Below are positions 1 through 37,575 of a stretch of DNA of 37,575 nucleotides, one piece after another. Positions within the stretch are counted from its first letter, which is position 1, and every line of letters starts with the position of its first letter. The DNA lies in NCBI GenBank assembly GCA_038056715.1, contig JBBUEZ010000004.1, forward strand, positions 1-37,575, read 5' to 3'. The DNA is from Patescibacteria group bacterium. Lineage in GTDB: Bacteria > Patescibacteriota > Minisyncoccia > Phycocordibacterales > JBBUEZ01. The notes beneath the pieces are model-generated. The model saw only the letters and a program-made list of their open reading frames with translations, had not been told where the DNA came from and did no database searches. The position numbers and the translations under genes were made by a program.

Positions 1-140
1 TTTTTGGATTTCTGTATTATTTGATTTGGATTAAAAAATTTTCTTCCCCCAAAATTAAAACATGGTTCGAGCTGATGTTTTTCTCCGGGCTCTTTTGCGG
101 TTTTTAGTCGTGCGGCTCCGCCGCGCTTGGGAATTTTTGG

Positions 141-211
141 TGCGGGTGGGGGGAATCGAACCCCCGTCCCAGTCTTGGAAGGACCGCATTCTACCACTAA
201 ACTACACCCGC
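141..211 (-). tRNA. tRNA-Gly (anticodon UCC)
   Basis: The reverse complement GCGGGTG..CACCCGCA folds as a cloverleaf. Anticodon loop is CTTCCAA and T-arm is GGGGGTTCGATTCCCCC. No CCA is encoded. Confidence 0.9.
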
Positions 212-273
212 AATTTGCTAAATATAGCGTATTTTCTCCCCCGCCACAACATAATGTGCGATATAATGCGGGC

Positions 274-1419
274 ATGGTCCGCATTCTGCATATCGGCATA
301 CTTTTTTTTGCGACGTTCTTTACGTTTCTGTTTCTCACTGGCAACCCGATTCGAGAGACATATGTTTCTGCGCCGCCAGCGCCGAAAGAAACAGCGCCGA
401 CAGACCCCAAAACAGAGAGGTCGGATACTGACAAAAAACAAGAAAAAACGACAATCGCCGAAGACACTGCCCGCGCTACGGATGCTGTTTCAAAAATAGC
501 CGAGACAGTTGCCGGTCTCCGGCAAAAAATTGCAGATGTTGTCTCCATGAGCTCCGTACCGCTGCCGTCGCAATCCCCAGAAGAAACCAACGCGGCGGCG
601 CGCGCGGCGCTCGTGAATATCTATTGCGCGACCCAATCAGCGGGGACAACCCGCCTCTCAACGGGAAGTGGCGTCATGATTAACCCGCGCGGCATTATCC
701 TCACGAACGCGCATGTCGCACAACACTTCCTTTTTGAAAACGCGCCTGCGTTCGGAAACACCGACTGCATCATTCGCGCCGGCTCTCCCGCCTCCCCTTT
801 CTACGACGCGGAAATACTTTATATTTCGCCTTCGTGGATAAAAGAGAATGCGGCGGCGTTCAGAGAAGAAAACCCGCGCGGCACCGGCGAAAACGATTTC
901 GCGCTTCTCTATGTCACTCGCTCGCTCAGAAAAGACACTTCTTTGCCGGAGCAATTCCCCTATCTCACACCAGAAACAGACGCCGAGACAATTAGAAAAG
1001 GTGATTCCGTTCTCCTCGCAAGTTATCCTGCAGGATTCTTGGGGAGCATTGCGATACAAAAAGACCTTTATCAAACAAGCACTATAGCCCAAATCAAAGA
1101 ACTGTTCACCTTCAAAGAAAACTCCGTTGACATGTTTTCAGTCGGCGGCAATGTTGTTGCGCAGAAGGGGTCTTCCGGTAGCGGTGCTGTGAGTCTCACA
1201 ACCGGAAAAATCCTCGGCATTGTCGTTACAAGCGGCGAGAGCGAAACAACAGATGGCCGCAACTTACAAGTAATTGTGTTCGCGCACATGTCAGAAAGCA
1301 TGAAAAAGGATGTCGGGTTCACGCTCGAAGAATTCCTTTCCGGAGACCCTTCCGCGGAAGCGGCATCATTCCAGAAAAACGTCTCCCCCGTTCTTCTGCA
1401 ACTATTGAGCGCACAATAA
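274..1419 (+). CDS. Secreted/membrane-anchored trypsin-like serine protease (S1 family, HtrA-like core without an obvious PDZ)
   Basis: Catalytic triad context is LTNAHV, NDFALLYV, GSSGSGAV, after an N-terminal hydrophobic segment. The ATG at 274 is chosen because the longer ORF (127) overlaps tRNA-Gly. TATAAT at 262-267 lies 6 nt upstream. Confidence 0.8.
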   Translation: MVRILHIGILFFATFFTFLFLTGNPIRETYVSAPPAPKETAPTDPKTERSDTDKKQEKTTIAEDTARATDAVSKIAETVAGLRQKIADVVSMSSVPLPSQSPEETNAAARAALVNIYCATQSAGTTRLSTGSGVMINPRGIILTNAHVAQHFLFENAPAFGNTDCIIRAGSPASPFYDAEILYISPSWIKENAAAFREENPRGTGENDFALLYVTRSLRKDTSLPEQFPYLTPETDAETIRKGDSVLLASYPAGFLGSIAIQKDLYQTSTIAQIKELFTFKENSVDMFSVGGNVVAQKGSSGSGAVSLTTGKILGIVVTSGESETTDGRNLQVIVFAHMSESMKKDVGFTLEEFLSGDPSAEAASFQKNVSPVLLQLLSAQ

Positions 1420-1442
1420 AATCCCCACACCAAATTTCATGA

Positions 1443-1467
1443 TCGGGCCGCCGAGATTTGAACTCGG
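1443..1467 (-). other. Orphan tRNA-like 3' fragment (T-arm plus acceptor 3' strand only)
   Basis: The minus strand reads CCGAG-TTCAAAT-CTCGG-CGGCCCG-A. No matching 5' acceptor strand ([CU]GGG[CU][CU]G), D-arm or 7-nt anticodon loop occurs in the 130 nt before tRNA-Pro. Confidence 0.35.
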
Positions 1468-1572
1468 ACTATGCCTACATGAGCAGGTATGCGTGGCGGG
1501 GCGAACCAAATCTGTTAAAAGTTTCCCGTGCGGTTTCCTGCGGAGACTTCCTGTGTTTCTATTTAAAAACTA

Positions 1573-1645
1573 GTCGGGGTACTCGGATTTGAACCGAGAC
1601 TAAATCCTCCCAAAGGACTTGTGCTACCGTTACACTATACCCCGA
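1573..1645 (-). tRNA. tRNA-Pro (anticodon UGG)
   Basis: The reverse complement TCGGGGT..ACCCCGA-C has anticodon loop TTTGGGA and T-arm CTCGGTTCAAATCCGAG. Confidence 0.9.
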
Positions 1646-1814
1646 TTATTTATACCTTTACTGTTTCTAATCTCACTATGTAAAATCCGATGACAATTTG
1701 CGCAAACAACTTCGCATTTCTTTATCTCATTTTTAATACGATCAAAACCTACGGCCCATACTGCTTACAATGCAATGCATCTTACCATTCGCTCTCGGAA
1801 AAAGAAACATAAAC

Positions 1815-1946
1815 CCCCACACCTTTCCTCACATGATGCCCCCATATTTTAACCGGTAACATGTAAATGGGGTTATATGCTCATTAGAAGCCAATTTATT
1901 CTTTAGAATAGAGACGTGTAAAAATAATGTGAGGAAAGGTGTGGGG
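1815..1946. repeat. Perfect 20-bp inverted repeat pair enclosing 92 nt
   Basis: CCCCACACCTTTCCTCACAT (1815-1834) is the exact reverse complement of 1927-1946. The interior has a nested CCCCAT..ATGGGG pairing. Confidence 0.8.
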
Positions 1947-1977
1947 ATAAAGGACAATGTCCTACATAAAGGACATC

Positions 1978-2385
1978 TTAAAGGACAATATTTTTGGTGT
2001 GTCGTACGACCGCTTTCTTCGTCGCCTGGTCAAGAAAGACCGCGATGATCGAGAATTCCCACTCCGTTTCACGTGGAACATTCCTGTCTAACAAATAGGT
2101 CTGAATCGCGCGTTTCAACCGAGCAATCTTATTGCTGTGCACCATCTCCTCTGGAGAAAAGTCGGATGTTTCACGTGAAATGTCCGTACTAGAGATTTCA
2201 CGTGAAACCGTCTTCACCTCAACAAAATGAAGCGTTTCCCTATTCCACGATGTTTCACGTGCAACAATATCCAACTCCCCCCACTTTTTGCGATAATTAC
2301 GCTCAATGATCTCAAAACTCTTACCTTCCAAATATCTTGTCGCAACATCCTCTCCTATAGAACCTACCGTATTATGTTTAGCCAT
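1978..2385 (-). CDS. yraN: YraN-family (UPF0102) predicted endonuclease
   Basis: G-x-x-GE..A..YL, then GELDIVA and FVEVKT motifs, with a C-terminal EFSIIAV strand. This matches the family layout. Confidence 0.8.
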   Translation of the reverse strand: MAKHNTVGSIGEDVATRYLEGKSFEIIERNYRKKWGELDIVARETSWNRETLHFVEVKTVSREISSTDISRETSDFSPEEMVHSNKIARLKRAIQTYLLDRNVPRETEWEFSIIAVFLDQATKKAVVRHTKNIVL

Positions 2386-2635
2386 TTCCTCAAAATACTA
2401 TCACAAAAGGTTTCACGTGTAACACCAACCATTATCAGCCGGCACCCACTCATTTGCCAAGGACAGTCCTTGCTAGACTTATGGGCTAGAATAGGGGGAT
2501 GCCCTAACGCTCTGTCTGGTTGTTATCTGTGCTACGGAAAAGCAAGACAAATAAATACTAAACTAATCAACCTACAGAAACGGAAAAATCTCAATAAAAC
2601 CACCTCCACCCCCCTTCAAATGTCTCACGTGAAAC
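2066..2635. repeat. Six dispersed copies of a (G)TTTCACGTG(AAA) motif
   Basis: Copies lie at 2066-2075, 2168-2180, 2196-2208, 2252-2261, 2410-2419 and 2626-2635 (inverted). Two are perfect 12-bp palindromes TTTCACGTGAAA. I saw only two other CACGTG sites in the whole window. Confidence 0.85.
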
Positions 2636-2673
2636 ACTCCAAAGTGTTTCTTAAGAAACACTTTGGAGTGTTT
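2632..2673. repeat. Perfect 42-bp palindrome
   Basis: AAACACTCCAAAGTGTTTCTT|AAGAAACACTTTGGAGTGTTT was checked base by base. It overlaps the sixth CACGTG motif copy and is followed by an AT-rich tract. Confidence 0.9.
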
Positions 2674-2746
2674 TGATTAAAACGACATAAAAGTCCTTAT
2701 TTAAAGCCATTTTATTGGACTTTTAATATCTAATAAAAGTCGTCCT

Positions 2747-2775
2747 TTATACACATGTCCACCGAGTTATCCACA
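2747..2775 (+). promoter_or_regulatory. Two DnaA-box-like 9-mers in direct orientation
   Basis: TTATACACA (2747-2755) and TTATCCACA (2767-2775) both fit TTATNCACA. They sit next to an AT-rich stretch at 2675-2745. Confidence 0.35.
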
Positions 2776-2924
2776 GTTTTGGACGTTTTCCGCCTTATTC
2801 CTGCGTTTCGTGTCTTTCATTTTTCCCAATCATGTTGTGAGATTTAGTGTCCTTGATACCTCTCTCTATGCTATATATAAATGGCCGCCGCTTACGCGAC
2901 GACCATTGTCTGCTTTTTTGGTCA

Positions 2925-3131
2925 TTAGCCGCGGCGAATTCCTCCGCCGCCAATAGGATGTTTCTCAAGGACATCGCTGATGTCCCCGTAGTAACAATCC
3001 TGGTTGACCTCCGCGCCGTTGATAGTAGGACGCTTACCATCAACGCGTGGCTCAAGCGGATTTCCACAACCACAGCCGCACACCTTCTTTCGCGGCGGAA
3101 GATCCGCCGCATCTTTCAACGATAAAGTCAT
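2925..3131 (-). CDS. Small Cys-containing hypothetical protein (68 aa, CGCGCG motif)
   Basis: GGAGGAGG lies 8 nt upstream of the ATG. The start overlaps the stop of the upstream small ORF (ATGA). Confidence 0.6.
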   Translation of the reverse strand: MTLSLKDAADLPPRKKVCGCGCGNPLEPRVDGKRPTINGAEVNQDCYYGDISDVLEKHPIGGGGIRRG

Positions 3132-3289
3132 CGCGAGATCCTCCTCCAGAAGTGTCGTATTACCTCGCGCCGTTTCCGGCGATACTTCGCACCCATACTA
3201 TCAATACTCATGCGGGTAAAGGGGTGAAAAAAGAGCCACATGATCCAAATCACCTCTTCAAATGCCCGCCGCGCATAAGAACGCAACAT
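3128..3289 (-). CDS. Small basic protein with one hydrophobic segment (53 aa; below the ORF-track cutoff)
   Basis: AAGGAGGG lies 7 nt upstream of the ATG. Hand translation gives MLRSYARRAFEEVIWIMWLFFHPF... The TGA overlaps the next ATG. Confidence 0.5.
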   Translation of the reverse strand: MLRSYARRAFEEVIWIMWLFFHPFTRMSIDSMGAKYRRKRREVIRHFWRRISR

Positions 3290-3574
3290 TATTGAACCCT
3301 CCTTAACAAGGTTTCGGTTGTGATGCTCGCCTATGCCGACTATACCCGCTTTCTATTTGACAAGCAACGTGCGCATTTTTATTGGAAGCGGCCAGAATAC
3401 CCCGTCCGCTTGGCGGCGGGGATGAATGGCCGCATAATGAATTGTGCGCCCGGTGGGGCGCGCCTTGCCAACAAAGTTTTCCCGGTGCCCCGCCTCATAC
3501 CCCGCCCTAGTACTCCGAGGGAACCGCTTGCGGCGGGGATAGGACGGGGCAAATTTTATGAGTTAAAAAGGATC

Positions 3575-3605
3575 GGCAAACCGCACGAGTTTGCCTCGTT
3601 TTTTT
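3575..3605. terminator. Hairpin with T-runs on both sides (bidirectional terminator downstream of tRNA-Gly-GCC)
   Basis: GGCAAAC-cgcacga-GTTTGCC is followed by TCGTTTTTTT on the plus strand and GATCCTTTTT on the minus strand. Confidence 0.55.
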
Positions 3606-3606
3606 G

Positions 3607-3677
3607 TGCGGGCAAGGGTAATCGAAACCCTGTCTCGTCCTTGGCAAGGACGCGTTCTACCACTGAACCATGCCCGC
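3607..3677 (-). tRNA. tRNA-Gly (anticodon GCC)
   Basis: The reverse complement GCGGGCA..TGCCCGC-A has anticodon loop TTGCCAA and T-arm AGGGTTTCGATTACCCT. Confidence 0.9.
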
Positions 3678-3687
3678 AATGTGCGTG

Positions 3688-3716
3688 ATTATAGCCGATA
3701 ATCTTCTTTGTCTCAA
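3688..3716 (-). promoter_or_regulatory. Sigma-70-like promoter for tRNA-Gly-GCC
   Basis: The minus strand reads TTGAGA, a 17-nt spacer, then TATAAT. The -10 ends 10 nt before the mature tRNA 5' end. Confidence 0.55.
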
Positions 3717-3755
3717 ACTGTTGGCATATATGCGGTGCTCGCACTCTTTTATTTC

Positions 3756-3790
3756 ATATCATACCAAACACTCGGTGTTTGGTATGATAT
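3756..3790. repeat. Perfect 16-bp-stem hairpin (ATATCATACCAAACAC-tcg-GTGTTTGGTATGATAT)
   Basis: Its 19-nt core AAACACTCGGTGTTTGGTA recurs identically at 15718-15736. Confidence 0.85.
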
Positions 3791-3944
3791 CATGAGGACC
3801 GCGAGTACGCTTATCGGTCCTTACAGGACCAGTACACCTTTCGCATCGTGCTCGTGCTACTCCGCGCGATATGCTCAAGGTCTTCAATTCCTCACGCCGC
3901 GCGCGCAAGCGCGCGGCTACTCGGTCATTTTCGCTTCGCTCAAA

Positions 3945-4016
3945 TGCCCTCATGAGGAATCGAACCTCAATTACAAGCTTCGGAAGCTTGCGTCCTATCC
4001 GTTGAACGATAAGGGC
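3945..4016 (-). tRNA. tRNA-Arg (anticodon CCG)
   Basis: The reverse complement GCCCTTA..TGAGGGC-A has anticodon loop TTCCGAA and T-arm TGAGGTTCGATTCCTCA. Confidence 0.88.
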
Positions 4017-4059
4017 TCTTTGGTGTTGGTGTCCGTTGAACGACGGGGAACTATCAAAA

Positions 4060-4132
4060 TGCGCCCGGCAGGAATCGAACCCACAACCCTCTGCTTCGAA
4101 GGCAGATGCTCTATCCGTTGAGCTACGGGCGC
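4060..4132 (-). tRNA. tRNA-Arg (anticodon UCG)
   Basis: The reverse complement GCGCCCG..CGGGCGC-A has anticodon loop CTTCGAA and T-loop TTCGATT. Confidence 0.88.
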
Positions 4133-4194
4133 AGAATATTATTGCATCATAACGCGGAATTTGGAAATGGGCAAAAATACGATACAATGCCAGC

Positions 4195-5682
4195 ATGAAA
4201 CTATTCTCTGTTCCGAAAGAAATTGAAAATGTAACGGGGGCCCTGCAAGAAGCTGGATTTCAAGCGTATTTGGTTGGCGGATGCGTGCGCGATATGGTCC
4301 GCGTGGAGAAACCGAAAGATTGGGACGTGGCAACGGATGCAACGCCTGATGAAATTCAAAAAATATTTCCACATGCATTCTATGAGAATGAATTTGGAAC
4401 TGTTGGCGTGGTAAATGATCCCTCGACTGGCTCGGGACAGGCGATAGATGAGACGCTGAAAGTCGTGGAAGTCACGCCGTTTCGCATAGAAGGGAAATAC
4501 ACGGACGGAAGGCGTCCGGACACGGTGCATTGGAGCAAACATTTGAGCGACGATTTGAAGCGGCGCGATTTCACGATGAACGCAATCGCGTATGACCCGA
4601 CGGAAGACAAACTTGTTGACCCGTTTGGCGGGCAGGCGCATATCAAAGACAAGATGATTGTTGCGGTGGGGGAACCGGAAGAACGATTCGCGGAAGATTA
4701 TCTTCGCATGCTTCGCGCGGTGCGATTTTCCGCGGAACTGGGGTTTGCGATAGAAGTGCGCACGATGGACGCAATTCGCGCGCATGCGAAAAATATCACG
4801 GCGGTCTCCGCGGAGCGCGTGCGTGAAGAATTTTCAAAACTCGTGATGTCGGCGCGCCCGAAAGAGGGAATTGAGATCGCGCATGAACTGGGCATCTTGG
4901 CGCATATCGCGCCGGAAATGGAAAAGGGGATTAGCGTGGAGCAAAACGGCGACCACATCTACGACGTGTGGGAACACAATCTTCGCGCGCTCCAGCATTC
5001 CGCGGATAGGCAGTGGCCACTTCAGGTGCGGCTTGCCGCGATGCTCCATGATGTATCCAAGCCGGAAACAAGGCGGTGGTCAAAAGAAAAAAATGACTGG
5101 ACGTTCTACGGACATGATGTGGTGGGCGGTCGCGTTGCGCGAGAGGTTTTGACACGGCTCAAATATCCGAAAGAAATTGTGGAGAATGTGTCCAAACTGG
5201 TGCGCTATCATCTTTTTTTCAGCGATATTGAAAAAATTACGCTCTCCGCGGTGCGGCGCATCGTTTCTAATGTCGGTCCCGAACTTGTGTGGGACCTGAT
5301 GGACGTGCGCGCCTGCGACCGAATAGGCATGGGACGCCCGAAAGAAACGCCGTATCGCCTGCGCAAATATCACTCTATGATAGAAGAGGCGATGCGCGCG
5401 CCGGTATCTGTGGGAATGCTTAAAATTGACGGCGCGAAAATTATGGAAATAACCCACGAGAAACCGGGGCCTCGCTTGGGCTGGATACTCCACGCGCTTT
5501 TGGAGGGTGCGCTTGAAAATCCCGATATCAATACGGAGGATGAAATGGCATCGCGCGCGCTGACACTTGCAAAACTTTCCGACACGGAATTACGCGCGAT
5601 AGGGGAGGCAGGCAAAGTAAAAAAAGAGCAGGAGGAAAAAAAGGAATTGGAAGAAATCAGAAAGCGATATGGAGTAAAATAG
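4195..5682 (+). CDS. cca: CCA-adding tRNA nucleotidyltransferase with HD domain
   Basis: N-terminal LVGGCVRD..DWD polymerase-beta motif, an RRDFTMNA motif, and an HD region (HDVSKP, YGHD). TACAAT lies 6 nt before the ATG, with TTGGAA at the -35 position. Confidence 0.9.
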   Translation: MKLFSVPKEIENVTGALQEAGFQAYLVGGCVRDMVRVEKPKDWDVATDATPDEIQKIFPHAFYENEFGTVGVVNDPSTGSGQAIDETLKVVEVTPFRIEGKYTDGRRPDTVHWSKHLSDDLKRRDFTMNAIAYDPTEDKLVDPFGGQAHIKDKMIVAVGEPEERFAEDYLRMLRAVRFSAELGFAIEVRTMDAIRAHAKNITAVSAERVREEFSKLVMSARPKEGIEIAHELGILAHIAPEMEKGISVEQNGDHIYDVWEHNLRALQHSADRQWPLQVRLAAMLHDVSKPETRRWSKEKNDWTFYGHDVVGGRVAREVLTRLKYPKEIVENVSKLVRYHLFFSDIEKITLSAVRRIVSNVGPELVWDLMDVRACDRIGMGRPKETPYRLRKYHSMIEEAMRAPVSVGMLKIDGAKIMEITHEKPGPRLGWILHALLEGALENPDINTEDEMASRALTLAKLSDTELRAIGEAGKVKKEQEEKKELEEIRKRYGVK

Positions 5683-5782
5683 GAAAAGAAAAAAGTTTAG
5701 AAAAATAATGGAGCATGGCGGAATATATTTTTCTAAACCCCGCCATAATTTTACCGCCAGAAGATCATGAAATCAGACTACG

Positions 5783-5818
5783 TTAGACAAACAGTAACGG
5801 CCGTTACTGTTTGTCTAA
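5783..5818. repeat. Perfect 36-bp palindrome
   Basis: The sequence is TTAGACAAACAGTAACGG|CCGTTACTGTTTGTCTAA. Confidence 0.85.
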
Positions 5819-5912
5819 AGTTATAGATTGTATACGTTAAGCATGACAAATATACCACCCCTTGTCGGGCGAAGCGCGACGCCGTAAACTTACAAGTAAA
5901 ATTAGGGCGGGG

Positions 5913-5951
5913 GAATTGGCGGAAATTAGGAAAAGGTATGGGGTGAAATAA
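5913..5951 (+). repeat. Reiterated cca 3' end, copy B (encodes ELAEIRKRYGVK*)
   Basis: It aligns codon for codon with 5644-5682. The differences leave the encoded peptide nearly unchanged (one residue differs). Confidence 0.8.
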
Positions 5952-5953
5952 TT

Positions 5954-6961
5954 ATGAAATACTCATTTTCAAAAATATTCCTGGCGGTAATGTTAATCTT
6001 CTTTGCCTCCGATGTTAGTCTTGCGCAAACACAATATAAATATAGTTCTCTCAAGGAGATTTTTGAAAACTCCGATTCCTACAATAATAAAAATGTTTCT
6101 ACCGGAGGGACTGTTTCTGAAATATTGGATTCTGCAACTCTTAGTGGATCAAGGTATATTTTTGGTTTTTGGATGATTGATGAAAATAAAAATACAATAC
6201 GCGTTGTAAGTGCTGATAATATGGTTTTAATTGATGGAAATGTTGTAATAGTTGATGGTAGGTATTACAAAAGATTATATGCCGATGACCTCAATTTTGA
6301 TGACACAATTGTTGCTTCGGGTGATAATATACAAGTCGTTTTAACTGCTAGTGAGTTGTGGAATGACATACTTGGTCCATTTGGAGAATCTTTGAATATT
6401 GGCGATAGGCTAGCAACCAAAAATGAGTCCTTACAAAAAAGAAGTATTGTTCTTGCAGCCTTAATCCCATTGTTTACGGCCGGAGCGTTTTATCTCGGCC
6501 TTATATTTTACAAACGAAGACAGTTTAAAGGGAGAAGCTTTGAGGGGTATGTGGAAAGCCTTTTCCGCAATAACAAGGAATGGAGAGTGGGGCAAGATAA
6601 TTCATACAGAAAACTGCGGAAAGGGTGGGTGGAATCCTATGGCAATCCTGACTTTGTATTTATTCACCGGAGAACGAATCAAAAAATAGCGGTGGAATGC
6701 AAATATAAAGAAAAGGAATACGAGAGAATTTTTTGGGCTGACGAGAATCAAATTGAACGTTACCAAGATTTTTCTGCTAAAGAAAAAATGCCGGTCCTTG
6801 TGATTATTGGGGTTGGTGGCAGACCAAAGAATCCAAAAAGGATGTTTTTTGCGCCACTAGATAAGATTAAATATCCCGATGTAAAAATGGATTATCTGCA
6901 AAAGTTTGAGCGAGACCCGAGAAAACCTCTCTCGCTTGATAGTAATGGGAAGTTGGTTTAA
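5954..6961 (+). CDS. Signal peptide + extracytoplasmic beta-rich domain + TM + cytoplasmic PD-(D/E)xK nuclease-like domain
   Basis: The signal peptide is MKYSFSKIFLAVMLIFFASDVSLAQ and the TM is IVLAALIPLFTAGAFYLGLIFY. The nuclease-type motif is NPDFVF..IAVECKYK (D..ExK). The gene is visibly AT-rich. Confidence 0.65.
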   Translation: MKYSFSKIFLAVMLIFFASDVSLAQTQYKYSSLKEIFENSDSYNNKNVSTGGTVSEILDSATLSGSRYIFGFWMIDENKNTIRVVSADNMVLIDGNVVIVDGRYYKRLYADDLNFDDTIVASGDNIQVVLTASELWNDILGPFGESLNIGDRLATKNESLQKRSIVLAALIPLFTAGAFYLGLIFYKRRQFKGRSFEGYVESLFRNNKEWRVGQDNSYRKLRKGWVESYGNPDFVFIHRRTNQKIAVECKYKEKEYERIFWADENQIERYQDFSAKEKMPVLVIIGVGGRPKNPKRMFFAPLDKIKYPDVKMDYLQKFERDPRKPLSLDSNGKLV

Positions 6962-6988
6962 TAAAATCGCCCTTTCTTGAAGAAGATA

Positions 6989-7221
6989 TTATTTCTTGAG
7001 CAATAATTTCAATTCATCAACAGAAAGTCGCGCTTGTTTCATTATTTCTTTGAGTAGCCAGCGGGGAATATCTTTTGCGTGATAGGGAATAGTTGCGTAT
7101 CTACGCGAATCGGTCGCATGTTGAAGTCTAATATGGCTTCCTGTTTGGCGAACAATTTTAAAGCCCCCCTTGAGGAGGGCCTGATGAGTATTCGCGCGGT
7201 AACGATTGGAACAATGCTCAT
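6989..7221 (-). pseudogene. hicA: HicA-family toxin gene with a 1-nt frameshift
   Basis: The ATG frame gives MSIVPIVTARILIR. The HicA body (ALLKGGFKIVRQTGSHIRLQH..IPYHAKDIP..) continues in another frame with no start codon of its own. The span is 233 nt, not a multiple of 3. The shift lies near 7180. Confidence 0.7.
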
Positions 7222-7541
7222 GCGAATCTTTTTGAAGACGCTGGAGAAATGGGAGAGAGAACGCGCGAACGCGGAATTTTTCCTATTGCCAGATTATTAT
7301 CATCCACAATCACTTTCCCCTCAACGATCAAACAGTCACAGTGAAGTTCTATCGCGTCTTTTGCCATTTTTTTAGCCACAGCAAACGTTTTCCCAAAGGT
7401 TGCAACTCCCGGCAAACTTGACACTTTGACAAGATACGCCCTATCCTTTGTGTCATACCAAATAGTGGTTTTATAAGAACCTTTTTTGTGGAAACGAGAA
7501 TATTTTTTTTCTGTTGTTTTTTCATGTCGCAATCGTATCAA
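7218..7541 (-). CDS. hicB: HicB-family antitoxin (start uncertain)
   Basis: It has the HicB-like core YKTTIWYDTKDRAYLVKVSSLPGVATFGKTF..AKDAIELH. The only in-frame starts are TTG (7541 or 7532). The stop overlaps the hicA ATG (ATGA). Confidence 0.65.
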   Translation of the reverse strand: MIRLRHEKTTEKKYSRFHKKGSYKTTIWYDTKDRAYLVKVSSLPGVATFGKTFAVAKKMAKDAIELHCDCLIVEGKVIVDDNNLAIGKIPRSRVLSPISPASSKRFA

Positions 7542-7603
7542 GATAAAACCACGCGCGCAACGCCGTTTTGATACATGAAATCCCTTGTGCAAAACACGGC
7601 ACA

Positions 7604-7621
7604 CGCTACGGGGTGAAATAG
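7604..7621 (+). repeat. Reiterated cca 3' end, copy C (truncated, RYGVK*)
   Basis: It lies within a 23-mer, ACGCTACGGGGTGAAATAGAAAA (7602-7624), that is identical to 8988-9010. Confidence 0.75.
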
Positions 7622-7625
7622 AAAA

Positions 7626-7643
7626 GGGGCACATATGTGCCCC
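7626..7643 (-). terminator. Intrinsic terminator of the 121-aa gene
   Basis: The perfect hairpin GGGGCACATATGTGCCCC is followed on the minus strand by TTTTCTATTTC. Confidence 0.6.
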
Positions 7644-7650
7644 CTCATTC

Positions 7651-8016
7651 CTAAAAAAACGTGATGAACAACTCAAATTTCTCGAATGGCTCTGCGAGCA
7701 GTACAGTTACTCTGTCACACCCGTGGTGGTCATAGAATACTATCTTCTCGTCACCGATTATCGTGCTTATAACATTCCCTTCTGAAACTTCTGAAAACAA
7801 AGTCAGCTCCGGATACTTATACACGGCACACAAAAAGTATGCATGTAGCCCAAAACCAGGATGGCCACATGTCGGATCAGAGCCATTAGACCGAATCTGG
7901 GCTTCTATTAGACGCCCATTATTATGTAGGGTGATGACTTCTTTCTCATTTTTTCTCACCCCTAACATTTCGGAGAACTCTTTTATGCCCACACACCTAC
8001 TATTTAAGCGTCGCAT
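7651..8016 (-). CDS. Hypothetical protein (121 aa), no family recognised
   Basis: AAGGAGGA lies 5 nt upstream of the ATG, and the gene has its own terminator. Confidence 0.6.
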   Translation of the reverse strand: MRRLNSRCVGIKEFSEMLGVRKNEKEVITLHNNGRLIEAQIRSNGSDPTCGHPGFGLHAYFLCAVYKYPELTLFSEVSEGNVISTIIGDEKIVFYDHHGCDRVTVLLAEPFEKFELFITFF

Positions 8017-8168
8017 CGTAATCCTCCTTCTTTAGGAACATACTAATTTATATTTTACACACAAGGAGAATTTTTGTCATTTTTGTCGTCATAATACATA
8101 AAACATTGACATTTTCTATTGAAATATAATATACTCGTGTTGTCGCTTTTTTAGACATCTTTTGAGAA

Positions 8169-8927
8169 ATGGGAGAAACTAAACATTTATCTTTGCTTAC
8201 TGATCTCGGACTTTCGACAAACTCGGCGGAAATATACCTTGCGTCGCTTTCGCTTGGACCATCATCCATCCTTTTTTTAGCGCGCGAAACCGGCATAAAA
8301 CGCACTACCATTTATTCAATCGTGGATGATCTTATACGAAAAGGGCTAATGCGGATTGAGGTGAGAGGATTTAAGAAATTTTTTGCTGCTGAAAACCCAG
8401 AAAGGCTCGAGCATATGCTTGAGCTGCGGCAAAAACAAATTGGGAAATTCTTGCCCGAACTTCAGGCCCTTTATAATCTCAAAAAGGGTGAGAGTATCAT
8501 TAAATATTACGACGGTCCGGAAGCAGTAAAATCAGTATACGAGGAGATTCTCCGAGAGATACAGCCGCACGAAGAATATTTGAGTGTCGGGAACCCGACA
8601 CAGTGGTTTCCCTTGGACGCAAGATATCTTGAGAATTTTATGGAGCGAAGAGCTGAGTTGTCTCGCGGGCTTAATTTTACTATTCGCTTGTTGCTAAAAG
8701 AATCAGAAAAGGCGTTTGATCTAAAAAAATATGAGAAGAATTACAATGAGAAGATAAAGATATTGCCTAAGGATGTGTCGTTTTCAAGCAATCTTATCAT
8801 CTTGCAACGCAAAATTGTCATCCACCAGCTCACTGCGCCGATCAAGGCAATTGTGGTTGAAAATGAAAGCACCGCTCAATTGCAGCGAGAGTTATTCAAT
8901 ATTATTTGGAGATCCATTGGCGAATAG
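8169..8927 (+). CDS. TrmB-like winged-helix transcriptional regulator
   Basis: The N-terminal HTH is LGLSTNSAEIYLASLSLGPSSILFLARETGIKRTTIYSIVDDLIRKGL, followed by the extended C-terminal domain typical of TrmB. An upstream TTGACA is followed by an A/T-rich TATAAT-like stretch. Confidence 0.75.
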   Translation: MGETKHLSLLTDLGLSTNSAEIYLASLSLGPSSILFLARETGIKRTTIYSIVDDLIRKGLMRIEVRGFKKFFAAENPERLEHMLELRQKQIGKFLPELQALYNLKKGESIIKYYDGPEAVKSVYEEILREIQPHEEYLSVGNPTQWFPLDARYLENFMERRAELSRGLNFTIRLLLKESEKAFDLKKYEKNYNEKIKILPKDVSFSSNLIILQRKIVIHQLTAPIKAIVVENESTAQLQRELFNIIWRSIGE

Positions 8928-8952
8928 TGCCACGGGATCAAAAATAAGTTTG

Positions 8953-9007
8953 GCAGAAAGAGGAAAAAGAATTGGCAGAGATTAGAGAACGCTACGGGGT
9001 GAAATAG
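8953..9007 (+). repeat. Reiterated cca 3' end, copy D (encodes QKEEKELAEIRERYGVK*)
   Basis: In-frame translation parallels the cca C-terminus KKEQEEKKELEEIRKRYGVK*. Confidence 0.8.
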
Positions 9008-9414
9008 AAAAACCGGCGCGCTTTTGGCGACACCGGTTCGTTGTTGGCTGGAAGTACCCGAGGAACGCGCAATGGCTCCTCCGCGTCTCGTTGCACCCGA
9101 AACCGTGAGTGAAACATCTAGCGGGACGCGCCCGCGCTTTCGCTCCGCGGCAGATGGCTTTGCCACCATGCCGACTCCGCTCGTCATCACTCATTCTCCC
9201 ACAACCCATTGCGTAAGAATAAGCGAGAAAGCGGTGCCGCTACTTTGCGAATCGGGGTTTTACCCTCTCCCGCGCTTAATGGCGCGCATACTGATTGCAA
9301 TGAGGGATCGTCAGTCCTTAGTCGCCTCTTGCGAGACGAATACGAGCGTTCGCTCGGCATGACTAGGCGCCGTTTGGCGCCTGCGCTCACTGCAAATTCT
9401 TAAACTCAAAACTA
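9004..9414 (-). ncRNA. Candidate structured non-coding RNA of about 400 nt, class unknown
   Basis: It has its own promoter (9421-9448) and a terminator hairpin at 9011-9038 followed by a U-run. There are many hairpins. The GCAA tetraloop and the G-U pairs exist only in the minus-strand reading. No convincing ORF or RBS is present. Confidence 0.45.
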
Positions 9415-9420
9415 TTTTCA

Positions 9421-9448
9421 ATGATACACTAAACGCCATTCCTGTCAA
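9421..9448 (-). promoter_or_regulatory. Sigma-70-like promoter (TTGACA, 16 nt, TATCAT)
   Basis: Read on the minus strand. It drives transcription into the GC-rich 9004-9414 segment. Confidence 0.55.
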
Positions 9449-9456
9449 GACAACTA

Positions 9457-9484
9457 TTGACAAATGCGTATATGTGTGTATGCT
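9457..9484 (+). promoter_or_regulatory. Sigma-70-like promoter (TTGACA, 16 nt, TATGCT)
   Basis: It is divergent from the previous promoter and lies upstream of the 9548 CDS. Confidence 0.5.
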
Positions 9485-9547
9485 TTAAAACGATATAGGC
9501 TCTTTCATTTCAACTTCAACAAAACCCCGCAAGGGGAGGAGGCAGAC

Positions 9548-10159
9548 ATGACGATGGACATTTCAGGTTTCCGCGCGCCGCATTTGGGCAAGCGCGTGGT
9601 CCCAGAGTATCTACGCCGTGAGGCGCCGGCGAAGAAGGCGTCGGCACCCGCGCCAAAAGTGATGTCCACGGAGGAGCGGGTTGTCCACTTCTTCCGCTGG
9701 GCGAGGAACGGGGCGACCTCTCAGCAGTTGGAGGGTCTCGCCCGCGACCTCGGCATCACCGAAAACATGGAAGTGAGGCGGACGCTCCGCAGGATGCAGC
9801 CGCTCACGACCGGCCAGAAGGTTGGTCGATTCTTCGCCCTCGCCTCCGAGGATGACGCGAAAGCGGTGGACTTGCTCCACCAGGCGAAGCGAGATGAGAT
9901 TCTTCACATCCGCATCGTCCGCGATAAGATTGCGGACGTGGAGGAACGCAGCCTTCGTCCGAAGAAGTACGGGTTGCGGGAAGCGATCCTCGCGGCGGGG
10001 AAGTTCATCCCGCCGACCGAAGTCGCCGTGAAGAAAGAGGATCGCCCGACCAATGTCGGGAATCCTCGCGGGAAGGGTCCGGGCGGCTCAAAGCCGGGGC
10101 AATCATCCAATCCGGAGACCGCCGCAAAGCGCGCAAGGAAGGCCGCCCAGCGGAAGTAA
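9548..10159 (+). CDS. Hypothetical protein with a Lys/Arg/Gly-rich tail
   Basis: GGAGGAGG lies 6 nt before the ATG at 9548. The annotated ORF start (9464) lies inside the promoter. The gene is GC-rich compared with its neighbours. Confidence 0.6.
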   Translation: MTMDISGFRAPHLGKRVVPEYLRREAPAKKASAPAPKVMSTEERVVHFFRWARNGATSQQLEGLARDLGITENMEVRRTLRRMQPLTTGQKVGRFFALASEDDAKAVDLLHQAKRDEILHIRIVRDKIADVEERSLRPKKYGLREAILAAGKFIPPTEVAVKKEDRPTNVGNPRGKGPGGSKPGQSSNPETAAKRARKAAQRK

Positions 10160-10182
10160 GGTTTTTCGTCCGTTTTTTTCAA

Positions 10183-10215
10183 GGGGCGCTCCAGCGCTCC
10201 TTTTTCTTTTGTTTT
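10183..10215 (+). terminator. Rho-independent terminator
   Basis: The hairpin GGGGCGC-tcca-GCGCTCC is followed by TTTTTCTTTTGTTTTC. Confidence 0.7.
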
Positions 10216-10226
10216 CTTTCGCACTC

Positions 10227-10260
10227 TCTATTCTCTAATTCGCACGAATTAGAGAATAGA
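10227..10260. repeat. 16-nt inverted repeat (TCTATTCTCTAATTCG / CGAATTAGAGAATAGA)
   Basis: Read directly from the sequence; the arms are separated by 2 nt. Confidence 0.8.
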
Positions 10261-10372
10261 ATCAAGATAAAAACTATCCGCTATTGGCTAACGACTAATT
10301 TAATCGGGCAGTGGTCCGAATGAGTATATTCTCACCCGCTCCTCGCTCGCCGGAATAAAAAACAAACGCATA

Positions 10373-10801
10373 TCAAAACGTGCCTCGATTAGAAACCCAT
10401 ACCCACAAAGAGCCGAGTATTATCGCAAAAATAAAGAGGGCGAGCATCATATATGCGGAGTTATCTTTTTTTGTCCTTTCAGGAAAATTATCAGAAACAG
10501 TCTTCGCGCTTAACACATATCCGATAAAAATAATGACGAGTGCGTACCCAACCACGATTTGAAAATCATTGGTATATGAAAGCGAGGAGTGGAAAAAAGC
10601 ATAAATAAAAGCATAAAACAACGATAGGAACGCGCCGGGGAAAAAACCGAGCAACATAAGCGCGGTCCCGACAAAGAGCGTGTTGGGTCTTGCCAATTCC
10701 TTGCCGTTTGAAACTTTTATTTTTTTCTGCAATATAATATAAATCCCGGCCAATATGAGTATGGGCAGAAGTCCGAATCCGGATTGAAAATAAAAATTCA
10801 T
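10373..10801 (-). CDS. Multi-pass membrane protein, unknown function
   Basis: It has four or five hydrophobic segments. The start is set at MNFYFQ (10801) to avoid overlapping xth. Confidence 0.6.
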   Translation of the reverse strand: MNFYFQSGFGLLPILILAGIYIILQKKIKVSNGKELARPNTLFVGTALMLLGFFPGAFLSLFYAFIYAFFHSSLSYTNDFQIVVGYALVIIFIGYVLSAKTVSDNFPERTKKDNSAYMMLALFIFAIILGSLWVWVSNRGTF

Positions 10802-10827
10802 GATAAAACTCGCGTATGACAGTAATC

Positions 10828-11688
10828 TTACCACGTCTCCAATTCCATCACAATCGGACAATGGTCCGAGCCGTACACGTCGGAGAGGATTTTGGTTCCA
10901 CGCACTTTTGGCAGAAGATTCTGCGACACGAAAAAATAATCTATGCGCCAGCCGACGTTGCGGTGGCGAGCACGCGTTTTCATATCCCAGTAGGTGTAGG
11001 CATCCTTTTTGTTCGGATTGAAATGCCGAAATACATCTGTGTAGCCGTGGTAGACGACCTCATCAATCCATGCGCGTTCTTCGGGAAGAAAGCCTGTGCT
11101 CTCTTCATTCTCTTTCGGTCGCGCGAGGTCAACGCTCTCGTGCGCGGTGTTGATGTCACCGCAGAATATGATACTTTTTTGCCTTGCCCGACCATCTTTA
11201 GATGGTTTAGGGTTGCGAAGCAGTTCTATATGTTCTAAAAACGCATCATAAAAATCCCGTTTATATTTAAGCCGCGCGGGTCCGCCGCCGCCGTTTGGAA
11301 AGTAGACGTTTAACAACACGAAGTCGTCATAGTGCGCGGCGAGCAGACGTCCTTCCGTATCAAACTTTTTCACATCCCCTAAATCACCGGCAAAGCCGGT
11401 GATCGGGCGAGCGCTTTTTTGAAGCGCTTTAGCCATACCATATTCCACCTTTTTGGGTTTCTCTTTCGTGTAAATCGCAACGCCCGAGTATCCTTTTTTC
11501 TCGTGTGGAGAATTGAAATACGCGTGATAGCCGGAAATATTTTTTATTTCCTCCGGCAATTGCTCCTCGCGCGCTTTCACTTCCTGCAAACACAAAATAT
11601 CCGGCTTTTCTTTTTTGATGAACTCCAAAAACTGTCCGCGTTTGTGCACTGCGCGGAGACCGTTCACGTTCCATGAGATGAGTTTCAT
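10828..11688 (-). CDS. xth: Exodeoxyribonuclease III (AP endonuclease, EEP fold)
   Basis: Motifs are MKLISWNVNGLRA, CLQE, GDxN.A, DxxR and a C-terminal SDHCP. The start is at 11688, with TATAAT 9 nt upstream. Confidence 0.88.
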   Translation of the reverse strand: MKLISWNVNGLRAVHKRGQFLEFIKKEKPDILCLQEVKAREEQLPEEIKNISGYHAYFNSPHEKKGYSGVAIYTKEKPKKVEYGMAKALQKSARPITGFAGDLGDVKKFDTEGRLLAAHYDDFVLLNVYFPNGGGGPARLKYKRDFYDAFLEHIELLRNPKPSKDGRARQKSIIFCGDINTAHESVDLARPKENEESTGFLPEERAWIDEVVYHGYTDVFRHFNPNKKDAYTYWDMKTRARHRNVGWRIDYFFVSQNLLPKVRGTKILSDVYGSDHCPIVMELETW

Positions 11689-11714
11689 ACCGGATTGATT
11701 ATACCATCCGTAGA

Positions 11715-11758
11715 CCCCCCCACGTATACGGTACCATGGTACCGTATACGTGGGGGGG
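11715..11758. repeat. Perfect 44-bp palindrome capped by C7/G7 runs
   Basis: CCCCCCCACGTATACGGTACCAT|ATGGTACCGTATACGTGGGGGGG was verified base by base. Confidence 0.9.
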
Positions 11759-11759
11759 G

Positions 11760-11793
11760 GTAACGCCCCTCCGCGACTGCGGAGGGGCGTTAC
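11760..11793. repeat. Perfect 15-bp-stem hairpin
   Basis: GTAACGCCCCTCCGC-gact-GCGGAGGGGCGTTAC has a T-run only on the plus-strand side. Confidence 0.85.
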
Positions 11794-11797
11794 ATTT

Positions 11798-12088
11798 TTA
11801 TTTTGTTTGGATTCTTTTTTTGATAAGTTCATACACCACTGACCGATGTTCAATCAAAACCACGATGACCATGCTGTTACCAATACGAAAAACAACCCGA
11901 TAATCTCCGACGCGTAGAACGCGGTGCGATTTAAAAGAATAGCGGAGCGGCTTTCCAAAAATTTCCGGATGCGTTCTCAACTTATGATCAATGGCGTGTA
12001 GAATCTTCTCTCTCCACACGCGAGAAATCTTCGGAACGTCACTCTGTAGTACCGCCTCATGAAAGACTATTTCGTAAACTCCTTCCAT
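11798..12088 (-). CDS. RelE/ParE-family type II toxin
   Basis: The core is GDYRVVFRI..VIVVLIEHRSVVY. It overlaps the upstream antitoxin gene by 22 nt. Confidence 0.8.
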   Translation of the reverse strand: MEGVYEIVFHEAVLQSDVPKISRVWREKILHAIDHKLRTHPEIFGKPLRYSFKSHRVLRVGDYRVVFRIGNSMVIVVLIEHRSVVYELIKKRIQTK

Positions 12089-12300
12089 GCTTGCTTATAG
12101 GGAATATATTTCGCCCCTTTTACGTCGCGCTTCGCCGCAATCTCGGTCAACGCACGGTCTTCTTCAAGTTCAAACGCGAATTGGAGCATTTCTGCCGCTT
12201 TTGTGGCCTCGGGGACACGATCCCGTCTGGCAAGAAACTTTAGCCCTTTTTCAAGGTCTGACGAAAGCGTTATATTGATTCTTTTCTTGATTGTGGACAT
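12067..12300 (-). CDS. Ribbon-helix-helix (CopG/RelB-like) antitoxin
   Basis: The N-terminal KKRINITLSSDLEKGLKFLA is typical of an RHH beta-strand plus helix. Confidence 0.72.
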   Translation of the reverse strand: MSTIKKRINITLSSDLEKGLKFLARRDRVPEATKAAEMLQFAFELEEDRALTEIAAKRDVKGAKYIPYKQAWKEFTK

Positions 12301-12307
12301 GTTGTTA

Positions 12308-12326
12308 GTGTATCAAAAGTGTATCA
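12308..12326. promoter_or_regulatory. Direct repeat GTGTATCA x2, 11 bp apart (possible antitoxin operator)
   Basis: The copies are at 12308-12315 and 12319-12326, immediately upstream of the RHH gene start. Confidence 0.3.
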
Positions 12327-12436
12327 CCGCGGTCAAGACGCCCGAAGTGAGTTGCAATTATATCACGCGGGAAGTAATGTATTTACAGAAGTGCAGTCGG
12401 GAAATCACAATCGCCGCTTCGCGGCAGGAGGATATC

Positions 12437-12613
12437 GTGGGTCAAATGGACACAAAAATGTATGAACGGGTCCTTGCGCGTAAGGCGTCGCAAGGAGGCA
12501 TCCCGCTGGAAAAACTTGAGGATGATGTCCGCACCGGACTTTTGGCGCAGTGGATTTTTCCGCCACCGCACTATGACGCGGAAAAAAATCTGGCGCGCAT
12601 GGCGCCGGACTAA
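12437..12613 (+). CDS. Small hypothetical protein (58 aa)
   Basis: AGGAGG lies 5 nt before the GTG at 12437. A clean terminator follows. Confidence 0.4.
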   Translation: MGQMDTKMYERVLARKASQGGIPLEKLEDDVRTGLLAQWIFPPPHYDAEKNLARMAPD

Positions 12614-12639
12614 ATCGTCCTCTCTGTTTGTTTTCTCTG

Positions 12640-12666
12640 GCGCCGCTCCCGCGGCGCTTTTTTCTT
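12640..12666 (+). terminator. Rho-independent terminator
   Basis: The hairpin GCGCCGC-tccc-GCGGCGC is followed by TTTTTTCTTT. Confidence 0.7.
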
Positions 12667-12717
12667 TGTCTTCCGGGTGATACATTTTGTAACGGCCGTT
12701 ACTACATGTGTCAGAGA

Positions 12718-13632
12718 TTATTTTCGGCGTTTGCCATGAAACGCTTTGTGCACTTCTTTCAATTCTTTGTCAGTCACGTGCGTATAAATCTGCGTCGTCT
12801 GGATACTGGAGTGTCCCAAAAGCATTTGCACCGCGCGGAGGTCGGCGCCATTGCCCAAAAGGTCGGTCGCGAATGTGTGACGCAAAACGTGCGGGGTTAC
12901 TTTTTTTGAGATACCAGCTTTAATTGCGTAGTGTTTCACAATCCTCTCCACGGAGCGCGGAGTGAGCCGCGAAGATTTAGAATTTGAGATTTTAGATTTG
13001 AGATTTGAGATATGTACAAACATCGCCTCGTCCATATCTGTGCGTTTCGCGAGGTAAACGCGGAGCGCCGCTTGCGCCTCCGATGAAACAAATACGACGC
13101 GCACTTTCTCGCGTTTCCCGCGCACCGAAAACTCTCCGCGCGCAAAATCAAGATCGCGGTCCAAGGAACAGAGTTCGGACACGCGAAGTCCGGTGGAAAA
13201 AAGAAGTTCCATCATGGCGCGGTCGCGCAGAGATTTCACGTCGGCGCCATCGGGGGCACGAAGAAGTCGCGCGAGGTCGTCGGGAGAAATGAGGTCCAGT
13301 TCGCGCTCGCCGACCGAGGCCAGTTCTATCCGCTCCGGCGGAAGGGAAGGAACGCCGCGCTTGGCGAGATATTTCAAAAACATCCGGAGCGCTATCAAAT
13401 AATAGTTTTGTGTTCGTTTTTTCAGCGTCCCTTCATCGCGAGCGGGGGAGCGGTTTAATTTGAGACGAAACTCGCGCACGGCGTCGTCGGTAATATCGGA
13501 CGCTTTTTTGATTCCCGCCATGTCAATAAAACGGTTCATGTAGCGACCGTAGTTTTCCACCGTTTTTAAACTGCGTCCTTTCTCAATTTCCAGATATTCC
13601 AAAAATTGGCGTTGGAGAGAGTGGATGTCCAT
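12718..13632 (-). CDS. Tyrosine site-specific recombinase, XerC/XerD-like
   Basis: It has an N-terminal SAM-like domain (LEYLEIEKGRSLKTVENY). The C-terminal catalytic motifs are HVLRHTFAT and LLGHSSIQTTQIYTHV. Confidence 0.88.
   Translation of the reverse strand: MDIHSLQRQFLEYLEIEKGRSLKTVENYGRYMNRFIDMAGIKKASDITDDAVREFRLKLNRSPARDEGTLKKRTQNYYLIALRMFLKYLAKRGVPSLPPERIELASVGERELDLISPDDLARLLRAPDGADVKSLRDRAMMELLFSTGLRVSELCSLDRDLDFARGEFSVRGKREKVRVVFVSSEAQAALRVYLAKRTDMDEAMFVHISNLKSKISNSKSSRLTPRSVERIVKHYAIKAGISKKVTPHVLRHTFATDLLGNGADLRAVQMLLGHSSIQTTQIYTHVTDKELKEVHKAFHGKRRK
12973..13014. repeat. Six imperfect tandem heptamers (AGATTTG type) inside the recombinase CDS
   Basis: AGATTTA GAATTTG AGATTTT AGATTTG AGATTTG AGATATG encodes the low-complexity ISNLKSKISNSKSS insert. 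Confidence 0.8.
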
Positions 13633-13637
13633 GAGAA

Positions 13638-13702
13638 ATAACTGAGAACGGAGAACCTATAACAAAGAACCGGACTCCTGTTTTCGTTCTTAGTTCTCAG
13701 TT
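13638..13702. repeat. Long imperfect inverted repeat built from GAGAAC/GTTCTC units
   Basis: ATAACTGAGAACGGAGAAC pairs with GTTCTTAGTTCTCAGTTAT at 17 of 19 positions. It lies just upstream of the recombinase start. Confidence 0.75.
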
Positions 13703-13775
13703 ATCGGTTCTTGGTTAATTATTTTGCGACATTGGTATTGTAGCACGTTGGGGAAGGGGATATACTTACACCAAC

Positions 13776-13949
13776 ATGGAAAATCAAGAAAAGAATAATG
13801 TCTACCCAATAACGCCGGGGATAGAGGCGAAGGAATTGCCGGTTGATGAGATTATTATTACCGAAGGGGGAGCGAAAGACGGAAAAACGACTACTACAGA
13901 CCCGAAAACTGGGGAAACGAAGGTGGTTTTTCACAAAAAAACGGCTTAA
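13776..13949 (+). CDS. Possible small protein (57 aa; below the ORF-track cutoff)
   Basis: Hand translation gives MENQEKNNVYPITPGIEAKELPVDEIIITEGG... TATACT lies 9 nt upstream of the ATG. Confidence 0.3.
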   Translation: MENQEKNNVYPITPGIEAKELPVDEIIITEGGAKDGKTTTTDPKTGETKVVFHKKTA

Positions 13950-14033
13950 ATTCTGCGTTTGTTCCGCACAGTTCCGCGTCGGTTCTGCATAGGAAAGTTG
14001 CGTTTTTAAGGCTTTTGTGCTACTCTTTCGCCT

Positions 14034-14303
14034 ATGTTGACTAAGAAGAAAAAGGAATCGGTTATCAAGAAGGCGCGGAGGCATGAGAAGGACACGGGGT
14101 CTCCCGAGGTCCAGATTGCTGTGTTGACCAAGCAGATTGACGCGCTTGCTTCGCATTTGAAGAAACACGCGAAGGATCATCACTCCCGCAGAGGACTTCT
14201 GCAGATGGTCGCGGATCGTCGTACCCATCTTTCGTATTTGAAGAAGAAAAACGAAAAACGCTACGGCGAGATCGCGAAAGACCTCGGACTCAAGGCAAAA
14301 TAA
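14034..14303 (+). CDS. rpsO: 30S ribosomal protein S15
   Basis: It carries the S15 signature [14 protein letters not shown]...H.KD.HSRRGLL.MV..RR..L.YL. Confidence 0.95.
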
Positions 14304-14345
14304 TTTTATAAGAGGGTATAGGGTAAAGCGTTTAGCGTTTAGGTT

Positions 14346-14384
14346 CAGAAAAACTCTGCGCTATCTCGCGGAGTTTCTGTTTGG
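14346..14384 (+). terminator. Probable rpsO terminator (imperfect hairpin plus T-rich tail)
   Basis: The hairpin is CAGAAAAACTCTGCG-ctatct-CGCGGAGTTTCTG, followed by TTTGG. Confidence 0.45.
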
Positions 14385-14447
14385 TAGAATAACCCTGTGT
14401 GATATGTTACTAAAACCCTACACCCTGTACCCTAACACCTATTTTTT

Positions 14448-14972
14448 ATGTCAGTTATCAAACATCGCCAGCAGCGCGTCGGCGTTTTCATAGACGCGCA
14501 GAACCTCTATCACAGCGCAAAGAACCTCTTCGGCGCAAACGTTAATTTCGGCGCGATATTGAAAGAAGCGGTCGGCGGCAGGCAATTAATCCGCGCGATT
14601 GCGTACGTCATCACGACGGAAACGGGGGAGGAAAAAGGGTTCATTGAAGCGTTGGAAAAATTAGGCATTGAGGCGCGTTCCAAACCGCTCCAAGTATTTT
14701 ACGGCGGCGCAAAAAAAGCCGACTGGGATGTTGGGCTTGCAGTTGATGCAATTCGTCTTGCTCCAAAATTAGATGCGGTCGTGATCGTTTCGGGCGACGG
14801 CGACTTCGTGCCGCTCGTGGAATACTTAAAAACAATGACGCAGGTGGAAGCAATTTCGTTTGGTAAATCAACATCAGGGCGATTGAAAGAAACCGTGGAC
14901 GATTTCATTGACCTCTCCGACAATCCACGTCCGTTTTTGATTGGATATAGAGGAGCGAGGAAAGAGCGGTAA
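14448..14972 (+). CDS. NYN-domain (LabA/DUF88-like) protein
   Basis: Motifs are VGVFIDAQNLYHSA and VIVSGDGDFVPLVEYL, the typical NYN acidic motifs. Confidence 0.8.
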   Translation: MSVIKHRQQRVGVFIDAQNLYHSAKNLFGANVNFGAILKEAVGGRQLIRAIAYVITTETGEEKGFIEALEKLGIEARSKPLQVFYGGAKKADWDVGLAVDAIRLAPKLDAVVIVSGDGDFVPLVEYLKTMTQVEAISFGKSTSGRLKETVDDFIDLSDNPRPFLIGYRGARKER

Positions 14973-14984
14973 TCTTTTTCTTTT

Positions 14985-15575
14985 ATGGTTATTTGCATTT
15001 GGGGCGACAGTATAACTTGGGGCGCGTACGATCCAGAGCAAGGCGGCTGGGCTACTCGCCTGCGAAATCATCTTGGGGCGAAAGATAACAATATTTATGT
15101 CTATAATCTCGGAATTTCCGGCGACACGACAGCCGACTTGCTCGAACGGATTGGGGTGGAAGCAAAATCGCGCGAGCCGAATTTGATAATTTTCGCTATT
15201 GGAATCAATGACGCTCAATTTATTCACTCTGCAAACGGCTTGCGCGTTTCGCTTGATGAATTTCAGCAAAATCTCGCAAAACTTCTTTCTATTGCCAAAA
15301 AATTTACCGACAAAGTTGTTTTTGTTGGTTTAACAAAAGTAGACGAATCAAAAACTACTCCTTGTCCGTGGAATCCCAACAAATCATATACCAACGAAAA
15401 CATTACACGACTAGATAAGGTGATTGAGAAGTTTTGCGAGGACAACAATCTGAAATTCATCCCAATGGGCGGTGTCATTGAAAACAGCGACCTTACTGAT
15501 GGGCTTCACCCAAACACAGGGGGGCATATCAAGATTTTTAAGTGGATAAAATCCGAGGTAGAGTCGCTGTTGTAG
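14985..15575 (+). CDS. SGNH/GDSL-family hydrolase
   Basis: Block I is IWGDSITWG, block II is GISGDTT, block III is GINDA, and block V is DGLHPN. Confidence 0.8.
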   Translation: MVICIWGDSITWGAYDPEQGGWATRLRNHLGAKDNNIYVYNLGISGDTTADLLERIGVEAKSREPNLIIFAIGINDAQFIHSANGLRVSLDEFQQNLAKLLSIAKKFTDKVVFVGLTKVDESKTTPCPWNPNKSYTNENITRLDKVIEKFCEDNNLKFIPMGGVIENSDLTDGLHPNTGGHIKIFKWIKSEVESLL

Positions 15576-15604
15576 TCGTAAATGGGGGGTGTGGTTATAG
15601 ACAC

Positions 15605-15648
15605 AAAAAACCCCCGCGCTCGCCATATGGCGAGCGCGGGGGTTTTTT
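15605..15648. terminator. Bidirectional rho-independent terminator
   Basis: An A-run precedes CCCCCGCGCTCGCC-atat-GGCGAGCGCGGGGG, and a T-run follows. Confidence 0.8.
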
Positions 15649-15713
15649 GTTATAGTGCTTTCATTATTGATAATCCGTTTGCGGGCAAATAGATAGAATT
15701 GGAAATGTGTTAT

Positions 15714-15738
15714 TACTAAACACTCGGTGTTTGGTAAA
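15714..15738. repeat. Second copy of the AAACACTCGGTGTTTGGTA hairpin, just upstream of the pnp -10 box
   Basis: The 19-nt core is identical to 3766-3784. TAGAAT at 15751-15756 follows. Confidence 0.8.
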
Positions 15739-15777
15739 GATGCCCAATCCTAGAATCTGAGCGCAAGCACATGCGCC

Positions 15778-17943
15778 ATGCAAAAGAAAACATTCTCCGT
15801 GACTATCGGGGGACAGGAAATGATAGCAGAATTTAACGACCTTGCGAACCAGACAAACGGTTCGGTTTTGATGCGATCCGGCAACACAGTCATCCTTGCG
15901 ACTGCCGTCATGGGACGAGCCGACCGCGAAGGAATGGATTATTTTCCGCTCACTGTTGACTATGAGGAACGATTTTATGCGGCGGGAGAAATTTTAGGAA
16001 GCAGATTTATGCGCCGCGAAGGACGTCCATCGGAGGACGCGATTCTATCGGGCCGCGTCATAGATCGTACGATCCGTCCGCTTTTTGATGCTCGGCTGCG
16101 CCGCGACGTGCAGGTTGTTATCACCGTGCTTTCCCTTGGAGAAACCGACCCGGATATTCTCGCGGTGAACGCCGCATCGCTCGCGCTTCTCACCTCGGAT
16201 ATTCCCTGGAGCGGTCCTGTGGGCGCGGTGCGTATTATAAAGAAAAACGATGCGTGGACCATCAATCCTTCGTACAAAGAACGCGAGGACGCGGATATTG
16301 AACTCATTGTTTCCGGCAAGGACGGCAAAATAAACATGATAGAGGCGGGTGCAAAAGAAGTATCGGATGATGATATTGTTTTGGGGCTTACGAAAGCAGT
16401 GGAAGAGATTGCGCGTATTGAAGAATTCCAAAAAAAGATCGGCAAGGAAATCGGAAAAGAAAAGATTACAGTCTCGCTTCCGGAAACACCGGAAGAAATG
16501 AAGAAAACATTTGCCGATGAATTCGGTTCGCGCATAAAAAATTCGGTCATGTCCGGAATTCCCGGATGGGAAGGGATGAGCCCGCTCAAAAAAGAGTGGG
16601 AAACGCGCGCGAAAGAATTGTTCCCGGAAGGAGACGCGTTCGCTGAAAGCATTTTTGAGCATGAAGTGAATCGCATTCTCCACGAAGAGGCGGTGGAACG
16701 TTCTGCGCGCGCCGATGGACGCGCGCTTACAGAAGTCCGCTCTCTTTTCGCGCAAGCGGGCGGCATTTCTCCTCTTATTCACGGCACGGGAATCTTTTAT
16801 CGCGGCGGCACGCACGTGTTTTCCGCGCTCACGCTCGGCGGTCCGCGCGATGCGCTTTTGCTTGACGGCATGGAAGTGCAAGAGGGTGAAAAGCGTTTCA
16901 TGCATCACTACAATTTTCCGCCGTTCTCCGGAGGAGAAACAGGGCGCATGGGAGGCACGAATCGCCGCATGATCGGGCACGGCGCTCTTGCTGAACGCGC
17001 GCTCTCGTATGTTCTTCCTGCGAAAGACGATTTCCCGTACACCATCCGCATCGTTTCCGAATCCATGGCTTCAAACGGCTCCACATCCATGGGGGCCGTC
17101 TGTGCAGGAACGCTCGCGCTTATGGATGCCGGAATTCCGATTACACGGCCAGTTGCGGGAATTGCGATGGGACTCATGATGTCCCTCGACTACGCTCGGG
17201 ATAAACGCTACGCGATCTTGACGGACATTCAGGGGCCGGAAGATCATCATGGCGACATGGATCTCAAAGTCGCCGGAACGGAGAGAGGCATTACCGCGAT
17301 CCAGCTTGATATAAAAATTGGCTCCATCCCGGTCGCTGTTTTAAAAGAGGCGCTTGGAAAGGCGAAGGAGGCGCGCCTCCAAATTCTTGAAGCCATACGA
17401 GAGGCGATTCCCGAACCGCGCGCGGAACTGCCCGCATCCGCGCCGAGAATCTTGCGTATGAAAATCCGCGACGACCAGATCGGACTTGTCATCGGCTCGT
17501 CCGGCAAAACGATTAACAAAATTAAAAAAGATACGCTCGTGGAAGAAATTGAAATTGAAGATGACGGCACGATCTACATCTCGGGGAAAAACGGCTCTGC
17601 GGAAAACGCGCGCCAGATCATCACCGACATGACGCGCGAATATAAAGTGGGCGAGCGATTTGACGGGGAAGTGGTGCAGATTTTTGATTTCGGCGCATTG
17701 GTAAAAATAAACACATTCACCGAAGGACTGGTGCATATCTCCGAACTTGCGCCGTTTCGCATTCGCTCCGTGCGCGAAGTCGTGAACATTGGGGACGTGA
17801 TTCCTGTCTCCGTGCGCGAAACAGACGAACAGGGCCGCATCAAATTCTCTCTCAAAGACGCCGACCCGGAATACGCAACGCGAAAGGGGATACAGCCGTC
17901 GGACCAGCCGACGGGAGGAGAGAGGCGCGGATACGGGAGGTGA
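15778..17943 (+). CDS. pnp: Polyribonucleotide nucleotidyltransferase (PNPase)
   Basis: It has two RNase PH domains, a KH domain (IGLVIGSSGKTINKI) and an S1 domain (GEVVQIFDFGALVKI). Confidence 0.95.
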   Translation: MQKKTFSVTIGGQEMIAEFNDLANQTNGSVLMRSGNTVILATAVMGRADREGMDYFPLTVDYEERFYAAGEILGSRFMRREGRPSEDAILSGRVIDRTIRPLFDARLRRDVQVVITVLSLGETDPDILAVNAASLALLTSDIPWSGPVGAVRIIKKNDAWTINPSYKEREDADIELIVSGKDGKINMIEAGAKEVSDDDIVLGLTKAVEEIARIEEFQKKIGKEIGKEKITVSLPETPEEMKKTFADEFGSRIKNSVMSGIPGWEGMSPLKKEWETRAKELFPEGDAFAESIFEHEVNRILHEEAVERSARADGRALTEVRSLFAQAGGISPLIHGTGIFYRGGTHVFSALTLGGPRDALLLDGMEVQEGEKRFMHHYNFPPFSGGETGRMGGTNRRMIGHGALAERALSYVLPAKDDFPYTIRIVSESMASNGSTSMGAVCAGTLALMDAGIPITRPVAGIAMGLMMSLDYARDKRYAILTDIQGPEDHHGDMDLKVAGTERGITAIQLDIKIGSIPVAVLKEALGKAKEARLQILEAIREAIPEPRAELPASAPRILRMKIRDDQIGLVIGSSGKTINKIKKDTLVEEIEIEDDGTIYISGKNGSAENARQIITDMTREYKVGERFDGEVVQIFDFGALVKINTFTEGLVHISELAPFRIRSVREVVNIGDVIPVSVRETDEQGRIKFSLKDADPEYATRKGIQPSDQPTGGERRGYGR

Positions 17944-18080
17944 GTAACCGCGCCGCACAAAAAATAGAAACCGCATGAGACATCGGTCTTTCTAAAAACC
18001 CGCGAGTATCTCGCGGGTTTTTCGTGGCGCCATTCGCACACACTACACCGAAGACCCTTCCTGCTGTTATACTAGAAGAC

Positions 18081-19319
18081 ATGGACAACGCTGGTGATGG
18101 AACAAAAAACGACTCTCAAGGCGGTTTCTCAAAAATCGCGCCTCTTTTTGAAAAGACGGGGGGTACTGCGGACGCGCGCGGCGAACAGAAGTCAAAATCT
18201 CTGGAACACGCTCCGACACTCCCTTCGTCGGAAGATGTCGCGCGGATGACGATGCCTGTGGAAAAGAAGGAAGATCGGATGACCCGCGCGGGGATTATAT
18301 CGGGACGTCAGTCTGCGCCGCTTCCGCGCGATCCGCTGTTTGCGGCGCATGTGCTGGAAGGCGAATCTCGCGGAGGATTTGTACCGATAAAGCAGGAATC
18401 AAAGAAACCGCTTCCGACATTTATCGTTGTTGAAGCGCCCCGAGAAGAAGAAAGCGAAACAAAACGAATCCGAACATTCAGTTCAGATCTTGCGGAAACT
18501 CTGAAAACACAGAAGACCTCCATTGTGCAGATGATACTTGCGGAACATGAAAAAAAGCGCACGATTGCCGAGTCAGTTTCCCCTAAAAACCCGAGGAACG
18601 TCGTTACTATCGTTTTATCGGCTATTCTTGGCATAGGGGGCATCCTAACAATCGGGTTTTCGGTGTGGCGCTATAACGCAAACGAAGAAAAGACCGCGCC
18701 AATACTCGCTCTAGAGATGGCTCCTTCTCTCGTTTTTGCAGAGATAAAAAAAGGCGTTGATATTACTGACTTCACAAAAGAGCAGGTGGTCCGCGCGGCG
18801 GCGGCGGAAGTTGCGGCAACGAGCGCGCGGCTTGATTTCATCGCGCAGATATATTTCACGCGCATCATTCTCGGACGGGCAGCGCCGAATGAGATTCCGG
18901 TTCCGGTTGCGGTCACCGCGCCAGACTTTTTTCGCATGGTATCTCCCGATATGCCCGTCTCGCTCATTCGTGCGCTCTCGCCAGATTTTTTCTTCGGTGT
19001 TCATGTGTTTAATGGCAACCAGCCGTTTATGATTCTCCGCACCGATTACTTTGAAAGCGCGTTTGCGGGAATGCTCAAATGGGAAAACGCGATGGCGCGA
19101 GAGGTGTTGCCGCTGTTCGGAATACAGATAACGCGGGAGGCAAGCACGCGCTCATTTGAAGATCTCGTCATACGAAACCGCGACATTCGGGCCCTGCGCA
19201 ATGAACAGGGAGATATCGTGCTTCTGTATCTTTTCCGAGATAAAAACACCATTATTATCGCAACTGCGGATGAAACGGCGCGCGAAGTGGTGGACCGCTT
19301 GAATCGAACGGGAAATTGA
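18081..19319 (+). CDS. Hypothetical single-pass membrane protein
   Basis: The TM is VVTIVLSAILGIGGILTIGFSVW. The start is set at the ATG at 18081, with TATACT 7 nt upstream. Confidence 0.6.
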   Translation: MDNAGDGTKNDSQGGFSKIAPLFEKTGGTADARGEQKSKSLEHAPTLPSSEDVARMTMPVEKKEDRMTRAGIISGRQSAPLPRDPLFAAHVLEGESRGGFVPIKQESKKPLPTFIVVEAPREEESETKRIRTFSSDLAETLKTQKTSIVQMILAEHEKKRTIAESVSPKNPRNVVTIVLSAILGIGGILTIGFSVWRYNANEEKTAPILALEMAPSLVFAEIKKGVDITDFTKEQVVRAAAAEVAATSARLDFIAQIYFTRIILGRAAPNEIPVPVAVTAPDFFRMVSPDMPVSLIRALSPDFFFGVHVFNGNQPFMILRTDYFESAFAGMLKWENAMAREVLPLFGIQITREASTRSFEDLVIRNRDIRALRNEQGDIVLLYLFRDKNTIIIATADETAREVVDRLNRTGN

Positions 19320-19450
19320 TGAAAGGGAAAATGCAATCGTTCCGTGAGGCATTTTGCGGAGAGTCGCGGCCGCCCCGCGAGAAGAACTCCGGCTCGCGCC
19401 TCTGTCATGCGCCGTTTGCCTCACGAGGGCGTGTTTGCTATCATGTTTTT

Positions 19451-19804
19451 ATGAGTACGGAGAAATACAAAGAAAAACTGCTTGCCGAGAAAAAACGCCT
19501 TGAGAGTGGGCTCTCAAACATTGGCCGTAAAACCGGCGTGCCGGAAGATTGGGAGGCGGTTCCGGAAAACATGAATATCCCGCGCGCGGATGTAAACGAA
19601 ACCGCGGATGAAATGGAAGGGTATGAGACACGTATCGCCACCACGGCAGTCTTAGAAGACCGTCTTGCGGAGATAAATGCCGCGCTCGCGCGCATGGAAA
19701 AAAATACCTATGGGATGTGCGCCGTTTGCGGAAACCCGATTGAAGAAGACCGCCTTGCCGCAAATCCCGCCGCGGCAACATGCAAAACACACATGGGCGC
19801 ATAG
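19451..19804 (+). CDS. DksA/TraR-family C4 zinc-finger protein
   Basis: A coiled-coil N-terminal part precedes the CAVCGNPIEEDRL..ATCKTH zinc finger. TATCAT lies 6 nt before the ATG. Confidence 0.8.
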   Translation: MSTEKYKEKLLAEKKRLESGLSNIGRKTGVPEDWEAVPENMNIPRADVNETADEMEGYETRIATTAVLEDRLAEINAALARMEKNTYGMCAVCGNPIEEDRLAANPAAATCKTHMGA

Positions 19805-19825
19805 CGTTCCTGTGTATTTTGCATG

Positions 19826-19905
19826 TCAAAAGTCCAAAGTCCTTAAAGTCAAAAGTGGGGAAACGCTTTCTTGGACTTTACGGACTTTATAGACTTTCTA
19901 CTTTA
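19826..19905. repeat. Inverted arrays of AAAGTCC / GGACTTT units
   Basis: AAAGTCC AAAGTCC TTAAAGTC AAAAGTG faces GGACTTT ac GGACTTT at AGACTTT ct ACTTT across a 12-nt centre. Confidence 0.8.
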
Positions 19906-19913
19906 CAAACTAC

Positions 19914-21437
19914 ATGAAGATACATTTCGCCAAGGTCCACTCCGCACAGACGACAGGGCTCTCGGCGCGCATTGTGGACGTTGAGACCGACATCACAAAA
20001 AAAACGCTCCACGCATTCTCCATCGTAGGGCTTCCTGACAAGGCGGTAGAAGAAGCGCGCGACCGCGTTTCTTCCGCAATCAAACACGCGGGGTTTAAAT
20101 CTCCCAAATCAAAAAACCAGAAGGTGGTCGTCTCACTTGCGCCCGCCAGCATAAAAAAAGAGGGGCCGACATTTGACGTTGCAATCGCGCTCTCCTATCT
20201 TCTCGCAAACAAAGACATCTCGTTTGACCCGCGCGGCAAGATATTTGTAGGCGAACTCTCGCTTGATGGCGCAGTACGCTCCTCGCGCGGCGTGCTCATC
20301 GCCGCGCGCGATGCGAAACGCGCGGGATATACGGAACTCTTTGTGCCGCGCGAAAACGCGGAGGAAGCCGCGCTCATCCGCGGCATTGCCGTCTTTCCGG
20401 TATCCACGCTTCGCGAACTCATTCTTCACATAACCGGCGTGTCGCCTATTGCGCGTCAAAAAGAAACCGACCCGCGCGTATTTTCATCAGACGCCAAGGA
20501 AACACTAATAGATTTCGCGGATGTGCGCGGACAGGAATCCGCAAAACGCGCGCTTGAGATTGCGGCCGCTGGCGGACACAACATCGCGATGTGGGGACCG
20601 CCCGGCACGGGAAAGACGATGCTTGCGCGCGCTTTTTCCGGCATCCTCCCGCCGCTTTCGTTTGAAGACATTGTGGAAGTCACCGGCATTCATTCCGCCG
20701 CTGGCGTTCTTTCAGAGAGTGCGGTAATACGCGCTCCGTTCCGCTCTCCGCACCACACATCGTCGTATGTTGCCATCGTGGGCGGGGGCGCAACGCCGCG
20801 TCCCGGAGAGATTACACTCGCGCACCGAGGCGTTCTTTTCATGGACGAATTTCCCGAATTTGACGCGCGCGTGATTGAATCGCTGCGCCAGCCGCTGGAA
20901 GACCGGATTGTGACCATCTCGCGCGCGAAGGGCACGGAAGTGTTTCCGGCAAACATTATTTTGATTGCGGCGTTAAACCCCTGTCCGTGCGGCAATCGCG
21001 CATCGGAGAAAACATGCAACTGTTCGCAGGCGTCCCTCCAAAAGTATGCGCGAAAACTCTCCGGCCCCGTGATGGACCGCGTGGATATTTGGGTGTCTGT
21101 CGGACGCGTGGACACCAAACGTCTCTCGCGCGATGAGAAAGCGGAAAAGTCCGAAACGGTGCGCGCTCGCGTGAAGTATGCGCACGATATTCAAAAACAC
21201 CGCCACAAAAAATTAAACGCCGCGCTCTCCGCGCGCGAGATAAGCGCCGCGAAATGGCTCGCGCCGGAGGCGCGCGCGACGCTTGAGCAGGCGGGTGAGC
21301 AAGACCAGATATCCGCGCGCGCGTTTCATAAATTGGTCAAAATCGCGCGCACAATCGCGGATTTGGACGGCAGAGACGCCGTCTCAAAAAACGACGTGAT
21401 GGAAGCGCTCCAGTTCAGACAGAAAATAGTGTTTTGA
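19914..21437 (+). CDS. comM: YifB/ComM-family Mg-chelatase-like AAA+ ATPase
   Basis: It has an N-terminal Lon-protease-like domain, Walker A GPPGTGKT, Walker B LFMDEFPEF and a C-terminal ChlI-like helix bundle. Confidence 0.9.
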   Translation: MKIHFAKVHSAQTTGLSARIVDVETDITKKTLHAFSIVGLPDKAVEEARDRVSSAIKHAGFKSPKSKNQKVVVSLAPASIKKEGPTFDVAIALSYLLANKDISFDPRGKIFVGELSLDGAVRSSRGVLIAARDAKRAGYTELFVPRENAEEAALIRGIAVFPVSTLRELILHITGVSPIARQKETDPRVFSSDAKETLIDFADVRGQESAKRALEIAAAGGHNIAMWGPPGTGKTMLARAFSGILPPLSFEDIVEVTGIHSAAGVLSESAVIRAPFRSPHHTSSYVAIVGGGATPRPGEITLAHRGVLFMDEFPEFDARVIESLRQPLEDRIVTISRAKGTEVFPANIILIAALNPCPCGNRASEKTCNCSQASLQKYARKLSGPVMDRVDIWVSVGRVDTKRLSRDEKAEKSETVRARVKYAHDIQKHRHKKLNAALSAREISAAKWLAPEARATLEQAGEQDQISARAFHKLVKIARTIADLDGRDAVSKNDVMEALQFRQKIVF

Positions 21438-21470
21438 ATTTTGAGGAGTTTTAACCGCTTTCGGGTAAGA

Positions 21471-21523
21471 AAAACCGCCCAGTGAGATAGCCGTTCTCGG
21501 CGCTATCTCACTGGGCGGTTTTT
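21471..21523. terminator. Bidirectional rho-independent terminator (17-bp stem)
   Basis: AAAA-CCGCCCAGTGAGATAGC..GCTATCTCACTGGGCGG-TTTTT. Confidence 0.8.
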
Positions 21524-21637
21524 CGCTGTGTTCAGTCGCTGGAATATTATCTAGGCCCTTCTCCTTCATATGAAGAGAGAGGGTGTATGGCACGATGCTC
21601 TTTCTTCACCTATACCCTACACCCTATCCCCTAAACG

Positions 21638-21756
21638 CTAGAATGGGTTCTTTGCCCCTAAACCGTCTTACGGTCGGGCGAAACCCCTAGAATGGGTTCT
21701 TAGCCCCTAAACCGTCTTACGGTCGGGCGAAACCCCTAGAAGGGGTTTTTAGCCCC
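21638..21756. repeat. 49-bp tandem repeat reiterating the last 7 codons of the M23 peptidase gene
   Basis: The 21-nt blocks start at 21638, 21687 and 21736. On the minus strand they all read GAKNPF*, using different synonymous codons. Confidence 0.85.
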
Positions 21757-22935
21757 GCGAACTTCAAAGTGAAGGTGCGCTCCTGTTGAGCGTCCCGTAT
21801 TACCCACATATCCAATCAACTGCCTCTGCACGACCGACTGCCCCACAAACGCGACTGCTTGACTCATGTGCGCATAAAGCGTCTGTGTGCCGTTTGCATG
21901 TTTGATCACGACATATTGGCCATACCCGCCATTCCATCCGTAGTTGCGGGCAATAATAACTTCTCCCGCCGCCGCCGCGTAAATAGGAGTGCCTGTCGGT
22001 GCGCCTATATCAACGCCGTTGTATCCGTGGACACCCTGTGTCTTATGTCCTGCGCCGGCAAGCGGATACGCGTAATATCCGCCGTATGAAGGAAGGTTCG
22101 TCTTTACGCGCGCGGACCCTCCCGCCGTCGGTACAACAGGTGTGATGATCTCTCCGTTAGGAACCACAATAACATCGCCAATGGCAAGCGCCGCGTTCTC
22201 CGAAAGCACGTTGTAGAGAACGATCTCATCAATATTGCCCTTGTACTTTTTCGCAATGCTTGCGAGCGTATCTCCTTTCACGACTGTGTGCTGAATGCCG
22301 GAAACAGGAAGTATCACGAGCGTTTCTCCCTCTCTGAGTGTTGACCCTCTTTTCAGATCGTTCGCCCAGAGAATCGTGTTAGCGGAAACGTCAAACATTT
22401 TCGCAATGGACGAAACCGTATCGCCTTTGCGCACCACATAGGTACTGATCTCTGTTCCCTGCACATCCTCAATATCGGCAATCGTGCCCGACGGGCCGGC
22501 ATCCGGAAGAAGTGCAACGCCGCCGACAACCGTAATATCGCCGCCGCCCTTCGCAGGGTTCGGGTCTATATGCGTTGCGGGCGCTAAAAGCCCCATGGTC
22601 TGCGAATTGACCGGTTGTATCTCGGCAGGGATACCCGCCTGACTGCCGAAAAGCCCGCCTACAAAAGACAAAATTCCCGCGTGGGCGTTGGCCGGCTGGA
22701 ATACAAAAGAAACGACAAGTAAAACGCCAAAAACAGACATCCCCGTGGCGGGAAGCGCTTTTTCCACAATCTTATGTATCCGGCGCCAAGAAAAAAGAGA
22801 AAGGCCGGATCTTGTATGATGAGATAAAATAAGCCTAATATAAGGTCGTTCCACCGTCCGGTATGGCTTTTTGCGGCTTAACAGCAATGTTTTTGAACAG
22901 ACCGTATGCCACGCAAAGCGCTTCTCCCTTACCAT
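21736..22935 (-). CDS. LysM-domain M23-family metallopeptidase (cell-wall hydrolase)
   Basis: It has two LysM repeats (YVVRKGDTVSSIAKMF and HTVVKGDTLASIAKKY). The M23 motifs are HxGVD and GNTGRSTGAHLHFEV. The exact start is uncertain. Confidence 0.85.
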   Translation of the reverse strand: MVREKRFAWHTVCSKTLLLSRKKPYRTVERPYIRLILSHHTRSGLSLFSWRRIHKIVEKALPATGMSVFGVLLVVSFVFQPANAHAGILSFVGGLFGSQAGIPAEIQPVNSQTMGLLAPATHIDPNPAKGGGDITVVGGVALLPDAGPSGTIADIEDVQGTEISTYVVRKGDTVSSIAKMFDVSANTILWANDLKRGSTLREGETLVILPVSGIQHTVVKGDTLASIAKKYKGNIDEIVLYNVLSENAALAIGDVIVVPNGEIITPVVPTAGGSARVKTNLPSYGGYYAYPLAGAGHKTQGVHGYNGVDIGAPTGTPIYAAAAGEVIIARNYGWNGGYGQYVVIKHANGTQTLYAHMSQAVAFVGQSVVQRQLIGYVGNTGRSTGAHLHFEVRGAKNPF

Positions 22936-23115
22936 CAAATCTGCCGTTACCCATTACTCTAGCCCCATTAGGGCTTTAGGTCAACGGGGGATGGGGATAA
23001 CCCCCACATAGTGTTTTTCCCACCCAAAAACAGTTGGAAAATTTCTTTGTGTTATATAACTGGGTACAATATAACATCGTCGCTCCTTGACCGTTCCGTT
23101 ACGGACTAGGTCGGA

Positions 23116-23151
23116 CGGAGTGAGAACGAGAAGAAAAGTGTTCTCACTCCG
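23116..23151. repeat. 12-bp-stem hairpin in the helicase upstream region
   Basis: CGGAGTGAGAAC-gagaagaaaagt-GTTCTCACTCCG shares the GAGAAC unit with 13638-13702. Confidence 0.75.
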
Positions 23152-23179
23152 CTCCTCGCTATATGTTATAGTAATCGCC

Positions 23180-25117
23180 ATGCACTATCTCGCTGACCTA
23201 AATGAAGGGCAAAGAGAGGCGGCGCTTCACACAGGGGGGCCACTTCTCATCATCGCGGGCGCGGGCGCGGGGAAAACAAAAACACTCACCAGCCGGATGT
23301 TTCATTTGATCAAATCGGGCGTGCGTCCGTCTGAAATACTTGCGATCACATTCACCAACAAGGCGGCGAAAGAAATGCGCGACCGCGTCGTGCGCCTTAT
23401 TCGGGAAGATAAAACGCTCAATCTTCCGCTTACGTTTAACGAGTTGCCGTTCGTCTCCACGTTTCATGCGCTCGGAGTGCACGTACTCCGCCGAGAATCG
23501 CGTCACCTTGACCTGCCGAAACATTTTACGATCGCGGATGACGACGATTCGCTCTCTGCGATAAAAGAGGCGGTTCTAGAGGCGGGGTTGAGTCCGAAGC
23601 AGTTTGAACCGCGCCGGATGAAAAACGCTATCTCTCGGCAAAAAGGGGAACTCGTCACTATGCAAAAATATGCCGAAGGCGCGGGCACCGAATACTTCCC
23701 GCGCGTGCTGGTACAGGTATGGGAAAAATACGAGCACATTCTGCATGCGCGCAAATCTCTTGATTTTGACGATCTTATTTTAAAAACCGTTCACCTGTTG
23801 GAACAAAATAGGGATGTGCGCGCGGCATATCGGAGTGCGTGGCGTTTTATTCACATTGACGAGTATCAAGACACGAACACCGCGCAATACCGCCTTTCGC
23901 TTCTCCTTGCCGGGGACGAGAAAAATATTTGCGTCGTGGGCGATATGGACCAGTCTATATACGCATGGAGAGGGGCGGACTTCCGCAACATTATGAACTT
24001 TGAAAGGGATTTCCCCGGCGCAAAGACGGTGCTTTTGGAAGAAAATTATCGTTCCACGAAAAACATTTTGGATGCGGCGAATGCGATCATTCAGAAAAAT
24101 ACGGAGCGAAAGGATAAAAATCTATTTACGCGAAAGACCGGCGGAGAAAAGATCGGACTCTACGGAGCCTACGACGAAGAGGATGAGGCGCGTTTTGTTG
24201 CGGAGAGAGCGCAGAAATTGATCGCGAGGGGCGTAGAACCGCGCGAAATTGCGGTCTTATATCGCGCGAATTTCCAATCGCGCGTGCTTGAAGACGCAAT
24301 GCTCCGCGCGGACATTCCATACCAAGTGCTCGGTGTGAAATTTTTCGCGCGCAGAGAAGTGAAGGATGCGCTCTCTTTCGTGCGCGCCGCACTGAACGCG
24401 GAGAGTTCGGCGGATATTGCGCGCGCGGTAAACGTCCCTCCGCGCGGAATCGGAAAAGTAACACTTGCCAAAATGTTGGCGGGACAAGAGGAGAGTTTGC
24501 CGCCCGCGGTACGCGAGAAAATCAGCAACTTCCGCGCAATCCTCTCCGAAGTGCGCGAATATGCACTCTCACGAAAACCTTCGGAGACAATTGCGTTCGT
24601 AATTAAAAGGAGCGGTATGGAAGCGGTGTACAAAGCGGGAACCGATGAAGATCGCGAACGGCTGGAAAATGCATACGAACTTGCGCACCTCGCGGAAAAA
24701 TATGACGGACTCGCGCCGGAGGAAGGGATTATGAAACTTTTGGAGGACGCCGCGCTTGCAAGCGACCAGGATTCGCTCTCGCACGAAAAACCTGAACATA
24801 AAAATGCGGTGCGCTTGATGACAGTGCACGCATCCAAGGGCCTTGAATTCCCGCATGTGTTCGTAACGGGCCTTGAAGATGGCCTCTTTCCGCATGGGGG
24901 ATTCGCAGATAGAGATTCAGCCGACCGCGCGGAGGAAGAGCGGCGACTTTTTTATGTCGCGGTCACGCGCGCAGAACATAAACTTTTTCTCTCGTTCGCG
25001 TCCATTCGCACTGTTTTTGGCTCGCGCCAAGTAAATATCCCTTCAGAGTTTTTGAGTGATATTCCCGACGAATTGCTTGAAGCGGAGGGAGGAGAACGCA
25101 CCGTTTCTTTTAATTAA
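23180..25117 (+). CDS. pcrA: UvrD/PcrA/Rep-family SF1 DNA helicase
   Basis: Motifs are AGAGAGKTKTL (Walker A), DEYQDTN, VGDxDQSIYxWRGA, the YR(S/A)N type and TVHxSKGLEF. The start is at 23180, with TATAGT 7 nt upstream. Confidence 0.9.
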   Translation: MHYLADLNEGQREAALHTGGPLLIIAGAGAGKTKTLTSRMFHLIKSGVRPSEILAITFTNKAAKEMRDRVVRLIREDKTLNLPLTFNELPFVSTFHALGVHVLRRESRHLDLPKHFTIADDDDSLSAIKEAVLEAGLSPKQFEPRRMKNAISRQKGELVTMQKYAEGAGTEYFPRVLVQVWEKYEHILHARKSLDFDDLILKTVHLLEQNRDVRAAYRSAWRFIHIDEYQDTNTAQYRLSLLLAGDEKNICVVGDMDQSIYAWRGADFRNIMNFERDFPGAKTVLLEENYRSTKNILDAANAIIQKNTERKDKNLFTRKTGGEKIGLYGAYDEEDEARFVAERAQKLIARGVEPREIAVLYRANFQSRVLEDAMLRADIPYQVLGVKFFARREVKDALSFVRAALNAESSADIARAVNVPPRGIGKVTLAKMLAGQEESLPPAVREKISNFRAILSEVREYALSRKPSETIAFVIKRSGMEAVYKAGTDEDRERLENAYELAHLAEKYDGLAPEEGIMKLLEDAALASDQDSLSHEKPEHKNAVRLMTVHASKGLEFPHVFVTGLEDGLFPHGGFADRDSADRAEEERRLFYVAVTRAEHKLFLSFASIRTVFGSRQVNIPSEFLSDIPDELLEAEGGERTVSFN

Positions 25118-25120
25118 CAC

Positions 25121-25141
25121 TTTGGCCAAGGCTTAACCTTG
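25121..25141. repeat. REP-like hairpin element, left of the Y1 transposase gene
   Basis: TTTGGCCAAGGCTTAACCTTG matches 17 of 21 positions of 25841-25861 and overlaps the -35 TTGACT. Confidence 0.6.
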
Positions 25142-25175
25142 ACTAAAATAACAGGGTTTGTGATATAATAAACAT

Positions 25176-25883
25176 ATGACGCGAAAAATATCTTTCTCTG
25201 TTGGAGAATATTATCATCTATATAACCGAGGGGTTGATAAAAGAAATATATTTGCAAATAAAAATGACTACGGCCGTTTTACCGCTCTTTTATATTTATG
25301 CAACTCTTCTAAACCGATTAATATAAGCAAACATTTTGATCGAAAACGTTCCTTTCAAGAACTATTCGTGGTGCCACGCAAAAATACCCTGGTCGAAATC
25401 GTGTCATACTGCCTGATGCCGAACCATTTTCATATTCTCGTGTATGAAAAAAGAGAGAGCGGAATTAGTAGGTTTATGCAAAAATTATCAACCGCATACT
25501 CCATGTATTTCAACGTGAAAAGAGGAAGAACGGGAGGATTGTTCGAAGGAACCTTCAAAGCAAAACACATCGACACAAATCCGTATCTGCTTTATGTGAC
25601 TTCGTATATCCACCTTAACCCAATAAAACTTATAGACACAAAATGGAAAGAAAACGGGATTAGAGATAAAAAAGCGGCAAGATCATATTTGCACCAATAT
25701 CCGTATTCTAGTTTTTTGGATTATGTTGGTAAAAAAAGAAAGGAAGGAAACATTATTGAACCGCGTTTCTTACAAGATACGCGCACGCCCAATTCATTTG
25801 AGGAGTTTGTGGGGGAGTGGTTATCAAATGATGCCTCGGATTTGGCCGAGGTTAAGCCTCGGCTAAATAATAAGCAAACCTAA
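25176..25883 (+). CDS. IS200/RayT-like HUH Y1 tyrosine transposase
   Basis: Motifs are YHLYNRG, the HUH motif CLMPNHFHILV, and YIHLNP with a Tyr near the C-terminal helix. TGaTATAAT lies 6 nt before the ATG. The gene is AT-rich relative to its flanks. Confidence 0.75.
   Translation: MTRKISFSVGEYYHLYNRGVDKRNIFANKNDYGRFTALLYLCNSSKPINISKHFDRKRSFQELFVVPRKNTLVEIVSYCLMPNHFHILVYEKRESGISRFMQKLSTAYSMYFNVKRGRTGGLFEGTFKAKHIDTNPYLLYVTSYIHLNPIKLIDTKWKENGIRDKKAARSYLHQYPYSSFLDYVGKKRKEGNIIEPRFLQDTRTPNSFEEFVGEWLSNDASDLAEVKPRLNNKQT
25841..25863. repeat. REP-like hairpin element at the 3' end of the Y1 transposase gene
   Basis: TTTGGCCGAGGTTAAGCCTCGGC has a 7-bp stem and a 5-nt loop. Confidence 0.6.
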
Positions 25884-25896
25884 CACATCTAACACA

Positions 25897-26691
25897 ATGA
25901 AACTGATTCCGAAAAAATCACTTGGACAGAACTTTTTGCGAGCGCCGGCGATTGCGCGCGTGATTGCGGAAACGGCGTGTCCGCTCGGAAACGAAACTGT
26001 GCTTGAAATCGGACCCGGGGAAGGCGCGCTTACGGATGAACTTTTGAAATGTGCGAAAAAAGTTGTCGCTGTTGAGAAAGACGCGCGGCTTATTGAAATA
26101 CTCCAAAAAAAATACGCGCAGGAAATCAGAAACAAAAAACTTGCGCTCTCTCTGAGCGACATATTGTCCCACTCTCCGGAGAAATTCATCCGCGCAAAAG
26201 AATATGTCGTCGCCGCAAATATTCCGTATTACATAACGGGTGCGATTATTAAGCATCTCCTCTCGGCAAAAAACAAACCGAAACGCGTTGTTTTTCTTGT
26301 TCAAAAAGAGGTTGCTTGGCGTATCGCGGCTCGAAAAGGCAGACCGTTCAACTCCGCTCGTGGTAAAGAAAGCGTTCTCTCTATAAGCGTGAAGGTGTAT
26401 GGCACTCCGCGCATCGTGCGAGTTGTCCCCGCGGGCGCATTTTACCCGCGGCCAAAAGTAGACTCTGCGATTATTGTGATAGAAAACATACAGAATCCTT
26501 TCAGAAAAAAAACCGGCGAAGAAAAATTCTTTAAGATACTCAAGTGTGGTTTCGCGCATAAGCGAAAACTTCTCCGAAGAAATCTCGGTGTGACGGGGGA
26601 GACCCTCGCCCTCTGCGGCATTCAAAAAGATACCCGTCCGGAAACGCTATCGGAAAAACAATGGCTCTGTCTTTCAAAAAAAATCGGATAA
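25897..26691 (+). CDS. rsmA: 16S rRNA (adenine1518/1519-N6) dimethyltransferase
   Basis: Motifs are KSLGQNFL, the SAM motif VLEIGPGEGALT, and NIPYYIT. Confidence 0.9.
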   Translation: MKLIPKKSLGQNFLRAPAIARVIAETACPLGNETVLEIGPGEGALTDELLKCAKKVVAVEKDARLIEILQKKYAQEIRNKKLALSLSDILSHSPEKFIRAKEYVVAANIPYYITGAIIKHLLSAKNKPKRVVFLVQKEVAWRIAARKGRPFNSARGKESVLSISVKVYGTPRIVRVVPAGAFYPRPKVDSAIIVIENIQNPFRKKTGEEKFFKILKCGFAHKRKLLRRNLGVTGETLALCGIQKDTRPETLSEKQWLCLSKKIG

Positions 26692-27155
26692 TCTTCCTTT
26701 TTGTATGCACGATTGCGGTTGCGGCCGGTATACAAGGTTTAACCTTGCATAGAGATTGTGTTGGTAGTCCTTGTGCAAGGTTAAACCTTGCACAGGGAAC
26801 AGATACGGAGATGCGGGTTGGGAGAACAGAGGTTCGGGTGGAAATTGCCGATACAGATGCGGAAAGAATGCGCGGACTTTCAGGGCGGGACGCGCTGGGA
26901 GAGAATGCGGGGATGTTTTTTGTATTTGAGCGCACAGGCTACTACGGATTCTGGATGAAAGACATGCGCTTTCCGATTGACATTGTGTGGATAGGAGAGG
27001 ATATGCGCGTTGCCGGCATTACCGAAAACATCTCGCCGGAGACATTTCCGGAGGTCTTTTATCCTCCCGCGCCCGCACAATTCGTTCTGGAAGTCCCCGC
27101 GGGATTTTCTCGTTCAAAAGACATACGAATCGGCAGTCTGCTAAAGATTCGGTAA
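26661..27155 (+). CDS. DUF192-family protein with N-terminal membrane anchor
   Basis: The DUF192 core is VEIADTDAERMRGLSGR..GMFFVF....GFWMKDMRFPIDIVW. It overlaps the rsmA end by 31 nt. Confidence 0.7.
   Translation: MALSFKKNRIIFLFVCTIAVAAGIQGLTLHRDCVGSPCARLNLAQGTDTEMRVGRTEVRVEIADTDAERMRGLSGRDALGENAGMFFVFERTGYYGFWMKDMRFPIDIVWIGEDMRVAGITENISPETFPEVFYPPAPAQFVLEVPAGFSRSKDIRIGSLLKIR
26733..26794. repeat. Two further REP-like hairpins inside the DUF192 coding region
   Basis: CAAGG-tttaa-CCTTG lies at 26733-26747 and TGTGCAAGG-ttaaa-CCTTGCACA at 26772-26794. They encode QGLTLH and ARLNLAQ. Confidence 0.6.
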
Positions 27156-27211
27156 CGGGCTCCAAAAAACCTTTGTTTACCAACGCAAATCTCCGGAAGG
27201 AGACTTCTTCC

Positions 27212-27610
27212 CTAAATGGAGGGGGGTCCCGGACAGAACGGAGGCGGAGGTCCAATCAATGAGGTACCGACTAGTGCATACGTACCCAGCGCGGGAATGT
27301 TAATAAATCCCCAGTTGCAAACCCCCGGCGGAACCGCTTTCCCGAGAACACATGGTCCGGGGCGGTAAATTTGATAAAACGCAAAAAGTTGCGAAACAAA
27401 AGGTATATACATGAAAAGACCGGGTCTCGGAGGACCAATGAGCGTAAGCACGCCATTTGTACAATACAAAACCATCCATATCTTTCCCCCCACGGGAATA
27501 AAAGGTACCGCCGCGCGCGCGTGAGGCACAGTGCTGAAAAAAAAAGAGACCGCAACAACAATACTAAAAAAAAATCGGAGAAGTTTTCTATTCTTGCGTG
27601 TGTTTTCCAT
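27212..27610 (-). CDS. Small secreted Cys/Pro/Gly-rich protein, unknown family
   Basis: The signal peptide is MENTRKNRKLLRFFFSIVVAVSFFFSTVPHARA. The start lies 1 nt after the stop of the upstream gene. Confidence 0.55.
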   Translation of the reverse strand: MENTRKNRKLLRFFFSIVVAVSFFFSTVPHARAAVPFIPVGGKIWMVLYCTNGVLTLIGPPRPGLFMYIPFVSQLFAFYQIYRPGPCVLGKAVPPGVCNWGFINIPALGTYALVGTSLIGPPPPFCPGPPSI

Positions 27611-27611
27611 A

Positions 27612-28475
27612 TTAAAAATAAAGTGTGAATACCATCTGGCGCCGGTTACTCTCGCCGTACTCGTTTTCCACGTACACAAAGATCGGAAACGACAGCGGGG
27701 CAACGCTTGCTTCCGGAGAATATGCGGGGTTTTCTGAAAATGAAACGTTGATTCCGTATTTTTCAAAAAGAGAAGTAATCGGCGCCGTTGAAGTGCTTGT
27801 CGGATCAAACACCAAAATTCCCCGCGTCTCGTCAGATTTCATCCTAGGAAGTGTAACACGCATTGTTTTCCCATCCAATGAGGGGATGTCGCGGATTGCC
27901 GCGTATCCGACATCCACGACGTTCCCGTTTTTTGAAAATCCCTCTCCTTTAATCACAATTTCAGTTCCGTCGCGCGCTTTTGTCGGAAGAATCGTTGAGA
28001 TTCTTGGCGCCGGCACAGCGGCACCACTTCCGGCGAATACTTCCTTTTGCGTTTCTGTGTCCGGCGAAACCGCTCCCCCTTGCGCCGATATCTTTTCGGA
28101 AACAACCGGCGCATATGCGCCCCTGTCGGTGAATACGCTTTCCAACTCATCGCCATCCGCGATTCCGTCTCCGTCGGTATCTTCGTTTGCCGCATCAAAA
28201 CCAAGAAGGGTTTCTTTCCAGTCCGGAATGCCATCCGCATCCGTGTCTTTTTGTATGGCAAGACTATCGGCAAAGATGCTTTGTTCTTCGGATTCCGGAG
28301 TTTCCGCGGGTGTCTTTACTGCAGCCGCTAAACCAAACGGGTTATTTTTTAGGCTATTATCAGCATTCCCGTTTCCCGTCTTCCGCGCCGTCATCAGCAT
28401 GAATCCGAGAGCGCCAAGAAGCAAAGCAAGAATGGCGCCCGAGAGGGCAATTTTTTTTATTTTTTGTCCGGTCAC
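27612..28475 (-). CDS. Membrane-anchored surface protein with thrombospondin type-3-like Ca-binding repeats and an IPT/TIG-like domain
   Basis: It carries DTDADGIPDW and DTDGDGIADGDE repeats and the beta-sandwich-like ISTILPTKARDGTEIVIKGEGF. GTG 28475 is preferred as the start (TATAAT 9 nt upstream); the ORF extends to 28547. Confidence 0.6.
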   Translation of the reverse strand: MTGQKIKKIALSGAILALLLGALGFMLMTARKTGNGNADNSLKNNPFGLAAAVKTPAETPESEEQSIFADSLAIQKDTDADGIPDWKETLLGFDAANEDTDGDGIADGDELESVFTDRGAYAPVVSEKISAQGGAVSPDTETQKEVFAGSGAAVPAPRISTILPTKARDGTEIVIKGEGFSKNGNVVDVGYAAIRDIPSLDGKTMRVTLPRMKSDETRGILVFDPTSTSTAPITSLFEKYGINVSFSENPAYSPEASVAPLSFPIFVYVENEYGESNRRQMVFTLYF

Positions 28476-28569
28476 GGCATTGTCATTATACAGGAGGAGT
28501 CGCCCTATTATCCACATCTGCCACACCCTTCGCTCTACTCCCCGCAATTTGATATAATTTGTAAGATAG

Positions 28570-29568
28570 ATGCGTCATATTAAACCTTACCTGCCAACCA
28601 ATCAATTCATGCGGAACATCGCTGCTGTTTTTTTTGTTGTATTGATGATAGCCGGCGTCCTCTCCCTCGTACGCCGCACGCCTCCGAAACAACAAACCGC
28701 GAACACCGATACGAACGCGCCTATTCAAAGCGCCGGCGACATGCAAAAAGATTCCGATGGCGACGGCCTGAAAGACTGGGAGGAAAATCTCTGGGGCGCC
28801 AATCCGCAAAATCCCGACACCGATGGGGACGGGACCCCGGACGGGGAAGAAATAACGCAAGAGAGAAATCCTCTTGCCGCGGGGCCGGACGATGCGCTCG
28901 CGTCTTCCACGCCGAACATATTGAAAGGAACGAGCGCGCTTGGAGAATCCTCGGGTGGCACATATACGGACCAATTGACACGGCAATTATTCGGCACATT
29001 CATCGCGGCGAAACAGAGCGGGCAGAGCATAAACCAAACCGAGGAAACACAAAAGATATTGAATGACCTTTTCACCGCATATCAATCCGATCAGAAAGCG
29101 GTGTATACTAAAAGCCAGATTGCGACAACAAGCGACAATTCGGCGGCATCATTAAAAAAATACGGAAACACGGTCGGGGCCGCCATTTCAAAAATTTACG
29201 CGGTCGGCGCGCGTGATCTTGAAATAGCGCAGTCCGCGCTCCAAAGAGAAGATCGGGAAGAAATAAAACAGTTAGGTGAGATCGCGGAGGCATATGCGCA
29301 CGCGGCGAAAGGCCTCGCGTCCATCCCCGTCCCCTCTACTGCCGCTTCGCTTCATCTTCCGATTGTGAACGCGATCGCCGGGTTTTCCAGCGCTTTGCGA
29401 ACCATGCAAAAACTCATTGATGACCCTGCGGCAGGCATTGTCGGCATCGGAGAATATAAAAAAAATCTTTCGTTGCTCTCAAAATCGCTTCTTGACCTGC
29501 GCGCGTTTCTCACTTCTCGCGGCATCATATTTGAAAAAGGCGAGAGCGGCTACACACTGGGTATTTAA
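28570..29568 (+). CDS. Membrane-anchored protein with TSP3-like repeats and a helical C-terminal domain
   Basis: The TM is IAAVFFVVLMIAGVLSLV, followed by DSDGDGLKDWEE and DTDGDGTPDGEE. It is transcribed divergently from its paralog-like neighbour. Confidence 0.62.
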   Translation: MRHIKPYLPTNQFMRNIAAVFFVVLMIAGVLSLVRRTPPKQQTANTDTNAPIQSAGDMQKDSDGDGLKDWEENLWGANPQNPDTDGDGTPDGEEITQERNPLAAGPDDALASSTPNILKGTSALGESSGGTYTDQLTRQLFGTFIAAKQSGQSINQTEETQKILNDLFTAYQSDQKAVYTKSQIATTSDNSAASLKKYGNTVGAAISKIYAVGARDLEIAQSALQREDREEIKQLGEIAEAYAHAAKGLASIPVPSTAASLHLPIVNAIAGFSSALRTMQKLIDDPAAGIVGIGEYKKNLSLLSKSLLDLRAFLTSRGIIFEKGESGYTLGI

Positions 29569-29578
29569 TCCGTACCGT

Positions 29579-31057
29579 ATGAGCAATACCATTATTCAGA
29601 AATTTTTCAGCGCCGTCCTCATGGTCTCTTTTGCAGTCTCTTTTGCCGCGGGCGCGTTATTCCCCCGCGCATCTGCACAGGCCGAGGCAGTTGTAGCGGC
29701 GGCGACTGCGGTGATTTCCGTCCCCACATCCGAAATAGGGATCAATGCGGTAAAGGAAGCGATCTTAGACGGTCTTGCGCGTATTGCGGTAAGAAGGCTT
29801 CTCGCTGAGATTACGAAAAGTATCGTGAATTGGATCAACAGCGGGTTTGAGGGCGACCCGTCGTTTCTCGCCAATCCGCAGGCGTTTTTCTTGAATACGG
29901 CAAATCAAATCACCGGAGAAATTATCGCAAAAGTAAATCCCCAGCTCTGCGACATGTTCCGTCCGCAGATTGTGCTAGTGCTCAAAGGAACCCGCTTCGG
30001 CGAACCGTATCAATGCACCGCACTTAAAGTCTTGGACAATATCCGCTCGTTTGTGAGCGATTTTCAGAACGGCGGATGGACCGGGTGGTTCACCATTCTG
30101 CAAGAAGAAAACAATTTCTACGATACCGCGTATCGCGCAAGCGCGGAACAGGCGCGAAAGATTGGTGCGGATAAAGAAAGAAAGCGCGATGAATTGGCGC
30201 AGGGACAAGGATTTCTCTCCATAAAAAAATGCAGAAAATACGACCCTGACTACGTCGCCGCGCAACAAGCGGCGGCGGACAATGAGGACAACGCGGGCGC
30301 GGCAGCGGCATACGAGCTCAGCTCTTTCAAAAGCGACGGGGGTATTCGCGGGTGCGCGAAGGCGGAAGCCGTTACGCCCGGAAAGTTCATCGCGGAATTG
30401 GGCATAAACGCGAACAATATTCCCGTAAACGACCTTATTGCGGCCGACGAGATAAACGAAGCGCTTGTGGCGATTTTCAATGCGCTTATTAATCAAATGA
30501 TATCCCACGGATTTAGTTCGCTCTCCGGAGGAAATGGCGATTCAGGAAACAGCGGAAGCGATTGGACTTCCGCAGACGACGGCACCGGAACGTTTAAGGA
30601 TAAGGTGGAGAACATGAAGAAAAACAAAACCGAGTATTACAATACGCGCAAAGAATCAATCGTCGTACTCAATGAAACGATGAGCGCGGTGGATGAAACA
30701 TATACCTGCTACAGCAGCGACCCGGAGAAGTACGACCAAGAGATAAAAAACATCAACGATATTAAACTTGCCGCCGACCAGACGAAAAAACAATACGAGC
30801 AGGAGATAGTGTTGTTTGACACATACGCCGGAGAGTTTGCCGCGATGGAGCAAAAAGCGGAGAAAGAGAGCCCTACGGCGCTGGACCTCGCAGAAATTAC
30901 AGACGCAATCGGCAAACTTTCTCTGCTTTTCCCGGTGCTCGGAGACTCGGCGCTCGCCGATGCGGCAAAGAAAGACCTCGCCGACCAGAAAAACACGCTC
31001 GCGGAGGTGCGGGCGAGTCTCGCGCTTTGCCGAGGAATCGCGCCCGCACTGCCGTAA
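29579..31057 (+). CDS. Large secreted protein, unknown family
   Basis: The signal peptide is MSNTIIQKFFSAVLMVSFAVSFAAGALFPRASAQA. The start was trimmed from the ORF-track 29417, which overlaps the previous gene. Confidence 0.62.
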   Translation: MSNTIIQKFFSAVLMVSFAVSFAAGALFPRASAQAEAVVAAATAVISVPTSEIGINAVKEAILDGLARIAVRRLLAEITKSIVNWINSGFEGDPSFLANPQAFFLNTANQITGEIIAKVNPQLCDMFRPQIVLVLKGTRFGEPYQCTALKVLDNIRSFVSDFQNGGWTGWFTILQEENNFYDTAYRASAEQARKIGADKERKRDELAQGQGFLSIKKCRKYDPDYVAAQQAAADNEDNAGAAAAYELSSFKSDGGIRGCAKAEAVTPGKFIAELGINANNIPVNDLIAADEINEALVAIFNALINQMISHGFSSLSGGNGDSGNSGSDWTSADDGTGTFKDKVENMKKNKTEYYNTRKESIVVLNETMSAVDETYTCYSSDPEKYDQEIKNINDIKLAADQTKKQYEQEIVLFDTYAGEFAAMEQKAEKESPTALDLAEITDAIGKLSLLFPVLGDSALADAAKKDLADQKNTLAEVRASLALCRGIAPALP

Positions 31058-31168
31058 TCAGCCAATGTTTGCGATATGCATGAAAACAACAGTTCGCGAA
31101 TTATGCGAATACGGACGAGACCGGATGAGAAATGAAGCGCGATACTATATAATCAAGTGTACGATTCC

Positions 31169-33133
31169 ATGACGCTCTCTTCTACAACACTATTTCTCGC
31201 TTTTTTGAAACAGACTTTGGTTGTTTTCGTTATTTTTGTTGCGGCGCTTGGGCCTTTTTCTGTTTCTTTTTTCGGAGAAAAAAGGTTTGCGGTATCAAAA
31301 ACATATGCCTATGACTGTGATGGATTAGAAGACACAGACACAAGCTTTGCGAAGAGTCTTTGCGAACAACGGCATGTGACGGAAGCTGCTGGCAATAATC
31401 CGGATCCGGTTAGTAATTATACCGTTGCTGGTGTTAAGCAAAAACCTATTGGAGGAGGACCCGATGAAGGAAGCCCTTTTATTTGCGGGTTTTCCAACTT
31501 AGGAGGCTGTGTCGGAAGTGTTATTTACTATGTTTTCTTCAAACCCGCCGAATATTTTATAGGGTTTGCGGGATGGTTTTTTGACATCATGGCGGCATTT
31601 ACATTGAGTCCCAAGGTGATAGACCAGCCGTTCGTGAGAGATACATGGGCGGCGGTGCGCGACATGGCGAACATGCTCTTCATTTTCGCGCTTCTTGCGA
31701 TTTCCATCGCGACCATTCTCCAGGTGGAGCAGTACAATGCGAAAAACATGCTCGCGAAATTGATTATTCTCGCCGTCGTCATCAATTTCAGCTTCTTCAT
31801 CTCGCGCGCCATTATTGACGCCGGAAATATCACCGCATTTTTCTTTTATAAAAATATCGAGGCCGTCGGCACAAATACCAATGTGAAAGGAGTGTCTGCG
31901 GTTGAGATAAAAAGTGTTTTTAAAGCGAAAGACGGGGGAAAAGAAGCATTCGGGTTTGAAGCGCGCGGAATTTCGGGCAAATTGATTAGCGCCGTAAAAC
32001 CGCAGTCCGCATTTTCAGAGAAAATAACAAAAGCGCTGGCGGTTTCCAGTCCGGGGACGCTCATTATATTTTACATAGGGGTTTCTATTTTCTTTTTCGT
32101 TGCGGGATGGGCGTTCTTCAGCATCGGGCTGTCGTTTTTGACGCGCGTTGTCGCATTGTGGATACTTATTATATTCTCTCCGCTTGCGTTTGCGGCAAGC
32201 GTATTGCCGTCCACGAGCAACTATGCCCGCCAGTGGTGGGAAGAAATTTTCAAAAAGTCGTTTTGTGTCGCCATTTTTCTCTTCTTTCTGTTTATTATAA
32301 GCCGATTCGTGGGAAGCGTTTTGATAACGACAACTTTTGCCGACCCGTCAAAAGCGACAAATGTTATCTACTTCCTTATTCTTTCCATGCTCTATTACAG
32401 CATGCTCCTCGTGCTTTTGAAGGTGGCGAAAGACACGACGCTCAAGTGGTGCGATGAAATGGGCGGGCACGCGCTCGGCATCGGGAAGAAAATCGCTGGG
32501 CTTGCCGGCGGAGCGCTTATGCTTGGCGCGGGGGGGCTCGCCACGCGGACATTGGGGGCAAATTGGTTTAAGGGGTTCGTAGAGAAAGAGAAGGGGTCGC
32601 GAATAGGACAATTTGTCCGTAAAAATTTGATACGAAGAGGGGTAGAGGGAGTTTCAAAAGCATCATTCGGCGCAACCGAGCCCTTTGGGAAACGTGTGGA
32701 AGGCGGATGGGCCGGAATTACCGGAAGAAAAGCGAGAACTGAAGCTAATTATGCCGATTGGCTGGCAAGCGGAAAGGGAGGAAAAGACAGATTGAAAAAA
32801 TACATCGCTACAGGCACTGCAAAATACGATGGTGTATTCGGTAAATTGATGACAACGGTAAATCCTTCTGCTGCCGGAGAGCACGCCGGAGTGCTTACAA
32901 GAGCGATAAAAGACCTCAAAAATAAGATGGTTCAACTTGATAAGGACATTAACAGAGCGGCGCAAAGCAACCCCGGCGGAGTCGCAGATCTTGTTAAGAA
33001 CGAAGTCAGCGTAAAAGAACAGTTGGCCGAGTATGAAAATAAGCTGTCGCAATTAGGATTCTCCGTGCCTGAAAAAGAAGTGAAAACCGGCGGCGCGGCG
33101 GGAAGCGGCGGAGCGGGAAGTAAGGGACCATAA
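31169..33133 (+). CDS. Polytopic membrane protein with coiled-coil tail; VirB6/TrbL/ConG-like by topology and position
   Basis: It has at least 7 hydrophobic segments, then a hydrophilic C-terminal region ending GGAAGSGGAGSKGP. The family assignment is an inference only. Confidence 0.55.
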   Translation: MTLSSTTLFLAFLKQTLVVFVIFVAALGPFSVSFFGEKRFAVSKTYAYDCDGLEDTDTSFAKSLCEQRHVTEAAGNNPDPVSNYTVAGVKQKPIGGGPDEGSPFICGFSNLGGCVGSVIYYVFFKPAEYFIGFAGWFFDIMAAFTLSPKVIDQPFVRDTWAAVRDMANMLFIFALLAISIATILQVEQYNAKNMLAKLIILAVVINFSFFISRAIIDAGNITAFFFYKNIEAVGTNTNVKGVSAVEIKSVFKAKDGGKEAFGFEARGISGKLISAVKPQSAFSEKITKALAVSSPGTLIIFYIGVSIFFFVAGWAFFSIGLSFLTRVVALWILIIFSPLAFAASVLPSTSNYARQWWEEIFKKSFCVAIFLFFLFIISRFVGSVLITTTFADPSKATNVIYFLILSMLYYSMLLVLLKVAKDTTLKWCDEMGGHALGIGKKIAGLAGGALMLGAGGLATRTLGANWFKGFVEKEKGSRIGQFVRKNLIRRGVEGVSKASFGATEPFGKRVEGGWAGITGRKARTEANYADWLASGKGGKDRLKKYIATGTAKYDGVFGKLMTTVNPSAAGEHAGVLTRAIKDLKNKMVQLDKDINRAAQSNPGGVADLVKNEVSVKEQLAEYENKLSQLGFSVPEKEVKTGGAAGSGGAGSKGP

Positions 33134-33156
33134 GACCATAATAAAACCATCACAAC

Positions 33157-33828
33157 ATGATTGACCGCCATCTTACGTCCGAGAAACTGGAGGAGCAATT
33201 TCTTTCTCTTCCGAAAGATATTCAAAACGCAATTACATCAAATGCGATTTTAGACGTGGTCGGCGAGATCGGAAAAAATCGAGGGCTGCATATTGATCAG
33301 ACGGGCGTTCTCGCGGAAGAGACGGCGCTTCTTATGCTGGGGGAAACGCGTTTGGACGGTTTCTCCTCGCGGATGGAAGAGTCGCTCGGAGTGCCTTCCA
33401 ATATCGCAAATGCAATTGTCCAAGACCTGAATGATAAAATATTTCTTCCGATTCGCGCGTCTCTCATGACGCTTCATGAAAAGAGAGCGACACCCCAAGC
33501 GCCGGAGGACATGCTTGCGACGAATATGACGCCGTTCTCGGATGATGCAAAGGAGGGGGGGCAAGAAGTAACGGGTAATCAGCAACTGGTAACTGGTGGG
33601 GGAGAAAAAATTCCGAAAAAAGAACCCATTACTGAACAATCAAGTCGCCCCATTCCCCCGTCAGCAAGTTATCCTGCCAAACAGTTGCCAGTCGGCCCTT
33701 CGCTTGTGGAGCAAAAACTCGCGAAGCCGTTTACGGCGCCTGCAAAGGAGGTAAAGAACGGTAACCAAACGGCGGCGCAATCGGCGCCAGCGACAAAAAT
33801 AGATCCATACAGGGAGTTAACTAAATAG
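33157..33828 (+). CDS. Soluble hypothetical protein with a Pro/Gln-rich C-terminal half
   Basis: The ORF is clean and in operon spacing (23 nt after the previous stop). Confidence 0.55.
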   Translation: MIDRHLTSEKLEEQFLSLPKDIQNAITSNAILDVVGEIGKNRGLHIDQTGVLAEETALLMLGETRLDGFSSRMEESLGVPSNIANAIVQDLNDKIFLPIRASLMTLHEKRATPQAPEDMLATNMTPFSDDAKEGGQEVTGNQQLVTGGGEKIPKKEPITEQSSRPIPPSASYPAKQLPVGPSLVEQKLAKPFTAPAKEVKNGNQTAAQSAPATKIDPYRELTK

Positions 33829-33869
33829 TAACTGGTAACTGGCAACCGGTAACTGGGTACTGGTAAAAC
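33828..33869. repeat. Six tandem heptamers (GTAACTG type)
   Basis: GTAACTG GTAACTG GCAACCG GTAACTG GGTACTG GTAAAAC. The inverted counterpart lies at 34249-34290. Confidence 0.85.
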
Positions 33870-34248
33870 ATGATTAAAAACTTTTACGATCTCACTGTAT
33901 GGGAAGAATCACATGATCTAAGTATTCGGATATATGAGGTAACAAAAAAGTTTCCTCCCGAGGAAAAGTTTGGTATCACGGGCCAACTGCGAAGAGCGTT
34001 TTCGTCCGTATCGGCAAACAGTGCGGAAGGTTTCGGCAAATTCCACTTTAAAGACAAGGTTAGATTTTACTACACTGCGCGTGGGTTTATACGAAACACA
34101 GAATTTTCTTCTTCTTTCACGCGGATTGGGTTATCTTAAAGGGGAGTCTACTGAAGAGTTACTCTCACAATTACTCTCACAATATGTTACTTTATGCAGA
34201 AGATTACATGTCTTTATCATGTCAACAAATGATAAACTGAATGAGTAA
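33870..34248 (+). pseudogene. Four-helix-bundle protein (23S rRNA intervening-sequence protein family), frameshifted
   Basis: Frame 1 reads MIKNFYDLTVWEESHDLSIRIYEVTKKFPPEEKFGITGQLRRAFSSVSANSAEGFG..YYTARG. The family continues (LYETQNFLLLSRGLGYL) in a second frame from about 34083. Confidence 0.7.
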
Positions 34249-34290
34249 CCATCTACCAGTTACTAGTCACCAGTTACCAGTTACTAACCT
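34249..34290. repeat. Tandem heptamers (CAGTTAC type), inverted with respect to 33828-33869
   Basis: CAGTTAC TAGTCAC CAGTTAC CAGTTAC. Confidence 0.85.
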
Positions 34291-34296
34291 AGAATC

Positions 34297-34704
34297 ATGC
34301 AATTTGAAGTCCCACAATTCATAGAGATAGAAGACAAAATTTTCGGACCGTTGACGTTCAAGCAGTTCGCGTATCTTGCCGGCGGCGCGGGACTTTCTTT
34401 TATTTTCTACACGCTCATTCCTTTTCCTTTCTCCGTTCTGTTTGTCATCCCGATCGCCGTTCTTTCGCTTGCCCTCGCATTTTACAAAGTGCACGGAAAG
34501 CCGTTCGTGGCTGTACTGGAATCCGCAATCCGTTTTACATTAAGCAATCGCCTGTATGTGTGGAAAAGAAAAGAGGCGTCTTCTGAAAAAAAAGATGCGC
34601 CTCCAGAAAAGGCGGCGGAAAGCGCTCTCTCTGTTCCCCGCCTCTCCGACAGCAAGTTAAAAGACCTCGCGTGGGGTTTGGACGTGCATAAGAATGTGCG
34701 GTAG
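34297..34704 (+). CDS. PrgI-family small membrane protein (VirB3-like T4SS component)
   Basis: It has the family-typical N-terminus VPQFIEIEDKIFGPLTFKQFAYL followed by two TM helices. Confidence 0.72.
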   Translation: MQFEVPQFIEIEDKIFGPLTFKQFAYLAGGAGLSFIFYTLIPFPFSVLFVIPIAVLSLALAFYKVHGKPFVAVLESAIRFTLSNRLYVWKRKEASSEKKDAPPEKAAESALSVPRLSDSKLKDLAWGLDVHKNVR

Positions 34705-34709
34705 AGAAA

Positions 34710-34793
34710 GTTAACGGGTGAATCGGTTAACCGGTTAATAAGTCGGAAAAGGAATATGAAACTAATTAACCGATTCACTGATTAACCAATCTG
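34710..34793. repeat. Inverted arrays of CGGTTAA / TTAACCG units
   Basis: GTGAATCGGTTAA (34718-34730) is the exact reverse complement of TTAACCGATTCAC (34766-34778). Additional GGTTAA copies flank both arms. Confidence 0.8.
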
Positions 34794-34808
34794 TTGTACA
34801 ATGCTTCT

Positions 34809-35441
34809 ATGGTTGCAAGCAAATCATCTCAAGATTTTGTTCCCGTCAAAGAGGTGCGCGATGGAGTTCTTATCTTAAAAGACGGATCTATACGCCGCAT
34901 TCTTATGGCGTCGTCCCTTAATTTCGCGCTCAAATCCGCGCCCGAGCAGGAATCCATCATTTATCAATTCCAAACATTTCTCAATTCCATAGATTTCTCG
35001 GTGCAGATATTCATACAATCGCGAAGGTACGATATCAGACCATACCTCGCAATTCTGGAAGAACGGGAGCGGGAGCAACTAAACGACCTCTTGAAAATAC
35101 AAACCCGCGAGTACATCAATTTCATACAAGAATTCATGGAAATGACGAATATCATGACAAAAAACTTTTTTGTCGTGGTGCCGTATGCCTCGGCGAAATC
35201 TACTCTTCGCGGCGGCGGTTTCCCGTTTTTTTCAAAGAGAAAAATGCCGGCTCGAGAGCGCCTGGAAGATTTTGAGGAAGAAAAAACGCAGTTGGATCAG
35301 CGCGCGTATGTCGTGCAGCAAGGGCTTGCGCGCTGCGGCGTCCGAACAGAGGGGTTGGGGACCGAGGAAGTCATTGAGCTTTTGTATCGCATGTTTAACC
35401 CGGGCGAGCAGGAAAAGCCGCTCGCGCCGAAACAACCATGA
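34809..35441 (+). CDS. VirB4-type N-terminal domain encoded as a separate polypeptide
   Basis: SQDFVPVKEVRDGVLILKDGSIRRILMASSLNF..E..I...F..FLNSIDFSVQIF resembles the N-terminus of VirB4/TrbE/PrgJ. TACAAT lies 6 nt before the ATG. The TGA overlaps the next ATG. Confidence 0.6.
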   Translation: MVASKSSQDFVPVKEVRDGVLILKDGSIRRILMASSLNFALKSAPEQESIIYQFQTFLNSIDFSVQIFIQSRRYDIRPYLAILEEREREQLNDLLKIQTREYINFIQEFMEMTNIMTKNFFVVVPYASAKSTLRGGGFPFFSKRKMPARERLEDFEEEKTQLDQRAYVVQQGLARCGVRTEGLGTEEVIELLYRMFNPGEQEKPLAPKQP

Positions 35442-37270
35442 ACACGCTCATGCACATGTTCGGAAAAAAGAAAGAGGAGCGCGCGGAGGCGATGCCGATA
35501 CTCCCCAAAGAAATATATGAGGCGGCCGCCCTTGAATTGAAAGATATCATCGCTCCGTCTGCGCTTGAAATACGCCCGCAATCAATTCACTTGGGCGATA
35601 AGATTGCGCGCACATTCTTCATCATGTCGTTTCCCCGCTCTCTTTCGGACAATTGGTTTTCCCCCATCATCAACCTTGACCGCGTGTTTGATGTCGCTAT
35701 CTACATTCATCCGATAGATACGGGGAAAATACTCCGCGATTTCCAGAAAAAAGTCGCGGAAGTGCAAAGCCAGATCTCTGCGCGGCAGAAGAAGGGGCTC
35801 GTGCGGGATCCGGTGCTTGACAGCGCATACCAGAACATTGAGGAGTTGCGGGATAAACTCCAGCAAGCGCAGGAGCGGCTTTTTGACGTGGGGATTTATA
35901 TCACGATTTATGCAAACGACGAGACCGAACTCGCCCGCGCGGAATCAGAAATAAAATCATTTCTGGAATCACGGCTCATTTATGTCCGCCCGTCTTTGTT
36001 TCAGCAGGAAGAAGGGTATAAGAGCGTCGTGCCGATGGCAACCGACCTTTTGGGCGTGCACTCAAAAATGAATTCAAGCCCTCTCTCCAGCGTGTTCCCG
36101 TTCGTGTCGTTTGACCTCACCTCGGACAAAGGCATTCTCTACGGTATCAATCGCCACAACTCAAGCTTGATTCTTTTTGACCGATTCAGCATGGAGAACT
36201 ACAATTCCGTGATTTTCGCAAAGTCGGGTTCTGGCAAATCATTTGCGACGAAGCTGGAAATACTACGCTCTCTTATGTTTGACATTGATGTGATTGTCAT
36301 AGACCCCGAACGCGAGTACGAATTCTTGGCGGAAGCAACCGGAGGGAGGTATTTCAACATTTCGCTTACCTCCGACCACCACATCAACCCGTTTGACCTG
36401 CCGGTCCCGCGCGAAGATGAGTCGCCCGCCGATGTCTTGCGTTCAAATATCATTACGCTGGTCGGCCTGTTTCGGCTTATGCTAGGCGGCCTCTCGCCGG
36501 AGGAAGATTCGCTCGTTGACCGCGCCATCACCGAAACATACGCCTTGAAAGACATTGGCGAAGGGTCTGATTTTTCCGCCGCGACTCCGCCCCTTATGTC
36601 CGACTTTGAGCTGGTGCTGCGGAGCATGGAGGGAAGCGATTCGCTCGTTGCGCGTCTTGCAAAATACACGAAAGGAACGTGGACCGGTTTCATCAACCAG
36701 CCGACGAACGTGGACATTAACAAAAAATTCGTCGTGTTCTCCGTGCGCGACATGCAGGACGAATTAAAATCAACGGCAATGTATATCGTGACGCACTTCA
36801 TCTGGAATGCAATCAGAAAAAATATCCGCAAGCGCCTCTTGGTCGTGGATGAGGCGTGGTGGATGATGAAATCCGAGGACACGGCGTCGTTTCTTTTTTC
36901 TTTGGCGAAACGGGGACGAAAATATTATTTGGGCCTCTGCACGGTTACGCAGGATGTCGGCGATTTTCTCAAATCCGATTACGGCGTGCCCATTATCACC
37001 AACTCGTCCATTCAGATTCTCTTGAAGCAGTCGCCGACAATCGTGGATCTCGTTCAGAAGACATTCGCGCTCACGGATGAGGAGCGGTTCTTGCTCCTGG
37101 AATCCGGAGTGGGGGAGGGCATTTTCTTCGCCGGCCAAAAACATGTTTCTATCAAGGTGATGGCTTCATATACGGAACAGCAGATTATTACATCCGATCC
37201 GTCCCAAGTGCTTGCTATCAAGCGCGCGAAAGAGGATTTGCGGAAGAGCGCACTTGCCGGTAATGCATGA
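35438..37270 (+). CDS. VirB4/TrbE/PrgJ-family T4SS ATPase
   Basis: Walker A is AKSGSGKSF, followed by IDPEREY. Walker B is LLVVDEAWWMM, and GRKYYLGLCTVTQ is also present. Confidence 0.85.
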   Translation: MNTLMHMFGKKKEERAEAMPILPKEIYEAAALELKDIIAPSALEIRPQSIHLGDKIARTFFIMSFPRSLSDNWFSPIINLDRVFDVAIYIHPIDTGKILRDFQKKVAEVQSQISARQKKGLVRDPVLDSAYQNIEELRDKLQQAQERLFDVGIYITIYANDETELARAESEIKSFLESRLIYVRPSLFQQEEGYKSVVPMATDLLGVHSKMNSSPLSSVFPFVSFDLTSDKGILYGINRHNSSLILFDRFSMENYNSVIFAKSGSGKSFATKLEILRSLMFDIDVIVIDPEREYEFLAEATGGRYFNISLTSDHHINPFDLPVPREDESPADVLRSNIITLVGLFRLMLGGLSPEEDSLVDRAITETYALKDIGEGSDFSAATPPLMSDFELVLRSMEGSDSLVARLAKYTKGTWTGFINQPTNVDINKKFVVFSVRDMQDELKSTAMYIVTHFIWNAIRKNIRKRLLVVDEAWWMMKSEDTASFLFSLAKRGRKYYLGLCTVTQDVGDFLKSDYGVPIITNSSIQILLKQSPTIVDLVQKTFALTDEERFLLLESGVGEGIFFAGQKHVSIKVMASYTEQQIITSDPSQVLAIKRAKEDLRKSALAGNA

Positions 37271-37298
37271 GGGCTTTGCGTGAGTTATAATACAAACA

Positions 37299-37575
37299 AT
37301 GAAGCATTCTTCGCATGTACCCATCTTTTTAGCCGGAATTTTTTTCTTGGGAAGCGCTCTTATTCCGTCAATTACATCCGCGCAGTGGTTTCCGTATGAG
37401 GGCGGCTATTGCAGATTGACCGAGGACCCTAATGTGAATTTTTGCGTGTTTGACCCGAGTCTCTATGCACAGTTCGGGATTGTGCCCTCGGCAATCGGTG
37501 GCACGCCACCTCCGCAGACAGGCACGCCACCTCCGCAGACAGGCACGCCACCTCCGCAGACAGGCACGCCACCTC
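37299..37575 (+). CDS. Secreted protein with Pro/Thr-rich tandem repeats (partial; runs off the window)
   Basis: The signal peptide is MKHSSHVPIFLAGIFFLGSALIPSITSAQ. TATAAT lies 7 nt before the ATG. Confidence 0.6.
   Translation, partial: MKHSSHVPIFLAGIFFLGSALIPSITSAQWFPYEGGYCRLTEDPNVNFCVFDPSLYAQFGIVPSAIGGTPPPQTGTPPPQTGTPPPQTGTPP
37500..37575 (+). repeat. 21-bp perfect tandem repeat (at least 3.6 copies), encoding GTPPPQT
   Basis: GGCACGCCACCTCCGCAGACA repeats from 37500 to the window end. Confidence 0.9.

Follow-up and report, generated by a model that had tools for sequence, protein, structure and literature searches.

The gene cca encodes the CCA-adding tRNA nucleotidyltransferase and is essential. 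In a groundwater member of the Paceibacterota (CPR), its last codons recur several times downstream of the stop codon, and the locus raises the question of how these additional gene ends, and the DNA between them, came to lie there. The window studied is the whole stretch of 37,575 nucleotides to which all positions refer. The initial annotation had described three further copies of the cca end on the same strand, and all four copies (A to D, Table 1) are indeed on the plus strand; the positions given for A, B and C stand, while the in-frame start of D is 8954 instead of 8953. The identical 23-mer reported for C and D was also recovered (7603-7625 = 8989-9011).

Table 1 Features of the cca locus in the window
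Feature	Position	Strand	Basis or remark
cca (CCA-adding tRNA nucleotidyltransferase), target gene	4195-5682	+	Pfam PolyA_pol, PolyA_pol_RNAbd, HD
Copy A, resident functional cca end	5644-5682	+	ELEEIRKRYGVK, stop
Cassette 1, non-coding structured mini-element	5683-5912		fold, homologues; includes a spacer
Cassette 1, hairpin	5696-5737
Cassette 1, domain closed by 17-bp helix	5738-5754/5896-5912
Cassette 1, palindrome in the variable middle of the domain	5780-5821		42-nt palindrome
Copy B, displaced cca end	5913-5951	+	ELAEIRKRYGVK, stop; opens cassette 2
335-aa secreted or membrane protein	5954-6961	+	weak PD-(D/E)xK-like C-terminal domain
hicA toxin pseudogene	6993-7221	-	frameshift near 7175-7180 (three-frame translation)
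hicB antitoxin	7218-7525	-	HicB_lk_antitox E=4e-6; start uncertain
Copy C, truncated displaced cca end, within 23-nt core	7603-7625	+	RYGVK, stop (7604-7621)
Hairpin next to C	7623-7646	-	terminator of 121-aa gene (terminator scan)
121-aa protein, no family assigned	7651-8016	-
TrmB-family regulator, recurrent partner of cca ends	8169-8927	+	Pfam TrmB
Copy D, displaced cca end	8954-9007	+	QKEEKELAEIRERYGVK, stop; abuts native downstream DNA
Native flank, GC-rich non-coding unit	9008-9448	-	promoter 9448-9421; terminator hairpin 9012-9036 adjoining D
xth	10828-11853		lies before xer seen from cca
Xer-type tyrosine recombinase, convergent to cca	12718-13632	-	Pfam/NCBIfam XerD/XerC/XerA; far border of variable interval

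Compared with copy A, B differs at 10 of 39 bases, D at 9 of 39 and C at 4 of 18 (22-26%), for respectively one, two and no amino-acid changes, which agrees with the earlier description of copies about a quarter diverged with a nearly unchanged peptide. When the same number of substitutions was placed at random, peptide and stop were retained in 0 of 200,000 trials for A to B, and at frequencies of 3.7e-4 for A to D, 7e-5 for B to D and 1.3e-3 for A to C (overall, p from 1e-3 to <5e-6). Across approximately 8000 homologues of Cca, EKELAEIRKR(Y/H)(G/W)VK with its stop is conserved at the C-terminus, and the copies fit the family consensus EKELAEIRKRYGVK with its stop. The peptide of B equals the clade consensus, whereas A departs from it (E at residue 3 versus A/S) and has a GC3 of 0.25, against 0.56 for the whole gene. 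Three plus-strand matches of at least 29 of 39 bases to A are present in the window, compared with none in 200 locally shuffled windows. When the 12 residues before every stop codon were scored in six frames over all fetched loci (186,986 stops), 105 stops reached at least 8 bits, nearly all of them real cca ends or plus-strand copies downstream of cca; for a loose five-residue motif, 7 of the 10 matches outside cca were on the plus strand downstream of it. The copies are nearest to the cca ends of the closest relatives (32-34 of 39 bases), the best match of D being the end of locus L001 (43 of 54). Since A and the L002 end (34/39) are comparably close to each other as D and the L001 end (32/39), similarity alone does not tell which copy is the original. 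Judged by their sequences, the copies are real cca ends that diverged under protein-level selection; the peptide is kept far beyond what random substitution allows, in line with the suggestion that they come from other cca alleles and not from slippage. Both grounds for refutation given with the initial annotation were put to the test, and the finding withstands them: the copies are genuine cca ends, and repeats and genes vary among relatives.

Alignment of relatives, the check proposed along with the initial annotation, finds the locus variable. In L001, L002 and L003 (cca 83-88% identical), a single cca end is directly followed by native downstream sequence, which is homologous to the window DNA right of D; 9292-9397 is 76% identical to L003 11515-11617, a stretch that begins 45 nt past the cca stop of L003. 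Since these relatives combine a single end with the sequence found after D, 5683-8953 is an insertion. Its composition is foreign: GC is 0.36-0.44, versus 0.52-0.56 in cca and 0.52-0.63 right of D, as expected from the AT-richness noted earlier, and GC3 is 0.33-0.45 in the island genes versus 0.55-0.58 in cca, xth, xer and pnp. The native flank opens with a unit that has no match in Rfam; on the minus strand, this non-coding unit of ~400 nt is closed by the hairpin adjoining D, which has UUUUU behind it. The reading of the hairpins at C and D as minus-strand terminators holds for both; the one at C was recovered by the terminator scan and is probably the former cca terminator of the source of its cassette.

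The array also differs between strains. The sister-strain contig L143 has A, the non-coding segment and B in common with the window at 99.2% identity (3 mismatches in 356 nt, all in B and all synonymous), and divergence is complete past the stop of B. There, L143 has other cassettes, again delimited by cca ends: GrpB, with an ORF that runs in frame into a new cca end, then 102 nt from the 3' part of the 335-aa gene, Fic and finally the C/D core, where the contig ends. Pairs of empty and occupied sites are found in other species (L028/L018 and L030/L009). Homology between L009 and L030 breaks off ~70 nt upstream of the resident stop codon and is regained only with the displaced end; the block inserted in L009 is made up of a ~70 nt replacement cca end and a mini-element. 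Independent arrays are present in L009, L010, L018, L038 and L021, that is, in at least 5 of 80 other Paceibacterota species genomes, and further arrays in L110, L156 and L174. Foreign ends move with their cargo: the Fic cassette always has a cca end before it. This end is still functional in L038, but has decayed in L010, L143 and L021, and in L010, whose own cca ends in RHWVK, this cassette keeps a decayed RYGVK-type end of a foreign clade. The proposal that elements bring along a surrogate gene end is directly borne out by L009, when compared with L030, and by the L010 Fic cassette. In every genome, resident and displaced ends agree by lineage in their last five residues, a pattern not predicted for surrogate ends that move freely.

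The three cassettes of the window differ in content. The segment 5683-5951, previously annotated as having hairpins only, is part of a conserved structured non-coding mini-element (fold z-score -6 on both strands) that matched no Rfam family. In L009, L110 and L156, homologous mini-elements stand immediately behind the cca stop, with a displaced cca end after each of them. All four have the same architecture and, in these four species, the mini-element was seen at the cca-end site only; the signature GTTTAGAARAATAA after the cca stop was found only in loci with insertions. In its left part, the mini-element of the window has 81% identity to that of L156, compared with 57% for the adjacent 150 nt of cca, and the ends of the mini-element are 81-95% conserved across clades whose cca genes have 57-70% nucleotide identity. 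Cassette 1 is likely a non-autonomous structured mini-element specialised for the cca-end site. In cassette 2, the proposed PD-(D/E)xK assignment of the 335-aa protein (GC3 0.33) is weak: its match to Pfam PDDEXK_11 (E=1.3e-3) falls short of the family cut-off, and some of its homologues match DUF234. The homologues are 44-76% identical and are located elsewhere in other genomes, not at cca. As for the hicBA pair, Pfam recognises both genes (E=7e-18 to HicA_toxin for the reconstructed HicA), but hicA carries a frameshift, which L004, L177 and L181 share, and the start of hicB is ambiguous: it is either the ATG at 7525, with a frameshift at an A8 run near 7505, or that of a 138-aa ORF with an ATG near 7634, inside the hairpin next to C. 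In cassette 3, the 121-aa protein had no match in Pfam, NCBIfam or PADLOC. A divergent promoter pair (8052-8135) separates its gene from that of TrmB. L174 has a TrmB homologue (72% identical) with a conserved divergent promoter and a displaced cca end immediately after it; TrmB is also part of the L010 array and occurs in 5 of 30 cca-xer intervals. Cassettes 2 and 3 carry accessory genes of a defence-like kind, namely those for a membrane protein resembling a nuclease, for a HicAB pair in decay, and for TrmB together with a small protein of no assigned family.

We consider it likely that three cassettes, each acquired horizontally, make up 5683-8953 as a tandem array that varies between strains, and that they were stacked at a recombination hotspot within the last ~25 codons of cca. 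The initial annotation had proposed either serial insertion with a surrogate gene end or allelic replacement at a hotspot; serial insertion with replacement ends is well supported by the relatives, L143, L009 and L010, and either mechanism, a site-specific reaction or replacement by recombination at the hotspot, may underlie it. Incoming DNA would recombine with the resident cca end and bring its own copy of that end, usually followed by a terminator and then by cargo; since the cassette supplies its own end, the essential gene stays intact. The former end would be pushed downstream and persist as a fossil that marks the cassette border, the newest cassette would adjoin cca, and D would be the end at the native flank. 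Serial insertion predicts that decay should affect the distal, older ends, and this is what is seen. Multiple ends, once present, would also act as portable homology, so that cassettes would be swapped between strains by recombination within them.

The catalyst is a matter of inference. No cassette, out of more than 12, contains a recombinase (integrase, transposase or other), and recombinases are absent from the 25 most frequent Pfam families among 111 ORFs of the cca-xer intervals of 30 species. Neither Cas1 nor a DDE transposase was found when the ORFs of the island, together with some of those of the window, were scanned against Pfam and NCBIfam, and a search for an episomal or viral form with a cca end returned none. 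The earlier statement that the island contains no integrase stands, and the nearest tyrosine recombinase (12718-13632) is the housekeeping Xer, syntenic in relatives, and is no island gene. As no cassette encodes a recombinase, we infer that the reaction is supplied in trans. One candidate, which we regard as quite possible if short of probable, is a site-specific recombinase that uses the cca end as its att site, in which case the cassettes would be CIME-like. The displaced ends extend over 6 to 24 codons in the 5' direction (7, 8 and 15 for the Fic cargo alone), and this variability, as well as the in-frame GrpB-cca fusion in L143, speaks against a precise att reaction.

Alternatively, and with somewhat more doubt, RecA-dependent, homology-anchored recombination after DNA uptake may suffice. 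The units would then be the native cca ends, terminators and downstream genes of other strains, without any dedicated element or recombinase, a tentative reading that could work by two routes: transformed DNA anchored in cca whose far end is joined illegitimately before the resident end, or tandem duplication followed by allelic replacement. The units do resemble native blocks downstream of cca: most cca ends have their own terminator hairpin after them, and in other species Fic (L038) and TrmB (L008) lie directly behind a functional cca. The variable junction positions, the fusion of one ORF with a cca end, the location inside copy B of the breakpoint at which the window and L143 recombined and the lack of a recombinase in cis point in the same direction, as does the natural competence of Saccharibacteria, another CPR lineage, described in PMC10187176. 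Nevertheless, the right junctions, ~14 in all, are confined to the final 24 codons of the 495-codon cca, with none further upstream, which unguided illegitimate joining would not produce. Moreover, the mini-element ends are conserved across clades whose cca genes, given the identities above, are too diverged for efficient homologous anchoring, and some of the cassettes lie between short perfect repeats (of 23 nt at C/D, 29 nt in L010 and ~28 nt in L018).

It is improbable that the neighbouring Xer drives the array by recombining the cca end or an overlapping site, with integrase-less elements making use of it in the way that CTX-type elements use dif. The enzyme belongs to the generic XerD/XerC/XerA type, its gene is convergent to cca in ~60 of 80 species (4 bp to 7 kb apart; syntenic in L001-L003), every cassette lies between the two genes and, like IMEX elements, the cassettes have no integrase. 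Yet, no two-arm dyad symmetry was apparent by inspection in the 23- and 29-nt cores, none of the loci has a canonical dif-like site near cca, the cca end is free to vary at synonymous positions from one species to the next, unlike a protein-binding site, and the great majority of species have the same synteny without cassettes. In-place duplication followed by drift, either by slippage or through a transposase- or Cas1-like integrase that leaves a long target-site duplication, is disfavored and very unlikely. It would fit the polarised insertion at the gene-proximal copy and the two L018 copies, which are nearly identical save for a 7-nt deletion, like a fresh target duplication; but a peptide kept despite 22-26% divergence is incompatible with the neutral drift of a dead copy, the displaced copies carry the clade consensus from which the resident one departs, the L010 cassette end is of a foreign type, and the scanned ORFs encode neither enzyme. 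Finally, a chimeric contig joining strains at a repeat is hardly credible: some same-aquifer contigs from other samples do break off in the palindrome (5790) and others precisely at the D core (8997), so these repeats confuse assemblers, but the whole array is 99.96-100% identical in three other same-aquifer assemblies from different samples and assemblers (L004, L177, L181), which excludes an artefact, and comparable arrays exist in unrelated public genomes.

The pattern corresponds to a known kind of genomic island, formed by tandem accretion, and differs in that no cassette encodes a recombinase. CIMEs, defined in PMC5704250 together with a three-step model in which a new element enters at an att site including the gene end, have no integration or transfer genes and stack in tandem. 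The cca array resembles such accretions, for instance the ICESt1/ICESt3-related islands at fda in Streptococcus thermophilus, in both respects, but no ICE, IME or phage was found anywhere that could be an autonomous partner and has an integrase for the cca site, and the cca cassettes are very small (0.23-1.7 kb), have repeats of variable extent and reside in a CPR host. The SGI1 family (PMC8409611, PMC2297512) likewise targets the 3' end of a tRNA-related enzyme gene, trmE, and forms tandem arrays. SGI1 has its own integrase and a fixed att core; the cca array has neither. In islands at tRNA and tmRNA genes, the element supplies the distal part of its target, and its far border is recognised by the original part that it displaced. 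The cca cassettes follow the same logic of a replacement 3' end, but what they target is the end of a protein-coding gene, whose conservation lies in the peptide and not in the nucleotides, and no integrase adjoins either border. Integron arrays are comparable in their polarised small cassettes, reiterated site and newest unit at the insertion point; one cca unit approaches a folded site without an ORF, and a tyrosine recombinase gene lies at the border. However, there is no IntI at cca, the neighbour being of a plain Xer type without an integron-integrase score, attC-type R/L boxes (GTTRRRY) are not visible by inspection at the cassette borders, and the cca cassettes have their own promoters and both orientations. 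IMEX and Xer-dependent dif modules are similarly integrase-less, bounded by short repeated sites and close to xer, but the site repeated at cca is not dif-like. Lastly, the process documented as homology-facilitated illegitimate recombination during natural transformation has in common with the cca array a one-sided anchor, here cca, a variable far junction and the lack of an element enzyme. Its classical cases delete recipient DNA at scattered positions, whereas the cca junctions lie within ~75 nt and the recipient end is retained.

The four copies of the cca 3' end were recovered at the positions proposed in the initial annotation, except that the fourth copy, D, starts in frame at 8954 and not at 8953. 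Relative to the resident end A, copy B differs at 10 of 39 bases, D at 9 of 39 and C at 4 of 18, which agrees with the divergence of about a quarter first noticed, and the peptide is almost unchanged (one residue change in B, two in D, none in C, with the stop codon retained in all). The perfect 23-mer common to C and D is also present. Random substitutions matched this retention of peptide and stop in fewer than 5e-6 of trials for B, 3.7e-4 for D and 1.3e-3 for C, and the window has three matches to A at 29 or more of 39 positions, against none in any of 200 shuffled versions. The encoded peptide agrees with EKELAEIRKR(Y/H)(G/W)VK plus stop, the conserved C-terminus of this cca family, and the copies, already suspected of being true cca 3' ends, can therefore be regarded as former functional ends. 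The gene itself (4195-5682) is full length with the consensus end, and copies A-D lie at cassette borders. When native and imported ends were compared by nearest-neighbour identity, all copies in the window proved clade-typical; the two kinds are told apart decisively in the loci L009/L030 and L010 from other species. Sliding identity against four relatives and sliding GC3 gave no clear mosaic breakpoint inside cca, whose 3' region is generally variable. The island is AT-rich as described, with a GC of 0.36-0.44 and a GC3 of 0.33-0.45, versus a GC3 of 0.55-0.58 in core genes. The observation is thus confirmed, and its interpretation as serial insertion or repeated allelic replacement at the end of cca is supported.

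The island is an insertion. The window comes from a member of the Paceibacterota (Parcubacteria, CPR) sampled at the Hainich groundwater observatory; the ENA contig Hain_PNK108_H32 (L004) matches it at 99.96% identity, and the nearest named relatives of its proteins are Paceibacterota. Five tRNA genes on the opposite strand precede cca. Three close relatives (L001-L003), whose cca proteins are 83-88% identical to that of the window, share the order trypsin-like protease, UPF0102, tRNAs, cca, a GC-rich and mostly non-coding spacer of 1-1.7 kb, xth, xer, rpsO, NYN and pnp. The empty sites predicted for relatives were found there: a single cca end is followed by the sequence that lies to the right of D in the window. 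Window positions 9292-9397 match L003 beginning 45 nt past its cca stop, and the gene immediately downstream of cca in L001 has its homologue in the window's 203-aa gene at 9548. Two further loci, L028 and L030, also have empty sites. Across 86 loci, between 4 bp and 7 kb separate xer from the cca stop, and the window has the widest separation.

The variability of cassette content, which the initial annotation had made a test of its reading, was observed in a sister-strain contig from another Hainich well (L143), which carries other cassettes beyond B (see table). This contig matches window 5599-5954 at 99.2%; the three mismatches are all synonymous and all fall within copy B, and both sequences diverge directly past the stop of B. 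Contigs from two more samples, identical to the window, break off at the 5790 palindrome and within the D core, the behaviour expected of branching assembly graphs.

Table. Features at the cca locus of the window and of the sister-strain contig L143
Feature	Sequence	Position	Strand	Remark
cca end A	window	5644-5682	plus	resident
cca end B	window	5913-5951	plus
cca end C	window	7604-7621	plus
cca end D	window	8954-9007	plus
Mini-element	window	5683-5912
hicA	window	6993-7221	minus	frameshift after codon 14
hicB	window	7218-7634	minus	A8-run frameshift near 7505, or N-terminal extension starting in the copy-C hairpin
GC-rich ORF-free unit between D and the 203-aa gene	window	9008-9448	minus	fold z-score -3.8
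Near-consensus promoter of this unit	window	9448-9421	minus	TTGACA-16-TATCAT
Terminator hairpin of this unit	window	9012-9036	minus
GrpB gene	L143			first after B; fused in frame to one more cca end (EEKKELEGIRKRYGVK, then stop)
Fragment of 102 nt, 3' end of the 335-aa gene	L143			second after B
Fic gene	L143			third after B
C/D core	L143			fourth after B, at contig end

The same arrangement recurs in other species. A scan of 80 species-representative genomes and some metagenome contigs identified displaced cca ends on the cca strand and downstream of cca in L009, L010 (three copies), L018, L021 and L038, with more displaced ends downstream of cca in L110, L156 and L174; background matches to the cca end elsewhere were few. 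The empty locus L028 is made up of cca, a hairpin and xth; in its 91%-identical sister L018, cca is followed by a polyprenyl-synthase cassette, then by a displaced end that bears this hairpin, and lastly by one more ORF and xth. The homology between L030 and L009 ends about 70 nt before the L009 stop and restarts at the L009 displaced end, continuing into the downstream gene; the block inserted in L009 thus consists of a replacement end and the mini-element. Among 88 metagenome pattern matches, four were relevant: cca homology singled out L110, L156 and L159, and the search for cca ends singled out L143; the others were dismissed as chance.

The segment between A and B had been described as hairpins only. 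The hairpins are indeed there, but the segment is an element with homologues in other species; these adjoin the cca stop in L009, L110 and L156 and precede a displaced end in each case. All four mini-elements comprise a spacer, a hairpin (GTTTAGAAAAATAATG...TATTTTTCT) and a 13-17-bp helix closing a variable middle. In their left part, the window and L156 agree at 81% of positions, compared with 57% in the adjoining cca coding sequence. The mini-element signature after the cca stop was found in no locus without an insertion; its first 14-16 nt are present in L018 and L159. A search of Rfam assigned neither the mini-element nor the 9008-9448 unit to a family: only tRNAs reached the gathering score, and the best sub-threshold match had E=0.26. 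Classification as a MITE was rejected, as the inverted repeat is internal on the left side instead of terminal, the flanking repeats are non-identical and 30-60 nt long where a MITE has a short identical target-site duplication, and the mini-element occurs as a sole copy at the cca stop, in the window and in every locus, where MITEs have many dispersed copies. Loop-less perfect or near-perfect intergenic palindromes of 36-48 nt were observed at 2632-2673, 5780-5821, 11715-11758, 15603-15650 and 12678-12713. The second, within the mini-element, and the last, just past the xer stop, have the centre GTAACGGCCGTTAC in common; the palindrome at 5780-5821 may itself be an insertion, since it is absent from the mini-element homologues of other species.

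The cargo moves together with its own gene end. A functional cca end precedes the Fic gene in L038, and the ends preceding Fic in L010, L143 and L021 are decayed by frameshift, insertion or a lost codon; in L010, the Fic-associated end is of the RYGVK type, although the host's own cca terminates in RHWVK. In both the window and L174, a TrmB regulator gene that has a conserved divergent promoter precedes a displaced end, and the L010 array also contains a TrmB. The cca-proximal ends are intact and the distal ones decayed, which fits insertion adjoining cca. The gene content of the island is as first described, apart from a frameshifted hicA, a doubtful hicB start and a weak nuclease call for the 335-aa protein. 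The hicA and hicB features are identical in four assemblies and must therefore be real; the toxin-antitoxin pair is apparently in decay. In the genomic contexts inspected, neither the homologues of the 335-aa protein nor the more distant TrmB homologues lie at cca; hence these are captured genes, with no tie to the site. On a contig of another bacterium (L176, 5798-13349), a stretch of 8 kb has three paralogues of the TrmB family, with AAA_14/DUF4143, radical-SAM and nucleotidyltransferase-HEPN genes in between; the family thus tends toward variable, defence-like regions.

Several observations concern the neighbouring DNA. The GC-rich unit to the right of D has no Rfam match at E<=1, and its segment 9292-9397 has a conserved counterpart in L003 immediately past cca. 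More GC-rich, structured-looking blocks occupy the same interval at L003 11515-12400, L001 11540-11700 and L002 3210-3560; these blocks may be unknown CPR non-coding RNAs. A ParE/RelE-type toxin gene overlapping an antitoxin gene (11798-12300, minus strand) lies between xth and xer, and its absence from this place in L001-L003 indicates that the cca-xer interval gained genes at more than one point. Over positions 1-4200, the cumulative GC skew has its minimum near 4000, at the boundary between the tRNA cluster and cca where gene orientation flips, and rises afterwards; this is a possible strand-switch point.

The enzyme responsible does not seem to be carried by the cassettes. In agreement with the first reading of the sequence, no integrase or other recombinase was detected when the island ORFs were compared with Pfam, NCBIfam and PADLOC. 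None of the 25 most frequent Pfam families among 111 ORFs from the equivalent cca-xer interval of 30 species is an integrase or recombinase, and IMG/VR contained no viral or episomal form as judged by cca relatives (cca alignment), the cca-end pattern or relatives of the TrmB cargo. The tyrosine recombinase at 12718-13632 is a generic Xer, scoring 233-246 bits as XerD/XerC/XerA and 128 bits as an integron integrase versus a cut-off of 265, and it is convergent with cca phylum-wide, with or without cassettes. Indeed, about 60 of 80 Paceibacterota species have cca and an Xer-type gene side by side in convergent orientation, with xth, where present, between them and a shortest stop-to-stop gap of 4 bp (L075), an unusually stable gene pair around a variable interval. 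An ORF at 25176-25883 (plus strand) has a Y1 (IS200-like)/REP-associated tyrosine transposase domain (Pfam E=7e-9; NCBIfam REP_Tyr_transpos below cut-off), and a similar gene adjoins a homologue of the 335-aa protein in L183. It was considered as an actor on the hairpins and set aside, as nothing ties it to the site.

Several scenarios may explain the array. The best placed, though we would give it somewhat less than an even chance, is a site-specific reaction supplied in trans: every junction falls within the last 24 codons of cca, some cassettes are flanked by perfect repeats of 23-29 nt and the mini-element is spread across clades. Nevertheless, the junction positions are variable, one cargo ORF continues in frame into a cca end, the units resemble native cca-downstream blocks and a recombination breakpoint lies inside B. 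These same features argue for a second scenario, homology-anchored recombination following DNA uptake, which we consider a plausible contender of about one chance in three; another CPR lineage has been documented to be naturally competent (PMC10187176). It is unlikely, though worth stating, that Paceibacterota practise an integron-like gene capture without a dedicated integrase, in which the last ~20 codons of cca are the reiterated site. Small cassettes with one site copy each would then integrate beside cca and be cut out or shuffled in trans, possibly by the conserved convergent Xer, and the structured 0.2-kb mini-element would be a minimal 'empty' cassette or recombination-site module. An Xer/dif route is less probable still, as a dif-consensus scan revealed nothing consistent near cca and the repeated cores appear on inspection to lack dyad symmetry. 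In-place duplication, which has little credibility, is excluded for the window because the divergence is of the coding type.

CPR bacteria, or Patescibacteria, have tiny genomes with few recognised mobile elements, and for this reason their routes to accessory and defence genes are poorly understood. The locus offers a concrete route of gene gain, seen in several species and differing from one sister strain to another: toxin-antitoxin, Fic, nuclease-like and regulator cassettes are piled up at the 3' end of an essential gene, and none of them brings a recombinase. Should an enzyme act in trans, genetic studies of CPR, which are only now becoming tractable, could use the cca end as a natural landing pad, and the mini-element would represent a new class of non-autonomous elements that target one site. 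Should homology suffice, the locus illustrates the use of a short, conserved gene end as a portable homology arm. Either way, displaced gene ends provide a simple searchable marker of hotspots in metagenomes.

By the defining features of each, the locus is not an integron, an IMEX array or a MITE. In integrons, an intI with an integron-specific extra domain adjoins attI, whereas the Xer-type gene here is at the distal end of the array; the attC boxes (RYYYAAC, GTTRRRY) were absent from the cca-end borders on inspection, and integron cassettes are mostly promoterless and in one orientation, whereas these have their own promoter-like sites and both orientations. IMEX/dif modules are bordered by two ~11-bp inverted arms with a 6-8 bp spacer, which were not seen here, but a host Xer recombinase is available as in those systems. 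Integrase-bearing islands and prophages have a border integrase, for which Pfam, NCBIfam and PADLOC gave no counterpart at this locus, yet other traits of integrase-type islands are present: the gene-end copies A-D beside a full-length cca, empty sites in relatives, and shifted GC and GC3. The nearest known pattern is the tandem accretion of CIMEs, decayed integrative elements, at a gene 3' end (PMC5704250). By the definition given there, the locus resembles CIMEs in its gene-end repeats, its lack of integration or transfer genes and its tandem stacking, but differs in that no cognate autonomous element with an integrase for this site was found in the limited collections searched, IMG/VR and the most frequent families of the 30 variable intervals. 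The SGI1 arrays at trmE (PMC8409611) are a second near parallel. Compared with known tandem islands, the locus stands apart in having no recombinases found, a dedicated non-coding mini-element and CPR hosts.

Follow-up and report, generated by a model that had tools for sequence, protein, structure and literature searches.

Background

OLE RNA works together with the adjacently encoded proteins OapA and OapB, and in bacteria the genes for Y RNAs and rsr (Ro60) are adjacent. Saccharibacteria and other bacteria of the Candidate Phyla Radiation have tiny genomes with little spare DNA, and to our knowledge only a very small number of RNAs have been described as specific to it. Here we analyse a 37,575 nt stretch of DNA from a Patescibacteria group bacterium (contig JBBUEZ010000004.1; hereafter the window), in which a segment of about 400 nt is most likely the gene for a folded noncoding RNA (ncRNA) of a so far undescribed family, located beside the gene for a small orphan protein. 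In its fuller form, to which we assign a probability of about 0.6, this reading holds that the product is a stand-alone structured ncRNA outside Rfam, acting in trans, possibly as a ribonucleoprotein with the neighbouring protein, within a narrow group of Saccharibacteria.

The predicted gene resembles OLE, raiA, ROOL and GOLLD in standing alone with its own promoter and terminator, in being GC-rich within an AT-rich genome, in its many helices and GNRA loop, and in its confinement to one lineage. It differs from them in having a core of only ~115 nt with variable appended domains, in its far narrower distribution, and in a neighbouring protein unrelated to their known partners. Bacterial Y RNAs encoded beside rsr offer a second likeness, that of a modular structured ncRNA beside the gene of its presumed protein partner, although here partner binding is predicted, no TROVE/Ro60 protein is encoded and no Y RNA model matches. 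Multi-helix-junction riboswitches (for example the five-way-junction lysine riboswitch) share a P1 helix enclosing hairpins, invariant junction or loop nucleotides and a GNRA loop, and in a more distant homologous locus (L009) the conserved domain likewise lies directly 5' of an intrinsic terminator; in the window, unlike in such riboswitches, the terminator does not overlap P1 and no same-strand gene follows.

Comparison with known RNA classes

Rfam 15 returned no match for the segment, either in a search of the whole window at gathering score or in one of positions 8800-9700 (901 nt, lax filters) at E<=10, and at E<=10 nothing above noise was obtained for the homologs in L009 and L016. At that threshold no covariance model for OLE, ROOL, GOLLD or raiA matched the window region or the L009 homolog, and none for SRP RNA or 6S RNA matched. 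Group I and II introns gave no covariance match, and the locus lies between genes and has a promoter of its own. No aptamer model matched, and no gene lies 3' of the RNA on its strand in the window or in L009; the RNA is therefore not a leader or riboswitch. The earlier note, made from the sequence, had been unable to place the RNA in any class, and the Rfam and ARAGORN searches bear this out.

A small basic protein encoded close to an RNA of ~400 nt also recalls the pairs of RNase P RNA and RnpA and of tmRNA and SmpB. This likeness, and the fact that Candidate Phyla Radiation RNAs can be unusual, would speak for a housekeeping RNA (RNase P RNA, tmRNA or a long SRP RNA) so highly diverged that standard models miss it, an explanation we find barely credible. 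RNase P RNA gave no covariance match in the whole window, in 8800-9700 at E<=10 or in the L009 homolog; ARAGORN identified five tRNAs and no tmRNA in the window, and Rfam no tmRNA; the neighbouring 203 aa protein has no SmpB or RnpA domain in Pfam or NCBIfam; and the RNA has neither tRNA-like ends nor a tag reading frame. Both the RNA family and the protein are very narrowly distributed, and the conserved domain shifts from the 5' end in one lineage to the 3' end in another, which no such housekeeping RNA tolerates.

Predicted anatomy of the RNA gene

On the minus strand, a putative sigma-70-type promoter and an intrinsic terminator would bracket a transcript of ~410 nt (Table 1), whose first ~115 nt are predicted to fold into a closed junction, with P1 enclosing hairpins H1 to H4, and whose remaining ~250 nt would form a lineage-specific, strongly folding extension. 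GC content is 55-60% over 9000-9400 and 36-45% leftward of it. The near-consensus promoter, the terminal hairpin with U-run and the GC-rich segment between them are all as the earlier note had described, and its broader claim of a stand-alone structured minus-strand RNA with its own promoter and terminator is supported by this anatomy together with the folding scores, conservation and compensatory changes given below.

Table 1 Features of the RNA gene and its surroundings (positions in the window)
Feature	Position	Strand	Details
cca 3'-end remnant (CCA-adding enzyme)	8959..9006	+	EEKELAEIRERYGVK*; aligns with the true cca end at 5635-5682, the L009 cca end and L008 255-300
Intrinsic terminator	9002..9038	-	stem CCGGUGUCGC / GCGCGCCGG, loop CAAAA; GC-rich hairpin 9036-9013, then UUUUUCUAUUU at 9012-9002 (sequence reading and folding)
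Predicted primary transcript, ~410 nt	9004..9414	-	inferred from promoter and terminator positions: start ~9412-9414, 7-9 nt past the -10; end within U-run 9012-9002
Lineage-specific structured 3' extension	9039..9287	-	common to L002 and L008 only
Hypervariable hairpin tip (3' extension)	~9135-9090	-	
Hairpin GGCAUGGUGGC-AAA-GCCAUCUGCC (3' extension)	9172-9149	-	
Long pyrimidine/purine hairpin (3' extension)	9238-9173	-	
Variable hairpin (3' extension)	~9283-9270	-	
Junction domain	9288..9402	-	closing helix P1 around four hairpins; nhmmer, covariance model, covariation
P1	9395-9386 with 9304-9295	-	closing helix of junction domain
H1	9382-9376 with 9371-9365	-	loop AAAC
H2	9356-9352 with 9347-9343	-	junction-domain hairpin
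H3	9339-9333 with 9328-9322	-	GNRA loop GCAA
H4	9317-9315 with 9307-9305	-	invariant 7-nt loop CUGACGA, 9314-9308
RNA promoter	9421..9448	-	-35 TTGACA 9448-9443, 16-nt spacer, -10 TATCAT 9426-9421; 11/12 consensus matches
Divergent promoter of protein gene	9457..9484	+	TTGACA-16-TATGCT
5'-UTR hairpin of protein gene, CCCC-GCAA-GGGG	9525..9542	+	overlaps Shine-Dalgarno GGAGGAGG 9535-9542
Neighbouring gene, 203-aa orphan protein	9548..10159	+	all-helical core ~40-150, disordered basic tails

The trinucleotide GTG immediately precedes the -10 box, and the region holds 4 promoter-like sites against 0.9 expected. A -35 TTGACA and the motif TTTAGTGTAT(C/A/T)(A/C)T are common to L008, L016, L017/L009, L001 and the loose ends of read variants. 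The terminator was overlooked by a simple terminator scan because its stem contains an internal mismatch; L008 keeps it, with changes, and L009 and a soil variant have a different one, CCUCCGAC-AAAA-GUCGGAGG-UUUU. The sole metatranscriptome run with this sequence contributed an unstranded 153 nt contig at depth 2, covering 9309-9458, which spans the promoter too and whose coverage is no higher than that of the rest of the window.

Folding distinguishes the two strands. The minus strand reaches -173.2 kcal/mol (z = -4.69), a value equalled by 0 of 100 dinucleotide-preserving shuffles, versus -146.1 kcal/mol on the plus strand (z = -1.21; 14 of 100 shuffles as good), and the alignment folds at -153.6 in the sense and -120.8 in the antisense direction, in agreement with the minus-strand polarity proposed earlier. 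All four of the hairpins that had been picked out by eye are present in the sequence and three are kept in relatives: AGGCGCC-AAAC-GGCGCCU (H1), UCGUCUC-GCAA-GAGGCGA (H3) and the GGCAUGGUGGC hairpin of the 3' extension. The remaining one, GCGGG-CGCGU-CCCGC (9135-9121), falls within a hypervariable patch and is broken in both L002 and L008, in which a G to U change produces a U-U mismatch.

The segment carries no coding signal, consistent with the earlier judgement that none of its frames is protein-like. That the segment encodes a protein, acts as mRNA for a small one or is a decayed pseudogene derived from GC-rich foreign DNA might be argued from the 64-112 aa open reading frames (ORFs) on both strands, from a minus-strand frame with MSDDERSRH... 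in which one 117 nt block has 5 synonymous versus 7 non-synonymous differences from L008, and from a 156 aa ORF that was gene-called here in L002; we give this explanation next to no weight. Pfam, PHROGs and NCBIfam contain no match for any frame of the segment, the window ORFs were never gene-called and are absent from a 15-billion-protein collection, and the ORF called in L002 forms a singleton cluster. Most of the indels that separate the window from L008 (1, 1, 2, 8, 3, 1, 11, 5 and 2 nt) have lengths not divisible by three and break the frames, ORF length varies (75 aa in the window, 161 in L002, ~30 in L008), and an alignment test detected no synonymous excess in any frame. The putative AUG has a GGAG only 1 nt upstream and sits inside the long hairpin of the 3' extension.

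A conserved 115 nt junction domain

The junction domain is recognisable in the L009-L013 loci (nhmmer E = 3.7e-23), and with covariance model R1 the window, L002, L008 and L009 reach 123-135 bits. Within it the segment UAAGGACUGACGAUCC in the H4 region is invariant, and the GNRA loop of H3 is also kept. In the junction-domain alignment (A7, five sequences, two of them rebuilt from read-alignment tables that omit some differences; rebuilding checked against L008 left one substitution unlisted), 96.8% of cells are paired, versus 36-44% in slid controls, and two-sided changes occur in 6 pairs, a number reached by 1 of 500 shuffles. Compensatory changes include U-A to C-G in P1, C-G to U-A in H1, both U-A to C-G and C-G to U-A in H3, and in H2 the pair G9355A with C9344U, found in two runs; a further read variant has C-G to U-A in H2 and reads CACUC-GCAA-GAGUG in H3. 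Double compensatory changes appear in four helices across lineages that have diverged by more than 25% in this domain. The minimum-energy fold of the L009 RNA (z = -5.1) independently recovers the same junction. Across these five sequences the structure of the junction domain is conserved through compensatory substitutions, the mark of a structured ncRNA. Conservation and covariation in relatives had been proposed beforehand as one test of the finding, beside the lack of a protein homolog, and the outcomes of both tests favour it: no protein homolog was found, and the 5' 115 nt are conserved and covary. Covariation was absent from the 3' 250 nt.

The invariant H4 loop and the junction may constitute a binding surface, and the RNA would act in trans, as suggested by the lack of any gene downstream on its strand. 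Against this stands the view that the segment is a non-functional GC-rich spacer whose apparent structure stems from base composition and close relatedness, which is quite unlikely in our assessment. The sample is small and without covariation in the 3' 250 nt, the only RNA contig is unstranded with a depth of 2, and GC-rich sequence folds well anyway; yet the shuffles that preserve dinucleotides still leave strongly negative z scores in both the window and L009, and the double compensatory changes, the invariance of H4 and of the GNRA loop, and the conservation of the promoter and of a terminator even where terminator sequence differs all oppose it. So does the comparison with the sister strain L002, in which the RNA is 97% identical with 13 of 14 substitutions in its 3' third and 1 in the 5' 284 nt, versus 3-5% divergence in the flanks.

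The 3' extension and domain rearrangement

Support for the predicted structure of the 3' 250 nt is thermodynamic. Indels in this extension are located in hairpin tips and all 14 one-sided changes proceed via G-U pairs; no compensatory pair occurs among its three sequences, a comparison that has no power. Outside the junction domain, the L009 and L016 RNAs show no significant similarity to the extension. Motifs GGGUUGUGGGAGAA and GGCAUGGUG, seen by eye in the extension and in the L016/L009 RNAs, were rejected, their alignment scores being equal to shuffled means.

In L009 the junction domain, which in the window is at the 5' end of the RNA, lies 3'-terminally in a structured RNA that is otherwise unrelated. 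The 250 nt at the 3' end of the window's RNA are therefore lineage-specific, and the junction domain, carried on a different RNA, is by the same token a portable functional unit. A soil variant was considered as a natural mini-RNA made up of junction domain plus terminator, and this was rejected: its terminator is of the L009 type, which makes an L009-type RNA carrying the domain 3'-terminally the more likely reading.

Distribution and genomic context

The RNA family has been found in a small number of Saccharibacteria (Candidate Phyla Radiation) from groundwater and soil. A full-length copy (~85%) with the same gene order occurs in L008, a Candidatus Saccharibacteria metagenome-assembled genome; the DNA flanking the RNA in L002 is 95-97% identical to the window; and partial variants accompany L009 in several groundwater and soil runs. 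Exact-pattern scans with AATTTGCAGTGAGCGCAG...TAGTC gave one match (L008) among 185,579 GTDB species genomes and none on any viral contig, and those with GGACTGACGATCCCTCANTGCAA none in JGI metagenomes or viral contigs (IMG/VR); these DNA scans are insensitive because exact patterns were used. Peptide patterns from the window protein aligned with P0002 had no match among JGI metagenomes or GTDB genomes, and were too strict even for the L008 protein. There was no blastn match in phage and plasmid collections, and full-text searching of the published literature found no description of such an RNA.

Lineages share a conserved gene order: cca, RNA, protein, exonuclease III, XerC/D, rpsO, pnp. The RNA terminator is abutted and overlapped by the cca remnant, with which the conserved block begins on the left. 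The next gene in the window, TrmB-like (8169-8927), is on the opposite strand from the RNA and convergent with it; in L008 there is only a cca-end remnant 3' of the RNA, and the L009 arrangement is also convergent. Mobility of the module by itself was considered and rejected: the sharp homology break at 9456-9458, which had suggested an RNA module moving on its own, is an IS30-family insertion in L002, absent from the window, and the left break at 8959-8989 is the cca gene-end remnant.

That IS30-family element, a 1.36 kb left block that is present or absent, nearby HicB-like, ParE-like and integrase genes, GC-richness of both the RNA and the protein gene relative to their flanks, and two tandem protein paralogs in L009 could together indicate a mobile, toxin-antitoxin or defence module, in which the RNA would serve as antitoxin, guide or template for the neighbouring protein within a variable island. 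We judge this very unlikely. The conserved order from cca to pnp is what a chromosomal core region would be expected to show. Tandem repeats of the kind found in type III antitoxins do not occur in 8900-9600, and the neighbouring gene is divergent, with no PADLOC or Pfam match for its protein. The genes expected beside retron, IscB, TnpB, HEARO or IS110 RNAs, for a reverse transcriptase, a RuvC/HNH nuclease (TnpB/IscB) or a DEDD recombinase, are missing from the immediate surroundings (the neighbours being the TrmB-like regulator, exonuclease III, the orphan protein and a membrane protein), and Rfam gave no HEARO, retron or CRISPR match.

The divergent orphan protein

The -35 boxes of the RNA and protein genes lie back to back, 8 bp apart (TGTCAA-N8-TTGACA), an arrangement also found in L001, L008, L016 and L017/L009. 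The 203 aa protein has only 11 relatives among 1.84 billion representatives and belongs to no Pfam, PHROGs, NCBIfam or PADLOC family. Its AlphaFold2 model (pLDDT 68) matches no PDB fold and has no recognisable RNA-binding fold, and no solved relative was found by sequence. It ends in a conserved C-terminal motif, PTNVGNPRxKGPGGSKPG...KRARKAAQRK, which in the form PTNVGNPxPKGP...NPKKAxKxxRKxAQRK is also borne by unrelated proteins of these bacteria, including a DHH-like phosphoesterase; L022 encodes a DHH-like protein with the same tail and has no junction domain. In all four close-homolog loci with enough flanking sequence (window, L002, L008 and L009), the junction domain is within 0.4 kb of the protein gene; contigs L001, L016 and L017, which end too early to show the RNA, were left out of this count. 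Three distant protein homologs (L019, L020, L021) have no junction domain nearby. Gene order is what connects the two, and on that basis RNA and protein are possibly linked.

The same geometry could serve regulation. On a regulatory reading, the RNA, or its transcription as such, would tune the neighbouring gene, either by promoter competition or because a pyrimidine stretch, GUUCCUCGGG (~9066-9057), base-pairs with the ribosome-binding site GGAGGAGG. In keeping with this, at least five lineages keep the divergent promoter geometry, the hairpin over the Shine-Dalgarno in the 5'-UTR of the protein gene is kept, with loop or stem changed, in L001, L008, L016, L019 and L021, and the window, L002 and L008 all retain the segment that contains CCUC. 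We nevertheless consider regulation of the neighbour unlikely as the main role: what is conserved is the junction domain and not the CCUC segment, which lies within the lineage-specific extension, an extension with no homolog found in L009; a 115 nt junction maintained by covariation exceeds the need of a base-pairing regulator; and the CCUC pairing was read by eye.

For a trans-acting structured RNA, by comparison, the most likely partner would be the divergent basic helical protein, the two being made together and possibly assembling into a ribonucleoprotein. An extended form of this proposal, which we offer tentatively and think rather doubtful, is that the junction-domain RNA and the orphan basic protein make up a hitherto undescribed ribonucleoprotein of the Saccharibacteria clade. 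The 115 nt domain would then be a protein- or ligand-binding core onto either end of which lineages have grafted different large domains, and the C-terminal motif could be a shared tail for docking to RNA or to a machine.

Implications

The locus offers a compact 115 nt fold, supported by covariation and containing an invariant loop, as well as a natural domain-shuffling experiment in which that fold is 5' in one lineage and 3' in another, and a candidate protein partner without known relatives. These make it a concrete target for covariance-model mining of Candidate Phyla Radiation genomes and for work on structure and binding. The locus also holds a caution for annotation, in that gene callers place spurious ORFs on the RNA. 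As a noncoding gene of ~400 nt that selection keeps in tiny genomes, it is therefore likely to be important for the unusual lifestyle of these bacteria.

Transcription signals and predicted fold

The near-consensus minus-strand promoter and the GC-rich segment closed by a hairpin and U-run that were described in the earlier note are both present (see feature table); the terminator was read from the sequence and folded. GC content is 55-60% across the RNA stretch and 36-45% in the region to its left. The minus-strand RNA (417 nt) folds at -173.2 kcal/mol (z = -4.69), a value reached by 0 of 100 dinucleotide-preserving shuffles, and the plus strand of the same stretch folds at -146.1 kcal/mol (z = -1.21); the corresponding alignment folds are -153.6 sense versus -120.8 antisense. 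Many one-sided changes (G-C to G-U, G-U to A-U) retain pairing only in the minus-strand reading, in agreement with the polarity proposed before. All four hairpins reported from the sequence are present, but one of them, GCGGG-CGCGU-CCCGC, falls in a hypervariable patch and is not kept in relatives.

We infer transcription of the RNA from its conserved promoter and terminators. Only one RNA library contained sequence from the locus, an unstranded 153-nt contig at minimum depth (9309-9458) that includes the promoter, and coverage there is not above that of the rest of the first 20 kb of the window.

Features of the predicted RNA gene and its divergent neighbour
Feature	Position	Strand	Description
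RNA promoter	-35 9448-9443; -10 9426-9421	-	TTGACA, 16-nt spacer, TATCAT; 11/12 consensus positions
Junction domain	9402-9288	-	P1 around H1-H4
P1	9395-9386 with 9304-9295	-	closing helix, 10 bp
H1			7 bp, loop AAAC
H2			5 bp, loop variable; GAAC in window
H3			7 bp, loop GCAA in window, L008, L009, V5 and one more partial variant; GAAA in V2
H4			3 bp, loop CUGACGA
RNA terminator	9036-9013	-	GC-rich hairpin, then UUUUUCUAUUU
Neighbour promoter	9457-9484	+	-35 box back to back with RNA -35 box, 8 bp apart
Orphan protein gene	9548-10159	+	203-aa ORF, strong GGAGGAGG ribosome-binding site

Known RNA classes and coding potential

The RNA matches no curated family, as the earlier note anticipated in calling its class unidentifiable. 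Covariance-model searches with Rfam 15 returned nothing at gathering score in the whole window except five tRNAs, and a lax search (E<=10) of 8800-9700 gave three noise matches and no family; ARAGORN detected no tmRNA, no tandem repeats occur at the locus, and literature searches turned up no account of an RNA of this type. A housekeeping RNA that has diverged from its class is very improbable. Five tRNA genes (Gly-TCC, Pro-TGG, Gly-GCC, Arg-CCG, Arg-TCG) lie on the minus strand at 138-4133.

Open reading frames of 50-112 aa occur on both strands of the RNA stretch. None matches Pfam, PHROGs or NCBIfam, in line with the earlier finding of no protein-like frame, and among 15 billion predicted proteins the window's frames were never called as genes, the sole entry being one spurious singleton ORF from the sister contig. 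Indels between the window and its L008 homolog measure 1, 1, 2, 8, 3, 1, 11, 5 and 2 nt, and synonymous changes are not in excess in any frame. The evidence is against coding, and a coding sequence or a pseudogene is very improbable.

Relatives and the conserved junction domain

Near-identical sequence is present in groundwater, aquifer and soil metagenomes, and the homologous regions and covariation that the earlier note proposed looking for were both found, the compensatory changes lying in the junction domain. The sister-strain locus (L002, on a 686-kb contig with flanks 95-97% identical to the window) differs in the RNA at 14 positions without gaps, 13 of them in the 3' third; the single change in the 5' 284 nt is a C to U opposite G. 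A pattern scan of GTDB species genomes gave one match, L008, an uncultured Candidatus Saccharibacteria contig carrying a full-length copy (about 85% identity) whose promoter, neighbouring gene and downstream exonuclease III gene are the same. Searching by nhmmer with the three-sequence alignment recovered the first ~118 nt in the loci L009-L013 (E = 3.7e-23), and groundwater and soil contigs from Logan, aligned to the window, supplied at least four further diverged partial variants. The distribution is narrow and the sequence sample small.

The window, L008 and L009, aligned with two variants reconstructed from tables of read alignments (V2, V5), support one fold, in which P1 encloses four hairpins. 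Standard pairs fill 96.8% of cells, falling to 36-44% if the partners are shifted by 1-3 columns, and six pairs changed on both sides, versus 2.4 +/- 1.1 in shuffles (six or more in 1 of 500). In fully sequenced loci the compensatory changes are U-A to C-G in P1, C-G to U-A in H1 and, in L009, both U-A to C-G and C-G to U-A in H3. Read tables add an H2 double change (G9355A with C9344U) in two independent runs, and an abundant variant, seen in read tables and loose ends, has H2 CGAGU-AGAAAU-ACUCG for window CGAGC-GAAC-GCUCG and H3 CACUC-GCAA-GAGUG for window GUCUC-GCAA-GAGGC. The segment UAAGGACUGACGAUCC is unchanged in all junction-domain sequences. Folded by minimum energy, the L009 RNA (z = -5.1) yields the same domain independently. 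Scored with a covariance model of the domain, the window, L002, L008 and L009 reach 123-135 bits, and there was no further match in 89 kb of sequence searched. A non-functional spacer would share the GC-rich composition; set against this paired variation, it is improbable.

Lineage-specific regions of the RNA

Outside the junction domain the RNA is lineage-specific. The domain begins 10-20 nt past the predicted start in the window, L002 and L008, where it is followed by a ~250-nt structured extension and then the terminator. The L009 RNA (~380 nt, promoter TTGACA-N16-TATACT) instead carries the domain at its 3' end, immediately ahead of a different terminator, CCUCCGAC-AAAA-GUCGGAGG-UUUU, which also occurs in one soil variant. 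Apart from the junction domain, the RNAs of the window, L009 and L016 are no more alike than shuffled controls. Within the window's extension, indels sit in hairpin tips and 14 of 14 one-sided changes go through G-U pairs; three sequences, a number without statistical power, contain no compensatory pair.

Genomic setting

The conserved gene order is CCA-adding enzyme, RNA, orphan protein, exonuclease III, XerC/D-type recombinase, NYN and polynucleotide phosphorylase, with rpsO called within this stretch in L002 and L016. Because this wider order is conserved, the locus looks chromosomal rather than mobile. In L002 an IS30-family insertion (~1.1 kb, L002 8894-9992) does lie exactly between the divergent promoters (at the point matching window 9456-9458), and accounts for the break of many short-read contigs at 9456; a mobile, toxin-antitoxin or defence module is nonetheless decidedly improbable. 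The transposase of that insertion is split by a frameshift in the long-read contig. On the other side, a 48-nt remnant of the cca 3' end (8959-9006, the last 15 codons, EEKELAEIRERYGVK*; compare 5635-5682) adjoins the RNA terminator and is also found in L008. Both abrupt ends of homology around the RNA block have an ordinary cause, on the right the insertion and on the left the cca remnant.

The ~3.3 kb between the real cca end and the remnant (ORF 5954-6961, a HicB-like gene, ORF 7651-8016 and a TrmB-like regulator) looks like inserted material. A 1.36-kb block (7625-8989, with ORF 7651-8016 and the regulator at 8169-8927) is missing in L002, relative to which a 182-nt segment is also inverted (L002 2347-2528, window 3558-3377).

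The divergent neighbour

The neighbouring gene encodes an orphan protein with no family in Pfam, PHROGs, NCBIfam or PADLOC, six clusters among 5.8 billion proteins and eleven relatives among 1.84 billion representatives. Its AlphaFold2 model (pLDDT 68) has an all-helical core (residues 40-150) with basic disordered tails, and neither its fold nor its sequence has a significant match in the PDB. The back-to-back promoter pair is conserved in L001, L008, L016 and L017/L009, and a junction domain lies within 0.4 kb in 4 of 4 loci that have a close protein homolog and enough flank. In L009 the domain and RNA gene sit between two tandem paralogs (4001-4660 and 5370-5945), and a DUF5317 membrane protein gene holds the divergent position beside the first. 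Three loci with distant protein homologs (L019, L020, L021) have no junction domain. With promoters so arranged, a regulatory RNA tied to the neighbour's expression is conceivable, though unlikely; the RNA is not a leader, since neither the window nor L009 has a same-strand gene downstream of it.

A 5'-UTR hairpin of the orphan gene (CCCC-GCAA-GGGG, 9525-9542, plus strand), whose 3' arm overlaps the Shine-Dalgarno sequence, is retained with altered loop or stem in L001, L008, L016, L019 and L021 and may be a site of translational control or autoregulation. The protein's C-terminal tail, KPTN[VI]GNPxPKGP...NPKKAxKxxRKxAQRK, also occurs on unrelated N-terminal parts (P0010, P0012, P0013, P0014; L022 3001-4566), one such protein being of 521 aa with a weak DHH phosphoesterase match, and looks like a modular unit. 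L022 itself has no junction domain by covariance-model search; it contains, in a different genome, a GC-rich stretch (about 165-430, minus strand; ~250 nt, 54-60% GC) whose ends resemble a promoter and a terminator. It runs convergently with a TrmB-family gene and has no match in Rfam or to the junction-domain model. Two loci with distant homologs of the protein share an element, GA(G/U)GAUGGGGAUGGUGUGAUG (L019 about 440-600 and L021 1-30, both minus strand), which lies 3' of small membrane-protein genes and is a possible further small RNA; the L019 copy folds into a long hairpin with a terminator behind it. On the 3' side of the orphan gene there is a perfect 16-bp palindrome, TCTATTCTCTAATTCG-CA-CGAATTAGAGAATAGA (10227-10262), with one copy in the window. 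Its word depth in groundwater runs is 73-130 versus about 3 in the flanks and it joins many different flanks, which indicates an element that occurs in many copies across the community.

Interpretation

The evidence best supports a stand-alone gene for a structured non-coding RNA of a new family, with the 115-nt junction domain as its functional unit. The invariant H4 loop and the junction would form a putative binding site, and gene order and the shared promoter architecture suggest the orphan protein as the most likely partner. The RNA is of the same kind as the lineage-restricted orphan structured RNAs seen as GC-rich intergenic regions, here as a new family. What takes it beyond the routine is its presence in a genome of the Candidate Phyla Radiation that has little DNA to spare, the occurrence of one domain at opposite ends of otherwise different RNAs, and its tie to a protein without relatives.

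Follow-up and report, generated by a model that had tools for sequence, protein, structure and literature searches.

A further example of the non-conjugative type IV secretion system of ultra-small Patescibacteria, a probable conduit to the host bacterium

In our analysis of a 37,575-nt stretch of patescibacterial DNA (hereafter the window), we found that the locus at 27.2–37.6 kb, together with the genes that follow it, is very probably the chromosomal type IV secretion system (T4SS), passed on by vertical descent, of a member of the Paceibacteria (Parcubacteria; Patescibacteria/CPR) and most likely serves as a contact-dependent conduit to a host. The system is a "Patescibacteria clade" T4SS with an origin in monoderm (MPF-FATA) conjugation machinery and is not an integrative and conjugative element (ICE). 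It is a new example of the published non-conjugative T4SS of ultra-small Patescibacteria rather than a new kind, as the same architecture, without a relaxase, with a separate TrsD and near dnaA, ksgA and rnpA, has been described by Quinonero-Coronel et al. (2025, Microb Genom, PMC12102498). The first-pass annotation of this DNA had suggested a DNA-uptake, effector-delivery or host-attachment machine, an interpretation that our results support; its novelty did not stand, since both the system and the functional guesses, including host-dependent uptake or secretion, are already in the literature (PMC10633639, PMC12102498, PMC12857230). Every gene it had called exists, with ends that are exact or a few codons off. 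Three of our findings may go beyond the published papers: a fused pilin/hydrolase, the size of a protein family that ends in the motif DPYRE, and lectin domains on orthologues of an exported protein.

The most readily identified component is the motor. The VirB4 ATPase, with central and C-terminal P-loop domains (35,438–37,270, plus strand), scored 366.6 bits against the NCBIfam model conju_CD1110 ("VirB4-like conjugal transfer ATPase"; curated NCBI cut-off 325 bits) over positions 183–734 of 752, and also matched Pfam P-loop_TraG (3.2e-25) and, in the PDB, the VirB4 structure 4ag5 (1.5e-40). Immediately upstream, a TrsD-like protein (34,809–35,441, plus strand) corresponds to the N-terminal domain of VirB4 as a separate gene, with NCBIfam matches to conju_CD1110 positions 2–119 (1.3e-5), TrsD (1.7e-5) and VirB4_plasma, the Mycoplasma ICE VirB4 model (3.9e-10). 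The two open reading frames thus cover complementary stretches of one VirB4 model and overlap by an ATGA at 35,438–35,441, in agreement with the split VirB4 at 34,809–37,270 that had been proposed from the sequence. For comparison we used 82 related loci, each from a different species-level genome, and counted a locus as eligible for a gene if it was long enough to contain it; all 78 eligible loci contained the TrsD-like gene, always as a separate reading frame abutting virB4, and the TrsD-like proteins of relatives carry a precomputed PF26593 TraC-like assignment. The alternative that the ATPase is a HerA/FtsK-type translocase for some other process, for example cell division or defence, with unrelated membrane proteins as neighbors, draws on a match to Pfam DUF87, the HerA central domain (1.4e-6), and on the many database entries automatically named "DUF87 domain-containing protein". 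Its probability is close to nil: DUF87 scored 29 bits versus 366.6 for conju_CD1110, 270 for VirB4_plasma and 179 for TraC, FtsK gave no match, PrgI/VirB3 and the TrsD-like N-domain adjoin the ATPase gene, and the operon also encodes a T4SS pilin. Score comparison and gene context together refute it.

Two membrane proteins are encoded upstream of the motor. The PrgI/VirB3-like protein recognized in the initial reading (34,297–34,704, plus strand) matched Pfam PrgI well above its cut-off (E = 5.2e-13, 49.8 bits versus 27) as well as TcpE (2.2e-4), and its gene was found in 71 of 72 eligible loci. The second, g5 (658 residues; start at 31,157 or 31,169, end at 33,133, plus strand), is an extended VirB6-like polytopic protein with seven hydrophobic segments and a hydrophilic C-terminal tail of ~235 residues, conserved in 54 of 55 eligible loci. 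Its polytopic nature is as first described, whereas the proposed kinship to VirB6/TrbL is weakly supported, by its topology and by sub-threshold matches to the NCBIfam CD3337/EF1877 mobilome membrane protein (E = 0.0037) and, in three of 38 syntenic orthologues, to Pfam TrbL/VirB6 (best 6e-5); a profile search of the PDB gave no match to g5.

The operon continues beyond the end of the window, as was revealed by contig L087, which is 99.5% identical to positions 21,654–37,575 and carries three further conserved genes, d1, d2 and d3; Jag/YidC were found downstream in a near-identical contig. The window itself holds the 5′ end of d1 (37,299–37,575, plus strand), encoding a signal peptide and then four GTPPPQT repeats, of which 3.6 perfect 21-nt copies lie at 37,500–37,575. 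The complete d1 protein has 419 residues (L087:15665–16924), is 44% identical to the copy in related locus L002, occurs in 70 of 71 eligible loci and, as a profile against the PDB, gave weak Ig-like hints (Hoc, E = 0.02). The d2 protein (376 residues in L087), encoded two genes downstream of virB4, matched T4SS_pilin (3.5e-6), as did 55 of its 65 orthologues, and in ~24 of the 65 an NlpC/P60, VanY/M15_4, YkuD, Amidase_5 or SLT domain lies C-terminal to the hairpin. These C-terminal domains are exchanged among orthologues behind one VirB2-like hairpin. In the window's own lineage the d2 C-terminus has a conserved H-x7-D...H-x-H motif and no database match. On these sequence features, d2 appears to be a VirB2-like pilin hairpin fused to a putative cell-wall hydrolase. 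The first-pass annotation was correct that no hydrolase is recognizable in the window's part of the locus, but pilin and hydrolase functions lie just past its end.

Profile searches revealed that the order g3–g4–VirB6–g6–PrgI–TrsD–VirB4–d1–d2–d3 is kept in 78 of the 82 related Paceibacteria loci, with each of the ten genes present in at least 87% of the eligible loci and all on the virB4 strand; among the neighbors of VirB4 and PrgI, only the minus-strand genes g1 and g2 (27,212–28,547) depart from this, being confined to the nearest relatives. The operon occupies one site, between ksgA and the jag-yidC-rnpA-rpmH/dnaA origin region, with PcrA, KsgA and DUF192 upstream in the window and Jag, YidC, YidD, RnpA, L34, DnaA and DnaN downstream in relatives. 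Elsewhere in the window, ComM/YifB is encoded at 19,914–21,437 and an IS200-like Y1 transposase at 25,176–25,883, while the sole integrase is an XerC/D-like tyrosine recombinase (12,718–13,632).

These flanks bear on whether the locus could be a decayed or cryptic ICE that has shed its relaxase, coupling protein (T4CP) and integrase or has them beyond the window. The closest VirB4 relatives outside the CPR are Firmicute and Actinobacteria conjugative-plasmid and ICE ATPases of the CD1110 family, which would suit such an origin, as would the recombinase and the transposase gene. However, the recombinase lies ~14 kb upstream, with PNPase, ComM, PcrA and other genes in between, and one gene order is found at one chromosomal site, from ksgA to jag/yidC/dnaA, in 78 of 82 species-level genomes. 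Among the matches listed, VirB4 is 74–84% identical to Patescibacteria proteins, all of ~610 residues, but shares only 28–35% identity with the best-matching plasmid VirB4s of Firmicutes and Actinobacteria, which points to prolonged vertical inheritance under strong constraint. No relaxase, T4CP or VirB8-like protein was recognizable in the window's part of the locus, as had been noted in judging it an incomplete conjugation module, and neither the window as a whole nor the 10 kb flanking the locus on each side in relatives contained a relaxase or T4CP; housekeeping genes rather than a conjugative element flank the locus. Moreover, only 103 Patescibacteria genomes were found to carry a relaxase, seldom close to virB4 (PMC12102498). 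The decayed-ICE reading is thus largely refuted, and we regard it as very improbable.

The 5′ part of the vertically inherited T4SS locus encodes proteins predicted to be exported or membrane-anchored. The conserved part of the operon opens with g3 (28,570–29,568, plus strand), which encodes a protein with a transmembrane segment at residues 16–34 and TSP3-type repeats (TSP3_bac 1.9e-7, 31.3 bits, cut-off 25); g3 was found in 40 of the 46 related loci whose upstream flank is complete, directly 5′ of g4 in 30. Divergent from it is g2 (27,612–28,547, minus strand), a second membrane-anchored protein (transmembrane segment at 33–51) with TSP3-type calcium-binding repeats and an IPT/TIG domain (Pfam TIG 1.3e-4, 22.3 bits, cut-off 20.9, residues 181–254; weak TSP3_bac; CglD 8.6e-7). 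This bears out the initial description of two divergent TSP3 proteins, one of them TIG-like. With just two minus-strand homologs in related loci, g2 is lineage-specific, as is the accessory gene g1 (27,212–27,610, minus strand), whose small secreted product (~132 residues from its ATG, four Cys, 19 Pro) has a single N-terminal hydrophobic segment and was found in only two of 85 related loci by tblastn; the membership of g1 in the machine is uncertain. Directly upstream of g5, g4 (29,579–31,057, plus strand) encodes an exported all-alpha protein of 492 residues that was found in 45 of 49 eligible loci. A conserved core of ~250 residues, with the motifs WINSGF-G-P-F, GGW, GFLS-C and TPG, was found in all 47 orthologues tested; F5/8 type C lectin domains occur in five of 44 orthologues, Ig-like domains in three. 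Neither Pfam, NCBIfam nor the PDB gave a match to g4, and its poor AF2 model (pLDDT 58.6, confident only for C-terminal helices 340–490) had no fold match by Foldseek.

The cytoplasmic protein g6 (33,157–33,828, plus strand; 223 residues) belongs to a nameless family with a member in 65 of 68 eligible loci. By alignment and an AF2 model, it comprises an N-terminal six-helix domain of ~105 residues (pLDDT 84–97 over residues 10–100) and a disordered linker rich in Pro, and its C-terminus bears the invariant motif DPYRE; a Foldseek search of the PDB gave no match (best E = 1.4). When the loci were translated in all six frames, DPYRE occurred 63 times, about once per locus, and in 60 cases a stop codon was no more than eight residues away. 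At E ≤ 1e-3 the family numbers 8,802 cluster representatives, with DPYRE ending 113 of the 141 best new matches. Like the Cys/Pro-rich, 492-residue and GTPPPQT-repeat proteins, g6 exists as first described and has no Pfam or NCBIfam family. Between g6 and prgI is a frameshifted 23S-rRNA-IVP/four-helix-bundle gene (33,870–34,248, plus strand), in which the match to Pfam 23S_rRNA_IVP (2.3e-21) spans just positions 2–68 of the 106-position model, the C-terminal part lying in another frame (33,970–34,248). The same 89-residue call is found in four independent assemblies, and locus L002 has two intact copies, one on either side of prgI. This gene is an insertion and lies outside the machine.

Potentially, PrgI and VirB6 form a membrane translocon on which a VirB4 hexamer would dock to drive translocation, while the d2 hairpin and its peptidoglycan-active domain may give rise to a short extracellular structure and local cutting of the cell wall. 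The calcium-binding TSP3/TIG proteins and all-alpha g4 would lie outside, touching the host cell, and g6, which has a flexible linker and a DPYRE tail, might be an adaptor at the cytoplasmic face; for g3, g4, g6, d1 and d3 the roles were guessed from topology, position and accessory domains. Export of relaxase-piloted DNA is unlikely given that no relaxase or T4CP was found, although DNA transfer could still occur if a T4CP is encoded elsewhere, as VirD4 homologs are found in many Patescibacteria far from virB4 (PMC12102498).

The lack of both proteins also fits import, and a ComB- or Ced-like T4SS could supply a cell unable to make nucleotides with DNA from the host or the environment. Import of DNA or other macromolecules is favored by the authors of PMC12102498, ComM/YifB is encoded in the window, and the ATPase matches, in part and far below threshold, the archaeal DNA-import proteins CedB (9.1e-11, 41 bits, cut-off 700) and CedD. 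Those matches are limited to the shared P-loop region, however, and no DNA-binding or nuclease component is recognizable in the operon. In S. epibionticum (Saccharibacteria), competence needs ComEC and type IV pili, and deletion of comEC abolishes transformation and leaves viability unaffected, whereas the T4SS genes are essential for epibiotic growth (Wang et al. 2023, Cell, PMC10633639; reviewed in a 2025 FEMS review, PMC12857230). The essential role of the T4SS is therefore not transformation-type DNA uptake, and we consider a dedicated DNA importer unlikely. Reading function from homology and from those experiments in another class (Saccharimonadia), the Paceibacteria machine most likely links the cell to its host bacterium as a contact-dependent conduit, one that the epibiotic lifestyle requires, and would serve to export proteins or to take up host macromolecules, as suggested for Saccharibacteria.

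The ATPase at the center of the type IV secretion (T4SS) locus at 27.2-37.6 kb is a VirB4 encoded by two open reading frames (ORFs) on the plus strand. The larger ORF (35438-37270, 610 aa) scored 366.6 bits on the NCBIfam model conju_CD1110 ("VirB4-like conjugal transfer ATPase"), whose curated cut-off is 325 bits, and covered model positions 183-734 of 752. The TrsD-like ORF before it (34809-35441, +, 210-215 aa) aligned with conju_CD1110 positions 2-119 (1.3e-5), as well as with TrsD (1.7e-5) and VirB4_plasma, the model of Mbov_0397 from a Mycoplasma integrative and conjugative element (ICE) (3.9e-10). Since the N-domain and ATPase ORFs match complementary parts of conju_CD1110, they jointly represent one VirB4, which bears out the split with an ATGA overlap (35438-35441) described in the first-pass annotation of this locus, whose gene map proved correct throughout. 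An alternative reading of the ATPase as HerA or FtsK was rejected, as its match to DUF87 reached 29 bits versus 366.6 for VirB4 and there was no FtsK match. Among solved structures it is closest to a VirB4 C-terminal domain (PDB 4ag5, 1.5e-40), and its best plasmid relatives are CD1110-type VirB4s of Firmicutes and Actinobacteria, at 28-35% identity. At least 8,000 candidate homologues were found at E<=1e-10. The 120 homologues listed are 73-84% identical and, where named, come from Patescibacteria, Paceibacterota, Yonathbacteria or Lloydbacteria; all are ~610 aa long, and the split is therefore a feature of the family rather than a frameshift. The VirB3-like protein of the core (34297-34704, +) was likewise correctly recognized as PrgI, matching the Pfam family with 5.2e-13 and 49.8 bits (cut-off 27), and 71 of 72 related loci have it upstream of virB4.

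Scanning a single genome from each species identified 80 related loci. Profile HMMs made from the orthologues of a first round were then used to count gene presence, and only where a locus was long enough for the gene concerned. The stand-alone TrsD-like gene was present in 78/78 eligible loci and PrgI in 71/72. Upstream of these, the thrombospondin type 3 (TSP3)-repeat membrane protein g3 was found in 40/46, the exported protein g4 in 45/49, the polytopic protein g5 in 54/55 and the soluble protein g6 in 65/68, while the three genes that follow virB4, designated d1, d2 and d3, were present in 70/71, 63/66 and 61/61, respectively. The conserved genes are on the same strand as virB4 in all loci and in canonical order in 78 of 82, so that the neighbors of no recognizable family are indeed syntenic with VirB4 and PrgI. 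Of the two TSP3 membrane proteins, g3 (28570-29568, +; TSP3_bac 1.9e-7) belongs to this conserved set. The same does not hold for the divergently transcribed pair g1, a secreted protein that is small and rich in Cys and Pro (27212-27610, -), and g2, a membrane protein with TSP3 and TIG domains (27612-28547, -; TIG 1.3e-4, over the Pfam cut-off). In addition to the near-identical contigs, no more than two related loci had a tblastn match in minus orientation to either gene.

The chromosomal position of the locus is also conserved. The upstream genes of the window encode a CCA-adding enzyme, PNPase, ComM, an M23/LysM peptidase, PcrA, KsgA and a DUF192 protein, with KsgA (25897-26691) directly upstream of the locus. 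Relatives with 84% and 78% identical VirB4 have the same order of PcrA and KsgA followed by the locus, and downstream of VirB4 they have three unknown genes, Jag, YidC, YidD, RnpA, (L34), DnaA and DnaN. An exact look-up of the window's VirB4 found only a 1.9-kb Logan contig, and near-identical contigs were reached through g4 and g6. One of these, L087 from ENA, shares 99.5% identity with window positions 21654-37575 and continues with d1 (419 aa), d2 (376 aa) and d3; a second, L088, adds Jag and YidC downstream. No relaxase, type IV coupling protein (T4CP) or integrase was found on either side of the locus in these two contigs or in those of the relatives. This confirms the earlier statement that neither a relaxase nor a VirD4-type protein is to be seen: relaxase (MOB) families were absent from the scanned window ORFs and, in the relatives examined, from the genes up to 10 kb away from virB4, and no T4CP (VirD4/TcpA) occurs in the relatives' flanks or in the window, where ComM, PcrA and VirB4 are the only P-loop proteins. 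There is no integrase at an element boundary, the sole recombinase in the window being an XerC/D-like protein (12718-13632) located 14 kb from the locus behind housekeeping genes. The reading of the locus as part of an ICE or a conjugative plasmid was therefore rejected, as relaxase, T4CP and boundary integrase are lacking in the window and the relatives' flanks and the position is fixed in 78 of 82 genomes; what the contig extension shows beside it is d1-d3, Jag and YidC rather than a full conjugative element.

Several small insertions were noted in and around the operon. A frameshifted gene of the 23S-rRNA-IVP/four-helix-bundle type (33870-34248, +) is inserted between g6 and prgI, with the same truncated call of 89 aa in four independent assemblies. 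The relative with the 84% identical VirB4 (L002) has two intact copies, one on each side of prgI, which suggests that small genes of this type move into the operon. In the same relative, g4 and the VirB6-like gene are separated by small genes that were considered as pilins and rejected, as they are a ParD/RelE toxin-antitoxin pair (L002:4024-4504), an insertion which shows that the operon is tolerant of small selfish elements. An IS200-like Y1 transposase gene (RAYT-like, 25176-25883) between pcrA and ksgA was detected in the window's own lineage alone, with no match in the other ~80 related loci. Five tRNA genes (Gly-TCC, Pro-TGG, Gly-GCC, Arg-CCG and Arg-TCG) are on the minus strand at the window start (138-4133). 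A protein with two LysM domains and a Peptidase_M23 domain is encoded 4.3 kb upstream of the locus (21736-22938, -). VirB1-like matches with M23/LysM domains have been noted in Patescibacteria (PMC12102498), and this protein could serve the T4SS or act simply in cell division.

The polytopic protein g5 (31169-33133, +) had been proposed to be VirB6/TrbL-like. Its topology, seven hydrophobic segments followed by a hydrophilic tail of ~235 aa, is in keeping with that proposal, whereas the family match is weak: g5 matched the CD3337/EF1877 "mobilome membrane protein" model under its cut-off (E=0.0037), Pfam TrbL/VirB6 matches were obtained for three of 38 syntenic orthologues (best 6e-5), and a PDB profile search returned no match. 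Membership in the VirB6 family is thus weakly supported. A VirB8-like protein (PrgL/TcpC, NTF2-fold) remained unrecognizable, as the first reading had stated, with no Pfam or NCBIfam match among the locus proteins or d1-d3 and no NTF2-like fold in the AF2 models of g4 and g6, the two proteins modeled. VirB8 was also rarely detectable in a survey of Patescibacteria (PMC12102498).

The second gene after virB4, d2, lies ~1.3 kb past the window end (L087:16921-18051). Its product starts with a signal peptide and an N-region that varies, and then has a T4SS_pilin/VirB2-like hairpin and a C-terminal domain, an architecture that we checked on ten examples. T4SS_pilin was matched by the L087 protein at 3.5e-6 (27.4 bits versus a cut-off of 26.6) and by 55 of 65 orthologues (L002-L086), and the hairpin also matched the model of the Mbov_0395 "pilin-like conjugal transfer protein" at 6e-5 to 4e-4. 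In ~24 of the 65 orthologues the hairpin is fused to a recognized hydrolase or transpeptidase domain, namely NlpC/P60 (7), VanY/M15_4 (6), YkuD (4), Amidase_5 (3) or SLT-type (4). The C-terminal domain of the window lineage had no Pfam or PDB match and belongs to no named family; its invariant H-x7-D...H-x-H motif, together with three Cys, is reminiscent of LAS Zn-peptidases at the level of the motif. A pilin hairpin as an anchor of, or fusion to, a hydrolase is not mentioned in the survey (PMC12102498), and the VirB1 analogues of Gram-positive bacteria are described as membrane-anchored multi-domain hydrolases (PMC12857230).

The exported protein g4 (29579-31057, +, 492 aa) is without a known family. 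A word-indexed search detected 28 homologues, and a conserved core of ~250 aa was present in all 47 orthologues tested. An AF2 model built from 29 sequences was all-alpha and poor (pLDDT 58.6); Foldseek against the PDB brought up nothing beyond generic bundles of helices (best E=0.17), and a profile search against PDB sequences found nothing significant. The orthologues, among them those of L060, L078 and L059, span about 375 to 1184 aa. Longer ones have further domains appended to the core, F5/8 type C (discoidin-like, galactose-binding) lectin domains in five of 44 orthologues and bacterial Ig-like domains in others. These appended modules suggest a role of g4 in surface recognition, as a modular component for recognizing the host. 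We also considered whether g4 occupies the position of VirB5/TraI by way of DUF4141, a family that adjoins traJ/VirB6 in Bacteroides conjugative transposons; one orthologue matched (1.3e-5), but the core of the 47 orthologues gave no match, and the link is not supported for the core. A 410-aa variant of g4 in two near-identical contigs (L088 and L089) coincides with 100-base alignment breaks and was dismissed as an artefact of assembly or masking.

The soluble Pro-rich protein g6 (33157-33828, +, 223 aa) consists of an N-terminal six-helix domain (AF2 pLDDT 84-97), for which Foldseek found no match in the PDB (best E=1.4), a Pro-rich linker that varies, and DPYRE as an invariant motif at the C-terminus. 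This motif occurs about once per locus, and 60 of its 63 occurrences are at most 8 residues from the stop codon of a g6 orthologue. An exhaustive profile search at E<=1e-3 found 8,802 cluster representatives (50% identity), many of them with two or three tandem N-domains. Among the 141 best new matches, 113 end in DPYRE, and most of those inspected among the other 28 end in DPY[HKL]E or DPYR[ML]. In the syntenic Paceibacteria loci examined, the gene sits between the VirB6-like gene and prgI. g6 belongs to a large protein family without a name.

The remaining downstream proteins, d1 and d3, are conserved, beta-rich and exported or anchored. PDB profile searches of both, and of the C-terminus of d2, found nothing significant; sub-threshold hints were to Hoc Ig-like for d1 (0.02) and TolB for d3 (0.12). 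The 5' end of d1, a secreted protein, is in the window (37299-37575, +). These 92 residues did not match the d1 family by themselves, and it was the complete L087 protein that showed the orthology. Near the N-terminus are 3.6 perfect (100% identical) copies of a 21-nt repeat coding for GTPPPQT (37500-37575), and the L087 protein has four GTPPPQT copies followed by a Gly run. As the copies are perfect, they suggest recent expansion or variability in copy number.

Comparison with published systems placed the locus in the Patescibacteria clade of T4SS. A survey of 2,474 virB4 loci in Patescibacteria (Quinonero-Coronel et al. 2025, PMC12102498) found a VirB4 clade sister to MPF-FATA, TrsD (VirB4-N-terminal-like) as the commonest component, and PrgI/VirB3, VirB6 and VirB2-like pilins, with relaxases almost absent and T4CPs not adjacent; in Paceibacteria the locus was near dnaA, dnaN, rnpA, ksgA and rpmH. 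The locus studied here shares the VirB4 homologue group, the separate TrsD-like gene, PrgI/VirB3, a candidate VirB6, a VirB2-like pilin in a monoderm, the lack of a relaxase or adjacent T4CP, and that same chromosomal site (KsgA upstream; Jag, YidC, RnpA, L34, DnaA and DnaN downstream in relatives). Because the window agrees with those findings in each of these points, the first-pass interpretation, that this is not a complete conjugation module and may be a machine for uptake, delivery or attachment, is right but a rediscovery; it was already in the literature (PMC10633639, PMC12102498), including a 2025 review of Patescibacteria T4SS work (PMC12857230). There are also differences: the T4SS of Saccharimonadia and Microgenomatia have tandem small pilins, whereas here a single pilin-domain gene is fused to a putative hydrolase-type domain, and the published accounts (PMC10633639, PMC12102498) do not name d1, d3, the TSP3 proteins or the families of the g4 core and of g6/DPYRE.

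More distant systems share fewer features. Like the MPF-FATA systems (pCF10 Prg/Pcf, the CD1110-type of C. difficile CTn, pGO1 Trs), the locus has CD1110 as its best VirB4 family, a VirB3 of the PrgI family, a stand-alone VirB4-N-like protein as in TrsD of pGO1, a candidate membrane-anchored peptidoglycan hydrolase of multiple types (the d2 orthologues) comparable to PrgK/TraG, and no outer-membrane core components. It differs from them in lacking a relaxase, a T4CP, a recognizable VirB8-like PrgL/TcpC and a PrgB-type adhesin, in a VirB4 only 28-35% identical, and in being a fixed core-genome feature rather than mobile. Gram-positive systems are not known to have a VirB2-like pilin, and such a domain is present here. 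Resemblance to Mycoplasma ICEs extends to both VirB4 ORFs on the Mbov_0397 model (270 bits for the ATPase ORF, 3.9e-10 for the N-domain ORF) and to the d2 hairpin on that of Mbov_0395, with all scores under the equivalog cut-offs (590 and 40 bits), but those systems are mobile, occur in wall-less cells and have no hydrolase fusion. Helicobacter ComB and archaeal Ced are likewise powered by VirB4-family ATPases without a relaxase and are proposed to move macromolecules inward. Membership in either was rejected, as the match is a partial one to the P-loop (CedB 41 bits versus a cut-off of 700; CedD 22.7 versus 600) and no ComB- or Ced-specific components are present in the locus.

The window lineage thus has a VirB4 made as two polypeptides and a VirB3/PrgI protein in a fixed core-genome operon, with a pilin-domain protein encoded there. 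From established knowledge of T4SS, PrgI and the VirB6-like protein would form a membrane translocon powered by VirB4, and the pilin-hydrolase may open the wall and build a short structure outside the cell; Ca-dependent contact with surfaces may be the task of g4 and the TSP3/TIG proteins, with g6 as a putative cytoplasmic adaptor. As no relaxase or T4CP was found in the window or the relatives' flanks, conjugative export of DNA is unlikely. The analogy with Saccharibacteria makes a conduit to the host that depends on contact the most likely role of the machine. Southlakia epibionticum cannot grow epibiotically without the homologous T4SS cluster SEML1_0006-0019, which has pilins and lacks coupling and relaxase proteins (Wang et al. 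2023, PMC10633639); such essentiality has been demonstrated in Saccharimonadia only. Transformation-type import of DNA by the locus is a live rival. Import of DNA or other host macromolecules was proposed by the authors of the survey (PMC12102498), and a gene for the competence-associated ATPase ComM/YifB (Mg-chelatase-like, 19914-21437), ~6 kb upstream of the locus, may be relevant to it. We favor it less because in S. epibionticum, the one species tested, competence that depends on ComEC can be separated from the essential role of the T4SS (PMC10633639, PMC12857230).

The conduit reading can be taken further, to a proposal that is improbable as a joint claim: that the Paceibacteria T4SS might be a feeding or injection device that breaches the host wall. 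In such a device the "pilin" hairpin would tether an interchangeable NlpC/P60, VanY, YkuD, SLT or LAS-like enzyme, perhaps matched to the host cell wall; extracellular g4 would recognize the host with interchangeable lectin and Ig modules; and proteins of the g6 family (~8,800 clusters at 50% identity) would dock DPYRE onto the VirB4/TrsD motor, replacing the missing coupling protein.

The CPR/Patescibacteria represent a large share of bacterial diversity, and those that have been cultivated grow attached to other microbes. Few machines are known to be indispensable for epibiosis; in the one species tested, a T4SS lacking conjugation functions is one of them. The window is a clean Paceibacteria example of such a T4SS, with the operon confirmed as a fixed core-genome feature beside the replication origin. 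What our analyses add are the accessory parts, that is, the pilin-hydrolase fusion with swapped domains, the DPYRE-tailed family and the lectin-bearing variants of g4, which provide testable handles on how the host envelope may be contacted and opened and on what may replace the coupling protein.
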